From contig CAZUWK010000002.1 of NCBI GenBank assembly GCA_964624185.1, positions 1 through 36,088 of the forward strand: a stretch of 36,088 nucleotides of DNA. The letters are read 5' to 3'. This stretch comes from an uncultured Gammaproteobacteria bacterium. Lineage in GTDB: Bacteria > Patescibacteriota > Microgenomatia > 0-14-0-10-38-17. Below, piece by piece: positions 1 to 36,088 of the stretch. The notes beneath the pieces were generated by a model. It saw only the letters and a list, made by a program, of their open reading frames with translations. It ran no database searches and was not told where the DNA came from. Numbering within the stretch: the first letter of the stretch is position 1; each line of letters opens with the position of its first letter. The translations under genes were made by a program, and so were the position numbers.

Positions 1-59
1 GGCAAACTTGTCGGAGCATTATACGAACAATATTTAGAAATAAGCAAAAATATACGATT

Positions 60-779
60 ATGATGACAATGAAATCATCCCGAAATAAGGATTTGTATTT
101 TACCTATACCCTATCCGAGTCAAGTTTTTCTTATGGGGCAGTAATAATCCTTGATGGATTGCCAAGTAGGCCAGCCAGTAAGGATCAATTAATAAAAAAG
201 TTATCCGGACATGGCTTTGATGTTTTTTTTCCAAGATATGAAGGGACTTGGGAGTCGAGGGGAGAATTTTTGAAAAGACCCCCAAGTCAAGGTATTATTG
301 AATTTATAGAAGCGTTACGAAAGGGTATTTCTTTGAATGATAAAAAATATTTTGCCAGAAAAATATTTCTTTTGGGATCAAGTTTTGGTGGCGGCGTTGC
401 CTTGGATGTCGCCGCTAGAGGTGTTGCCGATAAAACCTGTGTCCTATCGCCCGTAATAAGTTTTAGAAGAGTTGCCGGAGTAGATACTCTTGAAGATTAT
501 TTAAGAACTGCTTACAGTAAAAATTATCGTTTTAATTCCCAAAATTGGCAAAAACTTTTAGAAGACGGCCTGTGGGGTTTAGATAATTTTCAAATAAAAA
601 ACCCTTCTAATGTTTTAATCGTGGCCGGAAATGTTGATAGACAAATTAAAAAGGCTGACCTTATTAAATTTGGCAAGAAAAATAAAATTAGGGTTAACAT
701 TTATAATTTTGGTCATATAACCTTGAGTAAGATTACGGAATCTATATTAGAAGAGATTAGAAGCTTCTTTTTTAAATAA
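60..779 (+). CDS. alpha/beta-fold serine hydrolase
   Basis: 239-aa ORF. It has the nucleophile-elbow motif GSSFGG, then GNVD and a C-terminal FGH, in the Ser-Asp-His order typical of alpha/beta hydrolases. Confidence 0.6.
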   Translation: MMTMKSSRNKDLYFTYTLSESSFSYGAVIILDGLPSRPASKDQLIKKLSGHGFDVFFPRYEGTWESRGEFLKRPPSQGIIEFIEALRKGISLNDKKYFARKIFLLGSSFGGGVALDVAARGVADKTCVLSPVISFRRVAGVDTLEDYLRTAYSKNYRFNSQNWQKLLEDGLWGLDNFQIKNPSNVLIVAGNVDRQIKKADLIKFGKKNKIRVNIYNFGHITLSKITESILEEIRSFFFK

Positions 780-1767
780 ATCTTACTTCTGCGACAGCTT
801 TATGGCTACTATTTGTGTTTTGCCACCACTCTCTATATTCTTTTGCTCTTTCGTCTAACATATCTTCTACTATTTCTGAAGTAATTATTCCTCTAGACTT
901 TTTTACTCTAGGATCTTTAATTTTTTCACGAACTTTGGCTAAAGCCTCGTTGCTTATTCCTAGTTCTTGATAAACTCGCATACAGCCTTCAAGCAATTCT
1001 GGAATTTCTGAAAACCTCTTTATTATTTTGAATAGATCATCAACATTTAATGCCCTTGCGCTATCGTAAAAGTCTATGCTATCTGAGGCGAAGACGCTGC
1101 CATCTCCCTTTACTTTCCTATAAATACACCTGCCGACCATTGCGGCTGATAATAATCTCTTATTTCCCTCTTGAAACCATACCAGCCCAAGTCCGGTGTG
1201 AGCACAGTGAATAGAAGGGCGAATGACCCCCTTTTTTAGATCTTCAACGCACTCTTCTGAAAAAAGAAATTTCAGGAAGTTTTTGTATTTAAACATTACT
1301 AGTTCGTTCATTGTCACATCTCTGGTTCTGAAGAAATGTATAAGACCTTCTGGAATTGAGTTGCAAATTTCTATATCTTTGGGTTCAAAATATTCTGAAA
1401 GAGAAGCAATTTGCTTTCTTCTTGCAATTCTTTCCTCTCTATTTGCCGAAGGCGTTTCAAAAACAACGATATCAAGATCTTCTAATTTATCATAATTACA
1501 TTGTGAGATAAGGCCCAAATTAAGTCGGAAAAGTTCTCTTGCAAAACCGCCCTTTATGGCAATTGGATCTTCTACATCCAAGAATCTGTTGTGAAGATTT
1601 GGTTCAAGGTCTTCCAAGAGCATCGTTCGAGAACGAACTATTACGGGCTTATACTCTACGAATGGAAGCTCTTCGCTTGTTTTCAAGGGATCATTTTCTC
1701 TTTCTATCATTAAGGGTATTTTATGTGAGTTGTTGATTTTTTTCAAGTTAACCCAACAGTTCGGCAT
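772..1767 (-). CDS. divergent class-II nucleotidyltransferase (poly(A) polymerase / CCA-adding head-domain-like)
   Basis: 331-aa ORF. IKGGFARELF...EDLDIVVF resembles the GGxxRD...DxD motif, and RTRDVTMNEL resembles the RRDFTINA motif of this family. The rest of the protein is not recognisable. Confidence 0.4.
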   Translation of the reverse strand: MPNCWVNLKKINNSHKIPLMIERENDPLKTSEELPFVEYKPVIVRSRTMLLEDLEPNLHNRFLDVEDPIAIKGGFARELFRLNLGLISQCNYDKLEDLDIVVFETPSANREERIARRKQIASLSEYFEPKDIEICNSIPEGLIHFFRTRDVTMNELVMFKYKNFLKFLFSEECVEDLKKGVIRPSIHCAHTGLGLVWFQEGNKRLLSAAMVGRCIYRKVKGDGSVFASDSIDFYDSARALNVDDLFKIIKRFSEIPELLEGCMRVYQELGISNEALAKVREKIKDPRVKKSRGIITSEIVEDMLDERAKEYREWWQNTNSSHKAVAEVRFI

Positions 1768-1948
1768 TTTTTACCTAAACAGAAAATATTCGAAAAAAAT
1801 GATTAGTTTGGGGTGGACTAAATCGTTAAGTACACTTCACTTTGATTAAACAAGTAGTCTTTTAGCCATTCTTTTGTTCGAGTAGCATTCAAACGAGGGA
1901 GCCATCTTTCGCCAAGGCTTCAGAATGGTCATTATTGAAGGGGTCGTT

Positions 1949-2229
1949 ATGTTCTACGTTTATATTCTTTATGGCAGTAAATCTAAAAACTTTTATTATG
2001 GTTATACTTATGAGCTTAAGAAAAGATTCCAAGAACATAAAACGATGGTCTATCAAAAGCAACAAAACCATTTAAGCCCTGGCATTTAGTTTGGTATTGT
2101 GCTTTTGAAGACAAAGCAAAAGCCAAAGATTTTGAGAAATACCTAAAAAGCGGTTCTGGCAAAGCGTTTGCTTATAAAAGATTAGTTAATTCTGGAGCCC
2201 TGAAGAAAGATAGCCTTTCGGCTGGTTAG
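1949..2229 (+). pseudogene. GIY-YIG (URI-type) nuclease gene, frameshifted
   Basis: Frame 2 from ATG 1949 reads MFYVYILYGSKSKNFYYGYTYELKKRFQEHK and stops at 2087-2089. Frame 1 continues NDGLSKATKPFKPWHLVWYCAFEDKAKAKDFEKYLKSGSGKAFAYKRL to TAG 2227-2229. The two halves join if the A4 run at 2039-2042 were A5. Confidence 0.6.
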
Positions 2230-2267
2230 GTATTCCGGAGCCGTCTGCCGCTAATTTGTAGCTTTAG

Positions 2268-2933
2268 CGAAAGACAGTTATAGATCGGCGAAGGATACCA
2301 AGCCGAGGAGCCATCTTTGACGAGAGGCCTAATCGGCTATCTTGTCAAAGGGGTTTATCCAGTTATATCGGGCTTTTTCGCCCGAAAGCGTTAAGTTCTG
2401 AAGTGTCATTCTTAAAAGTAGCCGTTTTTCGTGAGCTTCAGTCGGCAGGTGTCAAGCTATTCCACCTGGAAGGTGGAAATCATCTCCCGATAAAGTTATT
2501 AGCATGCGTATTTTACCAATAAAATTTGGAACGCGGCGCGCTTTGCGCGCATCCAGATTGACGAGGATCCATTTATGAAAATCTGTTTCCAGTCCGCAAA
2601 AATAAATCATCCCGACGATCGGCAGATATTAGCCTCACTTGATAAAACCATTAAAAATGTAACCCAAGATATGGAAAAATACCGCTTTGGCCAGGCGGCG
2701 GAAAAGCTTTACGCTTTTTTCTGGCATGAGTCTTGCGATATTTATCTTGAACAAGCTAAAAAAAGGCCCTATAATGAAAGCAGGCCAAAAAAAATGGGAA
2801 GAAGCTTTGACGGTTTTTAACTTTTGTTTTAAAAGAAAGCCTGAAGCTGCTTCATCCTCTTATGCCCTATGTCAGCGAGGAAATTTGGACCAACCAATTA
2901 AAAGAGCTCGTACCTTTGGTAGTTTCGCCTTAG
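2268..2933 (+). pseudogene. valS: valyl-tRNA synthetase 3' remnant, 5'-truncated and multiply frameshifted
   Basis: Stop-free frame 3 (2268-2519) reads SRGAIFDERPNRLSCQRG, comparable to HGLVRDxxGRKMSKSxG. Frame 1 reads FTNKIWNAARFA...DRQILASLDKTIKNVTQDMEKYRFGQAAEKLYAFFWHESCDIYLEQAK. Frames 2 and then 3 read WEEALTVFNFCFK and ESLKLLHPLMPYVSEEIW. No catalytic N-terminal half lies upstream. Confidence 0.6.
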
Positions 2934-3002
2934 TCCAAGAAAGAAATCCGGTAACAAAAATTTTCAATTTACAATTTTCATTCTCGATTTTTTTTATCTC
3001 GC

Positions 3003-3026
3003 ATATCTTAATATCTTAGTATCTTA
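3003..3026. repeat. three tandem 8-bp units ATATCTTA ATATCTTA GTATCTTA
   Basis: Read directly from the sequence. The units lie about 20 nt upstream of the ATG at 3048, just before the GGGGGTGAG Shine-Dalgarno. Confidence 0.7.
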
Positions 3027-3047
3027 AACAAGAAGGGGGTGAGAAAA

Positions 3048-3281
3048 ATGGAAAATCCTTTAAAAGAAATTGTCAGGAATGCCACTTTTTTAGCCGTTAT
3101 CCAAGGCATTCTTTTTATCGTTTTGGGCATTATTAGCTTTATTCATCCTAAAGTTTTGGTAGCCTTAGCGGCGGCGGCCTTTTTAGCCACCGGCATTGTT
3201 TCTCTTTACTATGGCTGGCGTATCCGAAGTTTTTCCAAAAAAGCGGAAAAGTTTTGGAAAAAGCTTGGTGAGGAAGAGTAA
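3048..3281 (+). CDS. small two-TM membrane protein, unknown function
   Basis: The ORF-track entry 3039-3281 begins at a GTG inside the SD. ATG 3048 follows AAGGGGGTGAG at proper spacing. Two hydrophobic segments are present (FLAVIQGILFIVLGIISFI and LVALAAAAFLATGIVSLYY). Confidence 0.5.
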   Translation: MENPLKEIVRNATFLAVIQGILFIVLGIISFIHPKVLVALAAAAFLATGIVSLYYGWRIRSFSKKAEKFWKKLGEEE

Positions 3282-3565
3282 AAAAGAAAGGAAAGGTGTC
3301 AGGTGAGAGGATTTGTTACTTCAGAAGCCGCTCTATTGCGAAGGGAATTTTGTCGACTAAGTCATCGGCATTAAAGATAGGGACTTTTTTCCGATAAAGT
3401 TCATAGGCGGCTTTTTTGGAGACAAAAAGAGCCGTTGCGGCCGCTTCAAGAGCAGGCTTTTGCCTGGCTAAAGCCTCCACCTTTCCCAAACTTGGTTCGG
3501 GAGAAGAAAAGAAGACCCATTTTATTTAAACGCGAGGCTATCTTTAACGATAAAAGAGGGGCGCC

Positions 3566-3625
3566 ATGAAAAAGACGGGAGCAGTGTACCACGTGGGGTA
3601 CATTGCCATCTTACCGAAGGTCTGA
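3566..3625 (+). other. candidate 19-codon small ORF (MKKTGAVYHVGYIAILPKV) with SD
   Basis: AAGAGGGG lies 5 nt upstream of ATG 3566, and the stop is TGA 3623-3625. The 3' end overlaps the left arm of the long hairpin at 3611-3698. Nothing else supports it. Confidence 0.2.
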
Positions 3626-3698
3626 AGCTAACAGACCCCTGGGGTCGGAAGCTAGGGTCGGAAGCTACTCTAACACTCAGTCTACGTACCTTCGGTAA
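3611..3698. other. candidate structured element: 11-bp perfect stem enclosing a 13-nt perfect tandem duplication
   Basis: TTACCGAAGGT (3611-3621) pairs with ACCTTCGGTAA (3688-3698). Inside the stem, GGGTCGGAAGCTA occurs twice in tandem (3642-3654 and 3655-3667), and a related GGTCTGAAGCTA lies at 3619-3630. Confidence 0.35.
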
Positions 3699-3781
3699 TT
3701 AAATCCTAAAAAGTGTATAGTATGTCCTGGACACCGTACATTAGACCCTTGACACGATAGGAGCAATTTTGTTAACTAATA

Positions 3782-5098
3782 ATGATGAAGGAAAATTCTA
3801 GACTGGTTGTTTTGCTTGGGATTTTAGTTTTTTTGTTGTTAGGGTTGATGGGCTATGCCCTGTTGGGGCCGGAAAAGGTGACAATTAACAAAGAAGAAGC
3901 TGTTCCAGAAATTGAAACGGAACCTTCAAAACCTCAGGCCATAATGATTTTAATTGAGTACAAGGATACAGTTGGTTTGGTTAATTTTGTAAATGAACTT
4001 CACAGAAGAAATATCCCCGGTCTTCTTCATGTTTCGGGCGATTTTGTTGAAGAAAACTGCGACACGATTAAAAAATTATTAAAATATGATATGGAGATTA
4101 TGGCTTCTTTAGAGGGAGAGCCTCTTTGGGGTATCCCCTATGAAGAGCAGAAAAAAATTATTACTGAAACAAAAGAAAAAATAGAAACCTGTACCGGAAC
4201 TCCAGTAAGAATTATTTCTTCTCGTTATATGGCCTCGGATATTAACACCCTGAAAGCGGCTGAAGAATTAGGCATTCCTTATATTACCGCCAGGGGGACA
4301 ACCGATACCAAAGCAGCCGTTTATCAAGTGGAGGGATATGAGACTAAAATTTTATCAGTTTCCAATATTCCCAAAGTTCAGTTTAAATACGGCTCTCTTT
4401 GCGACTATTCTTATTATGAAAGATCCGGAACCCCTGAAGATATGTTGTCAGAGCTTTATCGGGCTATTGAGCCCTTAACCGATAAGGAAAAGGAAAGATA
4501 TGGCAGAAATCACAAAGTAACTCCGGTAACTCATACTAATATTGGTGGTTACTTAAAGCCCTGGGCGGACATGTGGCTTAAGTTTTTTGATGAAACTGCC
4601 GATAAGATTGATTGGGTTGATTTAGACGCCTTTATGGTGGAGACTGATTGGACTTTGCCTGACTGGCAAGTACCAATTAATAAAAATGCTCCTTACACGC
4701 CGGAAAAAATTAGACCCCTTACCCCTTATGAAGAAGTGGAAAAGGTCCAAAACCCTTGCCGGGTGGAAGATCTTGGTCAAATAAAAGCAGAAATCTTGCC
4801 GGCAGAAGTCGAAGAAGAAGCCCTGGAAAGCAGGTTGATGATGTTTCATAACGGAAAAGGGCCAATGTGTCTTGAGGCGCTAGAATTTTTATCAACAATT
4901 GACTATCCGATGGAAGAGCACCTTGATTCTGAGGCAGATTTTTACGATCAGTTAAATGAATTTAGAGCAAAATTTGGTCAAAGCGAAGGCGTGTCTGAAT
5001 CGTTTGGCTACTATCCAATAATATTCATTAAGAATAGAGCTTTTTCCGGGTTTAATGAAGAGATAAAAAGTGAGATATTAAAAGAAATTGCTAATTAG
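3782..5098 (+). CDS. membrane-anchored protein with a NodB/polysaccharide-deacetylase-like region and a C-terminal glutaredoxin-like domain
   Basis: 438-aa ORF with an N-terminal TM segment (LVVLLGILVFLLLGLMGYALL). The central region resembles the NodB layout (GDFVEENCDTIKKLL..MEIMASLEGEP..YEEQKKII..TGTPVRIISSRYMA..LGIPYI), but the canonical DD, HxxxH and RxPY motifs are not evident. The C-terminus reads MMFHNGKGPMCLEALEFL, which is thioredoxin-fold-like with a single Cys. Confidence 0.3.
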   Translation: MMKENSRLVVLLGILVFLLLGLMGYALLGPEKVTINKEEAVPEIETEPSKPQAIMILIEYKDTVGLVNFVNELHRRNIPGLLHVSGDFVEENCDTIKKLLKYDMEIMASLEGEPLWGIPYEEQKKIITETKEKIETCTGTPVRIISSRYMASDINTLKAAEELGIPYITARGTTDTKAAVYQVEGYETKILSVSNIPKVQFKYGSLCDYSYYERSGTPEDMLSELYRAIEPLTDKEKERYGRNHKVTPVTHTNIGGYLKPWADMWLKFFDETADKIDWVDLDAFMVETDWTLPDWQVPINKNAPYTPEKIRPLTPYEEVEKVQNPCRVEDLGQIKAEILPAEVEEEALESRLMMFHNGKGPMCLEALEFLSTIDYPMEEHLDSEADFYDQLNEFRAKFGQSEGVSESFGYYPIIFIKNRAFSGFNEEIKSEILKEIAN

Positions 5099-5188
5099 AT
5101 AAAGAAATTTTAATTTCTCTTTCTTTTGACAACCCCCCCATCTTCTGGATCTAAACGTTTCGGCTATTAGGGTGCTAAACTAATAATA

Positions 5189-6214
5189 ATGTTAAAAAAG
5201 CTTTTTTTGGCGGTTGGCTTTCTAATATTGGGCGGAGCCTTCTTTCTCGGTTATAATTTGTTTTTTGTTGCCTCCCAAAGACAAGCAAGCCAAGAAGTCT
5301 TTATTGCCAAGGTTTCGTTGCCTAGGGCGGTTTTGGCCAGTCGCCTTGAAGATGGGGGTTTTCTTAAAACACCCGAGCTTTTTAATTGGTTGTTGGCAGT
5401 TTTTGGCAAAGAGGAAATAGAAGCCGGCGGTTATCGAGTTAGTAAGAGTATGAATATTTGGGAGCTAGCTAAAGTTTTTGCCGCCGATCCGGATTTGGTT
5501 TGGGTAACTATCCCTGAGGGTTGGCGAAAAGAGCAGATTGGGGAACGGTTGGCCAAGGCTCTAGGCTGGAGTGATGAAGAATTGGCCGATTGGGGGCAAA
5601 AATATACCGCCATGGATTATGATCGCCTTGAGGGGGTTTATTTTCCTGACACCTATCTTATCCCTAAAGACGAAGACGGTCTGGCCATTGCCAAGCGTTT
5701 TCAGGACCGCTTTGAGGAAAAAATTGCCCCCTACTACGATGATTTTTTAGTTCAAGATATTAAATGGACCACTGGTTTGGCTTTGGCTTCGGTTATTCAA
5801 CGGGAAGCGGCCGGGAATCACGATATGAAATTAATTGCCGGAATTCTATGGAACCGTCTGCTTGAGGGGATGAGGCTTCAGGTGGATGCCACTGTTCAAT
5901 ATGTTCGCGACGATATTATTCATTATGGGGCGGCTCGCCACGATACCCAACCGGTTGGAACTTATCAGAAAGAAGGCGGTTGGTGGGCGCCGATTAAACC
6001 GGAGGATAAAAATATTGCCTCCCCTTATAATACTTATCGCAATGAAGGTTTGCCGCCCCATCCGATTTGCAACCCCGGGCTGGCGGCAATTGAAGCGGTG
6101 CTTGCTCCGGAGGAAACTGATTGTTTTTATTATCTTCATGCTCCTGACCGGCAAATTTATTGCGCCCCAACTTACCAGGAACACTTGGACAACATTGAGA
6201 AATATTTGCGATAA
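5189..6214 (+). CDS. mltG: endolytic murein transglycosylase MltG (YceG family)
   Basis: 341 aa with an N-terminal TM segment. Motifs include IPEGWRKEQIGERL, EGVYFPDTY, LASVIQREA, LQVDATVQY and SPYNTYRNEGLPPHPICNPG. Confidence 0.85.
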   Translation: MLKKLFLAVGFLILGGAFFLGYNLFFVASQRQASQEVFIAKVSLPRAVLASRLEDGGFLKTPELFNWLLAVFGKEEIEAGGYRVSKSMNIWELAKVFAADPDLVWVTIPEGWRKEQIGERLAKALGWSDEELADWGQKYTAMDYDRLEGVYFPDTYLIPKDEDGLAIAKRFQDRFEEKIAPYYDDFLVQDIKWTTGLALASVIQREAAGNHDMKLIAGILWNRLLEGMRLQVDATVQYVRDDIIHYGAARHDTQPVGTYQKEGGWWAPIKPEDKNIASPYNTYRNEGLPPHPICNPGLAAIEAVLAPEETDCFYYLHAPDRQIYCAPTYQEHLDNIEKYLR

Positions 6215-6229
6215 ATTTTTTTGGCTTTC

Positions 6230-6257
6230 TTGACAAGGGAAATAAAAGGTTTATAAT
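6230..6257 (+). promoter_or_regulatory. sigma70-type promoter TTGACA-N16-TATAAT
   Basis: TTGACA lies at 6230-6235 and TATAAT at 6252-6257, 30 nt upstream of the ATG at 6288. Confidence 0.6.
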
Positions 6258-6287
6258 GGGTATATATTCACAAAGAGTTAGCCCTTT

Positions 6288-6791
6288 ATGCCTAAGAAAA
6301 AGAAAGTTCGCCAAGTTGCCTTTGATCCGGAAGTAACCTATTTTAAGCCGCGAGGGGTGGCTCTTTCCTCTTTAAAAGAGATAAGTCTAAATCTAGATGA
6401 GTTAGAAGCCCTGCGGTTGGTGGATTTGGAGGACCAAGAGCAAACCGCGGCGGCTAAAAAAATGGCCATTTCTCAATCAACCTTACAAAGAACTTTGGTT
6501 AAGGCTCGTAAAAAAGTTGCCCAAGCCCTAGTGGAGGGCCAGGCAATAAAAATTAAAGGGGGTGAGGTAATTATGGTCGGATTTGGTCGAGGTCGAGGTC
6601 AGGGTGGTGGGCGAGGCCCGTCAACAGGTTCAGGGCGAGGACGGATGGGAGGATCGTTTTCTGCCGGTCCGGGAGGAGTTTGCGTTTGCACTAATCCCGA
6701 TTGCCAACATGAAATGACCCATCAGGCCGGGGTTCCCTGTTATCAGGCGAAATGTCCTAAATGCGGCAGCCCGATGGTTAGAAAACGATAA
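6288..6791 (+). CDS. DUF134/UPF0251 DNA-binding protein fused to an RGG-rich linker and a Cys-rich zinc-ribbon tail
   Basis: The N-terminus, PEVTYFKPRGV...LNLDELEALRLVDLEDQEQTAAAKKMAISQSTLQRTLVKARKKVAQALVEGQAIKIKGG, is the DUF134 pattern. The tail reads GFGRGRGQGGGRGPSTGSGRGRMGG followed by CVCTNPDCQHEMTHQAGVPCYQAKCPKCG. Confidence 0.7.
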   Translation: MPKKKKVRQVAFDPEVTYFKPRGVALSSLKEISLNLDELEALRLVDLEDQEQTAAAKKMAISQSTLQRTLVKARKKVAQALVEGQAIKIKGGEVIMVGFGRGRGQGGGRGPSTGSGRGRMGGSFSAGPGGVCVCTNPDCQHEMTHQAGVPCYQAKCPKCGSPMVRKR

Positions 6792-6797
6792 ATTTTT

Positions 6798-7193
6798 ATG
6801 AAAATTGCTATTTGCGCATCAGGACAAGATTTAGAAAGCCAGGTTAATCCTCGTTTTGGTCGTTGCCCTTATTTTTTGTTGGTTGATTCTGAAACCAAGG
6901 AATTTGAGATTCTAGAAAACACGGCCGGAATGGCTCCTCGTGGAGCGGGAGTTTCGGCGGCCCAAATGGTGGCTAACAAGAAGGCGGCGGCGGTTTTAGG
7001 GGTTAATTTTGGCCCCAACGCCGTTAATGTTTTAGGAGGAGCGGGAATTAAGCTTTATGCTCTTCCACCGGAAAAGTCTTTTGTTAGTATTGCCGAAGCC
7101 TTAGAAATGTATCGAGGGGGAAAGCTAGAAGAAGTCAAAAAAGCAACAGGCCCAGGATGGGGTTTCCAAAAAGGAGGTAGGCGTGGTCGATAA
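6798..7193 (+). CDS. NifX/NifB-C-terminal-like protein (dinitrogenase FeMo-cofactor-binding fold family)
   Basis: 131 aa. KIAICASGQDLESQVNPRFGRCPYFLLVDSETKEFEILEN...AVLGVNFGPNAVNVLGGAGIKLY matches the family pattern HFGRAPYF...G.nA...L...GI. Confidence 0.75.
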   Translation: MKIAICASGQDLESQVNPRFGRCPYFLLVDSETKEFEILENTAGMAPRGAGVSAAQMVANKKAAAVLGVNFGPNAVNVLGGAGIKLYALPPEKSFVSIAEALEMYRGGKLEEVKKATGPGWGFQKGGRRGR

Positions 7194-8439
7194 TAACAAA
7201 AAAACCGGTTTGGCTAAGGGAGAAAGGTTGGCCGGTTTGGCGATTTGGCTGGAAGGGGCTTTGGCCCTCTCAAAGGCTGTTATTGGCCTTGCTTCCGGTA
7301 GCCTGGTACTGATAACTGATGCTATTCATAGTGCCTCTGATTTACTCTCTATTATTACCTCTTGGCTGGGTTTAAGAATTGCCCAAAAGAAAGCTACCAA
7401 ACGCTTTTCTTACGGCTATTACAAAGCGGAAAGCGTTGGCGCCTTAATAATTTCGGCTTTAATTATTTATGGTTTTTGGGAAATGTTTTCTCAGGGGCTA
7501 TCCAGTCTTACCCGCCCATCCCAGGTTTCTATTCCCCTTTTGGCGATGGGGGTTTCCTTAGTTGATGCTTTATTTTTGTTTTTCTTTGGTAATTATGAAG
7601 TTCGGGTGGGCGAGGAAATTAACGCTCAAAGCTTAATTGCTATGGGTAAGGAAAATAGAACCCACATTTTTTCTTCGAGCGCGGTTCTAATTGGTACTTT
7701 GGCGGCTTATTATCAAATTCCCTATCTTGAAGGGATAATCACCATGGGTATTTCTTTATTGATTTTGGAAATTGGTTTGTCTTCAGGTAAAGAAGCGGTT
7801 TTGTCATTAATGGATGTTAGTCCGGGCAAAGAAGTGGAGGAAAAAGTTGCCAAGGCCATTGAGTCGGCGCCAGGGGTGGAGGAATTTTGGGATTTGAAAT
7901 TAAGAAAATCGGGCCCTTATGTATTTGGCCAAGTTAAGGTAGGGGTAAGAAAGTTTATTGACGTTTCCCGGGCCCATAAGGTTGCCGATAAGATTGAAAA
8001 AGAGGTCAAAAAGGTAGTTGCCAATGTTGACTCTTTGGCGGTTCATATTGAGCCGTTTAGGAGTGATTTTTGTCATTTAGTGATTCCGGTTAAAGATAAA
8101 AAAGATTTGGAATCGACTCTTGATAACCGCTTCGGTCGAGCGCCGTATTTTTTGTTTGTTAATTTAGAAAAAGATGAAATTAGGGGCTTTTATTTTATTG
8201 ACAATAAGTTTAAAAATAAAAAAGTTCGGGCCGGTTTAGCAGCGGCAAAACTAATTGTCGATCAAAAAAGTCAGGTCTTAATCGCCAATCAGGTCGGCGA
8301 GATTTCTTTTCATGCTCTTCACGACAACTTAATTGATATTTATCAGACAAAAAAAGCCAAAACCGCCAAAGAAGCGATTAGCTTATTTTTGAAGGGAGAA
8401 ATTGATCAGTTGGTCGAACCAACAAAGGAAAAAAATTAA
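7183..8439 (+). CDS. cation diffusion facilitator (CDF) transporter fused to a C-terminal NifX-like domain
   Basis: The six-TM N-terminal part carries the TM2 motif DAIHSASDLLS. A CDF cytoplasmic domain follows (VEEFWDLKLRKSGPYVFGQVKVGV...VHIEP). The last ~115 aa read HLVIPVKDKKDLESTLDNRFGRAPYFLFVNLEKDE...VLIANQVGEISFHALHDNLIDIY, repeating the NifX-like pattern of the preceding gene. The start overlaps the upstream stop by 11 nt. Confidence 0.7.
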   Translation: MVDNNKKTGLAKGERLAGLAIWLEGALALSKAVIGLASGSLVLITDAIHSASDLLSIITSWLGLRIAQKKATKRFSYGYYKAESVGALIISALIIYGFWEMFSQGLSSLTRPSQVSIPLLAMGVSLVDALFLFFFGNYEVRVGEEINAQSLIAMGKENRTHIFSSSAVLIGTLAAYYQIPYLEGIITMGISLLILEIGLSSGKEAVLSLMDVSPGKEVEEKVAKAIESAPGVEEFWDLKLRKSGPYVFGQVKVGVRKFIDVSRAHKVADKIEKEVKKVVANVDSLAVHIEPFRSDFCHLVIPVKDKKDLESTLDNRFGRAPYFLFVNLEKDEIRGFYFIDNKFKNKKVRAGLAAAKLIVDQKSQVLIANQVGEISFHALHDNLIDIYQTKKAKTAKEAISLFLKGEIDQLVEPTKEKN

Positions 8440-9297
8440 ATGGCTGGTGTAAAAACGGTGGCTATCACTGGCGGTAAGGGTGGCGTTGGCAAATCAACGG
8501 TGGCGATTCTTTTGGCCAACAAGCTTCGAAAAGAGGGTAAAAGAGTGGTTTTGGCTGATTGTGATGTTGAATGCCCCAACGGCTATCTTCTTTTAGGCCA
8601 AGAATTAGATAAGCCAGCCAAGAAAGTAACGGCCCAATTCCCTAAATTAATAAAGGAAAAGTGTCAAACCCGCCTGCCGGACGGGCAGGAGTGCGGCCTC
8701 TGTGTTGACAAGTGCCGCTCTAAGGCTATTTTCCAAGCCCCTGGCCAATACCCAATTTTTTTGGAAGCGCTTTGTTCCGGTTGCGGCCTATGCTGGCATC
8801 TTTGCCCCCATCAGGCCATTTCGATTAAGAAAAAAGTTATTGGCGAAATTTTTCAAAACAAAATAACAGATAATTTTTATTTAGTAACCGGTCAATCGGT
8901 AGGAGTAGTCGAAGAATCGGGACCAATAGTTAGCCAAACTAAAAAGTTGGCCCAAGAATTAGCTGAAAAAATTGAAGCTGATTATTTATTGGTTGATACG
9001 GCCGTAGGCTTGCATTGCGGCGTAATTCGGGCCCTAATGGGAGCGGATTTAGCCTTTGCGGTGGCTGAACCCACCCCCTTGGGGGCCCATGATTTGAAGT
9101 TAATTTTAGAGTTGTTATCTATTCTTAAGGTAAGGGCTAAAATTATTCTTAATCAGGCCGATTTAGGAGTAAAAGAGCCAATTGCCAAAATTGCCCAAGA
9201 GAAAAAAACGCCGATAGAATATCAATTACCTTATTCTAAAGAACTGGCTAAAGCTTATTCACAAGGAAAATTAGCAAAAATTAATATTTTTTCATGA
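8440..9297 (+). CDS. MinD/ParA-superfamily P-loop ATPase with inserted 4Fe-4S ferredoxin domain
   Basis: It has the deviant Walker A GGKGGVGKST and the Cys motifs CGLCVDKC and CSGCGLCWHLCP. It starts immediately after the upstream stop. Confidence 0.75.
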   Translation: MAGVKTVAITGGKGGVGKSTVAILLANKLRKEGKRVVLADCDVECPNGYLLLGQELDKPAKKVTAQFPKLIKEKCQTRLPDGQECGLCVDKCRSKAIFQAPGQYPIFLEALCSGCGLCWHLCPHQAISIKKKVIGEIFQNKITDNFYLVTGQSVGVVEESGPIVSQTKKLAQELAEKIEADYLLVDTAVGLHCGVIRALMGADLAFAVAEPTPLGAHDLKLILELLSILKVRAKIILNQADLGVKEPIAKIAQEKKTPIEYQLPYSKELAKAYSQGKLAKINIFS

Positions 9298-10181
9298 CTA
9301 AAATTGCCGTTGTTTCCGGTAAGGGCGGGGTAGGCAAATCAATGCTCTCCTCTTCTCTTTGTCTTTATTTATCCCAAAATCAAAAAATTGTTGCTGTTGA
9401 TGGCGACGTTGATGCTCCTAACCTTCATTTGTGGTTAGGATTAGGTGAATCCTGGGATGAAGAGAAAGAAATTTCTGTTTTTGAAAAACCGGTTTTTGAT
9501 TTGGGTAAATGCACCGGCTGTGGAAGGTGTGCCCAAATTTGTGCCTTTGGGGCTTTGGAAATGAAAAAAGGCCAGCCAAATTTAAACAGATTTATCTGTG
9601 AGGGTTGTGGAGCTTGCGAAGAAATTTGTCCAGTGGGGGCGATTAAAATGAAACCGGTAGGAGGGGCCAAAATTAGGATTAAAAAAGATGCTGGCGGTTT
9701 TCCCTTATTTTCGGCCCAGCTTTATCCGGGCCAAACTGGTTCGGGTAAAGTAGTTGACCAGATACTCAATAGGGCCGAGCATTTTTTTTACCAAACGATG
9801 GTAATTGATGCTCCGGCCGGAACCGGCTGTCCAGTAATTGCCGTTTTAAAAGAAGCGGATTTTGTCATTTTAGTTACCGAACCTACCCCCTCAGGCTTTA
9901 CCGATTTAAAACGAGCCCTGGGGGTGGTTGACCATTTTGGGCTTCCTTTCGGGGTTGTTGTTAATAAGTGGGATCTTAATCCATCTTATGTTAAGAAAAT
10001 AGTTCATTTTGCCGGGCAAAACTTTTTAGGGAAAATTAGCTATAATCAAAAAATATTTTCGGCTCTGGCTAATTTAGAACCGATTATGACTACCGATTTG
10101 CCGACCAAGCAAGAAATGAAAAAAATTTTTTTAAGACTCCTTGATCGCCTAGCAAGACCACTAATTACCCGGTTGTGTTAA
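9294..10181 (+). CDS. MinD/ParA-superfamily P-loop ATPase with inserted 2x[4Fe-4S] ferredoxin domain (paralogue)
   Basis: It has SGKGGVGKS plus CTGCGRCAQIC and CEGCGACEEICP. Its start forms an ATGA overlap with the upstream gene. Confidence 0.75.
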   Translation: MTKIAVVSGKGGVGKSMLSSSLCLYLSQNQKIVAVDGDVDAPNLHLWLGLGESWDEEKEISVFEKPVFDLGKCTGCGRCAQICAFGALEMKKGQPNLNRFICEGCGACEEICPVGAIKMKPVGGAKIRIKKDAGGFPLFSAQLYPGQTGSGKVVDQILNRAEHFFYQTMVIDAPAGTGCPVIAVLKEADFVILVTEPTPSGFTDLKRALGVVDHFGLPFGVVVNKWDLNPSYVKKIVHFAGQNFLGKISYNQKIFSALANLEPIMTTDLPTKQEMKKIFLRLLDRLARPLITRLC

Positions 10182-10218
10182 AATTTAATCTTAGGGGGAA
10201 ATCAGTCTAGATAATTAA

Positions 10219-11427
10219 ATGGAAATAACAAAGAAAAACTTTTTAGTAACCATTGCCGCTGTTTTTCTGTTAATTTTTGGTTTATTTATTCCCGCCAAAA
10301 TTGAGGCTCAAGAAAAGATCTCTCTTCATTTATTTTGGTCTTATGGTTGTCCTCATTGCGAGGAGGAAAAGATTTTTCTTAATAACCTGAAAGATCAATA
10401 TCCCGAATTAACGATTAAGGCCTATGAAGTAACTTCTAATCGGCCCAATTCAATTTTGCTGGAAAAAACCGGAGAAGCGTTAGGGATAAATATTTCCGGA
10501 GTGCCATTTACCATTATTGGCCAGGACTTTCTTATTGGTTATGAGAGTGATGAAACTACCGGCCGAAGGATTGAAGAGATGATAAGGTCGGCCACAGAGA
10601 ATGATCATGATGACTTAGTTGGTAACTTATTGTCTGCCGAGCAGTCAAATCAAAACGAGCAAGCTCAAGTAAAAGGGGCCGACACTATAAGAGTACCGGT
10701 TTTTGGCGATCTAGAGATTGCCAAACTTTCTCTTCCCCTGTTGACCTTTGTGGTGGCTCTTTTGGACGGCTTTAACCCTTGCGCCATGTGGACTTTAATT
10801 TTTCTAATTAGCTTATTGTTGGGCATGAAAGACAAAAAGCGAAGGTGGATTTTAGGAACTGCTTTTATTGTTACTAGCGGGGCAATTTATTTCTTGTTTC
10901 TTTCGGCTTGGCTAAATCTCTTTTTATTTTTAGGTTGGGTAACCTGGATTCGAATTTTGATTGGTTTGATAGCCTTGGTGGCCGGCGGATATTATTTGAG
11001 AGATTTTTGGGTTAATCGGGAGGGAGTTTGCCCGGTAACCGGCAACCAAAAGAGGCAAAAAATTTTCCAGAAAATAAAAGCTATTACCCAAAAAAGGCAA
11101 TTTCTCTTGGCCCTGCTGGGAATAATATTACTAGCGGTTGCTGTTAATGCGGTTGAGCTGGTTTGTTCAGCTGGTTTGCCGGCTATTTATACTCAAGTTT
11201 TGGCCTTGGCTAATTTGCCTACCTGGCAATATTATCTTTATCTTATTTTTTATGTGATTATTTTTATGATCGATGATTTATTTGTTTTTTTTGCCGCCAT
11301 GATTACTCTTAGGGTAACCGGGATTCAAACTAAGTATGCCCGTTATTCTCATTTAATTGGCGGTTTGTTAATGCTGGTTATTGGTTTACTGCTTTTGTTT
11401 AAACCGGGATTATTAATGTTTGGTTAA
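10219..11427 (+). CDS. thioredoxin-fold (CPHC) domain fused to a polytopic membrane domain with conserved cysteines; putative transmembrane thiol-disulfide oxidoreductase
   Basis: 402 aa with an N-terminal signal or TM segment. WSYGCPHCEEEK is a thioredoxin/DsbA-type CxxC motif. Six or more TM segments follow, carrying LDGFNPCAMW and ELVCSAGLP. Confidence 0.45.
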   Translation: MEITKKNFLVTIAAVFLLIFGLFIPAKIEAQEKISLHLFWSYGCPHCEEEKIFLNNLKDQYPELTIKAYEVTSNRPNSILLEKTGEALGINISGVPFTIIGQDFLIGYESDETTGRRIEEMIRSATENDHDDLVGNLLSAEQSNQNEQAQVKGADTIRVPVFGDLEIAKLSLPLLTFVVALLDGFNPCAMWTLIFLISLLLGMKDKKRRWILGTAFIVTSGAIYFLFLSAWLNLFLFLGWVTWIRILIGLIALVAGGYYLRDFWVNREGVCPVTGNQKRQKIFQKIKAITQKRQFLLALLGIILLAVAVNAVELVCSAGLPAIYTQVLALANLPTWQYYLYLIFYVIIFMIDDLFVFFAAMITLRVTGIQTKYARYSHLIGGLLMLVIGLLLLFKPGLLMFG

Positions 11428-11840
11428 AATTACAAGGTTGTTATGAAGAATGTCAGCAGGGCGGTAAGGAAAGAATTAGAACTTGGTCTTTAATTTTGGC
11501 GGCCACTGCGGCCACTGCAGTTTGTCGGCCAGCATTCGTATTTAATTTGTTTGTCTCATACTTTGATTTTTGCGAATTATTAAAGAATTAATTACTGGTG
11601 GTTCACCACCCTTTATAGTTCAAATTAAAAAATTGAGAATAGCGATGTTTTATTTGATCGACCGAAGAAACATTTTTTAAAAAAGAGGTAGCAAGAGAGC
11701 AAAAAACAATCAGTTTTTTGAGGGTAATGGCCATTTTCTTTCTTAAAATATTCATCTCATAAATGCTTGTCGATGTCGATAATCTTGCTTTCGGGGCAAT
11801 TTTTCTAGTAAAATAAGGAAGGTAGGAGGAGGTGATAATA

Positions 11841-12368
11841 ATGAATAAGAACACAATTGTCGCCGTAGTTGTTTTGGTTTTGTTGGTGGTGGTCGGTTTC
11901 TTAGCCTTCAATCAAAGTCCGGTTGAGGCGCCAGAAGTTAATCTTGAGGACGACCAGCCTCTTGAAGAACCAATTCAAGAAGAGGCCGAAGAAACAGTGA
12001 CCGGTCCGGAGGTGGTGGTGGAAGAGTTTTTGGCCAATTTTATTAAATCCGCTCTCCCAGAGCCAGACCAAGCTGCTCGTGAAGCTGCGATGGCCCTTAT
12101 TTCTCTGGAAGCAATAGAAGAGGCGCTTGACGACGAAGACGAATTCTCTTTGCCCTTGTTTGTTGGGGTTCAAGATATTCCCGATGTTGGCCATGAGCTG
12201 GTTAGCGTTGAATATCAAGATGACCCGGTTACCGGACAGGCTAATAGTTTAGCCGAAGCGACTGTTAATCTGAAATATTCAGAAGAAGGAGATTCTCTTC
12301 GAGTTTTTCCGTTGGCCTTAGTTGATGACCAATGGTTGATTACCGGACCAGCCCGAATGGCCGAGTAA
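11841..12368 (+). CDS. membrane-anchored, highly acidic protein of unknown function
   Basis: ATG 11841 follows GGAGGAGGTG; the track start at 11832 is a GTG inside that SD. The N-terminus has a TM segment (IVAVVVLVLLVVVGFLAF), followed by an E/D-rich stretch. Confidence 0.45.
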   Translation: MNKNTIVAVVVLVLLVVVGFLAFNQSPVEAPEVNLEDDQPLEEPIQEEAEETVTGPEVVVEEFLANFIKSALPEPDQAAREAAMALISLEAIEEALDDEDEFSLPLFVGVQDIPDVGHELVSVEYQDDPVTGQANSLAEATVNLKYSEEGDSLRVFPLALVDDQWLITGPARMAE

Positions 12369-12525
12369 AATTAGGGGAAAACTTGTTGGTGGTTTTTAGG
12401 TAAAGTGGTCAGTAGTTGATTTGTTAGCTTGTTTGGTTAATATTTTCTCTTTTAAGCGAGGGGAACTAGTTTTAACCGATCCGTTGGCGAGGGAAATTTA
12501 AAGATTATTAACGCCCAAGCGGGTT

Positions 12526-14460
12526 TTAGAAAATTACTTGGCTTAGGAGTTCGTCTATTTGGGCGGTGGCCATGCCAATCACCTTATCGCCACCGCCGTA
12601 GTAGATAAAAAGAGTATTTTTCACCAAGATCGCTCCGCAGGGAAAAACCACGTTAGGAACATCACCAATTTGTTCATATTTTTCGGTGGGCTTGATAATT
12701 GGGTATTTGCTTCGATAAAGAACTTTGCCGGGGTCGTTTTGGTCCAAAATCATCATCCCAACCCGATATTGATGGTCGATATCGGAAACACCGTGGTACA
12801 GGAGCAGCCAGCCGGAGTTAATTTTAATTGGTGGGCCGGCAATACCGATTTTTTCTCCATCCCAGCCATTAGGCCGAGGATAAATTGCCTGCTCTTTTTT
12901 AAGCCAATTTTCTTCTTTTTTTAGTTCTTCTAGGCTATTAACGTAGTCAATGGCGATATCTCTCCCCCCGGTTCGGTGCAGGATAACATATTGGCCATTG
13001 ATTTTCTCCGGTAGGAGACAACTGTTTTTATTGTGAACGCCAAATTTAGAGATGGCAACCGGATCAGACCACTCCCAGCGATGATTAACAAAATCATTAA
13101 CGGTGATTGATGACATCGCTACGCGAGGAGGATCAATGCCGTTATAGGCGGTATAAAACATGTAAAACTGGTCCCCCATTTTGGTAATTCGGGGGTCTTC
13201 ACAACCAGAAAGCCGCCCTGGTTCTTTTTTTTGTTCAAAGTCCCCTCGGGGGGTATAAATTGGCTCATTAAAACGCTTAAAGTGGAAACCGTCATCGCTT
13301 TCGGCTAAGCCCAAAGTGGAGGTATGATCCGGCGATTGAGCCCGATAAACCAAATAAAATTTGTCCTGTTCGTAAACTGCGGCCGGGTTAAAAACGGAAT
13401 TAGCCTCCCATAAATTTTCTTCGCGGGGAGTAAGAATAGGATTATGATGATATTTAGTGGCCAAAAAAACTTCCTTGGTAGGGTTATGGAACATATTTTT
13501 AAATAAGTCGTTGATGTCAATTTCGGCCAGGGCGCAATGATTATCGGCGGCACCATAGTAAAGGCGTAAGCGTTTACCCTCAAGCGTGGCTCCGGAAGGA
13601 AAAACCACATTGTCGACGGCGCCTTTTTTTTCGTATTTTGTTTTTGGGGCCATTATTGGTCCATCGGTTCGGGCAATAATTTTTTTTGGGTCATTTTTAT
13701 CTAATAAGGCGGCTTCGATGCTAAAAAGCCGCTTTTCGGGAGTGTAGTAGTTTTGAATATGGGCATAAATTAGCAACCAGCCATGTTTAGTTTTAATTGG
13801 TACCGTGCCAACTTCGATTTGATCGGAGTTTAAGCGGCGCAAGTTAATGGAGTGTCGATAATGATCCAGGCATTTATACCATTTGTTCCAAAAACCCGGC
13901 GACCAAATATCGGACAGCTGATTAAAATAGGCCAAACCAATTCGAGCCGGTGGCTGGTCGGTATCGGCGGTTAAGACGGCCGCATATTGACCGTTAATCT
14001 TTTCCGGGAAAAGAGCCATCGCCTTAGCGTTAAAATGGGTGACCAGGTGTTTGGCTTGAATGGTTTTTAAATCTTTGCTAATGGCCAGGCCAACCCTGAT
14101 CCCCTCTGGTTTTGGCGGATAGCAAGACAGGGCGGTGTAAAAAATATAATATTTGTTTTTTATTTTGGTAACTCTGGGGTCTTCACAACCGTATTTTTCC
14201 CATTCTTTTTCCGGTTCAACTAAAACCCCTCTTTTGGTAAAGTCGACGCCATTTTTGCTAACAGCATGAGCAATGGTAGAAACGGTCATTTTTTGGCCCA
14301 GATGCTCTTTTTTGGCCGACATCGCCCGATATAGGAGATGATATTGGCCGTCTTTGACAACGGTGGGATTGAAAGCCCCCTCGGTTTCCCAAAGATTTTT
14401 TGGATCAGGAGAAAGGATTGGGTTCTTAGGATGGCGGACCACTTTCAAATTATTGATCAT
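12526..14460 (-). CDS. tandem double GH130-family module protein (beta-mannoside phosphorylase/glycosidase-like)
   Basis: Two copies of the GH130 pattern are present. Copy 1 reads NPTVVKDGQYHLLYRA...CEDPRVTKIKNKYYIFYTA...YYGAADNHCALAEI. Copy 2 reads NPAAVYEQDKFYLVYRA...CEDPRITKMGDQFYMFYTA...YYGGGDKVIGMATA. I prefer ATG 14460 (MINNLKVVRHPKNPIL), which lies 4 nt after the upstream stop, over the track start at 14490. Confidence 0.75.
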   Translation of the reverse strand: MINNLKVVRHPKNPILSPDPKNLWETEGAFNPTVVKDGQYHLLYRAMSAKKEHLGQKMTVSTIAHAVSKNGVDFTKRGVLVEPEKEWEKYGCEDPRVTKIKNKYYIFYTALSCYPPKPEGIRVGLAISKDLKTIQAKHLVTHFNAKAMALFPEKINGQYAAVLTADTDQPPARIGLAYFNQLSDIWSPGFWNKWYKCLDHYRHSINLRRLNSDQIEVGTVPIKTKHGWLLIYAHIQNYYTPEKRLFSIEAALLDKNDPKKIIARTDGPIMAPKTKYEKKGAVDNVVFPSGATLEGKRLRLYYGAADNHCALAEIDINDLFKNMFHNPTKEVFLATKYHHNPILTPREENLWEANSVFNPAAVYEQDKFYLVYRAQSPDHTSTLGLAESDDGFHFKRFNEPIYTPRGDFEQKKEPGRLSGCEDPRITKMGDQFYMFYTAYNGIDPPRVAMSSITVNDFVNHRWEWSDPVAISKFGVHNKNSCLLPEKINGQYVILHRTGGRDIAIDYVNSLEELKKEENWLKKEQAIYPRPNGWDGEKIGIAGPPIKINSGWLLLYHGVSDIDHQYRVGMMILDQNDPGKVLYRSKYPIIKPTEKYEQIGDVPNVVFPCGAILVKNTLFIYYGGGDKVIGMATAQIDELLSQVIF

Positions 14461-14464
14461 TTTT

Positions 14465-16069
14465 TTAGTTTTTTGGTTTAATAACAGCATTTTCTAGTTT
14501 AGCATTACCGGTAGTTTTTAGCTGATCCAAAAAGCGGTCTAAGTTAGCCGTGGCAACGCAAACATAAGAGTCGGCGCCGCCGTAATAAACAAATAAATTA
14601 TTACCAATGATAACCGCGCCACAAGGGTAAACTACTCCGGCCTTAAAGCCGTCGTTGTCATACCACTGATCAGGTTCAATAATTGGCTGTCGGGAGCGAT
14701 AAAGAAGCCTGGTTGGGTTATTTAAATCTAAAAGCATCGCTCCCACTTTATAGCGATGACCTTCTTTGTCATCAACGGCCTGGTAAATTAACAACCAACC
14801 ATCTTTAGTTTTTAGGGGTGGAGCGCCAGCGCCGATTTTCCGGCTGTCCCACCACATTGGCGAACGGGGGCGAATGTGATATTGGCCTTTTAAATATTTA
14901 CCATTAGTAAAGTCGAGAGAATCAACAAAGTCAATTAGAATATCAGGGAAAATTCGGTGGAAAATAACATATTGGCCGTTAATTTTTTCCGGTAAAATAC
15001 AAGCGCTTTTATCAACCACCCCGGGCGGTGAAACTAGAATCGGCTTTTTCCAAAGCCAGTTGCGGTTTAAAAAATCTTTTAGGGCAATTGAAGTGAGGGC
15101 AATTCGGGGTTCGGTGACACCATCAAAAGCAACGTAAGTCATATAAATTCGCTCCTCAACTCGGGTTAGGCGAGGATCTTCACAGCCGCCACAACCACCG
15201 GAAGAATAGGCAGTGCTTAATTGACCAGGCTTTTTAGTGCTTTCAAAAGGCTGGGTAGGGACAAAAACCGGTCGGTCAAACCGCTCATCAATTTTGATGC
15301 CGTCACTGCTGGTGGCGTAGCCAATGGAGGAAACATAGTCAAAACCTTGGGCTCGATAGAAAATATGAACCTTACCGGCCTCATAAATTGCCGCCGGATT
15401 AAAGGTATTAAAGGCTTCCCAAGCATTTTTTGATTCAGGCCTAATAAGTGGGTTTTGGGCGGGTTTGGTTAACTGATAGCTCTTCCTAATTTCGATTTGG
15501 CCGCTGATACGATAATCGGGATAAACTATAGCCCAAATTGCCCCGTCGATTAACCAATAAGCTAAATATTGCCCCCTGATTTTTAATAAATCAATAAAGA
15601 TTGGCGAGTTGTTTTTTGAGGATGGGTTTATTTGCCAAACCGGTTCACTACTGCGCCAAAGAAGCTTGGGGTCTTTTTCCTGAGAAAAGGCTATTACCCC
15701 AATTTCGACTTGATTGTTTTGAGGGTTTTGATAGTGGAAAAAGACCAAAACTCCCTCATTGGTGGTAAAAGCATTTTCGATTTTTAAAGATTCTGGGTCA
15801 ACATATTCACTACCCGGGGCGAGCAGATGATGGTAGCGCTGGTTTAGGAAAGCGATTTTCTTTTCTTTGATTTTGGGATAGGTTTTGACAAATAGGCTTT
15901 TGGGCCGGGCCTTTTTAAAGTTAAAACCATCACTGCTTTTTAAAATTTGCCCGGTTCGGAGCGGTTTTTTATTTTGGATGATTGAATAAGCGGCGCCTTT
16001 ATAATGGCAAAAAAAGAAGGTTTTGCTTTGGGAGCATTGAGCTTTTGTAAAGCCTAGAACTTTAAACAT
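14465..16069 (-). CDS. GH130-family protein with an N-terminal degenerate GH130-like module
   Basis: The C-terminal ~330 aa read NPAAIYEAGKVHIFYRAQG...GCEDPRLTRVEERIYMTYVAFDG...YYGGADSYVCVATA. The N-terminal ~200 aa show weaker propeller-like patterns (LKSSDGFNFKK and IGVIAFSQEKDPKLLWRS). Confidence 0.7.
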   Translation of the reverse strand: MFKVLGFTKAQCSQSKTFFFCHYKGAAYSIIQNKKPLRTGQILKSSDGFNFKKARPKSLFVKTYPKIKEKKIAFLNQRYHHLLAPGSEYVDPESLKIENAFTTNEGVLVFFHYQNPQNNQVEIGVIAFSQEKDPKLLWRSSEPVWQINPSSKNNSPIFIDLLKIRGQYLAYWLIDGAIWAIVYPDYRISGQIEIRKSYQLTKPAQNPLIRPESKNAWEAFNTFNPAAIYEAGKVHIFYRAQGFDYVSSIGYATSSDGIKIDERFDRPVFVPTQPFESTKKPGQLSTAYSSGGCGGCEDPRLTRVEERIYMTYVAFDGVTEPRIALTSIALKDFLNRNWLWKKPILVSPPGVVDKSACILPEKINGQYVIFHRIFPDILIDFVDSLDFTNGKYLKGQYHIRPRSPMWWDSRKIGAGAPPLKTKDGWLLIYQAVDDKEGHRYKVGAMLLDLNNPTRLLYRSRQPIIEPDQWYDNDGFKAGVVYPCGAVIIGNNLFVYYGGADSYVCVATANLDRFLDQLKTTGNAKLENAVIKPKN

Positions 16070-16197
16070 TGATTATTGGCAGGTTATTGGCTTATTTTTC
16101 TAGTAACTACCAGTATAAATAATCGCCCGTTAAATGGCAAGTTTTTGGTTTTTTTAGATTTGGCAAAAATTACCATCTTTTCTAGCAATAACTCTTT

Positions 16198-16206
16198 TGT
16201 TATAAT
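16198..16206 (+). promoter_or_regulatory. extended -10 element TGTTATAAT, 6 nt upstream of ATG (leaderless configuration)
   Basis: TATAAT lies at 16201-16206 and the ATG at 16213. There is no SD between them. Confidence 0.5.
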
Positions 16207-16212
16207 CATTTT

Positions 16213-16563
16213 ATGAGCGAAAATGAGGGCTTGCCTCCCAAAGTGAAAAAACCGGCTCCTCATTCCAAAGCAGGTTCGCCAGAAGATTGGGAAGCATATT
16301 TGGCTGGACTGAATATGCCTGGTGAATTACCAAGAGACCCCCGAGAGGTTGACATGAGTACCATGGCCGAATTTGGCAAAAAGAACCGTCCTCCCGATTA
16401 TGACCCCGACAACGATCTTTATATTGGGGAGACAGAAGAGTTAGTTGATGAAGATGTAACCCAGTGTGATGGTCGAATTGGTGTTAACGGAGCCCAAAAG
16501 GACCCCGGGAAATTCGAACAATTTTTAAAACAAGAAGAAAGACGAGGGAAAAAAGGGAGGTGA
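16213..16563 (+). CDS. hypothetical acidic/charged protein
   Basis: 116-aa ORF followed 4 nt later by the cupin gene. I recognise no motif in it. Confidence 0.4.
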   Translation: MSENEGLPPKVKKPAPHSKAGSPEDWEAYLAGLNMPGELPRDPREVDMSTMAEFGKKNRPPDYDPDNDLYIGETEELVDEDVTQCDGRIGVNGAQKDPGKFEQFLKQEERRGKKGR

Positions 16564-16567
16564 AAAA

Positions 16568-16957
16568 ATGATGAAATTTTATCAAGATAATATTGAGGAA
16601 GAAACTTTAGAAAACGAAGATTTTCGTCGAGTTTTATTTACTGGTGATCATTCTCAGTTGGTGGTGATGGCCATTGGCCCAGGTGAAGAAATCGGTCAAG
16701 AAGTTCACGATGCCGTTGACCAGTTCTTTCGTTTTGAGGCCGGTGAAGGCAAGGTGATTATCGATGGTGATGAGTTTGAGGTTGGTGATGGCGATGCCGT
16801 TATCGTTCCGGCCGGGGCAGAACACAACATTATTAATATCTCCCTTTCCGAAAAATTAAAGCTTTACACTATTTATTCTCCGGCCAATCATCCTGATGGC
16901 ACGGTTCACAAAACCAAGGCCGAGGCTGATAGGTACGAGGAGGAACATCACCACTAA
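16568..16957 (+). CDS. cupin-domain protein
   Basis: GEEIGQEVHDAVDQFFRFEAGEGKVIIDGDEFEVGDGDAVIVPAGAEHNIIN follows the two-motif cupin pattern G(x)5HxH...G(x)5PxG(x)2H(x)3N in relaxed form. A strong SD, GGGAGGTGA, precedes it. Confidence 0.7.
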   Translation: MMKFYQDNIEEETLENEDFRRVLFTGDHSQLVVMAIGPGEEIGQEVHDAVDQFFRFEAGEGKVIIDGDEFEVGDGDAVIVPAGAEHNIINISLSEKLKLYTIYSPANHPDGTVHKTKAEADRYEEEHHH

Positions 16958-17057
16958 GCTGGTATTTTTGTTTTGTAGCTATTTAGTCTGGTAAGAAGGT
17001 TCTTTTTGTGGTATTCTGATGTTGAATTAATTTGACAAGGGAGGTGAAAATCCAAAA

Positions 17058-17375
17058 ATGACAACAAGTAAACAAGTTAGTGATAACAAGGTAATGGCCC
17101 TTTTGAGCTATATTGGCATTTTAGTTTTAATTCCTCTTTTGACAGCCAAAGAAAATAAATTCGTCCGTTTTCATGCCAAACAAGGTTTAGTTCTTTTAGT
17201 TACCGTTATCGCTGTTAACATAATTGGCATTATTCCTCTCTTGGGTCAGCCAATTGCTTTTGTTGGTGGTTTGACCTGCCTTGTTTTGACCGTAATGGGG
17301 ATTATCAATGTTTTAAACGGAGAAGAAAAGCCACTACCCTTAATTGGTCAATTCGCCGACAAGTTTAATATTTAA
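17058..17375 (+). CDS. small membrane protein, DUF4870-like
   Basis: LLSYIGILVLIPLL...KFVRFHAKQGLVLL is followed by two more TM segments. The SD is GGGAGGTGA. Confidence 0.55.
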   Translation: MTTSKQVSDNKVMALLSYIGILVLIPLLTAKENKFVRFHAKQGLVLLVTVIAVNIIGIIPLLGQPIAFVGGLTCLVLTVMGIINVLNGEEKPLPLIGQFADKFNI

Positions 17376-17410
17376 AAGACAAAAATAAGCTTTTAAATAT
17401 TATTAGACTA

Positions 17411-17450
17411 AAAAAAGCCGCGATCCTTTTTTAGGGTTCGTGGCTTTTTT
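17411..17450. terminator. rho-independent terminator flanked by an A-tract and a T-tract (potentially bidirectional)
   Basis: The sequence reads AAAAAA GCCGCGATCC TTTTTTA GGGTTCGTGGC TTTTTT. Confidence 0.6.
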
Positions 17451-17680
17451 AATGTTAATTACCCAGCGCCACCGCCACCACCAGGAAAGCCCTCACGATC
17501 CAACTCCCGAGGAGCTGAAACTAAACAATCTTTTTTCTTCAACGGTCATTGAGCCGTCAGAGTTGATTGTTGCTTTGAACATCAACTTGGGTGATGGAGT
17601 AGGATCTAGTCTTAACCGGTGTCGGGTAAAGAAAAGCCAAAACCCTCGTTTTCAAAAAAGGCGCTTTTTGGCTAGATCTA

Positions 17681-17708
17681 TTTACTTTTAAGTTTAACCT
17701 GTTATAAT
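17681..17708 (+). promoter_or_regulatory. promoter TTTACT-N16-TGtTATAAT
   Basis: TTTACT lies at 17681-17686 and the extended -10 TGTTATAAT at 17700-17708. This implies a ~135-140 nt 5' UTR before the RRM gene. Confidence 0.5.
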
Positions 17709-17852
17709 AAGGGCTAGTTTAGTCTACCCTAAACTGTTTTTAGCCTATATCTATTTCATTATTTATTCTCGTGCCCAAACTTCGTAAAGTATCGGTTTAT
17801 TTTTTTACTTCTTCTAATATTAATATATTCCGACTCTAGGAGGTGATTAATA

Positions 17853-18110
17853 ATGGTTAAAAAATTATATGTTGGCAATCTCAGTTATACTGCTGATCGT
17901 GATCAGTTGAAAGATTTTTTCGCTGAGGCTGGTGAAGTCGTCGATAGCGTGGTAATTACCGATCGAGCCACTGGTCGTTCAAAAGGTTTTGGTTTTGTCG
18001 AATTTGCCGAAGAAGAACAAGCCCAAAAAGCGGTTTCAATGTTCAACGGTAAAGATTTCGATGGGAGAACAATTAAAGTTGATTTTGCCAAACCCCAAGA
18101 ATCAAGATAA
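17853..18110 (+). CDS. RRM-type RNA-binding protein
   Basis: RNP2 reads LYVGNL and RNP1 reads KGFGFVEF. The protein is 85 aa with a strong SD, TAGGAGGTGA. Confidence 0.85.
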   Translation: MVKKLYVGNLSYTADRDQLKDFFAEAGEVVDSVVITDRATGRSKGFGFVEFAEEEQAQKAVSMFNGKDFDGRTIKVDFAKPQESR

Positions 18111-18144
18111 TCTGCTGTTAAAGGCAGAAACTATCTGTTAAATT

Positions 18145-18176
18145 AGCGCTCAAAAATTGTTTTTGGGCGCTTTTTT
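18145..18176 (+). terminator. rho-independent terminator
   Basis: The sequence reads AGCGCTCAAAAA TTG TTTTTGGGCGCT followed by TTTTT. Confidence 0.7.
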
Positions 18177-18378
18177 AATTTTGGAAAATATTTTTTTATA
18201 TCATCTTTTTGCTCCCTTTCGATTTGGGGAGTATCGCCTATGCTAGACGGATCCTTTTCTTTCTAAACAATTATCTTTTCTAAAAAGGTAATTGGGACTT
18301 GCAATGATTAATTTTTTTTGTTTTACTTAAGGTAAGGATATAGATTAAGGGGGTGAAGAATTTTTTCAAAAAAGAATT

Positions 18379-18579
18379 ATGATGGCAAATGAACTGTTTT
18401 ACTATTCTGGGGCCGCTTTTTTTATTTTGCTAACCCTGCTAATTCTTGTTATTGGCATCAAACTAATAGTAGCCTTGGTGACTTTTAAAAGAGCGGTCAG
18501 ATCTTGGCGTCGATTTATCGATGAGACCGGCACCGGTATAAAAGCTAAGCTATTAGAATTGTTTTTAAGATTTTTTTAG
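18379..18579 (+). CDS. small single-TM protein, unknown function
   Basis: 66-aa ORF with a hydrophobic core (AAFFILLTLLILVIGIKLIVALV). It lies directly upstream of the YtxH-like gene. Confidence 0.35.
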   Translation: MMANELFYYSGAAFFILLTLLILVIGIKLIVALVTFKRAVRSWRRFIDETGTGIKAKLLELFLRFF

Positions 18580-18590
18580 GAGGTGAAAAT

Positions 18591-18845
18591 ATGACTGACA
18601 ACAATCGTCGTGATGGTGGTGGTTTTTTAGCGGCGACGTTAATAGGAGCCCTGTGTGGAGCGGCAGCGGTATTTTTTTTAAACGAAGATACTCGAGAAAA
18701 GGCCCGAAAAAAAATTAACCAAGCCGTTAGTAGTGGTGAAGATGAAGTTGCCCGCCTTAAAAGGGAAGTTATTAAGCTAAAGGCTGATTTAAAGAAAAGA
18801 GCCGCCCAGAACTTAAAAAAGGCCAACCAAAAACTTTCTTCTTAA
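18591..18845 (+). CDS. YtxH-like general-stress-type small protein
   Basis: The SD AGGAGGTGA precedes it. A glycine-rich TM segment (GGFLAATLIGALCGAAAVFFL) is followed by a charged helical tail, which is the YtxH layout. Confidence 0.5.
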   Translation: MTDNNRRDGGGFLAATLIGALCGAAAVFFLNEDTREKARKKINQAVSSGEDEVARLKREVIKLKADLKKRAAQNLKKANQKLSS

Positions 18846-18907
18846 ATAAAAAGCTAACAAATAGCACCCCCGCCCCGGAGGGCGAGGGTAAAAAATAGGG
18901 CGCCGGT

Positions 18908-19318
18908 TTATTTTTTATTGGCGACCTTAATCTTTTGTGGTTTAGCTTCCGGAGCCTTGGGGATGGTAACAGTTACCACTCCGTTTTCAACGTCGGCTCG
19001 AGCTTTTTCCGACAGGATCGGGCAAGGAACAGAAGTAGTGTAAAGATATTTTGCCATTCGGCCTTCTCGGTAAACGACTTTTTTGGCCTTTTTTTCTTCG
19101 TTACTTTCTTCGTGTTCAGCTCGAATTGTTACCACGCCTCGATCAATAGAAATGTCGACCTCATCGGCAGGAACACCGGCAACATTAGCTTGAACAACGA
19201 AGTTGTCTTCGGTTTCATAGGAAGTTAAGCTGCCATCTTCGGCAAACCATCCCTCTTCATCACCCAAGAAAGGTCGTAGGAAATTTTTTGTCCAAGGATC
19301 AACTTTGACAATAGCCAT
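18908..19318 (-). CDS. hsp20: small heat-shock protein, Hsp20/alpha-crystallin family
   Basis: The pattern is FVVQANVAGVPADEVDISIDRGVVTIRAEHEE...REGRMAKYLYTTSVP...ADVENGVVTVTIPK. ATG 19318 follows GGAGGTGAG; the track start at 19327 is a GTG inside that SD. Confidence 0.85.
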   Translation of the reverse strand: MAIVKVDPWTKNFLRPFLGDEEGWFAEDGSLTSYETEDNFVVQANVAGVPADEVDISIDRGVVTIRAEHEESNEEKKAKKVVYREGRMAKYLYTTSVPCPILSEKARADVENGVVTVTIPKAPEAKPQKIKVANKK

Positions 19319-19401
19319 TTTTCTCACCTCCTTTTTGATATTTATTGACTTTACTATTAGCAGAGTATCACATTGACTGCCAGAATGTCAAGACTAATTT
19401 G

Positions 19402-19410
19402 TGATATAAT
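19402..19410 (+). promoter_or_regulatory. extended -10 element TGATATAAT
   Basis: TATAAT lies at 19405-19410. It is followed by the SD TAGGAGA (19422-19428) and ATG 19433. It falls inside the 5' end of the over-long track ORF 19373-19993. Confidence 0.5.
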
Positions 19411-19432
19411 GTTCTTATTGATAGGAGAATTG

Positions 19433-19993
19433 ATGGTTATGGGCGAAGATAGCTTGGGAACCTTAAAAGTTGGCGATAAGATTATAGATTTTGGTCGAGT
19501 TTATCGGGTTTTTAAGATTAGCCAAATTACAACTTCCCAAGGAAAAACACGACTAATTTATTTTCGCCCCTTCTATCGGAAGAACAATAACCAAGATTTA
19601 GTCTGTACTATTCCGGAAGACAACTTGTCAGAAACCAATATCCGCCGACCGCTGTCTAAAAAGGCAATTAGGGAGGGTTTGGCTAAATTTTCTCTCTTCT
19701 CTGCCCCTTCCGGCTTAATTAATTTTGATCAGACTAGAAAGATTACCTCAATGAATGATTTTTTTGCCATGGTTGATCTGGCCAAAGACCTCTATTATTC
19801 CCGGAAAGGAGAAAACAAAGAGTTTACTGTTAGCCAAAAAAGGGTTTTTAATTCTTTGGTTGGTCGAGTTTCTGAAGAGGCGGCCTTTGTGTTAGCTCAA
19901 AAACCTGATCAGGTTAAAAAAAAGATCGATCTTCTTCTTAGGCGGGGCCTAAAAAACAAACCCGACCAAAAAGGCGTTTTGAAAAATAATTGA
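19433..19993 (+). CDS. CarD/CdnL-like RNA-polymerase-binding regulator
   Basis: LKVGDKIIDFGRVYRVFKI...RLIYFRPFY...LVCTIPEDNLSETNIRRPLSKKAIREGL resembles the CarD_CdnL_TRCF N-terminal domain pattern (KVGD..V....G.G.I......Y......L.VPV.....G.R...S). I moved the start to 19433 because of the promoter and SD upstream. Confidence 0.5.
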   Translation: MVMGEDSLGTLKVGDKIIDFGRVYRVFKISQITTSQGKTRLIYFRPFYRKNNNQDLVCTIPEDNLSETNIRRPLSKKAIREGLAKFSLFSAPSGLINFDQTRKITSMNDFFAMVDLAKDLYYSRKGENKEFTVSQKRVFNSLVGRVSEEAAFVLAQKPDQVKKKIDLLLRRGLKNKPDQKGVLKNN

Positions 19994-20006
19994 CTATTTT
20001 TCAACG

Positions 20007-20341
20007 ATGAATAAACTTCAACGGCTAGCCTTATTTTTGAGTTGTTCTGGTCAGCCCGATTATCGCCTGACTCAAATCATCAGAGGTATCTTTGTTCAGA
20101 AAGAAATTGATTTTGCCAAAATGTTTTTTTGCCCCAACAGCTAAGAGAGAAGCCGGAAGAAGAGTTTGGCTCTTGGTTGCCAATTGCTTTTTTCCATTTT
20201 GAAGAGGAAGGGGTAGATGCGGTTTCTTTTATGGGTATGGGAGAGCCCCTGCTAAACGACAATTTATTTCCGGCCCTAGGGGTGGGTGACCAAGCACCGT
20301 TCTCTAGGTTTGTCTTTTCGGGGTATTTGCGGGTCAGTTAA
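20007..20341 (+). pseudogene. rlmN: rlmN (radical-SAM 23S rRNA/tRNA A2503 methyltransferase) remnant
   Basis: From ATG 20007 the sequence reads MNKLQRLALFLSCSGQPDYRLTQIIRGIFVQKEIDFAKM, which is the RlmN N-terminal pattern. The frame shifts in the T7 run at 20124-20130 to PQQLREKPEEEFG...AVSFMGMGEPLLN. The CxxxCxxC radical-SAM motif and the C-terminal ~170 aa are missing. Confidence 0.6.
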
Positions 20342-20380
20342 GCCCAGGCTGTTTCCCCCCTTTTGGGCTATTTTTTAGTG

Positions 20381-20389
20381 TGTTACAAT
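20381..20389 (+). promoter_or_regulatory. extended -10 element TGTTACAAT, 9 nt upstream of ATG (leaderless configuration)
   Basis: TACAAT lies at 20384-20389 and the ATG at 20399. There is no SD. Confidence 0.45.
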
Positions 20390-20398
20390 CGAGATTGA

Positions 20399-20839
20399 AT
20401 GTTAAAAGAAAACGGTACCTTAATTGCCCTTTTTATTTTGGTTTTTATTATTTTAGGTCTTTTTTGGTGGTTTGATCGTCAGGGTCAGAGTTTGGCTCCG
20501 ACACTACTAACATCAACACCATCACCGGCTCCAGAAAATGGAATCGACGAGACAGCCATAAAAAACGCCCTATTAAAAAATTATAACCAATCTCAAGATC
20601 GGATTAATTTGCTGGTTTTGGAAGCTCAGGGCCGTTTTGCTCAAGGGATAGTCAGTTTTTTTCCTGATGAGCGGGTTTGGTTGTGGTTGGCTTATCGGGA
20701 AGACAATCAACAAGACTGGCTTTTAGTTCATGATGGCCAAGGTTTGCCAATTTGTCAAAAGTTGGCCGAAATTAGCTTTCCGGCCTCTTTAGCCAGCCAG
20801 TGTTGGGATCAAGACGCGGGAATAATCGTTAACCGTTAA
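20399..20839 (+). CDS. membrane-anchored hypothetical protein
   Basis: 146-aa ORF with an N-terminal TM segment (LIALFILVFIILGLFWWF). I recognise no domain. Confidence 0.4.
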   Translation: MLKENGTLIALFILVFIILGLFWWFDRQGQSLAPTLLTSTPSPAPENGIDETAIKNALLKNYNQSQDRINLLVLEAQGRFAQGIVSFFPDERVWLWLAYREDNQQDWLLVHDGQGLPICQKLAEISFPASLASQCWDQDAGIIVNR

Positions 20840-21144
20840 CTTCTCGTTTTGACCTTCTCTTTATATTCCTTGATTTGTTTTATGGCCTGATCTCTAATTG
20901 CGGTCAAGGTTTTTAGCAGGTTTTGATCTTGACTTTTGGCAAAGATATTTTTTTGGGGAAGAGCAATTTTTAAGCTGGCGCTAAAACCCCAGCGCGGCCC
21001 CTTGGTTATTTTTAACCAGGCTACTTTTAAACCCTGGTCGAAGTTTTTAAGATGTTTATCAATTTTTTGACCGACATGCTTTTCGGCCAAATCTTTGATT
21101 TTTTGGCTAATCGGCAAATTGTCACCGCTAATGATTAGTTTCAT
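20836..21144 (-). CDS. hpf: ribosome hibernation factor (short HPF/RaiA, S30AE family)
   Basis: 102 aa. The pattern is MKLIISGDNLPISQKIKDLAEKHVGQKIDKHL...ASLKIALPQKNIFAKSQDQNLLKTLTAIRDQAIKQIKEYKEK. Confidence 0.7.
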   Translation of the reverse strand: MKLIISGDNLPISQKIKDLAEKHVGQKIDKHLKNFDQGLKVAWLKITKGPRWGFSASLKIALPQKNIFAKSQDQNLLKTLTAIRDQAIKQIKEYKEKVKTRS

Positions 21145-21145
21145 A

Positions 21146-22324
21146 TTAATATCTTTTTAAGGCGGCCACTTCAGGAAAAGAGTTTTGGCTGTTGTGATCT
21201 AAAATAATGATGTCGCCGCCAGCCGCCAAGACCCCATGAACAAGCCAGGGGGCAATATTGTTGACTAGCCGAGAGCTTTTAACAGGGTAATTATAAATTT
21301 GATTATCAGGGGTAACATAACCCTTCTTATTGATAACGGGCTTGATAAAAAGTTTTTGAATTCGGCCTTCGTTGGCGGCGGTTAAAATTTCTTGCCAAGT
21401 CTCCAAATAGCGATCAAACCTTTCTTGGGCTTCTTTTAGTTGTTTTTTGATTGTTTTCTTTTTGTGTTGGTCTGTTTTTTTAACCACCAGCTCTTCTAGC
21501 TGTTTCTGGTCGGTAATATTTTTATCAATTAAAATCGTTTTGGTTTTGGGAAAAAAGGCGGCCATTTCTTTAGGAAAATTGGTGTTTAGTTTAACGAAAT
21601 TTGTTGACCAGTTGATGATTAAGTAGTCAAAAGACTCGGCCAGATTAACTTGGTTTTTAACAAAGGTTTGCAGTTTTTTTAAAAATAATTTATTTTCTTC
21701 TTTTTCTCTTTTGGTGATGCTATCTTCGCCGGTACCGTGAAAGATCCCTTGGAAATTGATCGGTGAAAATTGTTCTAGGTATTCTTTTTCTTCATTGCTG
21801 GCAAAAGGATTTTGCTGGTTAGCCACAGGGAAAAGACGACGATCATCATAAAGGTAAATATTGGCCTCCTTTTGATTAATTTGAAAAACTAAGCCGTCGA
21901 TTCCCCTATCGGCCAGCCAAACCAACTGGTCCAGGTCAAAGTTGGTGCCTAAAAAAATTTCTTTTTGGGGGACTCTTTCTAAGGGGATAAAAATAAAATT
22001 CTCCTCGGTGATTAGTGAAGCTTCCCTATTATTTTCGGCTTTGGGGTTAAATCTAACAAAAAAAGATAATCCTTGGGGCAAAGATTCTAGGCGGTCGATT
22101 GTTTGGCTGATTTGATTGGCAATCGTTTTCCCGCTTGGAATTAGATTTTCTTTTCTATTTTTCTTTAATGTAGTTAAAACAAAAGACCTAAGTTCTTTTT
22201 TAAGTCGCTCTTTAGGCTGGTTTTGATTGGGGAAATAAACGGTTAAAAAACGGTGGTCGGGGTTTACTTTAACGTCTTGCTCTTTTTTGGCCAGAATATT
22301 TAAATACTGGTCGTAGGCAACCAT
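21146..22324 (-). CDS. eRF1/Pelota-like (bacterial archaeo-eukaryotic release-factor-like, baeRF) protein
   Basis: 392 aa. The C-terminal third resembles eRF1/Pelota domain 3: AANEGRIQKLFI is comparable to A...GAVE.LLV, and the terminal GGDIIILDHNS...EVAALKRY is comparable to G..V.......G...GIGA.LRY. Its stop lies 1 nt from the hpf start. Confidence 0.45.
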   Translation of the reverse strand: MVAYDQYLNILAKKEQDVKVNPDHRFLTVYFPNQNQPKERLKKELRSFVLTTLKKNRKENLIPSGKTIANQISQTIDRLESLPQGLSFFVRFNPKAENNREASLITEENFIFIPLERVPQKEIFLGTNFDLDQLVWLADRGIDGLVFQINQKEANIYLYDDRRLFPVANQQNPFASNEEKEYLEQFSPINFQGIFHGTGEDSITKREKEENKLFLKKLQTFVKNQVNLAESFDYLIINWSTNFVKLNTNFPKEMAAFFPKTKTILIDKNITDQKQLEELVVKKTDQHKKKTIKKQLKEAQERFDRYLETWQEILTAANEGRIQKLFIKPVINKKGYVTPDNQIYNYPVKSSRLVNNIAPWLVHGVLAAGGDIIILDHNSQNSFPEVAALKRY

Positions 22325-22332
22325 ATAAGTTT

Positions 22333-22341
22333 ATTATAACA
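22333..22341 (-). promoter_or_regulatory. extended -10 element TGTTATAAT (minus strand), 8 nt upstream of ATG 22324
   Basis: The plus strand reads ATTATAACA at 22333-22341. There is no SD before the start codon. Confidence 0.5.
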
Positions 22342-22371
22342 GGAGAAAAAATTTCTCTCAAGAGTAGATGA

Positions 22372-22977
22372 TTATCTGATTATTGTTTGCCCCTGGCGTA
22401 AAATTTTGGGTTTTTTTCTCGTAATATCAACTAAAGTTGAGGGAGGGTTAGGAGGAAGCACTCCCTGGTCGATAATCAAGTCAATTAAGTCTTGATTGGC
22501 CTGATTTAAAACCTCATCAACGGAGTAAGGGCTAGACAAACCGGAAACATTGGCGGAAGTGGAAGTTAAAGGTTTATTTAGTTTTTTAATTAAGGCCAAA
22601 ATAAGCTGATGATCAGGAACCCTAACACCTAAAGTTCCTAAAGAAGATTCAATTCTAGGGTCAACCAACCTTCGACCGGGGACTACAATTGATATTGGTC
22701 CGGGTAAATACTGATTAAAAATCTTTTGGGCCAGGCGGTTAAGATGGCCATATTTTTGAGCCATGGCCTGATCGGCAACAGCCACTAAAACCGGCTTATG
22801 ACCGCGTTCCTGCTTGTACTGCCAGAGCTTATCGACGGCCCTTTTACTGGTGGCATCAACTCCGACGCCATAACAAGTTTCAGTCGGATAGACAATTAAC
22901 CCTCCCCTCTTGAGGATCTCGACCGCCTGGAGGATAATTTCTTCTTGGTTTTTTTGATCAACTCTAACAATTTCCAT
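22372..22977 (-). CDS. tsaC: L-threonylcarbamoyladenylate synthase (TsaC/YwlC/Sua5 YrdC domain)
   Basis: ILKRGGLIVYPTETCYGVGVDATS...KPVLVAV...YLPGPISIVVP...LGVRVPDHQLILALI..LNKPLTSTSANVSG matches the family. ATG 22977 (MEIVRV) is preferred over the TTG at 22986. Confidence 0.8.
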   Translation of the reverse strand: MEIVRVDQKNQEEIILQAVEILKRGGLIVYPTETCYGVGVDATSKRAVDKLWQYKQERGHKPVLVAVADQAMAQKYGHLNRLAQKIFNQYLPGPISIVVPGRRLVDPRIESSLGTLGVRVPDHQLILALIKKLNKPLTSTSANVSGLSSPYSVDEVLNQANQDLIDLIIDQGVLPPNPPSTLVDITRKKPKILRQGQTIIR

Positions 22978-23002
22978 AAAAAACAAATTAAATTGCTTTA
23001 CC

Positions 23003-23037
23003 TGTGCCTATGCAAGGCCTGGCCTTGCATAGGCACA
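23003..23037. repeat. REP-like perfect palindrome TGTGCCTATGCAAGGCC-T-GGCCTTGCATAGGCACA
   Basis: 17-bp arms with a 1-nt centre, read directly from the sequence. Confidence 0.9.
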
Positions 23038-23064
23038 AGAACCTTAATTTAGGAATAAAAAATT

Positions 23065-23787
23065 TTATTCTAGTGTTAGCCCCTTAATATCATCAATAAC
23101 AATATCGCCAAGAACAAACGATTGGTAAGATAGGCTTTTATTATTTTTAGAAAAATAATGGGAGATAGTTTTGGTGTTTATCCATTTTGTTTTTCGCAAG
23201 CCGTTATATTCCGGAAAAGAGCAAGGACAAACCTCTTGCCACCCTACAATCTGTTTATTATTTTTTTCGTGCCTATGCAAGGCCTGGCCTTGCATAGGCA
23301 CAGATTTAATACCTTGAGCGTGAATATATTGAGAAAGAAGAAGTAGTTGTTCGTCAGTTTTGACTCTAGCAGCGCAATAAACGCCCTGATAAAGAGGGCC
23401 AACCCTTTCATATTTATAATTAAAATATATCGAATAGCGAGTTGAAAATGAATTCATAAAATTATCAATGGAGTTAGCCCCCCTCTGTTTTACCAGAAAA
23501 TGAAAATGGTTGGGTTTAAGACAATATGCCAGCAGAGTTATTTCTTTAAAAAAATTATTTAATCTTAATTGTTTATAAATTTTATCTCTTTCTTTTTGGT
23601 CAATTTTTTCTTCTAGTCTTAGCAGAAGAGAAGTTTCGTCCTTTTCAGTCAAGTATTCTTTTAGGTAGGTAAGAAAAACAGCGTAGTCTTGTTTATCAAG
23701 AAAAATTTTTCTTTTTTCTACTCCTCGATTATAGATATGGTAATAGCTTTGGGGCAAATATTGTTTTCTAGCGTTTTTGGCAGGCAT
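23065..23787 (-). CDS. REP-associated tyrosine transposase (RAYT) / IS200-like HUH Y1 transposase family
   Basis: YHIYNRGVEKRKIF.D..DY..FL matches the N-terminal pattern. CLKPNHFHFLV carries the HUH motif (HFH). The remaining motifs are YFNYKYERVGPLYQGVY and QYIHAQ, a YIH.N-type catalytic-Tyr helix. Confidence 0.7.
   Translation of the reverse strand: MPAKNARKQYLPQSYYHIYNRGVEKRKIFLDKQDYAVFLTYLKEYLTEKDETSLLLRLEEKIDQKERDKIYKQLRLNNFFKEITLLAYCLKPNHFHFLVKQRGANSIDNFMNSFSTRYSIYFNYKYERVGPLYQGVYCAARVKTDEQLLLLSQYIHAQGIKSVPMQGQALHRHEKNNKQIVGWQEVCPCSFPEYNGLRKTKWINTKTISHYFSKNNKSLSYQSFVLGDIVIDDIKGLTLE
23269..23301. repeat. REP-like palindrome copy inside the RAYT coding sequence
   Basis: GTGCCTATGCAAGGCC-T-GGCCTTGCATAGGCAC is translated on the minus strand as VPMQGQALHRH, in frame. 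Confidence 0.9.
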
Positions 23788-23803
23788 GAGGATTTTGGCC
23801 TTT

Positions 23804-23838
23804 TGTGCCTATGCAAGGCCTGGCCTTGCATAGGCACA
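23804..23838. repeat. REP-like perfect palindrome, identical to 23003-23037
   Basis: Read directly from the sequence. Confidence 0.9.
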
Positions 23839-24103
23839 GGAATTAAAAAATAGCTTTTTGTCAGGATAGGGATTATCTATTTAATTGTCAACAAGCAATT
23901 GTCAATATGAGTAAATGGGAAGACGAACGACAAGGAGGATAACAGTAAGACAAGGGGATGAATAAGAAAATACCTTTTTAGCCTTATGAATTAAATTTGT
24001 CTTTGGGGCAAATAGCCAGTGGTAATTTGGCCAAACTAGCCTCACGGCAAAAAATAAATCGTCTTCATGGTGACGGTGATAATCGTTAGAAGAAAGGGTG
24101 GGT

Positions 24104-24673
24104 CTAATAGGAGCGATAGGTGCCGGTTCGCCTTTTAGAATGCCTACCGTTGCTGCCGCCCTTGGCTCTGCCCCAGTCAGATTTATTGCCGTTAACTTCT
24201 TCGAGGCTTTTTTCTGCCCCTTTGGCCCGAGCGCCAATTAATTTTTTGGTTGAGGCCTTAAAACAGCCCAAAACTGTTCCCTTGACCCTGGCACTGAGAT
24301 CTTTTTGACTGTCTAGAAATTGGGTAAAAGATTCGGCTGGTAATAGGACCTCTTTTTTGCTTTCTTGTTTTTCTTTTTCTTGAGTAAAGCTTTCGTTAAT
24401 AATTTTTTCTATTTCTCTAATAGTGTCATGGTTGTATCTTATATCTCCACTTTTAACTAGGCTCCTTAATCGATTATCGAATTGTTGAAGTGATTGCTCC
24501 CAGACAGACAATAAAGGACTCAGGTCACCGCTTAATTTTAGTTGATCTTTAGTTGAGCTGTTTCTTTGACAATCGGGGTGAAGGGAGGAGCTTTTGACAA
24601 TTTCAGCAACCAAAGGGGAAATAGGTTGTTGAAACTCTTGATCGTTTGGAGAAAATCTTTCTTTATTAGCCAT
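24104..24673 (-). CDS. hypothetical protein
   Basis: 189-aa ORF with no recognisable motif. The C-terminal ~45 codons overlap another ORF (23902-24237), so the 3' end is uncertain. Confidence 0.35.
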   Translation of the reverse strand: MANKERFSPNDQEFQQPISPLVAEIVKSSSLHPDCQRNSSTKDQLKLSGDLSPLLSVWEQSLQQFDNRLRSLVKSGDIRYNHDTIREIEKIINESFTQEKEKQESKKEVLLPAESFTQFLDSQKDLSARVKGTVLGCFKASTKKLIGARAKGAEKSLEEVNGNKSDWGRAKGGSNGRHSKRRTGTYRSY

Positions 24674-24717
24674 GAGCTTATTATATTACTATGGGGCTCT
24701 TTTGGCAAGAATTTGCT

Positions 24718-25701
24718 TTAAGCTAAGCCCATTTTTTCCTGAGTCAGGCTAAGGGTTTTTTGAGAAATTTTTCTTGCTTTTTGAGCTCCCTTTTTAAGGG
24801 TGTTCTCCAGAAAGTCTTTATCTTGATAAATATTTTGATATCGATCTTGAATTGGAGTTAAGAACTTGACTACCTCTTGGGCCAATTCAGATTTGAATTG
24901 GCCATAATTTTTATTCTGATAGCGTTTTTCTATTTGATTAACATTAAGGCCGGTAACCACGGAATAGATAGTGAGCAAATTGGTAATGCCTGGTTTATTG
25001 GGAGCGGCAACTATTTCTTGTCCGGAGTCGGTTACCGCGGCCATGATTTTGTTTTTAATATCTTTGGGAGAGTCTAGAAGATCAATAGTGCCTTTTTGGT
25101 CTTGGCTTGATTTGCTCATTTTTTGTTTTGGGTTTTGTAAGGACATAACCTTAGCGCCGACTGAAAGAATTTTTGGTTTTGGGATTTTAAAGACCGGTCC
25201 AAAGCGGGAATTAAATTTTTGAGCCAAGTCTCTGGCTAGTTCTACGTGTTGCTTTTGGTCTTGGCCAACTGGAACCAAATCGGTTTGGTAAAGCAGGATA
25301 TCGGCCGCCATTAAAATCGGGTAATTAAACAGGCCGACGCTGGCATTATTTTGATCAGCCTTGGCCTTGTATTGGGTCATTCTTTCTAGCTGGCCCATGG
25401 AGGCTAGGCAATCAAGCATCCAAGTTAGGCTAGCATGATCCGGGTTATGGGATTGAATAAAAATAGTTGATTTTTCCGGGTCTAGACCACTTGCCAAATA
25501 AAGAGCGGCCAATTCCCTAATTTTGGCTAGTAATTTTTGGGGATCTTGAGGAACGGTAATAGCGTGCAGATCAACAATACAAAAAAAACATTCATATTGA
25601 TCTTGCATTTTTACCCACTGGCTAATAGCGCCAATATAATTACCTAGATGAAGATTGCCGGAGGGCTGGATACCGGAAAAAACTCTTTTTTTGCCAGCCA
25701 T
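24718..25701 (-). CDS. trpS: tryptophan--tRNA ligase
   Basis: FSGIQPSGNLHLGNYIGA is the HIGH-type motif, KMSKS is present, and the length of 327 aa fits. Confidence 0.9.
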   Translation of the reverse strand: MAGKKRVFSGIQPSGNLHLGNYIGAISQWVKMQDQYECFFCIVDLHAITVPQDPQKLLAKIRELAALYLASGLDPEKSTIFIQSHNPDHASLTWMLDCLASMGQLERMTQYKAKADQNNASVGLFNYPILMAADILLYQTDLVPVGQDQKQHVELARDLAQKFNSRFGPVFKIPKPKILSVGAKVMSLQNPKQKMSKSSQDQKGTIDLLDSPKDIKNKIMAAVTDSGQEIVAAPNKPGITNLLTIYSVVTGLNVNQIEKRYQNKNYGQFKSELAQEVVKFLTPIQDRYQNIYQDKDFLENTLKKGAQKARKISQKTLSLTQEKMGLA

Positions 25702-25709
25702 ATGGTGTG

Positions 25710-25718
25710 ATTATAACA
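25710..25718 (-). promoter_or_regulatory. extended -10 element TGTTATAAT (minus strand), 8 nt upstream of the trpS ATG
   Basis: The plus strand reads ATTATAACA at 25710-25718. There is no SD. Confidence 0.5.
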
Positions 25719-25735
25719 TTAACTTGTTTGCGGGA

Positions 25736-26710
25736 TTATTGGTTGATGATTAGACTGCCAGCCCCTACTTGAGAGTTAATGACTATTTGGTCTTTTTTTT
25801 GTTTTTGACTTGAGGGCGGAGAAAAATTACCCTCTTTTCCCAATCCCCTGATTTCCTCTTCATTGATAACAATTTTTCCTGCTCCAAGATGATAGTTGAG
25901 GTTAATTCCGATTTCTTCGGGCAGATAAATAATGATTTGACCCGCGTCAAGATTAACCGCGACTTCTTCTTGGGGCAGGGAATGTTGTGATAACTTCAAA
26001 GAAAGTTGGCCAGCCCCGACTTCGATGTTGAGGGCGTCAATTTGAATATCAGTAAAATTAATATTAGCTTGACCGGCGGCTAATTTTAAATCGAGGTCAG
26101 TCAAAAGATCGGTTTTACCTAAAAAGCCTTGATAAGAGATCTTGTCGACAACTCGACTTGGCCAAAGAGGTCCATCTTGGTAATTAGTAAAGTTAATAAT
26201 AATGTTCTTTTTTTCATCAAGATCGGTGGTTATTTTTGGTTCTCCAAAAGGATCTTGGTATTGAACCTTAAGCCGAAAAAGATCAGAGTTTTCTTTTTGA
26301 TCCGAAAGATCAAATTGACCGGAAAGAAGATTAATTTCTAGCTTTCTTTTATTTAAGTTGGGATAATTTTCATTAGTAATAATAAGCTCTTGATTTTTTG
26401 CCTTAGGGAAAGTTTTCTTTGACCAGTAAGACAAATTTTTTAAAACAGATTGTCGAGGAATAAGGGTCGGCTTAAGTTGGATGAAACTTAGAAAGAAAAC
26501 TAGGCCAGTAACCGCTAAGACAAAGATAGCCAAGAGGGTTTTTCCCCAAGAGGAATCAGGTAAAATTAATTCTAATCCGCTAAAAATTAAGATGATGGGC
26601 CAAAACTGCCAAAGGGTTGTCCAAATTGCCCAAGGTAAAAGCCCGAAGTTGTTAAGCAGAAAAATAACACCGGTGACAACAAGAATTAATGGCCAAGTAA
26701 TTTTTTTCAT
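25736..26710 (-). CDS. LiaF-like membrane protein with C-terminal toast-rack (DUF4097/DUF2154-like) repeat domain
   Basis: The N-terminus has multiple TM segments. The C-terminus has repeated beta-strand motifs: AAGQANINF, VGAGQLSLKL, LDAGQIIIYLP, LGAGKIVIN and VGAGSLIIN. Confidence 0.45.
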   Translation of the reverse strand: MKKITWPLILVVTGVIFLLNNFGLLPWAIWTTLWQFWPIILIFSGLELILPDSSWGKTLLAIFVLAVTGLVFFLSFIQLKPTLIPRQSVLKNLSYWSKKTFPKAKNQELIITNENYPNLNKRKLEINLLSGQFDLSDQKENSDLFRLKVQYQDPFGEPKITTDLDEKKNIIINFTNYQDGPLWPSRVVDKISYQGFLGKTDLLTDLDLKLAAGQANINFTDIQIDALNIEVGAGQLSLKLSQHSLPQEEVAVNLDAGQIIIYLPEEIGINLNYHLGAGKIVINEEEIRGLGKEGNFSPPSSQKQKKDQIVINSQVGAGSLIINQ

Positions 26711-26713
26711 ACC

Positions 26714-27193
26714 CTATGAACGAAAAAGGAGAGCTAGACCAAGGACAACCAGCAGTAATGGCCAAAGCTGAGAGAAATTAAAAAGCCTTGAAAGAAGGCC
26801 AAAATTTAGCAAAATAAGATAAACTCCCAGGAAAACCAGGGTCAATCCAAACCATAGCCTAACCCCCTTTTTTCTAGAAATTTTTTGAGCACTTTGACTG
26901 TATTTCTTGGCTTGAAATTTGATTTCTTGGGCATTTTTTTTGAGAACTTCTTCATCTTTATTGTCAATGTTGGATTGAGGAGGGATAATTAGCCATAGAA
27001 TAAGATAAAAAATAACCCCCCCACCGGACAGGCCAAGTAAGACAAACAAAATTCTAATAATAACGGGGTCAAAGTTAAAATATTTGCCTAGGCCTCCTGC
27101 TACTCCAGCCAAAAGACGATTTTTTTCCGAACGATAAATTTTTTTAGGTGGCAAAGACTCTTTTTTTGGTTTGTTATTATTTTTTTCAACCAT
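26714..27193 (-). CDS. PspC-domain membrane protein
   Basis: KIYRSEKNRLLAGVAGGLGKYFNFDPVIIRILFVLL is the PspC-domain signature. Further TM segments follow. Confidence 0.7.
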   Translation of the reverse strand: MVEKNNNKPKKESLPPKKIYRSEKNRLLAGVAGGLGKYFNFDPVIIRILFVLLGLSGGGVIFYLILWLIIPPQSNIDNKDEEVLKKNAQEIKFQAKKYSQSAQKISRKKGVRLWFGLTLVFLGVYLILLNFGLLSRLFNFSQLWPLLLVVLGLALLFRS

Positions 27194-27246
27194 ATTTTAG
27201 AAGTATTTTACAAGGTAGACGTTTTTTTAACAAGGGAAAAAACAGT

Positions 27247-27795
27247 TTATCTCTTTTCCTTTAAGCTTTTGGGGTCGGGGTAAAGGTTGCTAATAGTCCG
27301 AAACAGCCCTGGTAGAAAACCAGTCTCAGGGATTTGGTCAAGAAATTCTAAATTGAACGTTTCTATTTGTTGTCTGGTTAAGTCGGCCTGTTCTGGGTTT
27401 TTACTAAATCCTTGGCGAAGCTGATAAAATTGGAAAACCAAACCGAGTTGTTCTTCGCTTAAACTTGCTAAGTCTTGGCCAATTTTTTCTAACTGACCGG
27501 AGAGGTCTTCACCTTGAAGGCAACTATTAATGTGGTTGCCAAGAACTTGTGAAAATCCTTCTTCGGGTAAGAGATGGGCAATCTTTTGACCGATAAATTC
27601 ACCTCTGTTGGCGGAATTAATTTGATAAATTTGTCTTTTTTCTCTTTGGGATCGAGGCCGCCCCCCGCTTTTGGTTTTAATATTTTGATGTCGTTTTTTT
27701 TGCCTGGCATTCCATTCTCGAACAGCCTCTTTAGTTTTTGAAGATAAAATTACTCCTAGAGGAACGGTTTTTTCTCTTTCCGGTGCCCTAACCAT
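27247..27795 (-). CDS. hypothetical protein (basic N-terminus)
   Basis: 182-aa ORF on the same strand as, and upstream of, the PspC gene. I recognise no motif. Confidence 0.35.
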   Translation of the reverse strand: MVRAPEREKTVPLGVILSSKTKEAVREWNARQKKRHQNIKTKSGGRPRSQREKRQIYQINSANRGEFIGQKIAHLLPEEGFSQVLGNHINSCLQGEDLSGQLEKIGQDLASLSEEQLGLVFQFYQLRQGFSKNPEQADLTRQQIETFNLEFLDQIPETGFLPGLFRTISNLYPDPKSLKEKR

Positions 27796-27869
27796 AGAGT
27801 ATATAGAGTTATATTATGTATATTTAAGCAAAAAAGAGATTAATTTGCAAATTAATCTCTTTTTTGCCT

Positions 27870-27878
27870 TGCTATAAT
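27870..27878 (+). promoter_or_regulatory. extended -10 element TGCTATAAT upstream of alr
   Basis: TATAAT lies at 27873-27878 and the ATG at 27895. The implied leader is short and lacks an SD. Confidence 0.5.
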
Positions 27879-27894
27879 AAAGTTTATCTTAAAA

Positions 27895-29028
27895 ATGATT
27901 AATCCTTTTCGCCGTTCCTACCAAACTCTTAATTTAATTACTATAAACCCTAGGGTTCTTCTTGATAATTATTCTTTTTGGCAAAAGCAAAATCCTCAGG
28001 CTAAAATTGCCCCTGTTTTAAAAAGCAACGCCTATGGCCACGGCCTAGAGTTGGTTGGTCGTTTTATCGATCAAAAAATGGACTCGCCTTTTATCGCCGT
28101 GGACAGCTTATACGAGGCTTGGAAATTGGAAAAGGCGGGAGTAAAAACTCCAATTTTGATTATCGGCTACACTGTTCCGGACAATTTTAAAATTAGGAAA
28201 AAATTAAAGTTTCATTTACCGGTTTTTGATTTTGAAACTGCCTTGACCCTGTTGCGCTATCAGCCCCAAACCAGACTTCATCTTAAAATTGATACCGGCA
28301 TGAATCGGTTGGGTATTAAGCCGAATCAGGTAAACCGTTTTATCGGTTTTTTGAAAGATCATCACCTGGAGAAGCAAGTAACCGGGATTTATTCTCACCT
28401 GGCTTGCGCTGGTACTGATGAAGATTTTACTCAAAAACAAGTGGGTATTTTTAAAAAAGTCGTTGTCCAATTTGAACGGGCCGGTTTTTCTTTTGCTTGG
28501 AAACACATCGCCGCTACCGCCGGAAGCTTAACTGTCAAAGACCCGGAGTTTAACTTAATTCGGGTGGGTTTAGGCTTTTATGGTTATTTGCCTCCTCTCG
28601 TGCCCAGGCAAGGCCAGGCCTTGCCTAGAATAAAACCGGCCTTAAAATTAACCACCCGAATTGTTCAAGTTAAGACAATTGATAAAGGGGAAATAGTCAG
28701 TTATGGTGGCCGGTTTCGAGCCCAAAAGAAAACAACTATCGGGGTTTTACCAATTGGTTATTATGACGGCCTGGATCGGCGTTTATCTGGTCGGGGTTTA
28801 GTTCGGATTGGCTCAAGTTATTACCCCCTTGTGGGTAGTATCTGCATGAATATCGCTATGATTGACTTATCAGCCCTAAAAAAACCCTTTGTTGGCCAGG
28901 AGGTAGTGGTAATTGACGATCAGGCAAAAGCTAAAAATAGTCTGATGGCTCTTTCTTCTTTGGCCAAAACTATTCCCTATGATCTTCTAGTCGGCTTGGC
29001 CCAAAGCACCAGGAGAATTTTAATTTAG
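27895..29028 (+). CDS. alr: alanine racemase
   Basis: APVLKSNAYGHG carries the PLP-lysine motif. RVGLGFYGY and SYGG are also present, and the length of 377 aa fits. Confidence 0.85.
   Translation: MINPFRRSYQTLNLITINPRVLLDNYSFWQKQNPQAKIAPVLKSNAYGHGLELVGRFIDQKMDSPFIAVDSLYEAWKLEKAGVKTPILIIGYTVPDNFKIRKKLKFHLPVFDFETALTLLRYQPQTRLHLKIDTGMNRLGIKPNQVNRFIGFLKDHHLEKQVTGIYSHLACAGTDEDFTQKQVGIFKKVVVQFERAGFSFAWKHIAATAGSLTVKDPEFNLIRVGLGFYGYLPPLVPRQGQALPRIKPALKLTTRIVQVKTIDKGEIVSYGGRFRAQKKTTIGVLPIGYYDGLDRRLSGRGLVRIGSSYYPLVGSICMNIAMIDLSALKKPFVGQEVVVIDDQAKAKNSLMALSSLAKTIPYDLLVGLAQSTRRILI
28600..28628. repeat. diverged REP-like palindrome inside alr
   Basis: GTGCCCAGGCAAGGCC-A-GGCCTTGCCTAG is translated in frame as VPRQGQALPR. 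By manual alignment it matches the RAYT-associated palindrome at 26 of 33 positions over 28600-28632. Confidence 0.7.
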
Positions 29029-29044
29029 ATTAATTGACGGATTA

Positions 29045-30466
29045 TTACGGCGTTTCCGGTAGGGGCTCATCTTTTGTTTCCGGAATAGGATTAGGCTCAG
29101 TTTGGTTGTTATTATCTAAATCGGAAACAAGGTCGGCAACGGCATTAATGATATTTGAATCAGGCAAATAAGAGTAGAGTTCTCTTTGCCAATCATTTCG
29201 GGAGATAAAAACGTGGGGGTCAACTCCTAAGCCTTCAATGGGTTGACCGTCTTCTCTTAGGGTGAGACTGTGAACTAAAAACATAGAGTATATTTGGTGG
29301 GAGCTAATTTGATTGTCGAGTTTAAAAACTCTTTCTACTGTTCCCCAGCCTCGAGTGGTGTTGCCGACCAAAACACCAACATTATATTTTTTCAAAACCG
29401 AAGCCATCACTTCAGCTGAGCTTTGAGAGTTTTCATTAATTAAAATGATCACTTTCTTATATTGAACCAGGCTAGGCAGCCAGCCGGTTCGGGTTTTGTA
29501 ATCGGTTTTTTCGTCTTGGTGAAAAAATTGATAGGCATATTGGTCTTGGCCAATAAAAGGGCCTAAAAAATAGGGCAGATTATCAATTGCTCCGCCGATA
29601 TTATCCCGAAGATCAAAAATTAATGTTTCTACCCCGGGTTGCCCCTGGACTTTTTGACTAACCCTTTGCAGTTCGTCAAAAGTGGTTGGCGAAAACTTTT
29701 TTAGATGAATATGGAAGATACTGTCATTAATTAGTTGGTAGCTCATAGTTGGTTCTACTCCGGAGACATCATAAAGTTGACGGGCCTCATCATCTTTTAA
29801 AACTTCGTAGGCTTGATTAATCTGGGCTAATTTTTCTTGGGCTTGGGGAGTATCTTTCCCGGACAGTTCTTGTTTTAAGTTTTGGTAGGTTTTTTCTATT
29901 TTTTCTTGATCGGCCTTTTGGTCAATTCCCAAGGCCTGGTAATGGTCTTGATCGGTAATGTTGCGGACCATATTATTTAATTCTTGTTCCTCTTTTTGGC
30001 TGTAAAGATGGCTGCGGCCAAATGGTTCTAGGTTATTTAAAACCAAATTATTAAGCTGAACAATAAATTCTTCTTTGGTTTCTTCACTGTCAATTTGTTT
30101 TAAGGTGTCTCTTAGGGTGATTAGTAGGGTTTGGCGGTTTTTCTCTTTCGGGTTTTGGGGCTGGCCGGTTAATTTTTCGATAGCCAAAAGAAACAGAGAG
30201 GTTAAGTCTTCGTCACTAATTTTTTTCCAGTAATTAGCCTTAATTTTGTCATAAATCTCGCCGGTGAAGGCTAAATAGGAGTTGCTTTCTTCGCCTAAAA
30301 TAGCGGCTGGTTGAGGTTGGTTTTTTTGTTGAAAATAATAACCCCCCAGACCACCAACAACTAAAGCGGCGATAGTAATAACCAGAAAAATCGCCGGATT
30401 AATAGGCCATTTTCTTTTAAGGCTAAAAAATTTTAGTTTTTGATTTTTTCCTTCGGGAGTGAGCAT
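29045..30466 (-). CDS. membrane-anchored S41 (C-terminal processing peptidase)-family protein with an internal J-like domain
   Basis: The protein has an N-terminal TM segment. The J-like segment reads DHYQALGIDQKADQEKIEKTYQNLKQELSGKDTPQAQEKLAQINQAYEVLKDDEARQLYD. The S41 core reads LIFDLRDNIGGAID and ILINENSQSSAEVMASVL. Confidence 0.6.
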   Translation of the reverse strand: MLTPEGKNQKLKFFSLKRKWPINPAIFLVITIAALVVGGLGGYYFQQKNQPQPAAILGEESNSYLAFTGEIYDKIKANYWKKISDEDLTSLFLLAIEKLTGQPQNPKEKNRQTLLITLRDTLKQIDSEETKEEFIVQLNNLVLNNLEPFGRSHLYSQKEEQELNNMVRNITDQDHYQALGIDQKADQEKIEKTYQNLKQELSGKDTPQAQEKLAQINQAYEVLKDDEARQLYDVSGVEPTMSYQLINDSIFHIHLKKFSPTTFDELQRVSQKVQGQPGVETLIFDLRDNIGGAIDNLPYFLGPFIGQDQYAYQFFHQDEKTDYKTRTGWLPSLVQYKKVIILINENSQSSAEVMASVLKKYNVGVLVGNTTRGWGTVERVFKLDNQISSHQIYSMFLVHSLTLREDGQPIEGLGVDPHVFISRNDWQRELYSYLPDSNIINAVADLVSDLDNNNQTEPNPIPETKDEPLPETP

Positions 30467-30528
30467 TAATTAATAATAGATTATTAGCCTGGTTGATTCA
30501 AGAGGATAAGCGGGAGTTTTCTTTTTCA

Positions 30529-30534
30529 GATATA
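30529..30534 (+). promoter_or_regulatory. -10 element TATAAT, 10 nt upstream of the tgt ATG
   Basis: TATAAT at 30529-30534 is followed by AAAAAAAACC and then ATG 30545. There is no SD. Confidence 0.4.
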
Positions 30535-30544
30535 ATAAAAAACC

Positions 30545-31672
30545 ATGCCATCTTCTTGCTTTACTATCTTAGGAAAAGATGATGGGTCTAGGGCCAGGGC
30601 CGGTTGTTTGAATACGGCTCATGGCAAAATTAACACCCCAGCCTTTATTCCTGATGCCACCCTGGCCTCGGTGAAGCATTTGACGGCCCAGGAAGTAGCC
30701 GCGACTGGTATCCAAATTGTTTTAGGCAACCTATATCATTTGTGGCTGCGGCCGGGGTCTAAAATAATCGCCCAAGCCGGAGGTTTGCATAAGTTTATGA
30801 ACTGGTCAGGGCCAATTGTTACTGATTCGGGCGGTTTTCAAGTTTATTCCTTGATTCATAAAGGCCGTTTGGGTGGCCAGATTAGAGAAAAGGGGGCGTT
30901 TTTTAATTCTCATCTTGATGGGACCAGAAGGATTTTGACTCCGGAAGAGTCGATTAAAAAACAATATCAAATGGGGGCGGACATCTTATTAACTCTAGAC
31001 GAAAGTGTTCCGGCCACGGCCCCCCGAGCCTATTTTGAACAATCGGTCCCCCTGACTGTTCGTTGGGCCAAACGCTCCAAAACCCAATTTCTAAAACTAA
31101 ATACCAAGAAAGATCGATTGCTTTTTGGCATCGTTCAGGGTGGTATATTCCCCGATTTATTAAGAAAAAGCGCTAAAGAAACGGTGGCAATTGGCTTTGA
31201 TGGTTATGCTCTTGGTGGTGTGGCGGTTGGTTTGGAGAAAACTAAGCTTCATGAGGTAATTGGCTATTCGGTTGCTTGCCTTCCCGAAGATAAACCTCGC
31301 TACATGCTGGGGATTGGTTATCCTAAAGAGATTTTGAAAGCTGTTTCTGAGGGGGTTGATTTGTTTGATTGTGTTATTCCCACTCGTAATGCTCGTCATG
31401 CCAGCCTTTTTACTCGCCAGGGCAGGATTAATCTTCGTAAAAGCGAATTTGCCACTGATTTTGGGCCAATCGAGACCGGTTGTTCTTGCCCGGCCTGTCA
31501 AAATTATTCTCGGGCCTATTTGAGACACTTATTTTCTGTTGGCGAACCGCTGGCTTGTCGTTTGGCTACGATTCATAATTTAACCTTTTATGCTTCCCTA
31601 ATGAAAGATATTCGTCAGGCCATTAAAAGAGGAGAGTTTAATAGTTTTTCCCAACAAGTAAGACATCTTTAA
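30545..31672 (+). CDS. tgt: tRNA-guanine transglycosylase (queuine tRNA-ribosyltransferase)
   Basis: Motifs include RAGCLNTAHGKINTPAFIP, LGNLYHL, TDSGGFQV, FGIVQGG, PRYMLGIGYP, FDCVIPTRNARH and the zinc motif CSCPACQNYSRAYLRHL. Confidence 0.9.
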   Translation: MPSSCFTILGKDDGSRARAGCLNTAHGKINTPAFIPDATLASVKHLTAQEVAATGIQIVLGNLYHLWLRPGSKIIAQAGGLHKFMNWSGPIVTDSGGFQVYSLIHKGRLGGQIREKGAFFNSHLDGTRRILTPEESIKKQYQMGADILLTLDESVPATAPRAYFEQSVPLTVRWAKRSKTQFLKLNTKKDRLLFGIVQGGIFPDLLRKSAKETVAIGFDGYALGGVAVGLEKTKLHEVIGYSVACLPEDKPRYMLGIGYPKEILKAVSEGVDLFDCVIPTRNARHASLFTRQGRINLRKSEFATDFGPIETGCSCPACQNYSRAYLRHLFSVGEPLACRLATIHNLTFYASLMKDIRQAIKRGEFNSFSQQVRHL

Positions 31673-31725
31673 GAGCAATTCTTCTTGTGTCTTAGCTTTG
31701 ACTATGGTATAAACTGGGAAAAGAT

Positions 31726-31872
31726 ATGGCGACTAAAAGAACTTATCAGCCTAAGAAAAAACGTCGGGTTAGAAAACATGGTTTCTTGAAAAGAGCAAGC
31801 ACCGTTAATGGCCAGAAAACTTTAAAAAGGCGGCGAAAAAAGGGACGAGAGAAATTAACGGTTTCTTCCTAA
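31726..31872 (+). CDS. rpmH: 50S ribosomal protein L34
   Basis: The 48-codon ORF is below the track cutoff. It reads [48 protein letters not shown]. Confidence 0.85.
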
Positions 31873-31904
31873 AAACCCTCCTGTTCCCAAGGAAAAGAAA
31901 CACC

Positions 31905-32270
31905 ATGGCAATGTTAACCAAGAAGCACCGATTGCCCAAAAAGAGAATTGACCAGGTTAAAGGTGGCGGATGTTATTTCCAAACAGCTTTTTTTACTTTA
32001 GCTTATCTTTCTGGAAAAACAACTGATAGCCAATTTGCTTTTGTTCTTTCTAAAAGGGTGAGCAAAAAAGCTACCATTAGAAATAAAACCAAGCGTTTAA
32101 TTGCCGGTTCAGTTCGCGAAATTATGACCGATCTCAAGGATGGTTTTTGGGTGGTCTTCTTAGTTAAGAGAGCCGCCTTAGATCAGAATAAAGCCGCTTT
32201 GTCTGAGGCAGTTCGAGAATCTTTTGCTCAGATTGGTTTATTGGGAAAAGATGAAAAAGCTGGTTCTTAG
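31905..32270 (+). CDS. rnpA: ribonuclease P protein component
   Basis: It lies after rpmH. Motifs are KKHRLPKKRI...FAFVLSKRVSKKATIRNKTKRLIAGSVRE. Confidence 0.75.
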   Translation: MAMLTKKHRLPKKRIDQVKGGGCYFQTAFFTLAYLSGKTTDSQFAFVLSKRVSKKATIRNKTKRLIAGSVREIMTDLKDGFWVVFLVKRAALDQNKAALSEAVRESFAQIGLLGKDEKAGS

Positions 32271-32454
32271 GGCGATTTCCTATTATCAGGCTTTACCGGC
32301 CTTTTGGGGCCGGCCTTGTCGATTTGTGCCCTCCTGTTCGGAATATTGTTATCAGGCAATTTACGATCATGGTATACTACAAGGCAGCCTGATGGGGGTA
32401 AAGCGGATTTTGCGCTGTCATCCTTGGAGTAAGGGAGGAGTTGACTTACCCTAG
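32251..32454 (+). CDS. yidD: membrane protein insertion efficiency factor YidD
   Basis: ISYYQ...CRFVPSCSEYCYQAIYDHGILQGSLMGVKRILRCHPWSKGGVDLP matches the family. ATG 32251 (MKKLVL) is preferred; it overlaps the rnpA 3' end. Confidence 0.8.
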   Translation: MKKLVLRAISYYQALPAFWGRPCRFVPSCSEYCYQAIYDHGILQGSLMGVKRILRCHPWSKGGVDLP

Positions 32455-32630
32455 AAAAATTGCTATATGGTTGTATGGTTAAATTGTTTTTTTGGGTAGT
32501 CTTATGACTAAGGCTAATTAATAATTTAGCAATGTAACAATTTAACAATGAGTTTAATTAATAAATCTTTCCCGTCGACAAGGACAGAGTAAATTTTAGC
32601 TTTTCAAATTTTAACCGTAAAAATCTCTTT

Positions 32631-33404
32631 ATGTTCGAAACTATTTTTATTCAACCTCTAGCTAATTTATTGGTTTTGTTTACTAATCTCTTCGGTTCTT
32701 TAGGCTGGGGAATAATTGTTATTACCCTGCTTATTAAGGCGCTTCTTATTCCGGTTATGATCCCAAGTTTAAAATCGGCTGAAAAAATGAAGCAATTGGC
32801 CCCGAAACTGGAAAAATTAAAGAAAAAATATGGGGACAACAAGGAAAAATTAGCTAAAGCCCAGATGGCCCTTTATCGGTCTGAAGGGGTTAATCCCGCC
32901 GCCGGCTGTTTGCCGTCCATTATTCAGCTGGTGATTTTACTGGCCCTATTTCAAGTTTTTAACCGGGTTCTTAATCCCGAATCGATCGATCAACTAGCCA
33001 AGATGCTTTACTCCGGTATTTCCCTGCCTTCAGGAGGAATTAGCTTTTCTTTTTGGTATCTTGATTTGACTCGGCCCGACCTATTTATGGGCCGTTTACC
33101 AGGGTTATTTTTAACTTTTTCGGCCATAGCCCAAATCTTAACGGCCCGGCTTTCAGCCCCAACCATTAAGGGGGCTAAAACCAGCGCTCAAAAAACCCCC
33201 CCAAAAAGCGACGACATAATGGTGTCAATGCAGAAACAGATGACCTTTTTAATGCCGCTAATGACTGTTATTATCGGTTTTCGCCTTCCGGCTGGTTTGA
33301 CCCTTTACTGGTTTGTTTTTTCTCTGACCGGCTTAATTCAGCAATATATAATCAAGAAAAACGCCGATTTGCCAGCCAATAAAAGGCAGGTGAACCATGG
33401 ATAA
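32631..33404 (+). CDS. yidC: membrane protein insertase YidC (short form)
   Basis: The pattern is LLIKALLIPVMIPSLKSAEKMKQLAPKLEKLKKKYGDNKEKLAKAQMALYRSEGVNPAAGCLPSIIQLVIL, with a C-terminal LPAGLTLYWFVFSL. Confidence 0.8.
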   Translation: MFETIFIQPLANLLVLFTNLFGSLGWGIIVITLLIKALLIPVMIPSLKSAEKMKQLAPKLEKLKKKYGDNKEKLAKAQMALYRSEGVNPAAGCLPSIIQLVILLALFQVFNRVLNPESIDQLAKMLYSGISLPSGGISFSFWYLDLTRPDLFMGRLPGLFLTFSAIAQILTARLSAPTIKGAKTSAQKTPPKSDDIMVSMQKQMTFLMPLMTVIIGFRLPAGLTLYWFVFSLTGLIQQYIIKKNADLPANKRQVNHG

Positions 33405-33858
33405 GAAAGTGTTGACCACGATTGATAAAGTTCTAGAAGAGTTAATGGAAAGTTTGGGTGTTTTAGTCCAAAGCCAGATTAGCCTTAACGAAGAAGAAGC
33501 CACGGTTTTAGTTGAATTATCGGCCCAAAAAGATAATGCTCTTCTGGTTGGCTATCATGGTAAAAATTTATCGGCCCTGCAAACCATTTTAGGCCTAATG
33601 GTTTTTAAGAAAACCGGTCAGTGGTTCCATATTGTTATTGACGTTGACGGTTATCGCCAGAAGCGTCAAGCTCAAGTTGAAGAGATGGCTCGTCGGGCCC
33701 TTGACCAGGCTAAGACCACCGGTCAATCAATTGCGATTGCTAACCTTAGCCCTCAAGAGAGGCGTCAGGTTCATTTATTTTTTAAGGACGATCCCGATGT
33801 CGAAACTCACTCTGAGGGTGAGGGCCGTAATCGCCAGTTAATTATTAGTCTTAAATAG
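33397..33858 (+). CDS. jag: Jag/KhpB-type KH + R3H RNA-binding protein
   Basis: It lies after yidC with an 8-nt overlap. LSPQERRQVHLFFKDDPDVETHSEGEG carries the R3H motif. Confidence 0.7.
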   Translation: MDKKVLTTIDKVLEELMESLGVLVQSQISLNEEEATVLVELSAQKDNALLVGYHGKNLSALQTILGLMVFKKTGQWFHIVIDVDGYRQKRQAQVEEMARRALDQAKTTGQSIAIANLSPQERRQVHLFFKDDPDVETHSEGEGRNRQLIISLK

Positions 33859-33889
33859 AATCCGGTTTGAATTTTTAATAGCAAGCAAG

Positions 33890-35152
33890 GTGTTAACCCT
33901 GATTAATTTAGGTAAAATAAAAAAAATCCTTGCCGGACTATTCTTCTTTTTTTTACCCACCCAGTTAGGCTATTTTTTTTGGCCGGCTTGGTCTTATTTT
34001 TGGGGGATAAAAATTGATTTTTTATCACCAGCGGTTTTTTTAACCGACCTTATTTTACTGGTTTTATTGTTGATTTGGATTTTAGAGCGATTTCGGCAAC
34101 ACCACCCCCCACCTTCCAGGCTAAACAAACTTTGGTTTTGGTTGATCGGAGGAACGACTGTTTTGGTAAGTATTAATTTATTATTTTCTTTTTCGCCTGC
34201 CCTATCCGGTTATCGAGCCCTAAAATGGCTTCAGTTGATTTTTCTGATTGGCTATTTTTCAACCAATTTTTTACCCGATTTATTAATACCCTTGTTTTTT
34301 AGCCTTATCTTAACTGCCCTTTTGGCCTGGGGGCAGTTTTTACTCCAGGGTTCTATTCAGGGTGTTTTTTGGTGGGCTGGTGAGCGTTTTTTTAATTCCA
34401 GCACCTTGGGAGTGGCCAAGATGGACCTCTTTGGCCGCTTGTTTGTTCGACCAATGGCCACGTTTTCTCACCCCAACAGCTTAGCGGGTTTTATTTTGGT
34501 GGCGTTAATTATTTTTTGGTTTTTTAGACGATTTTTAGTCAAAAAACTAGGGGGGTTTTTTTATTTTGGCTTGATGGTGATGTTTTCTGTGTTGGTAATT
34601 ACTTTTTCTGGGGCAGTTTGGTTGACGGTCCTATTGTTGGCTTTGATTTATTTGGTCAAGAGGTTGAACGGCCGCCCTATTGGTCTGGTTTTGGCTGGGC
34701 TACTATTGGCTTTCTTTTCTTTTCTTGTTTATCGATTAGGCTTGATTGAGACTTTGTCAATTCGTGAGCGCCTCTTATTGGCAAAAAATGCGGGACAATT
34801 ATTTATCAGCCGGCCTATTTTGGGTTGGGGTTTGGGCAATTTTATTTCGGCTCAAGGCCAGTTGGCCTTTTCCAGAAGTAATTTTAATTTTTATCAACCA
34901 GTTCACAACCTTGTTTTATTAATTTTGGCCGAGGCCGGTTTGGTTGGGCTGGCCTGGCTTTGCTATTGGTTAGTTAAATGGTGGTTTAGGGTCGGCGAAT
35001 ACTGGCGCCAACTGTTTTTGGTAATTATTTTTTTGGGTTTTTTTGACCACTATTGGTTAACACTACAGCAAAATTTTCTTCTTTTGGGGGTAACGATGGC
35101 GATTGCTCTTTTTGTTTCGAACCCAAAACGGTCAAAGCAGAAATTAGGCTAA
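33890..35152 (+). CDS. O-antigen ligase/polymerase-like (Wzy_C) polytopic membrane protein
   Basis: More than 10 TM segments are present. Motifs are FSHPNSLAGFIL and YQPVHNLVLLILAEAGLVGL, which follows the HN..L....E.G..G pattern. Confidence 0.6.
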   Translation: MLTLINLGKIKKILAGLFFFFLPTQLGYFFWPAWSYFWGIKIDFLSPAVFLTDLILLVLLLIWILERFRQHHPPPSRLNKLWFWLIGGTTVLVSINLLFSFSPALSGYRALKWLQLIFLIGYFSTNFLPDLLIPLFFSLILTALLAWGQFLLQGSIQGVFWWAGERFFNSSTLGVAKMDLFGRLFVRPMATFSHPNSLAGFILVALIIFWFFRRFLVKKLGGFFYFGLMVMFSVLVITFSGAVWLTVLLLALIYLVKRLNGRPIGLVLAGLLLAFFSFLVYRLGLIETLSIRERLLLAKNAGQLFISRPILGWGLGNFISAQGQLAFSRSNFNFYQPVHNLVLLILAEAGLVGLAWLCYWLVKWWFRVGEYWRQLFLVIIFLGFFDHYWLTLQQNFLLLGVTMAIALFVSNPKRSKQKLG

Positions 35153-35577
35153 TCTTGCCCGGTGGCCTTGTCTAGAGCCTGATTAACCAGGGCATCAGCC
35201 TGGAAGTTTTTGTTTCTAGGAATATGGCGGTAGTAAACCTTGATTGGCAGATTTTTTTCGATATTTTTAATTTCGGTGACAAATCTAACCAGGTTGGCGG
35301 CTTTGATTTTATAGCGCCCCGATAGTTGAGAAACAATTAGTAATGAATCAAGGTGGCAGTTAAGCCGATTAAATTGCTTAAGCAGAGAGCGGTTTTGGTC
35401 TAACCACTCAAAAGCCTTTTTTAGGGCGCAATATTCGGCCTCATTGTTAGTGGCTTGGCCGATGTAGGCAGACCAAGAAAAAATAATTTTTTTGCCATCT
35501 TTAATAACCACGCCAATTCCGGCTGGTCCAGGATTGCCGCGAGCGCCACCATCGGTAAAAACGTTTAAAGCTTTCAT
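35149..35577 (-). CDS. rnhA: ribonuclease HI
   Basis: FTDGGARGNPGPAGIGVVI, TNNEAEYCAL, LDSLLIVSQL and NFQADALVNQAL give the DEDD catalytic pattern. Confidence 0.8.
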   Translation of the reverse strand: MKALNVFTDGGARGNPGPAGIGVVIKDGKKIIFSWSAYIGQATNNEAEYCALKKAFEWLDQNRSLLKQFNRLNCHLDSLLIVSQLSGRYKIKAANLVRFVTEIKNIEKNLPIKVYYRHIPRNKNFQADALVNQALDKATGQD

Positions 35578-36088
35578 GTTGTTTGATCAGGATTTGATTG
35601 TAGCCTTTTGATTAAAAAAATGCCAGTAGTTATTAGGATCGACCCTTCGGTGGCGACGGTTACCCAAGCGGCCCCAATAATACCAAGTTTAGGAATAAAT
35701 AGCCAATTACCGGCCAGATTGATTAATAGGGCCAATAGCGAGAGGTAGAGGAGCTGTCTTTGAGCCCCTAAGGCAATCATGGTATAGCCAGTTAGGTGGT
35801 TTAAATAACCAAAGACTAATGCCAACGATAATATTTGCAAAACCCTAACCGCCGGAGTAAAATCCTCGCCGCCAATTAAATTGATAATAATTGGCCCCCC
35901 CAAAACCATGGCTAAACCAATGATGGTCCCAGCGGTTAGCAGTAATAACCCTCCTTGTTTTAGCATCTTTGGTAGATGACGGGAAGGTTTTTTAATGATG
36001 ATTGGGAAAAGGCTATTCATAAAAAAAGCCGCTCCCAAAATAAGATTGGTATAGATCTTGTAAGATAGGCCATAAAGACCGACAGCCC
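35574..36088 (-). CDS. polysaccharide/oligosaccharide flippase-like membrane protein (MOP/Wzx-type), C-terminal part; the ORF probably continues past the window edge
   Basis: The segment is all-TM. Its stop forms an ATGA overlap with the rnhA start. The reading frame stays open to position 36088. Confidence 0.4.
   Translation of the reverse strand, partial: AVGLYGLSYKIYTNLILGAAFFMNSLFPIIIKKPSRHLPKMLKQGGLLLLTAGTIIGLAMVLGGPIIINLIGGEDFTPAVRVLQILSLALVFGYLNHLTGYTMIALGAQRQLLYLSLLALLINLAGNWLFIPKLGIIGAAWVTVATEGSILITTGIFLIKRLQSNPDQTT

Follow-up and report, generated by a model that had tools for sequence, protein, structure and literature searches.

Gene Organization of the Locus

Within the window, which is the whole analyzed stretch of 36,088 nt, the locus at 6230-11427 carries six open reading frames on the + strand (6288-6791, 6798-7193, 7183-8439, 8440-9297, 9294-10181, and 10219-11427). 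These genes and the associated features are listed below, with the Pfam gathering scores as the threshold for domain calls.

6230-6257, + strand: sigma-70-type promoter, TTGACA (6230-6235), 16-nt spacer, TATAAT (6252-6257)
6254-6273, + strand: operator-like 20-bp palindrome TAATGGGTATATATTCACAA (also given as TTATGGGTATATATTCATAA), overlapping the -10 box
6288-6572, + strand: gene 1, residues 1-95, DUF134/UPF0251 helix-turn-helix (HTH), putative repressor (PF02001, 95 bits)
6573-6677, + strand: gene 1, residues 96-130, cationic Gly/Arg-rich linker GFGRGRGQGGGRG...GSGRGRMGG (60% Gly+Arg)
6678-6791, + strand: gene 1, residues 131-167, Cys-rich module resembling a zinc ribbon, putative sensor of metal or Fe-S
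6798-7193, + strand: gene 2, small NifX-like (Nitro_FeMo-Co) protein, 131 aa, pI 9.4 (PF02579, 68 bits)
7183-8439, + strand: gene 3, CDF::NifX-like fusion (Cation_efflux 133 bits, ZT_dimer 57 bits, Nitro_FeMo-Co 51 bits)
8440-9297, + strand: gene 4, ATPase of the MinD/ParA type carrying a 2x[4Fe-4S] ferredoxin domain as an insertion, Orp3/Orp4-like (CbiA/ParA and Fer4 matches)
9294-10181, + strand: gene 5, paralogous MinD/ParA-ferredoxin ATPase (ATPase2) with a C-terminal amphipathic helix (CbiA/ParA and Fer4 matches)
10219-11427, + strand: gene 6, membrane protein combining a signal anchor at the N-terminus, a thioredoxin-fold domain (CPHC) on the extracytoplasmic side, and a polytopic domain
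11597-11620, + strand: terminator-like hairpin GGTGGTTCACCACC with CTTTAT directly after it, some 170 nt 3' of gene 6 (pattern scan and sequence)

The consensus promoter, the coupled genes, and the sixth gene 37 nt further on were all read at the positions given in the original prediction. The promoter matches the consensus at 12 of 12 positions and is the sole perfect match within 5000-12600; the block is kept in the loci L003, L004, and L006 although their upstream genes differ, and many Patescibacteria loci likewise have TTGACA with the operator after it. A 6-nt gap separates genes 1 and 2 (6791/6798), genes 2 and 3 overlap by 11 nt (7183-7193), the stop and start of genes 3 and 4 abut at 8439/8440, genes 4 and 5 share an ATGA overlap (9294-9297), and the 37-nt gap before gene 6 showed no terminator-like site in a pattern scan. 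Gene 3 has a GTG start, 6 nt 5' of which lies an AAGGAGG ribosome-binding site. Profile HMM searches placed the Pfam assignments in genes 1-5 above the gathering scores and, as had been claimed, nitrogenase genes are absent from the window.

The Putative Repressor and Its Operator

Gene 1 does contain the DUF134 domain ascribed to it, besides a weak Sigma70_r4_2 match in the same part, but it is not a plain DUF134 protein: the HTH is fused through the Gly/Arg-rich linker to the Cys-rich module. Most relatives encode these parts as separate genes, the HTH as a gene of about 92 aa in 26 of them and the Cys-rich module as a gene of 50-90 aa in 40; the stretch equivalent to the linker matches DUF5320 at threshold or slightly under it. 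The Cys and His residues of the Cys-rich module are C132, C134, C139, H141, H145, C151, C156, and C159. It belongs to a family of at least 1258 members, nearly all lacking a Pfam domain or name, and resembles a structural zinc ribbon as much as an Fe-S site.

The palindrome at 6254-6273 is the only such site in the window. Sites of its family (consensus TTATG[GA][GA]TATATA[TC]TCATAA) were found 37 times in 33 of 81 sequences, compared to about 0.8 expected from shuffles, a count that ignores the shared ancestry of the loci. They lie nearly always directly 5' of the first gene of the operon, in bacteria and DPANN archaea alike, and their presence goes with that of a DUF134 HTH gene at the same locus (odds ratio 9.6, p ~1e-5, Fisher test with kinship ignored). 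This conserved co-occurrence lends comparative support to the proposed role of the DUF134 protein as regulator of the operon.

A Cation Exporter Fused to a NifX-Like Domain

The small NifX-like protein encoded by gene 2 ends in a cationic tail enriched in Gly, Arg, and aromatics (GPGWGFQKGGRRGR), and at least 50% Gly+Arg occurs in the last 20 residues of 43 of its 58 orthologues. Among solved structures it matches MTH1175 best (E 1.6e-21), followed by Desulfovibrio gigas ORP (E 3.9e-13). In gene 3, which is also matched by TIGR01297, a second NifX-like domain (residues 310-403) is joined to a membrane metal transporter, an arrangement borne out by scores above the gathering threshold for all three of its Pfam domains. 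This NifX part again matches MTH1175 (E 2.5e-10). Across the compared family members it has no conserved Cys, so any cluster binding would be non-covalent or electrostatic.

The transporter part resembles YiiP in sequence (E 7e-22) and in its predicted fold: the AF2 model (pLDDT 84.9) superimposes on YiiP with an E of 5e-14 and a TM-score of 0.74 over the YiiP chain. With YiiP/FieF and the magnetosome transporters MamB/MamM (Fe/Zn clade of the cation diffusion facilitators, CDFs) it shares the six-helix Cation_efflux domain, the ZT_dimer cytoplasmic domain, and conserved His and Glu residues in the C-terminal domain, and it differs from them by the 120-residue NifX-like domain added at the C-terminus. 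The residues D46, H49, D53, E157, N158, H161, and H298 are invariant, and the transport-site quartet H49/D53/E157/H161, which is not DD-HD as in YiiP and has an inverted TM5 pair (ExxxH), matches no characterized specificity motif. The best NCBIfam equivalogs are the iron-linked MamM, MamB, and FieF and the manganese exporter MntE, all with scores far under the cutoff.

The fusion occurs in 249 species genomes of Patescibacteria, DPANN and other archaea, and some Actinomycetota. The family counts at least 232 close homologues and 231 clusters (50% identity, E <= 1e-30), with the three domains present in 120 of the 120 listed, and a limited literature search found no published description of it. 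In a comparison of 79 loci whose lineages lie very far apart, the commonest order is that of the window, namely DUF134/Cys protein, NifX-like protein, CDF::NifX fusion, ATPase, ATPase. Among 47 well-flanked loci, 39 have the small NifX-like protein, 42 a DUF134 or Cys protein, 40 ATPase1, and 36 ATPase2. Judged by this co-conserved order, the genes form one conserved unit. Reduced loci consist of the Cys protein and the fusion only (ten) or of the fusion alone (four), and expanded operons recurrently contain ZIP and ABC-3 divalent-metal permeases, thioredoxins, and AhpD-like proteins. The genome is reduced, as had been surmised, and is of the CPR; the closest relatives are Candidatus Shapirobacteria MAGs. 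Upstream, the window also holds yceG, a cell-wall gene that is not conserved as a neighbor beyond close relatives.

The Paired ATPases and Gene 6

The ATPase encoded by gene 4 has a deviant Walker A motif (GGKGGVGKS), and in its family (n = 62) the eight ferredoxin Cys and C193 are present in 100% and C45 in 98%. Gene 5 is 31% identical to gene 4, has two CxxCxxCxxxC motifs and a C179 that is invariant in its family, and ends in the helix KIFLRLLDRLARPL with a hydrophobic moment of 0.90.

In gene 6, no Pfam match exceeds the threshold, and a paralogue has only sub-threshold matches to DsbD_2 and SfLAP. Its residues ~34-128 are predicted to adopt a thioredoxin fold (Foldseek probability 1.0), which probably faces outward since it follows the signal anchor; the polytopic domain has conserved Cys in NPCA and CSAGLP, and C44, C47, C188, C271, and C316 are invariant. 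Gene 6 is more than the trailing gene it was taken for: its type recurs in 18 of the 47 well-flanked loci, at times between the two ATPase genes, and its counterpart in the archaeal locus L057 is preceded by a second copy of the operator. Judged by this operator, gene 6 belongs to the same regulon in that archaeon.

Relation to Known Systems

The module is not wholly without assigned function, since its closest studied relatives are the Desulfovibrio vulgaris ORP complex and the IssA-type Fe-S storage proteins. In the former, Orp3, Orp4, and Orp8 co-purify and receive Fe-S clusters, and Orp3/4 bear a C-terminal amphipathic helix (PMC6345978). Both systems have two paralogous MinD-like ATPases with two [4Fe-4S] ferredoxin motifs each and such a helix, a Nitro_FeMo-Co protein made up of that one domain (gene 2 here), and a small Cys-rich partner, for which Orp5 is the candidate counterpart, and both are restricted to anaerobes. 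In contrast to the ORP complex, the operon described here lacks an Mrp/NBP35-NifX protein (MrpORP), has, in place of sigma-54 and the DVU2106 activator, a promoter of the sigma-70 type and a DUF134 palindrome, and adds the CDF::NifX fusion, the thioredoxin-membrane protein, and the Gly/Arg tail of the small NifX-like protein.

For IssA of Pyrococcus furiosus a cationic-tail model has been proposed, IssA and IssX clades have been distinguished, and MTH1175 serves as IssA-type template (Vaccaro 2017, PMC5524996). Gene 2 resembles IssA in its IPR003731 (NifX-like) globular domain, its high pI, its type of C-terminal tail, and MTH1175 as nearest solved structure, whereas its tail has about 15 residues instead of 70 and it is encoded together with ATPases and a transporter.

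P1B-type ATPases with N-terminal HMA domains pair with soluble paralogue chaperones, as in CopA/CopZ. The soluble carrier-like gene 2 beside a homologous cytoplasmic domain fused to the transporter of gene 3 may follow the same logic, in which a chaperone is paired with an acceptor or regulatory domain on the transporter. The analogy is one of function only, between unrelated folds and different transporter classes, and transfer is conjectural here.

Proposed Function

We tentatively favor, at somewhat less than even confidence, a self-regulated operon for a divalent transition metal, of which iron, in the form of iron-sulfide species, is the likeliest. We infer that the operon is self-repressed and that ATPases driven by ATP and electrons act on NifX-like carriers, one of which is tethered to the exporter. 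The originally suggested exchange of a metal species between the NifX-like fold and the CDF, with the ATPases as scaffold or insertase, is likewise conjectural. The DUF134 HTH protein would repress by binding the palindrome, and the Cys-rich module, fused here and separate elsewhere, would sense metal or cluster load. Gene 2, aided by its cationic tail as proposed for IssA, would hold a metal-sulfide species of anionic character, either a cluster or something thioferrate-like. The two ATPases would form a heterodimer that docks on the NifX-like domains, as Orp3-Orp4 with Orp8, and spend ATP and low-potential electrons on building up or breaking down this metal-sulfide species. The NifX-like domain at the cytoplasmic end of the YiiP-like CDF would put this machinery at the membrane, as may the amphipathic helix of ATPase2, and surplus metal cation would be handed to, or gated through, the exporter. 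Gene 6 would provide thiol-disulfide chemistry at the outer face of the membrane. Several points count against this reading. CDFs normally export, which suits detoxification more than supply, the transport-site quartet fits no characterized specificity, the fused NifX-like domain lacks a conserved Cys, the Cys-rich module could equally be a structural zinc ribbon, and some loci keep the fusion without the ATPases. Moreover ORP, which alone among close homologues of gene 2 has a defined cofactor, carries a Mo-Cu and not an Fe-S cluster.

An unlikely, though the strongest, alternative is a homeostasis island for zinc or some divalent metal other than iron (Zn, Mn, Co, Ni), with an ordinary Zn/Mn exporter CDF, a zinc-sensing ribbon on the repressor, NifX-like domains as buffering or regulatory add-ons, and loosely connected Fe-S ATPases. 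The solved CDF relatives all transport Zn or Mn or represent Zn-loaded YiiP, the Cys-rich module gives zinc-ribbon matches only, and weak ones, the recurrent ZIP and ABC-3 permeases are typical Zn/Mn/Fe importers, and the loci with the fusion but without ATPases indicate that the CDF is able to work without them. However, the two ATPases have eight invariant ferredoxin Cys each and in most loci show tight coupling to the fusion, at gaps from -8 to +15 nt. NifX-like domains have no known role other than carrying metal-sulfur cofactors, and distant members of the Cys-module family adjoin the Fe-S assembly genes NifU_N, Mrp/ApbC, and FeS_assembly_P.

The features of gene 6 (thioredoxin plus a CcdA-like membrane domain) could also speak for metallation and thiol reduction of exported proteins, in which the NifX and ATPase parts feed the exporter, the CDF pushes metal outward, and gene 6 keeps target Cys reduced, by analogy with heme export and CcdA-ResA in cytochrome c maturation. 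We consider this improbable. In its favor are the co-occurrence of gene 6 with the fusion, the operator shared in L057, a thioredoxin domain that probably faces outward, and the repeated presence of a soluble thioredoxin and of AhpD-like proteins in expanded operons, but gene 6 is missing in ~60% of the well-flanked loci, its family is very common across Patescibacteria in general (at least 6125 homologues), and the operons hold no candidate extracytoplasmic metalloprotein client.

The match of gene 2 to D. gigas ORP, which carries a S2MoS2CuS2MoS2 cluster, and the anoxic, probably sulfidic settings inferred for the hosts would suit handling of Mo/W-Cu thiometallates after the manner of the Desulfovibrio orange protein, with a Mo-Cu-S cluster on gene 2 and the fused domain and an operon that detoxifies thiomolybdate or copper in sulfidic habitats. 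As a family, however, CDFs transport divalent cations and are not known to move molybdate or Cu(I). Mod/Tup transporters, Mo-enzyme genes, and copper ATPases are absent among the recurrent neighbors, the genes adjoining distant members of the Cys-module family point to Fe-S assembly, and gene 2 is nearer to the IssA-type MTH1175 than to ORP, making this reading rather more doubtful still. Least probable by our estimate is a cell-division or spatial-positioning system, as put forward for the D. vulgaris ORP complex on account of its MinD-like ATPases, with the metal parts as cofactors and not cargo, for which the MinD/ParA-type ATPases with deviant Walker A and the helix of ATPase2 as a membrane-targeting element, the upstream yceG, and the literature on septum positioning, polar MrpORP localization, and misshapen regulator mutants in D. 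vulgaris could be cited, but yceG is not a kept neighbor, what is conserved alongside is a metal exporter together with a repressor of the metal type and permeases for metals, and the Desulfovibrio division role is itself only putative.

For the iron-sulfide reading as for its alternatives, an arrangement that recurs, operator included, in hundreds of ultra-small bacteria and archaea offers a concrete handle for testing the role of these proteins.

Organization of the operon and its surroundings

Comparison with related loci shows this predicted operon to be one co-inherited, co-regulated unit centred on a putative divalent-cation exporter. The original prediction had proposed a promoter, six overlapping or closely spaced ORFs, a domain for most of their products and a lack of nitrogenase genes in the window. 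The promoter, ORFs and overlaps are borne out by direct sequence inspection, every domain named scores above its Pfam gathering threshold, with the cation diffusion facilitator (CDF) also supported by TIGR01297, and domain annotation of the window agrees that nitrogenase genes are absent. The genes are:

6288-6791, + strand: gene 1, ORF (DUF134 with Gly/Arg-rich and Cys-rich parts)
6798-7193, + strand: gene 2, ORF (small NifX-like protein)
7183-8439, + strand: gene 3, ORF with GTG start (CDF::NifX fusion)
8440-9297, + strand: gene 4, ORF (ATPase1)
9294-10181, + strand: gene 5, ORF (ATPase2)
10219-11427, + strand: gene 6, ORF (thioredoxin-membrane protein)

On inspection of the sequence, the junctions from gene 1 to gene 6 are a 6-nt gap, an 11-nt overlap, an abutting stop/start, an ATGA overlap and a 37-nt gap, and an AAGGAGG site lies 6 nt 5' of the GTG start of gene 3. 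The sole 12/12 promoter match in the region is TTGACA-16-TATAAT at 6230-6257. A pattern scan found no terminator-like site between genes 5 and 6 and one approximately 170 nt 3' of gene 6. Rfam and tRNA scans of the window returned no match, and the leader is therefore not explained by a riboswitch or RNA feature.

Outside the operon the window holds ordinary small-genome housekeeping genes; SUF/ISC and Feo genes are absent from it. An IS200-like Y1 transposase gene (PF01797; 23065-23787, - strand) marks a mobile element within an otherwise compact housekeeping region. Two neighbouring GH130 (beta-mannoside phosphorylase-type) genes occupy 12526-16069 (- strand); the first encodes a 654-aa protein with two GH130 stretches, and the same gene sits 3' of the operon in two of the compared loci (L003 and L004). 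The 473-aa product of 29045-30466 (- strand) unusually pairs a DnaJ J-domain (residues 174-233) with Peptidase_S41, while LiaF-like and PspC-domain membrane proteins, both cell-envelope stress sensor types, are encoded side by side at 25736-27193 (- strand). An rnpA - yidC - jag/KhpB cluster, usually located near the replication origin, is present at 31905-33858 (+ strand), despite which the cumulative GC skew climbs steadily over the whole window without a turning point.

Conservation of the gene neighbourhood

All ORFs of 80 loci from relatives were translated and matched to the window proteins, and counts were made on the 47 loci with enough flank. In this gene-neighbourhood analysis, which had been suggested along with the original prediction, the genes are co-conserved with the fusion: beside it stand a DUF134 or Cys-rich protein in 42/47 loci, ATPase1 in 40/47, the small NifX-like protein in 39/47, ATPase2 in 36/47 and a gene-6-type protein in 18/47. 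The commonest gene order is that of the window, and in most cases -8 to +15 nt separate the fusion from the adjacent genes. Ten loci carry the fusion with a small Cys-rich protein alone, and four carry it without any partner. Expanded operons in other Patescibacteria add thioredoxin, AhpD-like proteins, ZIP and ABC-3 metal permeases, a UDG-superfamily glycosylase and extra NifX-like proteins. The DNA glycosylase gene lies inside the expanded operon of one locus (L061, 15214-17452) and of 16 further loci, overlapping the genes for an ABC-3 metal permease and ATPase2, and its CxxC-containing N-terminus hints at the Fe-S-containing family 4/5 type. Nitrogenase genes (nifHDK, nifEN, nifB) are found neither in the window nor among the recurrent neighbours in the 80 loci.

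A shared operator

When the upstream regions are aligned, conservation reaches beyond the promoter hexamers, and distant loci have in common the element TTATG[GA][GA]TATATA[TC]TCATAA, perfectly palindromic in one locus from Woesearchaeota. With up to three mismatches, the palindrome occurs at 37 sites in 33 of 81 sequences (1.04 Mb) vs 0.8 expected from shuffles, and nearly all sites are located 20-110 nt 5' of the first operon gene, in bacteria and DPANN archaea alike. The single site in the window (6254-6273) overlaps the -10 box, which fits repressor action. A DUF134 HTH gene is present in 25/32 loci with the operator vs 13/48 without it (odds ratio 9.6, p ~1e-5, a calculation that ignores shared ancestry and includes many incomplete loci). 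These operons encode no DNA-binding domain besides DUF134, which makes it the natural candidate for the operator binder. The Woesearchaeota locus L057 contains two perfect TTATGAATATATATTCATAA palindromes, at 3032 and 8062, each preceding a different sub-operon of the system. The second copy precedes genes for DUF5320, DUF134 and a gene-6-type protein, which places gene 6 in the regulon.

The CDF::NifX fusion

Gene 3 matches Cation_efflux (PF01545; 133.1 bits, cutoff 26.6), ZT_dimer (PF16916; 56.8 bits, cutoff 26.7) and TIGR01297 (207.5 bits, cutoff 82.35), and its residues 310-403 form a Nitro_FeMo-Co domain (PF02579; 50.9 bits, cutoff 26.3). The AF2 model (pLDDT 84.9 overall, >90 in the NifX-like domain) is YiiP-like (Foldseek against 8f6e, E 4.9e-14, TM-score 0.74 normalised to the target), and the best solved relatives of the CDF part are the YiiP proteins of E. 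coli and Shewanella. YiiP residues D45/D49/H153/D157 align to H49/D53/E157/H161 of gene 3; the latter four do not vary among 48 family members, and D46 and N158 are likewise invariant. None of the canonical TM2/TM5 transport-site quartets (DD-HD, HD-HD or ND-DD) is present in gene 3, and the alignment predicts four metal-ligand residues in a pattern that is described for no characterised CDF. Among NCBIfam equivalogs, MamM (131, cutoff 350), MamB (126, cutoff 350), MntE (109, cutoff 500) and FieF (105, cutoff 420) rank highest, yet all score far below cutoff. The fused NifX-like domain lacks a conserved Cys, and its invariant or near-invariant residues are H298, R319, N327, N341, K356 and E373.

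The fusion family is large and old. Cation_efflux, ZT_dimer and Nitro_FeMo-Co are present in every one of the 120 homologues listed, and the closest relatives among the matches listed (86-92% identity) belong to Candidatus Shapirobacteria / Patescibacteria MAGs. An exhaustive search of cluster representatives yielded 231 clusters at E <= 1e-30, most covering both parts of the query, down to ~27% identity, and a scan of one genome per species found the fusion in 249 species. Its hosts include Patescibacteria, Aenigmatarchaeota, Woesearchaeota, Micrarchaeota, Bathyarchaeota, Thermoplasmata/Methanomassiliicoccales and some Actinomycetota MAGs. Among loci L007-L083, the Patescibacteria-type operon, 40-64% identical to the window, occurs in many MAGs under the titles Gammaproteobacteria, Pseudomonadales or Saccharibacteria; these titles look like unreliable placeholder taxonomy. 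Databases name the fusion only "cation diffusion facilitator family transporter". The literature searched contained no description of it, the one paper with both CDF and NifX dealing with separate magnetosome proteins, and gave no account of the operon system under DUF134/UPF0251, COG1149, COG1342 or DUF5320.

Partner proteins

Residues 3-95 of gene 1 match DUF134/UPF0251 (PF02001; 95 bits, cutoff 27), and its relatives fall into 26 HTH-only proteins of ~92 aa whose genes usually follow that of ATPase2, 40 small proteins (50-90 aa) with similarity to residues ~100-167 alone, and 16 fusions of the window type. On these alignments gene 1 is a composite. The small proteins consist of a Gly/Arg-rich stretch followed by CxCx2-4C...H...PC...CPKCG..M.R; at least 1258 proteins belong to this Cys-module family, almost all of them called hypothetical and lacking a Pfam domain, with weak zinc-ribbon matches and nothing else. 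Identity of the module with DUF5320 is ruled out, the likeness being limited to the Gly/Arg-rich N-terminal part; genuine DUF5320 proteins, which contain a coiled coil, are encoded by separate genes in relatives, and no such gene is found in the window. The company of distant Cys-module members is suggestive: DUF134, NifX-like proteins, the CDF::NifX fusion and a MinD ATPase in L085; Mrp with FeS_assembly_P, NifX-like, NifU_N and a thioredoxin-like membrane protein in L086 (Anaerolineae); and two NifX-like proteins, two MinD-ferredoxin ATPases and FeS_assembly_P in L087. In an archaeal locus (L039, 5998-6588) the Gly/Arg-rich and Cys-rich module is fused to a small NifX-like protein, vs to DUF134 in the window, and it therefore moves between partners.

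The two ATPases are 31% identical, both with a deviant Walker A, and all eight ferredoxin Cys are conserved in each family. Both have an invariant Cys seven residues past the Walker-B Asp, presumably reminiscent of NifH Cys132, and C45 of ATPase1 is conserved in 98%. The first ferredoxin motif of the window's ATPase1 (8662-8715, residues 75-92) carries a 7-residue insertion, C75-x9-C85-x2-C88-x3-C92, while 60/61 relatives have the canonical CxxCxxCxxxC. No solved structure of this ATPase type was found, the structure matches splitting into MinD and ferredoxin pieces.

The predicted structure of gene 6 (pLDDT 76.8) has a thioredoxin fold at residues ~34-128 (Foldseek probability 1.0 against thioredoxins, TM-score ~0.6) with an invariant CPHC (CxxC) motif. 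The protein has no Pfam match, and its membrane domain has no PDB fold match; a paralogue scores below threshold for DsbD_2 (22.2, cutoff 24.9) and SfLAP (31.5, cutoff 35). In gene 6 the NPCA and CSAGLP motifs each hold one conserved Cys, which resembles the CcdA pattern. A passenger role for gene 6 is rejected because it co-occurs with the fusion (18/47 loci) and follows an operator copy in L057.

Relation to the ORP complex and IssA

Gene 2 matches Nitro_FeMo-Co (PF02579) at 68.1 bits (cutoff 26.3), and its residues 2-108 align to the D. gigas orange protein (2wfb) with E 3.9e-13. Over its full length it also aligns with MTH1175 (E 1.6e-21), which served an earlier study (Vaccaro 2017, PMC5524996) as the IssA-type template. 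Like IssA, the P. furiosus Fe-S storage protein, it pairs an IPR003731 domain and a high pI (9.39) with a cationic tail at the C-terminus in which Gly, Arg and aromatics abound (GPGWGFQKGGRRGR); as far as composition tells, this tail has the chemistry that defines the IssA tail, which has been proposed to wrap anionic thioferrate (PMC5524996). The gene 2 tail is short compared with that of P. furiosus IssA. IssA binds thioferrate and forms Fe-S nanoparticles; the gene 2 sequence is compared through the proxy MTH1175. At least 50% Gly+Arg in the last 20 residues is found in 43/58 gene 2 orthologues vs 2/80 fusions. DUF5320 proteins, whose gene is the first to follow the operator in 20 loci, have GRGW repeats richer still than the gene 2 tail. 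IssA-like cationic tails are common to three proteins of the regulon, which points to an anionic inorganic ligand.

The operon shares with the D. vulgaris orange-protein (ORP) complex two paralogous MinD-like ATPases with two [4Fe-4S] motifs each and a single-domain orange-protein homologue (Orp8, here gene 2). ATPase2 has a C-terminal amphipathic helix (hydrophobic moment 0.90), as reported for Orp3/Orp4 (PMC6345978). Unlike the ORP complex, the operon lacks MrpORP (Mrp/NBP35 with a NifX-like domain), matches to NF041136 within it being weak and partial (20-47 bits, cutoff 450). The ORP system has a sigma-54 promoter and a DVU2106-type activator, whereas here a sigma-70-type promoter carries the DUF134 palindrome, and no enhancer-binding protein gene is found nearby in the window. 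Orp5 is counted in the composition of orp2 (Pardoux 2019). For this small [2Fe-2S] protein (Orp5/Dde_3197) the Cys-rich module is a candidate counterpart. The system works like an ORP/IssA-type module that fails two ORP features, MrpORP and sigma-54 control, and adds to it the CDF::NifX fusion, the DUF134 operator and the thioredoxin-membrane partner.

Proposed function and alternatives

The case for an iron-sulfur role is circumstantial and draws on the IssA-like tails, the Fe-S biology of ORP, Fe-S assembly genes near distant relatives and the affinity of the CDF to MamB/MamM/FieF. The cargo would be iron, handled as iron-sulfide species, with the NifX-like domains as carriers or docking sites on which the ATPase pair may act using ATP and electrons. 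The fusion would bring this ATPase/NifX-like activity to the exporter, and DUF134 with the Cys module may form a metal- or cluster-sensing repressor. The main rival is zinc or manganese homeostasis. A Mo-Cu role, metallation of exported proteins and a role in cell division are each less likely. A nitrogenase cofactor role is rejected because nif genes are absent from the window and the recurrent neighbours.

The iron-sulfur role also admits a bolder, rather unlikely extension, in which the ultra-small CPR bacteria and DPANN archaea would combine an Fe-S store on cationic proteins, MinD-ferredoxin mobilisation, CDF-coupled iron flux and DUF134 repression in one machine. Cationic proteins of the Gly/Arg-tailed NifX-like, DUF5320 and Cys-rich types would hold iron and sulfide in a bound anionic form, either a polymer or a cluster, and an ATP- and electron-driven MinD-ferredoxin heterodimer would mobilise the store, as NifH acts on cofactor precursors. 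The store would be bolted to a membrane CDF, coupling transmembrane iron flux to its state, and the whole would be under a DUF134 repressor with an operator surviving across two domains of life. If true, such a machine would amount to a new mode of iron-sulfur homeostasis, and the ORP/COG1149/DUF134 genes would gain a function at last.

Significance

All folds in the operon are known; the architecture and the regulon appear undescribed. The genes for DUF134, small NifX-like proteins and MinD-ferredoxin ATPases are widespread in anaerobes and have no agreed function fifteen years after the ORP complex was described. Their physical link to a CDF, the chemistry of which is understood, restricts the choice of cargo to divalent metal cations and locates the system at the membrane. 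A defined candidate DUF134 operator makes regulator and regulon testable by gel shift and genome scanning. The fusion family is concentrated in CPR and DPANN organisms, whose tiny genomes retain few dispensable genes and whose metal physiology is almost unknown. The operon overturns nothing, but it opens a widespread gene set that has long lacked an explanation to direct tests of function.

Follow-up and report, generated by a model that had tools for sequence, protein, structure and literature searches.

The window, the whole 36,088-nucleotide stretch of DNA that was analyzed, carries a cluster of same-strand genes that overlap or abut (Table 1). Its third gene encodes a cation diffusion facilitator (CDF) transporter with an additional C-terminal IPR003731 (Nitro_FeMo-Co) domain. 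The strong Shine-Dalgarno sequence of this gene, which starts with GTG, lies within the end of the upstream stand-alone IPR003731 gene, which suggests that the two are translationally coupled. The first protein of the cluster matches DUF134 over residues 3–95 and Sigma70_r4_2 weakly. The two MinD-ferredoxin ATPase genes overlap by 4 nt, and a PDB search returned no solved protein with this combined architecture. The thioredoxin-like membrane protein gene is probably the last of the operon; neither this protein nor the Cys-rich tail of the DUF134 protein received a family name from Pfam or NCBIfam. Promoter-like sites in the region are not more numerous than in shuffled sequences, and the one listed is the only site with a 12/12 match. 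Scans of the window for tRNAs and Rfam families gave no matches.

Table 1. Genes, protein domains, metal-site segments and candidate signals of the cluster
Feature	Position	Strand	Evidence
Sigma-70-type promoter-like site (TTGACA-16-TATAAT, 12/12), 30 nt 5' of the first gene	6230..6257	+	Consensus match only
DUF134 protein (putative HTH regulator), Gly/Arg-rich then Cys-rich C-terminal tail	6288..6791	+	Pfam DUF134 4.2e-27
Stand-alone IPR003731 (Nitro_FeMo-Co) protein, IssA/ORP/MTH1175-like, Cys in FGRC	6798..7193	+	Pfam 8.5e-19
Shine-Dalgarno AGGAGG, 5 nt 5' of GTG start, within end of upstream gene	7172..7177	+	
Fusion gene, CDF transporter (transmembrane domain and CTD) with C-terminal IPR003731 domain, 418 aa	7183..8439	+	ORF and profile matches
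Transmembrane domain (Cation_efflux, residues 19-210, six helices)	7237..7812	+	Pfam 1.4e-38
TM2 half of site A, H49 (7327-7329) and D53 (7339-7341)	7327..7341	+	Aligned to FieF D45/D49
TM5 half of site A, E157 (7651-7653) and H161 (7663-7665)	7651..7665	+	Alignment to FieF/YiiP
Cytoplasmic CTD (ZT_dimer, residues 215-292), H265, H288, E290 kept	7825..8058	+	Pfam 2.3e-15; alignment, conservation
IPR003731 (Nitro_FeMo-Co) domain, residues 296-418	8068..8436	+	Pfam 2e-13; PDB sequence matches; Foldseek
MinD/ParA-type P-loop ATPase copy 1, 4Fe-4S ferredoxin insert, Orp3/Orp4-like	8440..9297	+	CbiA 2.2e-17 and Fer4 families
MinD/ParA-type P-loop ATPase copy 2, 2x[4Fe-4S] ferredoxin insert	9294..10181	+	CbiA 1.1e-17, Fer4_7 3.6e-13
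Thioredoxin-like (CPHC) polytopic membrane protein	10219..11427	+	No family above cut-off
Terminator-like hairpin then T-rich tail, after the last gene	11597..11610	+	Consensus match only

One polypeptide unites a six-helix CDF membrane domain and the usual cytoplasmic C-terminal domain (CTD) of these transporters with an IPR003731 domain that is well folded and of the type seen in MTH1175, ORP and IssA. All three (Cation_efflux, ZT_dimer and Nitro_FeMo-Co) score above Pfam gathering cut-offs. A preliminary description of this DNA had proposed that a complete CDF core is covalently joined to a NifX-like fold, and the join is borne out: the C-terminal segment matches PF02579 at 50.9 bits against a cut-off of 26.3, with residues 310–403 covering profile positions 2–93 of 94. 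The core is also complete, with matches to PF01545 (133.1 bits, cut-off 26.6), TIGR01297 (207.5 bits, cut-off 82.35) and ZT_dimer (56.8 bits, cut-off 26.7). An AlphaFold2 (AF2) model has a mean pLDDT of 83, which reaches ∼90 across residues 300–410, and a pTM of 0.57, so that the inter-domain geometry is uncertain. In this model, six long helices (residues 4–38, 41–67, 82–107, 118–146, 149–176 and 180–209 by DSSP) precede residue 210.

Residues 1–290 match YiiP/ZnT structures in Foldseek (YiiP 8F6E at E 9e-14, TMt 0.71), and a sequence alignment to the FieF/YiiP type spans residues 22–292 (E 7e-22). The fusion protein shares with Escherichia coli FieF (2QFI/3H90) and Shewanella YiiP (3J1Z/8F6E) the six-TM domain, the ferredoxin-like CTD, the site-A positions on TM2 and TM5, and the FxYGYxKxE loop motif after TM2. 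It differs by the extra 125-residue IPR003731 domain that follows the CTD.

The predicted metal transport site differs from those of YiiP and the ZnTs. On TM2, the H-x3-D reading (HSASD) given earlier is correct, since H49-SAS-D53 aligns with FieF D45/D49; His is found at position 49 in 74 of 81 fused homologs and Asp at position 53 in 80. On TM5, the earlier reading of H-x3-S was right that the site is non-canonical but wrong in its register. Both MAFFT and phmmer alignments place FieF H153/D157 and YiiP H155/D159 on E157/H161, and S165 is a conserved residue one turn beyond H161. Among the 81 fused homologs, position 157 is Glu (77) or Asp (4), and position 161 is His (56) or Asp (25). This last alternation identifies 161 as the canonical Asp position and, with the two alignments, rules out the H-x3-S register. 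All four site-A positions therefore hold ligating residues, although the TM5 pair is a non-canonical E-x3-H.

The motif G-x-E-N-[RK]-T-H-x-F-S-S, which holds E157 and H161, is an invariant one of the Microgenomates subfamily; it does not vary in 121 close homologs. The predicted transport-site quartet HD-EH is the variant of this subfamily, whereas HD-ED is the usual one of the family. The corresponding quartets are DD-HD in YiiP and HD-HD in ZnTs, and HD-EH is absent from those listed for the clades analyzed in PMC5703985. Site A varies widely across fused proteins, among which the carboxylate-rich quartets HD-ED, HD-DD, DD-ED and ND-ED occur together with the Zn-type HD-HD. Barber-Zucker et al. 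found that quartet and metal correlate only partially, with HD-ED occurring in a clade assigned as Zn (PMC5703985). The derived HD-EH site can serve as a natural experiment on how CDFs select metals and couple transport to protons. The best-scoring NCBIfam subfamily models are MamM (131 against an equivalog cut-off of 350), MamB (126 against 350), MntE (109 against 500) and FieF (105 against 420), well above ZitB (31 against 408) and DmeF (24 against 250); all fall far below their cut-offs, so that the protein belongs to none of these named subfamilies by this measure.

The CTD has the secondary structure α-β-β-α-β over residues 216–291 of the AF2 model and ends in ...VHIEP (residues 287–291), as had been noted. 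Its H265, H288 and E290 align with FieF H261, H283 and D285, whereas FieF H232 and H248 fall on W/F and K. Only four residues (F-R-S-D) link the last CTD strand to the IPR003731 domain.

By sequence and predicted fold, the C-terminal domain is not NifX proper, but resembles MTH1175, the Desulfovibrio orange protein (ORP) and IssA. Its matches among PDB sequences are MTH1175 (3.3e-11, the best), TM1290 and ORP 2WFB (9.3e-7), and its model superposes on 2WFB with a TMt of 0.90 and an rmsd of 1.5 Å over 119 columns. The C-domain and neighboring proteins of the cluster also weakly match the NCBIfam MrpORP model. The NifX-like, FeMo-cofactor-binding label proposed earlier thus holds only at the level of the superfamily (PF02579/IPR003731), which NifX, NafY and the NifB C-terminal domain share. 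Consistent with this, the published cladogram of IPR003731 proteins places IssA/MTH1175 apart from the Nif families (PMC5524996).

The signature FGRAPYFLFV (residues 317–326) and its counterpart FGRCPYFLLV in the upstream gene were both found as described, and the two domains are 28% identical (E 7e-16). Nevertheless, recent tandem duplication of the upstream gene is rejected as the source of the C-domain, because same-locus identity is at most 33% and fused domains are monophyletic. They form a clade of their own, at ∼25% identity to the stand-alone ones, and derive from one old fusion of single origin. In this clade, Ala replaces the Cys of FGRC, RAG replaces GAG, and G[E/P]IS replaces GPNA. 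The family-wide R319, N341, G351 and G372 are kept, and H377, R380 and D381 are residues of the clade's own. Fused domains have a median pI of 9.4 and a net charge of +5, and 58% are free of Cys, whereas 94% of stand-alone neighbors contain Cys; the FGRC Cys itself is retained in 52 of 67 stand-alone homologs.

The architecture was initially judged unusual, which is true among studied CDFs but not in nature. All three Pfam domains are carried by each of the 120 best homologs in a 90%-clustered collection, and of the 150 top-ranking representatives clustered at 50% identity, at least 106 have the fusion (the Pfam scan covered ten informative ones of these 150). The combination of Cation_efflux and Nitro_FeMo-Co is thus widespread in databases, at no fewer than 106 clusters, but sequence and Foldseek comparison gave no solved or characterized CDF bearing an IPR003731 domain. 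Public records label the protein simply as a "cation diffusion facilitator family transporter," and a published description of the fusion was not found in the literature on CDFs with NifX/IPR003731/PF02579 or on DUF134. A relative is encoded by 252 species genomes, and the hosts of the fusion are CPR bacteria, DPANN and other archaea. Representative P0151 has an FeS_assembly_P domain after the IPR003731 domain, and its neighbors are an MrpORP-like gene, a MinD-Fer4 gene and NifU_N. Odd C-terminal additions were seen in P0124 (PriA_3primeBD) and P0176 (PRK and CYTH), which could be artifacts.

Loci from 80 species genomes of different studies were retrieved, and the fusion is present in all of them. 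A same-strand DUF134 gene lies within 6 kb in 63 of these loci, a stand-alone IPR003731 gene in 60, and a MinD-like gene in 64, with two copies in 50. A homolog of the thioredoxin-like membrane protein adjoins the cluster in 23. The predicted conserved operon comprises a DUF134 regulator, an IssA/ORP-like protein, the fusion protein and a pair of MinD-ferredoxin ATPases, to which a thioredoxin-like membrane protein is often added. The fusion is predicted to be nearly always co-transcribed with the regulator, the Cys-bearing IPR003731 protein and both ATPases. Approximately 14 loci have only DUF134 and the fusion, which indicates that the pump can work without ATPases encoded nearby. Two unfused close relatives both lie outside any such cluster, suggesting that the fusion goes with the operon.

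The cast of this predicted operon is the same as that of the Desulfovibrio ORP complex, whose members include MinD-like 4Fe-4S proteins (PMC6345978). The paired MinD-like proteins of that complex are matched by the two ATPases at the domain level only, and its single-domain IPR003731 member is matched by the stand-alone protein (PF02579). MrpORP (Orp9, DVU2109) likewise handles metal and ends in an IPR003731 ("Di-Nase") domain, which binds an Fe-S cluster. Like the fusion, it is specific to anaerobes and is encoded alongside MinD-like 4Fe-4S proteins (here Orp3/Orp4) and a single-domain IPR003731 protein (here Orp8/ORP) (PMC6345978). However, the partner domain in MrpORP is a soluble Mrp/NBP35 ATPase rather than a membrane transporter, and the fused domain of the CDF, unlike that of MrpORP, is mostly free of Cys. 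The operon in the window also lacks a gene for an Mrp/NBP35-IPR003731 protein, and has DUF134 and a sigma-70-like promoter instead of sigma-54 control. At another locus (L081), an MrpORP-like gene and a fused CDF do share one cluster.

The IPR003731 domain occurs widely across Archaea and Bacteria (PMC5524996). Pyrococcus furiosus IssA (PF2025), MTH1175 and ORP share with the fused domain their fold and their basic character, and the fused domain keeps the family motifs RFGRAxYF, N341, xAG and G372. These proteins are single-domain, whereas the fused domain is attached to a transporter and belongs to a clade separate from the operon's stand-alone proteins. In IssA, the IPR003731 domain stores thioferrate and binds both Fe and S; MTH1175 is a member of the IssA clade (PMC5524996). 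Neither IssA nor ORP has a complete set of Cys ligands for the inorganic, anionic metal-sulfide species that it binds (PMC5524996; PMC6345978). IssA has a 70-residue tail (PMC5524996). The corresponding tail of the upstream stand-alone protein (GPGWGFQKGGRRGR) is a short cationic one of 14 residues with Gly and Trp, and the long cationic Gly/aromatic tail of the IssA type is absent from the fused domain, which ends ...LVEPTKEKN.

Our preferred reading, which we give about an even chance of being correct, is that the protein is a divalent metal/H+ exporter, probably of Fe2+, with a cytoplasmic tip that serves to sense metal-sulfide species or pass them on and to dock an ORP-like complex. A CDF homodimer would export a divalent transition metal in exchange for protons by way of H49, D53, E157 and H161. 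Fe2+ is the most likely metal, with Mn2+ or Zn2+ possible; this choice derives from the ranking of MamM, MamB, MntE and FieF among the subfamily models and from the carboxylate-rich quartets. Homology and the positive-inside rule place the C-terminal domain in the cytoplasm, where it would hang directly off the strand that bears the CTD metal ligands H288 and E290. Fused domains are basic and mostly Cys-free, and are proposed to hold anionic metal-sulfide species without covalent bonds, in the manner of ORP and IssA. In this bound state the domain might gate export or pass metal to the pump, and it may act as a membrane tether for the soluble IssA/ORP-like protein and the MinD-ferredoxin ATPases. 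The operon would then manage the iron or metal-sulfide load in sulfidic, anoxic habitats with IPR003731 scaffolds used for storage or trafficking and the CDF for export. A link to Fe-S handling is supported by P0151, MrpORP and IssA. We infer the substrate, the transport direction and the C-domain ligand alike. Against this reading are the subfamily scores far below equivalog cut-offs, the presence of HD-HD among widely varying A-sites, the merely partial correlation of quartet and metal, and the ∼14 loci without the ATPases; moreover, an exporter beside storage or assembly proteins would have no obvious logic if the cell needs iron.

CDFs are well studied, and we found none described with an attached cluster-binding domain. 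The non-nitrogenase IPR003731 proteins (ORP, MTH1175, IssA and relatives) and their MinD-ferredoxin partners are poorly understood. The conserved covalent link provides a concrete and cheaply testable hypothesis, in which whatever species IPR003731 domains handle would exchange metal with a pump in the membrane. The link also draws attention to a conserved operon for metal handling in CPR and DPANN organisms, whose genomes are very small, and ties metal transport to an uncharacterized cluster-handling operon of tiny anaerobic bacteria and archaea. A bolder proposal, which we consider unlikely, is that the fusion gives entry, at the membrane, to an ancient metal-sulfide pathway specific to anaerobes, in which the CDF passes iron directly, in either direction, between the membrane and the IPR003731 scaffold on its cytoplasmic tip, and the MinD-ferredoxin ATPases act on the bound cluster. 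If this proposal is true, then the fusion would be the first transporter physically coupled to assembly, storage or disassembly of an inorganic cluster, and the orphan ORP/MTH1175/IssX family and its ATPases would be given a definite role in the cells of CPR and DPANN organisms.

The fused domain could instead be a pure docking or oligomerization module that has no ligand of its own and anchors a soluble ORP-like complex (the stand-alone protein and the MinD-ferredoxin ATPases) at the membrane, perhaps with a role in positioning or cell division, with the CDF serving as an ordinary metal exporter or a mere anchor. The loss of the FGRC Cys and the altered GAG and GPNA motifs would fit such a module, as would the tight, conserved link to the CTD, in which P291 and P302 are near-invariant. 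ORP proteins do form a multiprotein complex that is "putatively involved in cell division," and MrpORP is found at cell poles (PMC6345978). However, R319, N341, G351 and G372, together with the domain's own H377, R380 and D381, suggest a functional pocket, and the strict conservation of the A-site residues implies that transport matters. In addition, ∼14 loci lack ATPases and stand-alone protein nearby. We hold this explanation, too, to be improbable.

Another possibility, to which we assign a low probability, is that the system handles thiometallates, with IPR003731 domains binding [S2MoS2-M-S2MoS2]-type clusters (Mo/W-Cu) formed in sulfidic water and the CDF exporting the captured soft metal (Cu, Zn, Cd or Co). 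The resemblance of the C-domain to ORP in both sequence and fold favors this explanation: ORP holds a non-covalent Mo-Cu sulfide cluster (PMC6345978), and the references of the same paper include a work whose title concerns S2MoS2-M-S2MoS2 clusters in ORP in which M is Fe, Co, Ni, Cu or Cd. A Cys-free basic domain would also suit an anionic cluster. Yet MTH1175, of the IssA clade, is closer in sequence than ORP, and the extra fusion and neighbors seen in other lineages (FeS_assembly_P, NifU_N) belong to Fe-S assembly. Pfam reveals no operon genes for molybdate or tungstate transport or for the corresponding cofactors, and Cu(I) is not known to be a CDF substrate.

Supply rather than disposal of metal is similarly doubtful. 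Here the CDF would take up or channel metal and load Fe2+ directly onto the fused scaffold, with the MinD-ferredoxin ATPases and the stand-alone protein as builders or carriers of Fe-S clusters in a membrane-coupled assembly line. The covalent, nearly linkerless C-domain does adjoin the CTD metal site, and P0151, with its additional FeS_assembly_P domain and its NifU_N and MrpORP-like neighbors, is consistent with assembly, as is retention of the cluster in reduced CPR and DPANN genomes. The iron donor for Fe-S assembly has been described as undiscovered (PMC6345978). This explanation conflicts with two papers on the family in which CDFs extrude cations from the cytoplasm (PMC7441159; PMC8341793), and with the absence of Cys ligands from the fused domain.

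A link to nitrogenase cofactor biosynthesis through a NifX-type domain, or in a variant to nickel and F430 supply, is very improbable and largely refuted. The first is suggested by the Pfam family name. The second was speculated for the same neighborhood in ANME-2a, where a CDF, 4Fe-4S proteins, a "dinitrogenase FeMo-co biosynthesis protein" and a P-loop NTPase are neighbors and Ni delivery was suggested (PMC12622379). However, the closest relatives are MTH1175, TM1290 and ORP, models specific for NifX, NafY and NifB gave no NCBIfam match at E ≤ 0.01, and neither nif nor mcr genes are present among the scanned ORFs of the window or among operon partners, which for nif were searched in the 80 loci. 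The Microgenomates and DPANN hosts are not known to be diazotrophs or methanogens.

Finally, the notion that the fusion is an artifact, in which a frameshift, a chimeric assembly or a mistake in gene calling put a CDF and a separate NifX-like gene together, is refuted, since the same frame and junction recur in 80 of 80 independent loci and the three domains in all 120 best protein clusters. The junction DNA (8020–8110) is in-frame throughout and free of homopolymer runs; P291, F292, S294 and P302 are conserved, and the AF2 model passes continuously from sheet to sheet between CTD and C-domain. The ORF is a genuine gene.

The third gene of a tight, same-strand cluster, in which neighbors overlap or abut (see table), encodes a cation diffusion facilitator (CDF) transporter followed by a C-terminal domain of the IPR003731 (Nitro_FeMo-Co, PF02579) superfamily. 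This architecture, proposed in a preliminary description of the DNA, proved to be real and conserved, with three Pfam domains in the protein and the same arrangement at each of the 80 best-matching loci. The general CDF model of NCBIfam scores 207.5 bits against the fusion protein (cut-off 82), and an AGGAGG at 7172-7177 (+) lies 5 bases ahead of the GTG start, within the final codons of the upstream gene. Motifs quoted in that description were recovered as well: VHIEP at the close of the CDF portion (residues 287-291), HSASD in TM2 (49-53), and FGRAPYFLFV (317-326), whose counterpart in the upstream gene is FGRCPYFLLV. The C-terminal segment shares 28% identity with the upstream, single-domain protein (E 7e-16); by sequence comparison, the two are true but distant paralogues.

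Features of the gene cluster and domains of the fusion protein
Feature	Position	Strand	Remarks
Sigma-70 consensus, 12/12	6230-6257		upstream of cluster
DUF134 gene	6288-6791	+	cluster gene 1
Stand-alone IPR003731 gene	6798-7193	+	cluster gene 2
Fusion ORF	7183..8439	+	418 aa, GTG start
Cation_efflux	fusion residues 19-210		Pfam 1.4e-38, above gathering cut-off
ZT_dimer	fusion residues 215-292		Pfam 2.3e-15, above gathering cut-off
Nitro_FeMo-Co	fusion residues 310-403		Pfam 2e-13, above gathering cut-off
MinD/ParA ATPase with 4Fe-4S ferredoxin insert, first	8440-9297	+
MinD/ParA ATPase with 4Fe-4S ferredoxin insert, second	9294-10181	+
Thioredoxin-like membrane protein gene	10219-11427	+	402 aa
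Terminator-like hairpin	11597		downstream of cluster

In a protein collection clustered at 90%, all 120 of the 120 best matches share the three Pfam domains at 53-92% identity, and their database name is merely "cation diffusion facilitator family transporter." A relative is encoded in 252 genomes when one genome per GTDB species is scanned. For the best 80 of these, the match spans essentially all 418 residues in 80/80, and the CDF and C-terminal domains lie within a single ORF in 80/80. When residues 1-295 were used in an exhaustive HMMER search, no more than 168 representatives (50% clusters) reached E<=1e-30. Among the best 150 of these, phmmer recognizes the C-terminal domain in 103 and Pfam in three further ones; fragments cut at contig ends account for many of the others. 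Residues P291, F292, S294, and P302 are conserved at the junction, and its DNA holds no homopolymer run. An artefact joining two genes is ruled out with near certainty by the recurrence of the fusion in homologues, the conserved junction, and the lack of such a run. Literature searches found no description of the CDF-IPR003731 architecture. Two close CDF relatives bear different C-terminal additions, PriA_3primeBD (P0124) and PRK plus CYTH (P0176), which may reflect chimeric gene calls or assemblies and not genuine architectures.

By sequence, the closest solved structures to the C-terminal domain are MTH1175 (3.3e-11), TM1290, and the orange protein ORP of Desulfovibrio gigas. An AF2 model of the fusion has a mean pLDDT of 83, or about 90 across the C-terminal domain, which superimposes on ORP (2WFB) with a TM score of 0.90 and an rmsd of 1.5 A. 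In a neighbor-joining tree, the 81 fused domains form a single clade that excludes all 67 stand-alone neighbors. Mean identity is 43% among fused and 40% among stand-alone domains, whereas it is 25% between the two sets and 33% at most within a locus. The separate clade and the low identity point to one old fusion and counter the idea of a recent copy of the stand-alone gene. Relative to stand-alone domains, the fused ones carry Ala for the conserved Cys of FGRC, RAG for GAG, and G[E/P]IS for GPNA, and have gained H377, R380, and D381. Cysteine is present in 94% of the stand-alone neighbors, whereas 58% of the fused domains, whose median pI is 9.4, are cysteine-free.

Transport-site residues were assigned with MAFFT and phmmer alignments to Escherichia coli FieF and Shewanella YiiP, which agree. 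H49/D53 align with FieF D45/D49, and E157/H161 with FieF H153/D157 and YiiP H155/D159. The H-x3-S previously read in TM5 was therefore shifted by one helical turn. Position 157 is E in 77 and D in 4 of the 81 fused proteins, and position 161 is H in 56 and D in 25; because H and D alternate there, position 161 corresponds to the canonical aspartate. It is followed by a conserved S165. In the cytoplasmic ZT_dimer domain (CTD), the conserved H265, H288, and E290 align with FieF H261, H283, and D285, and W/F and K occupy the places of FieF H232 and H248. These FieF residues presumably make up the CTD metal site of the YiiP structure. In the AF2 model, the last CTD strand (282-291) and the first strand of the C-terminal domain (296-303) are linked by only four residues, so that this domain hangs off the CTD strand bearing H288 and E290. 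The quartet of the window protein, HD-EH, is invariant in 121 close (Microgenomates-type) homologues and rare among fused representatives (3 clusters), where HD-ED (40), HD-HD (10), HD-DD (8), DD-ED (7), and ND-ED (6) are commonest. HD-ED occurs in one clade of bacteria according to Barber-Zucker et al., who do not list HD-EH and stress that quartets predict the metal only partially (PMC5703985).

Gene neighborhoods are largely retained. Of the 80 loci, 64 have a MinD-like gene (50 of them have two), 63 have DUF134, 60 the stand-alone domain, and 23 the gene for the thioredoxin-like membrane protein; about 14 loci have DUF134 and the fusion only. Two close CDF relatives without the C-terminal domain are set among unrelated housekeeping genes. 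One representative (P0151, 524 aa; locus L081, 6001-7575) combines Cation_efflux, ZT_dimer, and Nitro_FeMo-Co with FeS_assembly_P, an extra domain found in no other sequence examined. Its cluster includes a MinD-Fer4 gene, an MrpORP-like gene (ParA plus Nitro_FeMo-Co), a thioredoxin membrane protein, NifU_N, and a metallo-beta-lactamase-fold gene.

Several cluster proteins have features of their own. The thioredoxin-like membrane protein, which matches no Pfam or NCBIfam family, combines a TM segment at its N terminus with a CPHC motif and a polytopic membrane domain (FNPC..., CSAGLP), and a thioredoxin plus DUF6132 gene occupies the equivalent position in L081. A possible role for this protein is to bring reducing power through the membrane in aid of the process that the operon serves. 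In the C-terminal third of the DUF134 protein (6573-6791, +), past its domain, lie a Gly/Arg-rich stretch and then a tail rich in Cys, CVC...C...C...CPKC. This region has no family matches other than weak ones to zinc ribbons and could serve the putative regulator as an extension that senses metal or clusters. The C-terminus of the stand-alone protein (7152-7193, +), GPGWGFQKGGRRGR, reproduces on a small scale the cationic Gly/aromatic tail through which IssA binds thioferrate.

Homology to YiiP, together with the positive-inside rule, leads us to place both termini in the cytoplasm; loop 65-81 is Lys- and Arg-rich. The fusion protein would act as a homodimeric divalent-metal/H+ exporter. The exported metal is probably Fe2+, since the best subfamily scores are those of MamM, MamB, MntE, and FieF and the A-sites of the family are carboxylate-rich. 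We propose that the basic, Cys-poor C-terminal domain binds anionic metal-sulfide species non-covalently, that it then gates or feeds the pump, and that it also docks soluble ORP-like proteins. The whole operon would thus manage iron or metal-sulfide load in anoxic, sulfidic settings. For the ORP/IssA-like proteins, an orphan family, and their ATPases, the fusion offers a link to membrane metal transport that can be tested.

In its set of proteins, the operon parallels the Desulfovibrio ORP complex, which includes Orp3, Orp4, Orp8, and MrpORP; Orp3 and Orp4 are MinD/ParA-type ATPases. Each of these two has two 4Fe-4S ferredoxin motifs, and in MrpORP both the P-loop and the IPR003731 domain bind Fe-S (PMC6345978). 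In Pyrococcus IssA, whose clade includes MTH1175, an IPR003731 domain is able to store thioferrate and to bind Fe as well as S (PMC5524996), and IssA homologues go up in pyrite-grown methanogens (PMC8516115). That the fused domain is instead a ligand-free docking module is unlikely. Orp8, a single IPR003731 domain, holds a non-covalent Mo-Cu sulfide cluster (PMC6345978); thiometallate handling by the fusion is nonetheless a doubtful reading, and metal supply to a scaffold is as doubtful. An ANME-2a study lists the same neighborhood and guesses at nickel supply, leaving the fusion unremarked (PMC12622379). None of the NifX, NafY, and NifB models of NCBIfam matched the fusion; the earlier NifX label therefore holds at the superfamily level but not for NifX proper, and a link to nitrogenase or F430 is very improbable.

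Record titles of fusion relatives include Shapirobacteria, Portnoybacteria, and Paceibacterota among bacteria; Aenigmatarchaeota, Woesearchaeota, Micrarchaeota, Bathyarchaeota, Thermoplasmata, and Methanosarcinales among archaea; and a few Actinomycetota MAGs. Neighbor-joining leaf order suggests one archaeal group, with Actinomycetota sequences inside it, and two CPR groups. Three Actinomycetota-labeled MAGs (L052, L058, L071) have the fused gene and no ORP-like neighbors, and their proteins cluster with archaeal ones, a pattern that suggests lateral transfer or mis-binning. The closest named relative of the window protein (88%) is from a Shapirobacteria MAG. Proteins from TPA MAGs with titles such as "uncultured Gammaproteobacteria," "Pseudomonadales," or "Saccharibacteria" (L003-L016, L019-L021, L023, L031-L079) fall inside the CPR groups with Microgenomates- and Paceibacteria-labeled sequences. 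Given this grouping and the shared operon, these titles look like unreliable placeholders.

Elsewhere in the window, two adjacent, overlapping GH130 genes (12526-14490 and 14465-16069, both -) are beta-1,2-mannobiose phosphorylase-like, and the former contains two GH130/GH32N-like modules. In an ORF at 29045-30466 (-), a DnaJ (J) domain at residues 174-233 is followed by an S41 peptidase domain at 252-419, an uncommon pairing, and a 240-aa ORF at 23065-23787 (-) holds an IS200-like Y1 transposase domain.

Follow-up and report, generated by a model that had tools for sequence, protein, structure and literature searches.

A Probably Ancestral In-Frame Hairpin Slot in a Family of RAYT-Like Transposase Genes

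INTRODUCTION

RAYT (TnpA-REP) genes are known to be flanked by cognate REPs with which they coevolve, an arrangement referred to as the REPtron (Nunvar 2010, PMC2817692; Di Nocera 2013, PMC3733652). In-frame intragenic REPs, as well as Rickettsia palindromic elements (RPE) within open reading frames (ORFs), have also been described (Di Nocera 2013, PMC3733652). Neither PMC2817692 nor PMC5581495 nor PMC6006769 was found to describe a RAYT gene with an in-frame copy of its own REP, and none of the papers listed in our literature searches joined RAYT or REPIN with CPR.

The gene described here lies in a 36,088-nt stretch of DNA (hereafter, the window; contig CAZUWK010000002.1 of assembly GCA_964624185.1, the source genome, G000, of an ultrasmall CPR bacterium). 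As in the REPtron of Escherichia coli (rayT/yafM; PDB 4ER8), there is only one copy of this Y1/HUH gene, which has the HUH and Tyr motifs; palindromes rich in GC are found directly before and after it and also elsewhere in the genome; and, within its family, hairpins and genes differ together between lineages. Unlike the REPtron, this family has extra in-frame hairpin copies inside the gene, at two fixed slots, and its protein is longer (~230 aa), having both a variable insert and a C-terminal domain that is distinct. The copies in the window have no GTAG-type head (by eye, in G000, neither GTAG nor CGTC flanks them), and a genome has only about 7 copies; our perfect-stem scan is blind to the imperfect REPs of E. 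coli.

The resemblance to intragenic REPs and RPE is that a palindromic repeat lies wholly within an ORF, in frame, in a gene conserved on both sides of it, and that G000 has further copies of its repeat, one in frame in a different gene and one closing yet another ORF. The differences are that the host gene here is the presumed processing enzyme, that a large family shares the conserved position, and that the copy covaries with the flanks of the gene instead of decaying. The TnpA proteins of the IS200/IS605 group (IS608 and ISDra2) are the best fold matches of the window protein, and the hairpins on either side of the gene would act as recognition elements for a single-strand DNA transposase. 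In contrast to these insertion sequences, the element in the window is not multicopy, its two ends carry one and the same perfect palindrome where those elements have different left and right ends, and the gene carries internal hairpin copies. Intragenic REPs are already known; what this family adds to the REPtron is a conserved, coevolving in-frame hairpin slot in a RAYT-like gene. We put the probability at roughly 0.8 that the palindrome inside this gene represents a family-wide, ancestral in-frame hairpin slot that has been kept in step with the flanking hairpins.

RESULTS

The transposase gene of the window

The source genome is available as a 711-kb assembly of 72 contigs with 41% G+C and an estimated completeness of 92%. 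The RAYT-like Y1/HUH transposase gene (positions 23065..23787, minus strand) encodes a protein of 240 aa, which scores 43.2 bits with the Pfam profile Y1_Tnp (PF01797; cut-off, 23 bits; E value of 5e-11) and 42.8 bits in the genome search. The HUH motif, H94-F95-H96, is encoded by CAT TTT CAT (23500..23508, minus strand), and the catalytic Tyr154 of the YIH motif by the codon at 23326..23328 (minus strand). Both fall into columns that are invariant in alignment A1, which combines the window protein with 29 to 30 close homologues out of 4424. An AlphaFold2 model computed from this alignment (pLDDT of 83, pTM of 0.81) places Tyr154 within a predicted helix, residues 145 to 160; the palindrome-encoded segment begins 3 residues past the end of this helix. 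Residues 163 to 182 (23242..23301, minus strand), made up of the palindrome-encoded peptide and some extra residues, have a pLDDT below 50 and form a predicted disordered linker between the Tyr helix and the confidently modeled C-terminal domain. A sequence search of the PDB with the 240-aa protein returned no match; Foldseek matched the model to ISDra2 (2xma), IS608 (2a6o), and the E. coli RAYT (4er8), all with a probability of 1.0, E values of about 1e-3, and TM scores of 0.5 to 0.6 on the target. With conservation extending over the HUH motif, the Tyr, and the columns of the C-terminal domain, the gene looks functional.

The profile search of G000 gave two PF01797 matches, so that the window gene is single copy in this 92%-complete genome apart from one paralogue on another contig, which is 32% identical to the window protein over 142 aligned residues. 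This paralogue (locus L165; contig C39, ~30-760, minus strand) is a RAYT-like gene of ~230 aa with the HUH motif DNHFHF. Its hairpins differ from those of the window gene: TCAGATCCCGGATCTGA lies 9 nt before the ATG and AGATCCCGGATCT spans the stop codon, and the 13-mer hairpin is present in at least 9 copies in G000. No slot-A copy (see below) was found within the paralogue.

Hairpin copies in the source genome

The palindrome, GTGCCTATGCAAGGCC-T-GGCCTTGCATAGGCAC, is a perfect one of 33 nt, with 16-bp arms around one central base. The window contains three exact copies, all with the same central base, against a chance expectation of 0 (100 shuffles). One lies at 23004..23036, 28 nt after the stop codon; another, at 23805..23837, precedes the ATG by 17 nt and is probably part of the 5' untranslated region (UTR); and the third, at 23269..23301 (minus strand), lies inside the gene, where it is read as GTG CCT ATG CAA GGC CAG GCC TTG CAT AGG CAC and encodes VPMQGQALHRH, residues 163 to 173. 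An extended comparison of the internal with the flanking copies over 35 positions gave 34 matches. The suggestion of the sequence-only reading, that 23269..23301 is a copy of the flanking palindrome translated in frame just after the helix of the catalytic Tyr, is thus borne out by the exact match, by the codons, and by the position of the modeled helix (residues 145 to 160). Beside the copies, a search of G000 for a conserved cleavage tag found only T...A or T...G in common.

Genome-wide, there are 7 copies: the three at the gene, those at C1:23027, C16:4311, and C31:3974 (the last with 1 mismatch), and a decayed one at window position 28600. At 7 copies per genome, the palindrome scarcely resembles a REP family of the classical high-copy type. 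The genome of L037 likewise has 7 copies of its hairpin, including 3 at the gene, whereas the L004 genome has the hairpin's long form nowhere but inside the gene.

Two of the dispersed copies are located in coding frames. The decayed copy (28600..28632, plus strand) lies in frame in another gene, has 7 to 8 mismatches, and is translated as VPRQGQALPRI within a frame of 390 residues; unlike the copy in the transposase gene, this palindrome has not been kept perfect. The exact 33-nt copy in C16 (4311-4343) is also in frame and closes a stop-to-stop frame of 169 residues (...SVPMQGQALHRHK, directly before the stop), so that it may be the source of the C terminus of another protein.

The slot peptide and its codons in close relatives

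Among the 4424 homologues of the 240-aa protein, the best are 53 to 60% identical to it and measure 220 to 248 aa; a source is named for only a few, which are labeled Levybacteria or Curtissbacteria. In alignment A1, MQGQAL of the window protein is aligned with LQGEAL, SQGEAL, or LQGQAL of its relatives. L170 is invariant, Q166 and G167 are nearly so, and the extra length of the window protein sits mostly after the palindrome (RHEKNNKQIV). The QGEAL of the relatives, encoded as CAA GGC GAG GCC TTG, is a hairpin, too.

In L004, L088, and L081, the conserved QAL of YIHKQAL, immediately before this segment, is encoded by CAAGCTTTA, which overlaps the outer arm of a long REP form (TTAGCTTCG...) and contains a nested small palindrome, AAGCT-TT-AGCTT. 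The boundary of the slot may itself be old REP sequence.

The near-invariance of the QG..L columns among the 30 close homologues could be taken to mean that QGxAL is a feature of the protein, related to the NPVRAGLV-like segment of other RAYTs, with the palindromic character of the DNA being incidental. Such an explanation could also appeal to L003, which keeps QGQAL even though its Gln and Leu codons (CAG...TTG) are no longer complementary. However, complementary codon pairs are used far above background: the Gly and Ala codons of QG.AL-type slots are the complementary GGC and GCC in 13 of 15 cases (expected 0.044 from the background usage in the same genes), and in 10 of 12 slots the Gln codon is the complement of the Leu codon (CAA/TTG or CAG/CTG; expected 0.127). 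Furthermore, the amino acids follow the stem, with GGT...ACC giving G..T in L037, L082, and L089; the slot peptides of other clades are quite different, each spelling out the flank hairpin of its own locus; and the model confidence of the segment is very low. The codon test largely rules out a protein-level explanation of QGxAL, and we see next to no chance that this motif is a protein feature. Given the complementary codon pairs and the way the amino acids track the stem, the peptide motif of the slot is, on sequence evidence, dictated by the hairpin and not by protein function.

Hairpin slots across the family

Homologous loci were collected from genome and metagenome collections (160 loci), with 3 more added by protein identity, and 155 genes could be delimited. 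Those genome records that are informatively named are mostly metagenome-assembled genomes (MAGs) of Patescibacteria or Microgenomates. Many of the records L001 to L080 with this CPR-type gene are titled "uncultured Gammaproteobacteria bacterium," and a few are titled Bathyarchaeia or Nanoarchaeia; these titles look like default or mistaken taxonomy for MAGs with ultrasmall genomes.

Flank palindromes, defined as GC-containing palindromes no more than 90 nt upstream or no more than 80 nt downstream of the gene, are present at 131 of the 155 genes, and their sequence differs from locus to locus. With each locus's own flank palindrome as the probe, the cognate palindrome was found inside the gene 73 times in these 131 loci. 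The internal copies fall into two slots. Slot A, centered 9 to 19 residues after the catalytic Tyr and corresponding to residues 163 to 168 of the window protein, holds a hairpin in 39 loci. Slot B, at 74 to 94 residues before the Tyr (about Tyr-85), within the variable region that separates the first helix from the strand preceding the HUH motif, holds one in 29 loci. Both slots are filled in 12 loci, and merely 4 copies lie outside them. The density of cognate hairpins is 0.854 per kb in the genes versus 0.023 per kb in the neighboring DNA (more than 120 nt away). In the model of the L118 protein, which has both slots filled, the slot-B peptide (approximately residues 50 to 57) and the slot-A peptide (residues 152 to 161) are both coil, and no other block between the termini has a confidence as low as those of the two slots (62 and 75).

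Although the palindromes differ between loci, the internal copies are nearly always equal to the flanks of their own locus, often with 100% identity over 13 to 35 nt; the four copies at each of L118, L121, and L122 share an identical stretch of 21 to 23 nt. This comparison of loci shows that the predicted slot hairpin changes in concert with the two flanking hairpins. The relatives' own matching hairpins at the same spot mark the internal palindrome of the window as what appears to be an inherited, coevolving feature rather than a gene-breaking accident.

An equivalent segment at the same place in homologues had been named in the sequence-only reading as the finding that would turn the relationship around, with the palindrome derived from the gene. 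The homologue alignment does contain this segment, and the reversed direction, in which the internal coding copy is the master from which the flanking and dispersed palindromes have been copied, gains from it. It also gains from the concentration of 3 of the 7 genomic copies at the gene in G000 and in the L037 genome alike and from the purely intragenic long hairpin of the L004 genome. Yet the segment of the relatives is a hairpin of their own that matches their own flanks, so that derivation from the gene does not follow. In addition, flank palindromes are found in 131 loci and slot copies in only 39 and 29, and the two flank copies continue to match each other at loci that have no internal copy. 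We therefore regard the reversed direction as unlikely.

Inheritance and turnover of slot A

The preferred reading, an old slot kept in step with its flanks, can be followed most closely in the clade that comprises L118, L028, L123, L121, L113, L141, and L026, where the linker has a constant length of 24 aa. Here and in the related L106, L104, and L018, which have linkers of 21 aa, the hairpin occupies the same codon columns. The hairpins themselves differ (GGGCC-A-GGCCC, GAGGAG-A-CTCCTC, CGGGAG-T-CTCCCG, and AGGTC-C-GACCT), and the slot hairpin equals its own flanks wherever flanks are available. In an alignment of these ten sequences (A3), in which five rows (half of them) had been moved by 1 nt so that the hairpin centers came into register, a step that favors structure, 92.7% of the cells pair and 6 of the 11 pairs change on both sides. 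Compensatory cells in these ten sequences number 22, compared with 8.7 ± 2.2 after shuffling (0 of 500 shuffles reached this number) and 0 to 4 in slid controls. The clade genes share 54 to 76% protein identity and use the same codon at only 34 to 50% of identical residues, so that synonymous sites look near saturation. Palindrome-driven codon choice and compensatory stem changes show that the slot DNA evolves as a predicted hairpin.

In a quickly made tree from which the slot columns had been left out, slot A calls for 28 changes for 39 carriers (34.9 ± 1.9 when shuffled) and slot B for 20 changes for 30 carriers (27.9 ± 1.4 when shuffled), numbers that are overestimates because detection of a hairpin depends on having flanks. 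Reading phase and the orientation of the central base vary between loci, and L161, L163, and L014 have internal copies that are decayed or unlike the flanks. When the N-terminal, core, and C-terminal segments were each compared pair by pair for signs of module exchange at the hairpins, their identities revealed no clear recombinant outliers. The patchy tree, the hairpin-free relatives described below, the varying phase, and the decayed copies allow for repeated loss and reinsertion rather than pure inheritance. Our reading is of an apparently old slot under concerted evolution, with occasional loss, decay, and renewal.

Slot A of L162 (L162:601-1326) contains one full hairpin along with extra arm fragments (TTGCAAGGCC..., GTACAAGGCTTTACA, and GTACAAGGCGTGGCCTTGCGG), which suggests repeated partial copying at one slot.

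In the window's own clade, L088, L011, L006, and L083 have no hairpin and linkers of 11 to 14 aa, the linkers of the carriers span 19 to 28 aa, and that of the window protein, at 35 aa, is the longest. These short, hairpin-free linkers in close relatives and the exceptional length in the window are what one would expect of a private, recent REP insertion into an empty site, whose 11 residues are either tolerated near the active site or inactivating. The 33/33 identity with the flank copies fits an insertion as well, and the same palindrome has evidently entered other genes of G000 (window position 28600 and C16). Still, slot A is filled in most of the window's clade, and the core of the supposed insert aligns in A1 with QGxAL segments that the relatives encode by hairpins of their own, an observation that leaves a private 11-residue insert unsupported. 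The slot coincides with a predicted disordered loop, and none of the invariant residues, catalytic or C-terminal, has been lost or put out of frame. This leaves little room for an inactivated gene; of the two outcomes offered by the sequence-only reading, tolerance of the hairpin peptide is the one that agrees with the data, as H94-F-H96, Tyr154, and the C-terminal domain all match invariant family columns. A private insertion is accordingly improbable in our judgment.

A possible role of the internal hairpin

Beyond its ancestry, the internal hairpin might be a selected cis element that binds the enzyme on mRNA or single-stranded DNA and thereby brings about auto-repression or cis-anchoring or provides a template for copying. 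The sequence-only reading had likewise proposed that the hairpin in the mRNA could autoregulate expression. Several observations are compatible with this idea. Cognate hairpins are 37-fold denser inside the gene than in the adjacent DNA, and their structure has been kept by compensatory changes over saturated synonymous divergence. Folded as RNA, the hairpin of the window is computed to be stable (-29.3 kcal/mol, z = -6.5). A promoter-like site, TTGACA-17-TATCCT (23863..23891, minus strand), identified by its match to the consensus, would, if real, place the upstream hairpin in the 5' UTR and all three hairpins on one mRNA. On the other hand, slot A is filled in only about a quarter of the genes, losses are frequent and some copies are decayed, and the hairpin is not followed by a terminator-like tail. 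A selected cis element is therefore a tentative proposal that we hold to be less than an even bet.

Other roles of the hairpin found no support. The T-tail of an intrinsic terminator is absent after all three copies, and a frameshift site was discarded because the A-run is located after the hairpin, not before it. A search of Rfam with the hairpin returned no family match, only subthreshold matches to generic hairpins (miRNA).

DISCUSSION

The account of these observations that we favor begins with a single-copy RAYT-like Y1/HUH gene in which slot A would be the disordered linker that leads from the helix of the catalytic Tyr to the C-terminal domain. The hairpin would be the enzyme's own recognition substrate, as at the ends of REP/RAYT and IS200/IS605 elements, and by analogy with these systems the flanking hairpins are probably such substrates. 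The internal copy would have been inherited and kept identical to the outer copies, either by local conversion or by recopying through the cut-and-join activity of the enzyme itself, and the two loops may be the sole places where the encoded peptide is harmless.

We know of no settled account of how RAYT enzymes make REP hairpins, spread them, and keep them uniform. In this family, the gene holds one or two extra hairpin copies at fixed, tolerated positions, and the local copies change together across hundreds of lineages. The family thus offers many natural pairs of enzyme and hairpin, with an internal readout of copying or conversion. A 240-aa protein and a 33-nt hairpin make for a small set of constructs, with which these ideas are directly testable. 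The QGxAL segment also shows that a conserved protein motif can stem from DNA structure, which calls for caution in annotation.

It is possible, if somewhat doubtful, that the internal hairpins are working parts of the system. A substrate carried within the reading frame would link the enzyme physically to its hairpin, and the enzyme, by acting on or binding its own gene or mRNA, would limit its own expression and continually rewrite the local copies to one sequence. Should this prove true, the locus would be the master template for the few REPs of its genome, and the family would be a natural system for learning how RAYTs generate and homogenize REPs.

Follow-up and report, generated by a model that had tools for sequence, protein, structure and literature searches.

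The coding sequence of the alanine racemase gene (alr) in the window, by which we mean the whole 36,088-nt stretch of DNA analysed here, contains a 33-nt patch derived from the REP that flanks the RAYT gene of the same window. The patch is real and of a kind already described, the in-frame intragenic REP. We consider it likely that it now persists as a neutral coding relic. The features on which the analysis is based are collected in Table 1.

Table 1 Features of the window and of the GT4 locus on metagenome contig L053
Feature	Positions	Strand	Remarks
REP	23004-23036		outer copy flanking the Y1_Tnp ORF
RAYT ORF	23065-23787	-	Y1_Tnp, Pfam PF01797, E 5e-11
REP	23269-23301		inside the Y1_Tnp ORF, translated VPMQGQALHRH
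REP	23805-23837		outer copy flanking the Y1_Tnp ORF
Perfect 40-nt palindrome	27828-27867		upstream of alr
alr ORF	27895-29028	+	alanine racemase (Pfam)
REP-like patch in alr	28600-28632	+	reads GTGCCCAGGCAAGGCCAGGCCTTGCCTAGAATA; codons 236-246
Residual perfect 10-bp stem of the patch	28606-28626
GT4 ORF	L053 2584-3654		REP copy GTGCCTATGCAAGGCCAGGCCCTGCATAGGCAC, 32/33, in frame VPMQGQALHRH

The REP family and its copy in alr

The reference REP is a perfect 33-nt palindrome, GTGCCTATGCAAGGCC-W-GGCCTTGCATAGGCAC, which is present in three copies near the RAYT gene. It forms a short and stable hairpin with a perfect 16-bp stem and a folding energy of -17.8 kcal/mol (z -7.3). The translated RAYT ORF shows the HUH motif as HFH (...KPNHFHFLV...) and the tyrosine motif as YIH (...SQYIHAQG...), and thus combines the Y1_Tnp fold and the HUH motif with a predicted catalytic Tyr, as expected of a RAYT. 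A REP also flanks the RAYT in the metagenome loci L021, L061 and L065. The window REP ends in CTAT...ATAG and not in GTAG, so that it lacks the GTAG/CGTC ends, while the related REP variant in L065 ends in GTAG/CTAC; the family appears to be a near variant of the GTAG type and no strict member of it. The RAYT cassette did not enter its site by plain insertion, as it took the place of about 300 nt, among them most of mazG. No relatives of the RAYT were found in the viral contigs scanned for them.

Searching the JGI metagenome contigs with one REP arm gave 21 loci. These include copies identical to the RAYT locus and the alr gene of the window, apparently extragenic REP sites (L035, L041/46, L043/52 and L044/50), an rve integrase ORF whose C-terminal tail contains a REP (L039), variant REP copies embedded in a longer repeat (L047, L049 and L055), and non-palindromic chance matches from a G+C-rich organism (L036, L037, L038 and L042; 4/21). 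The window and these contigs together hold 13 distinct REP sites, about 9 of which have no credible ORF over them. The contigs of GTDB representative genomes gave 22 matches, none with a full REP.

The patch in alr is identical to the REP at 26 of its 33 positions, in REP orientation with A in the loop, and mismatches fall at positions 6, 8, 26 and 30-33. Its translation in Alr is V236-PRQGQALPR-I246 (VPRQGQALPRI). As the initial annotation of this DNA had stated, the differences at positions 8 (T to G) and 26 (A to C) pair with each other in the stem; both substitutions change the amino acid (M to R and H to P). The DNA of the patch folds with -10.1 kcal/mol. The same annotation had described a diverged REP copy translated in frame inside alr, with the peptide VPRQGQALPR compared with VPMQGQALHR in the RAYT. 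All of this is borne out: the recomputed match is far beyond chance, both Pfam Alr domains flank the patch in one frame, and the two translations agree in frame and orientation.

By base composition, matches of at least 26/33 are expected 2.4e-6 times per window on both strands, and the top match in 300 first-order Markov simulations reached 23/33. For the 19-nt core with at most 3 mismatches, the expectation is 0.01 per window. In about 350 kb of related low-G+C contigs, no match of at least 21/33 was found beyond the REP copies (own or related RAYT-flanking variants) and the patches in alr and in a GT4 glycosyltransferase gene. A chance resemblance is rejected on these statistics and on the lack of any other such match in the related DNA. 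No further decayed patch was found among the ORFs of the window, where Q[GD]x[ATS]L occurs only once more, at 20480, in a sequence that is no palindrome. An Rfam search of the whole window matched no family.

The patch in alanine racemase and its relatives

Pfam assigns residues 21-233 of the alr product to Ala_racemase_N (E 9e-43) and residues 250-375 to Ala_racemase_C (E 1e-33), and the closest PDB match is the alanine racemase 4y2w (E 1.5e-51). No sequence in an alignment of 40 deviates at the PLP lysine K43 or at the catalytic Y270; with both domains and both residues kept, the gene looks intact. The AlphaFold model has a mean pLDDT of 91.6, with averages of 59 for residues 231-240 and 76 for residues 241-250, and the next strand after the patch is E250-255. 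In this model the patch lies in the sole low-confidence internal segment, a predicted linker that leads from the PLP barrel to the C-terminal beta domain. The variable Alr loop named in the initial annotation is thus an inter-domain linker of low pLDDT, and its length is normal compared with the solved structures. All Alr proteins, solved structures included, have a loop that joins the ...GFYG motif to the ...PALKL strand. The patch is translated in frame with an open host ORF on both sides of residues 236-246, as in intragenic REPs. It sits in a linker, its peptide is conserved across the clade described below, and the host protein appears functional by its sequence.

A protein search gave a graded series of orthologues, and loop lengths were compared across 120 of them and the solved structures. 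The patch is present in all Alr orthologues with at least 86% identity (P0001-P0007, 86-100% identical to the window Alr, loop LPPLVPRQGQALPRIKP), and is absent from the two nearest sister clades. In P0008/P0009 (77-78%) the loop reads SP[FP]S[NI]SKK[TI]LSKLEP, and in P0010/P0011 (72-74%) it reads SPFRSALPAIRP and FPSRSAPSAVRP, respectively; these loops are unrelated to the patch and shorter. P0012-P0014 (56-58%) have an unrelated loop of equal length, and most Patescibacteria Alr proteins, at lower identity, have a loop 2 residues longer. A neighbour-joining tree with the loop masked groups the sequences as ((REP clade),(P0008,P0009)),(P0010,P0011). This topology, together with the distribution, indicates that the patch arose on the stem of a shallow clade. 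The patch is therefore lineage-specific, which answers the question raised in the initial annotation of whether these residues are shared with Alr orthologues of close relatives. A REP-free alr allele at high identity was not found among the orthologues, the nearest REP-free one being 78% identical.

The loop is 15 aa long in the window, versus 13 in P0008/P0009, 10 in P0010/P0011, 15 in P0012-P0014 and 17 in the majority of the family. The net change is a gain of 2 aa relative to the sister clade and a loss of 2 aa relative to the family consensus, not a gain of 11. The patch shares 7/33 bases with the equal-length loop of P0014 (hand count), and hence is not homologous to it. As the loop has a normal length, 9-11 REP-derived codons replaced 7-9 ancestral codons. 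The loop lengths in the 120 orthologues and the solved structures rule out a simple insertion of 33 nt. The patch does not add residues relative to orthologues that lack it, and the initial comparison with an added insertion of the Rickettsia palindromic element (RPE) type has to be given up, because the loop exists in all Alr proteins and is of normal length here. The right end of the patch (GCC TTG CCT .. ATA AAA) shares 11/18 bases (hand count) with the P0010 loop (GCT TTG CCG .. ATT AGA), and an A-L-P-x-I pattern is common to both. Part of the right arm may be ancestral sequence, or may have served as microhomology on arrival of the REP.

The same Alr loop contains peptide-level candidates in three further proteins, P0049 (HQGLTL), P0089 (IQGQTL) and P0097 (NLQGPTL). 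Compared with the normal length, these loops have 3-14 additional residues.

Closely related alr genes record what became of the hairpin after its arrival. The patch of the window is GTG CCC AGG CAA GGC CAG GCC TTG CCT AGA ATA. The right part reads GCC TTA CCT AAA ATA in L006 (Alr identity 95%), while L007/L048 (86%) have GTG CCT AGG at the left and GCC TTA CCT AGA ATA at the right. The T of the REP at position 6 is kept in L007, from which it follows that the ancestor of the clade matched the REP at about 27/33 positions in total and at 27/29 within positions 1-29. All changes within the clade are synonymous but one (R to K), and the peptide is conserved. The synonymous change TTG>TTA in L006 and L007/L048 places a C.A mismatch in the middle of the stem, and CCT>CCC (T6 to C) in the window and L006 breaks the pair 6-28. 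The folding energy goes from -10.1 kcal/mol in the window to -7.2 in L007 and -5.0 in L006, whose patch folds no better than shuffled sequence (z -0.65). The earlier statement that the stem is maintained does not hold for these relatives.

Third-codon-position identity between the window and L007 is 73.5% over the gene and 9/11 in the patch. The patch has thus diverged at these positions as the rest of the gene has, which argues against extra constraint. We see no sign of selection on the alr hairpin, and judging by these comparisons the patch evolves as ordinary coding sequence. The pair T8G/A26C may have arisen in alr, or a REP variant may have brought it along; variants with a compensated stem do occur, such as L055 with C6/G28. 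No extragenic REP with G8 was found in the JGI metagenome contigs with a pattern that permitted G8.

Coding copies in a glycosyltransferase and in the RAYT gene

The search for further coding copies yielded the GT4 gene listed in Table 1, on contigs from the same metagenome samples. Its patch occupies residues 180-190, between Glyco_transf_4 (13-176) and Glycos_transf_1 (from 186), and has the same frame and orientation as the copies in alr and RAYT. The presence of the same REP in the same frame in a second housekeeping gene indicates that this REP family does enter coding DNA. A GT4 orthologue with 80% identity (L056) carries ATGCCTATGCCGGACCAGGCCCTACCTGGGCAT, a 24/33 match, at the identical site with the same flanks (AAG TTT | ... 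| AAA AGA). An orthologue with 87% identity (L059) has an unrelated 8-aa linker, and others have 8 or 11 unrelated residues. These linker lengths imply that the REP in GT4 replaces the linker with a gain of 3 aa and not of 11. The fresh and the decayed copy at one GT4 site suggest, as far as sequence comparison goes, repeated hits or the overwriting of an old copy. P0154 (AILQGEALRK) is a peptide-level candidate in the same GT4 linker, for which the candidate set comprises P0121, P0123 and P0154.

Going by the names of its relatives, the GT4 gene belongs to the Microgenomates group, near Candidatus Shapirobacteria MAGs, and the organism of the window probably does so too. The GT4 contigs probably come from the organism of the window, an assignment drawn solely from shared samples, G+C content and identity levels. 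In each orientation, two of the three frames of the REP are free of stops, and the chance that three coding copies share one of the four viable combinations of frame and orientation is about 1/16 (hand estimate). The frame shared by the alr, GT4 and RAYT copies is suggestive only.

To place the REP copy inside the RAYT gene, we collected 4418 RAYT homologues with E <=1e-5, and in 105 of the 120 best-scoring ones the motif [LS]QG[EQ][AT]L[QR] occurs at the position of this internal copy; of homologues at 53-60% identity, almost all have it there. Translation of TTGCAAGGC-nnn-GCCTTGCAA gives this peptide. In 104/105 homologues L is preceded by A, T, S or P, the residues encoded by reverse complements of a GGN glycine codon, and the flanking residue pairs are codon-complementary beyond any of 2000 shuffles, with the reservation that the sequences are phylogenetically non-independent. 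The RAYT of L061 contains the internal GCCTCGCAAGGTGAGACCTTGCAAG, with 25 nt identical to the REP upstream of that gene, and that of L065 contains CTACAAGGCCAGGCCTTGCGGA, which matches its own flanking REPs, a head-to-head doublet upstream and a single copy downstream. The RAYT of L021 (46% identical, 219 aa, contig binned as Dehalococcoidales), flanked by REPs with the core TGCAAGGCC-W-GGCCTTGCA, has no internal copy, and the copy is also absent from a few other family members.

An internal in-frame REP thus appears to be a feature of most of the family that tracks the flanking REP of each lineage. The initial annotation had treated the copy as an insertion; a one-off insertion is ruled out by the frequency of the motif among the best-scoring homologues and by L061 and L065, which carry their own variants. 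Our literature search found no description of a conserved in-frame REP inside a RAYT gene.

Origin of the alr patch and relation to known systems

The REP was probably taken into the alr reading frame in an ancestor shared by all members of a shallow clade of Patescibacteria (Microgenomates group). The HUH/Y1 transposase may have delivered the copy as a single-stranded DNA hairpin, or repair or replication may have used a REP donor as template. Selection on an essential gene would have let through only those events that left the frame open and the linker at a tolerable length, and the patch would now be without a function of its own. The HUH and tyrosine motifs of the RAYT and its flanking REPs count in favour of the patch being a relic of this REP. 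The nearly unchanged loop length speaks against that origin in the form of a simple 33-nt insertion. Arrival by insertion followed by deletion and one-step templated replacement seem to us roughly equally likely.

In the replacement route, a short tract of gene conversion from a REP donor, or template switching primed by microhomology, would have overwritten the 7-9 ancestral codons with 9-11 REP codons; this is an alternative for the route of arrival alone, not for the REP origin. We entertain it tentatively. It accounts for the intact conserved flanks and the missing ancestral linker in alr (+2 aa) as well as in GT4 (+3 aa), the latter having lost its linker even with a nearly pristine 32/33 copy. 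The fresh and decayed GT4 copies are of identical length, as expected from overwriting by conversion. The palindrome upstream of alr, perfect in the window versus imperfect in L006, L003 and L008, is a classic signature of template switching, and the RAYT cassette itself came in by replacement. However, the microhomologies are short and were picked post hoc, and the RAYT gene, like the peptide-level cases P0089 and P0097, is lengthened by its REP-like segment. Direct evidence that separates replacement from insertion with selection for linker length is lacking.

That the palindrome in alr is instead a functional hairpin, selected as a RAYT binding or cleavage site or as an mRNA structure, with T8G/A26C as compensatory changes made in place, is in our judgement very improbable. 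The window does retain a perfect, G+C-rich 10-bp stem (z = -3.8 versus shuffles), and the only two differences over positions 1-29 of the inferred ancestor are stem partners, which would occur by chance at about 0.01-0.02 (hand estimate); the failure to find an extragenic REP with G8, with a scan pattern that would permit it, points the same way. Yet the chance of one compensated pair rises to about 0.2 (hand estimate) when all 7 differences are counted, and the decayed GT4 copy in L056 has acquired CAT>CCT as well with its stem partner unchanged, which suggests causes at the level of the protein or of mutation. The relatives speak against it too: the synonymous changes in L006 and L007/L048 weaken the stem, the T6 to C change breaks a pair, the third positions of the patch diverge as in the rest of the gene, and what the clade conserves is the peptide. 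A hairpin under selection is therefore rejected for this clade. Still more remote is the idea that the hairpin is unrelated to the REP and formed locally in a fast-evolving loop, whether by coincidence or because a local template switch made a complementary copy of an ancestral GCC-TTG-CC. In its favour are the extreme variability of the loop and its tendency to indels, the A-L-P that P0010 has in common with the right arm, and the palindrome 750 nt upstream, whose perfection resembles the product of a template switch. Against this stand the minute expectation for a 26/33 match, the reading frame shared with the GT4 and RAYT copies, and the left arm of L007, which is 15/16 identical to the REP including GTGCC, a part that is non-palindromic in alr and that local copying of the right arm cannot yield.

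Template switching also underlies quasi-palindrome correction (Ripley-type mutations), which uses a local template and gives perfect hairpins and clustered changes with no net change in length. The 40-nt palindrome upstream of alr fits this process, and the length-neutral REP patches possibly do. The alr patch, however, would need a putative ectopic REP donor in place of a local template.

The preferred reading, a REP-derived coding relic, has its closest precedent in GTAG/CGTC REPs that lie wholly inside the ORFs of known proteins in many species, in frame, with single units of about 10 residues (Di Nocera, De Gregorio and Rocco 2013, BMC Genomics 14:522; PMC3733652). Such inserts may be neutral, as these authors argue, since they sit in flexible linkers or loops (PMC3733652). 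The alr patch resembles them in its frame, its size of about 10 residues and its place in a linker, so the initial remark that this would be unusual for a RAYT-associated REP was overstated. It differs in that the published inserts decorate the protein, whereas the alr patch is length-neutral, decayed and shared by a small clade. The window REP moreover appears to be low-copy, belongs to a Patescibacteria genome and ends in ATAG instead of GTAG.

RPEs, as presented by the papers that cite the original report (Ogata et al. 2000, cited in PMC3733652 and PMC3184786), are found in frame in essential or housekeeping genes. Both they and the alr patch are palindromic repeats in a surface or linker region of a presumably functional host protein. 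An RPE, however, is about 105-146 bp long, adds tens of residues and is not known to have an associated transposase, whereas the alr patch comprises 33 nt or 11 residues with no net gain. RPEs and the window REP have no sequence relationship. REP/RAYT units (REPtrons; REPINs) are described, in the account of PMC5581495, as a single Y1/HUH transposase gene flanked by a short palindrome that is dispersed elsewhere (Nunvar 2010, Bertels and Rainey 2011/2017, cited in PMC5581495). The window RAYT is likewise flanked by REPs, which also occur at other sites in the metagenome contigs, and L065 has an upstream doublet. Unlike those units, the REP here appears to be low-copy (13 distinct sites recovered) and has a conserved in-frame copy inside the transposase gene. 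A literature search found no paper that links REPs or RAYTs with Patescibacteria in the sense of coding REP copies.

A bolder reading is that the REP/RAYT system of Microgenomates-group Patescibacteria repeatedly writes its hairpin into the same inter-domain linkers of housekeeping proteins, in a length-neutral, frame-preserving and templated manner that is possibly tied to the internal REP of the RAYT. We regard this as unlikely. Candidate events would be those in Alr (the clade described here, and P0049, P0089 and P0097 at the peptide level) and in GT4 (P0121, P0123 and P0154). If this reading were true, the internal REP would be a cis element, for example for autoregulation or as a donor template.

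The alr patch provides a clean and dated case of a mobile palindrome that turned protein-coding in an essential enzyme of a reduced-genome bacterium, with relatives at 95%, 86% and 78% identity that bracket its arrival and decay. By itself, this case brings the Candidate Phyla Radiation into a known phenomenon and indicates that a hairpin is not maintained after it has become coding sequence. The frame shared by three genes, the reused linkers, the length-neutral replacement and the internal REP in most of the RAYT family could inform the still unsettled question of how RAYTs and REPs move.

REP-type peptides in Alr and GT4 proteins

The peptide motifs HQGLTL, IQGQTL, NLQGPTL and AILQGEALRK, all of REP type, are found in the distant alanine racemase (Alr) orthologues P0049, P0089, P0097 and P0110 and in the GT4 glycosyltransferase orthologue P0154. 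At the peptide level they lie where the known patches do, in one particular loop of Alr and one linker of GT4, which suggests that these spots may have captured REPs independently. The Alr loops with such motifs exceed the normal length by 3-14 residues. In each GT4 with a REP, the element stands in place of the linker and is not added on top of it.

Coordinates of the REP copies, RAYT genes and other repeats
Feature	Location	Frame, strand or form	Setting or comparison
GT4 with REP (32/33)	L053 3121-3153 (also L054)	in frame	inter-domain linker
GT4 orthologue (80% identical), decayed REP (24/33)	L056 2771-2803 (also L057, L058)		same site
GT4 orthologue (87% identical), without REP	L059 5991-7052
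REP copy (32/33)	L039 19-51		C-terminal tail of rve-type integrase ORF
Variant REP copies	L047 12-44; L049 310-342; L055 1976-2008
Perfect 40-nt palindrome	window 27828-27867	20-bp arms, no loop	divergent promoter region immediately upstream of alr
Two adjoining large ORFs (654 and 534 aa)	window 12526-16069	- strand
REP-RAYT-REP cassette	window 22978-23987		between Sua5/YrdC and mazG remnant; compared with L004 905-1205
Internal REP copy in RAYT gene	window 23269-23301	in frame
RAYT relatives compared at the DNA level	L061 ~1845-2540; L065 ~7282-7986

Other REP copies and repeats

The integrase REP of L039 uses the other open frame (LYLCKAWPCIG), close upstream of the stop codon. In the variant copies of L047, L049 and L055 the left arm is intact and the right arm is truncated or altered (...GCATAGAATT, ...GCATGGACTT, ...GCATGGGCTT). 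These copies are surrounded by a longer common repeat, with an upstream part of ~45 nt that ends in TTTGAACATTT and the downstream part GTTTATTCC. The right end of the L047 copy, TAGAAT, is similar to TAGAATA of the REP-like patch within alr.

The right arm of the palindrome upstream of alr reads AAATTAAAAAATATTTTTTGC in L006, the strain with a 95% identical Alr, and in the related loci L003 and L008, and therefore an imperfect palindrome was made perfect in the window lineage. This perfection is a signature of template switching. Three diverged direct repeats (families D2, D3, D6 and D10), spaced ~985-1000 nt apart, lie in the two large ORFs and indicate tandem duplication of domains, or paralogues.

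The RAYT gene, its site and its internal REP

The cassette replaces ~300 nt present in relatives, including most of mazG. The same neighbourhood in L006 holds a HepT/nucleotidyltransferase toxin-antitoxin pair without a RAYT. We also found the REP core ATGCAAGGCC-W-GGCCTTGCAT on four contigs (L020, L021, L025 and L027) of the MAG 'Dehalococcoidales bacterium H66_684', one of which bears a RAYT 46% identical to that of the window. Either the pair has spread horizontally or Patescibacteria contigs have been mis-binned.

A.QG..L. motif follows the YIH tyrosine in 105 of the 120 best-scoring RAYT homologues (from 4418 with E <= 1e-5); the internal REP is absent from a few homologues and from L021. 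In the two relatives compared, the internal copy is each gene's own flanking REP variant, GGT/ACC in L061 and CTACAAGG...CGG in L065. The in-frame internal REP is a trait of most members of the RAYT family.
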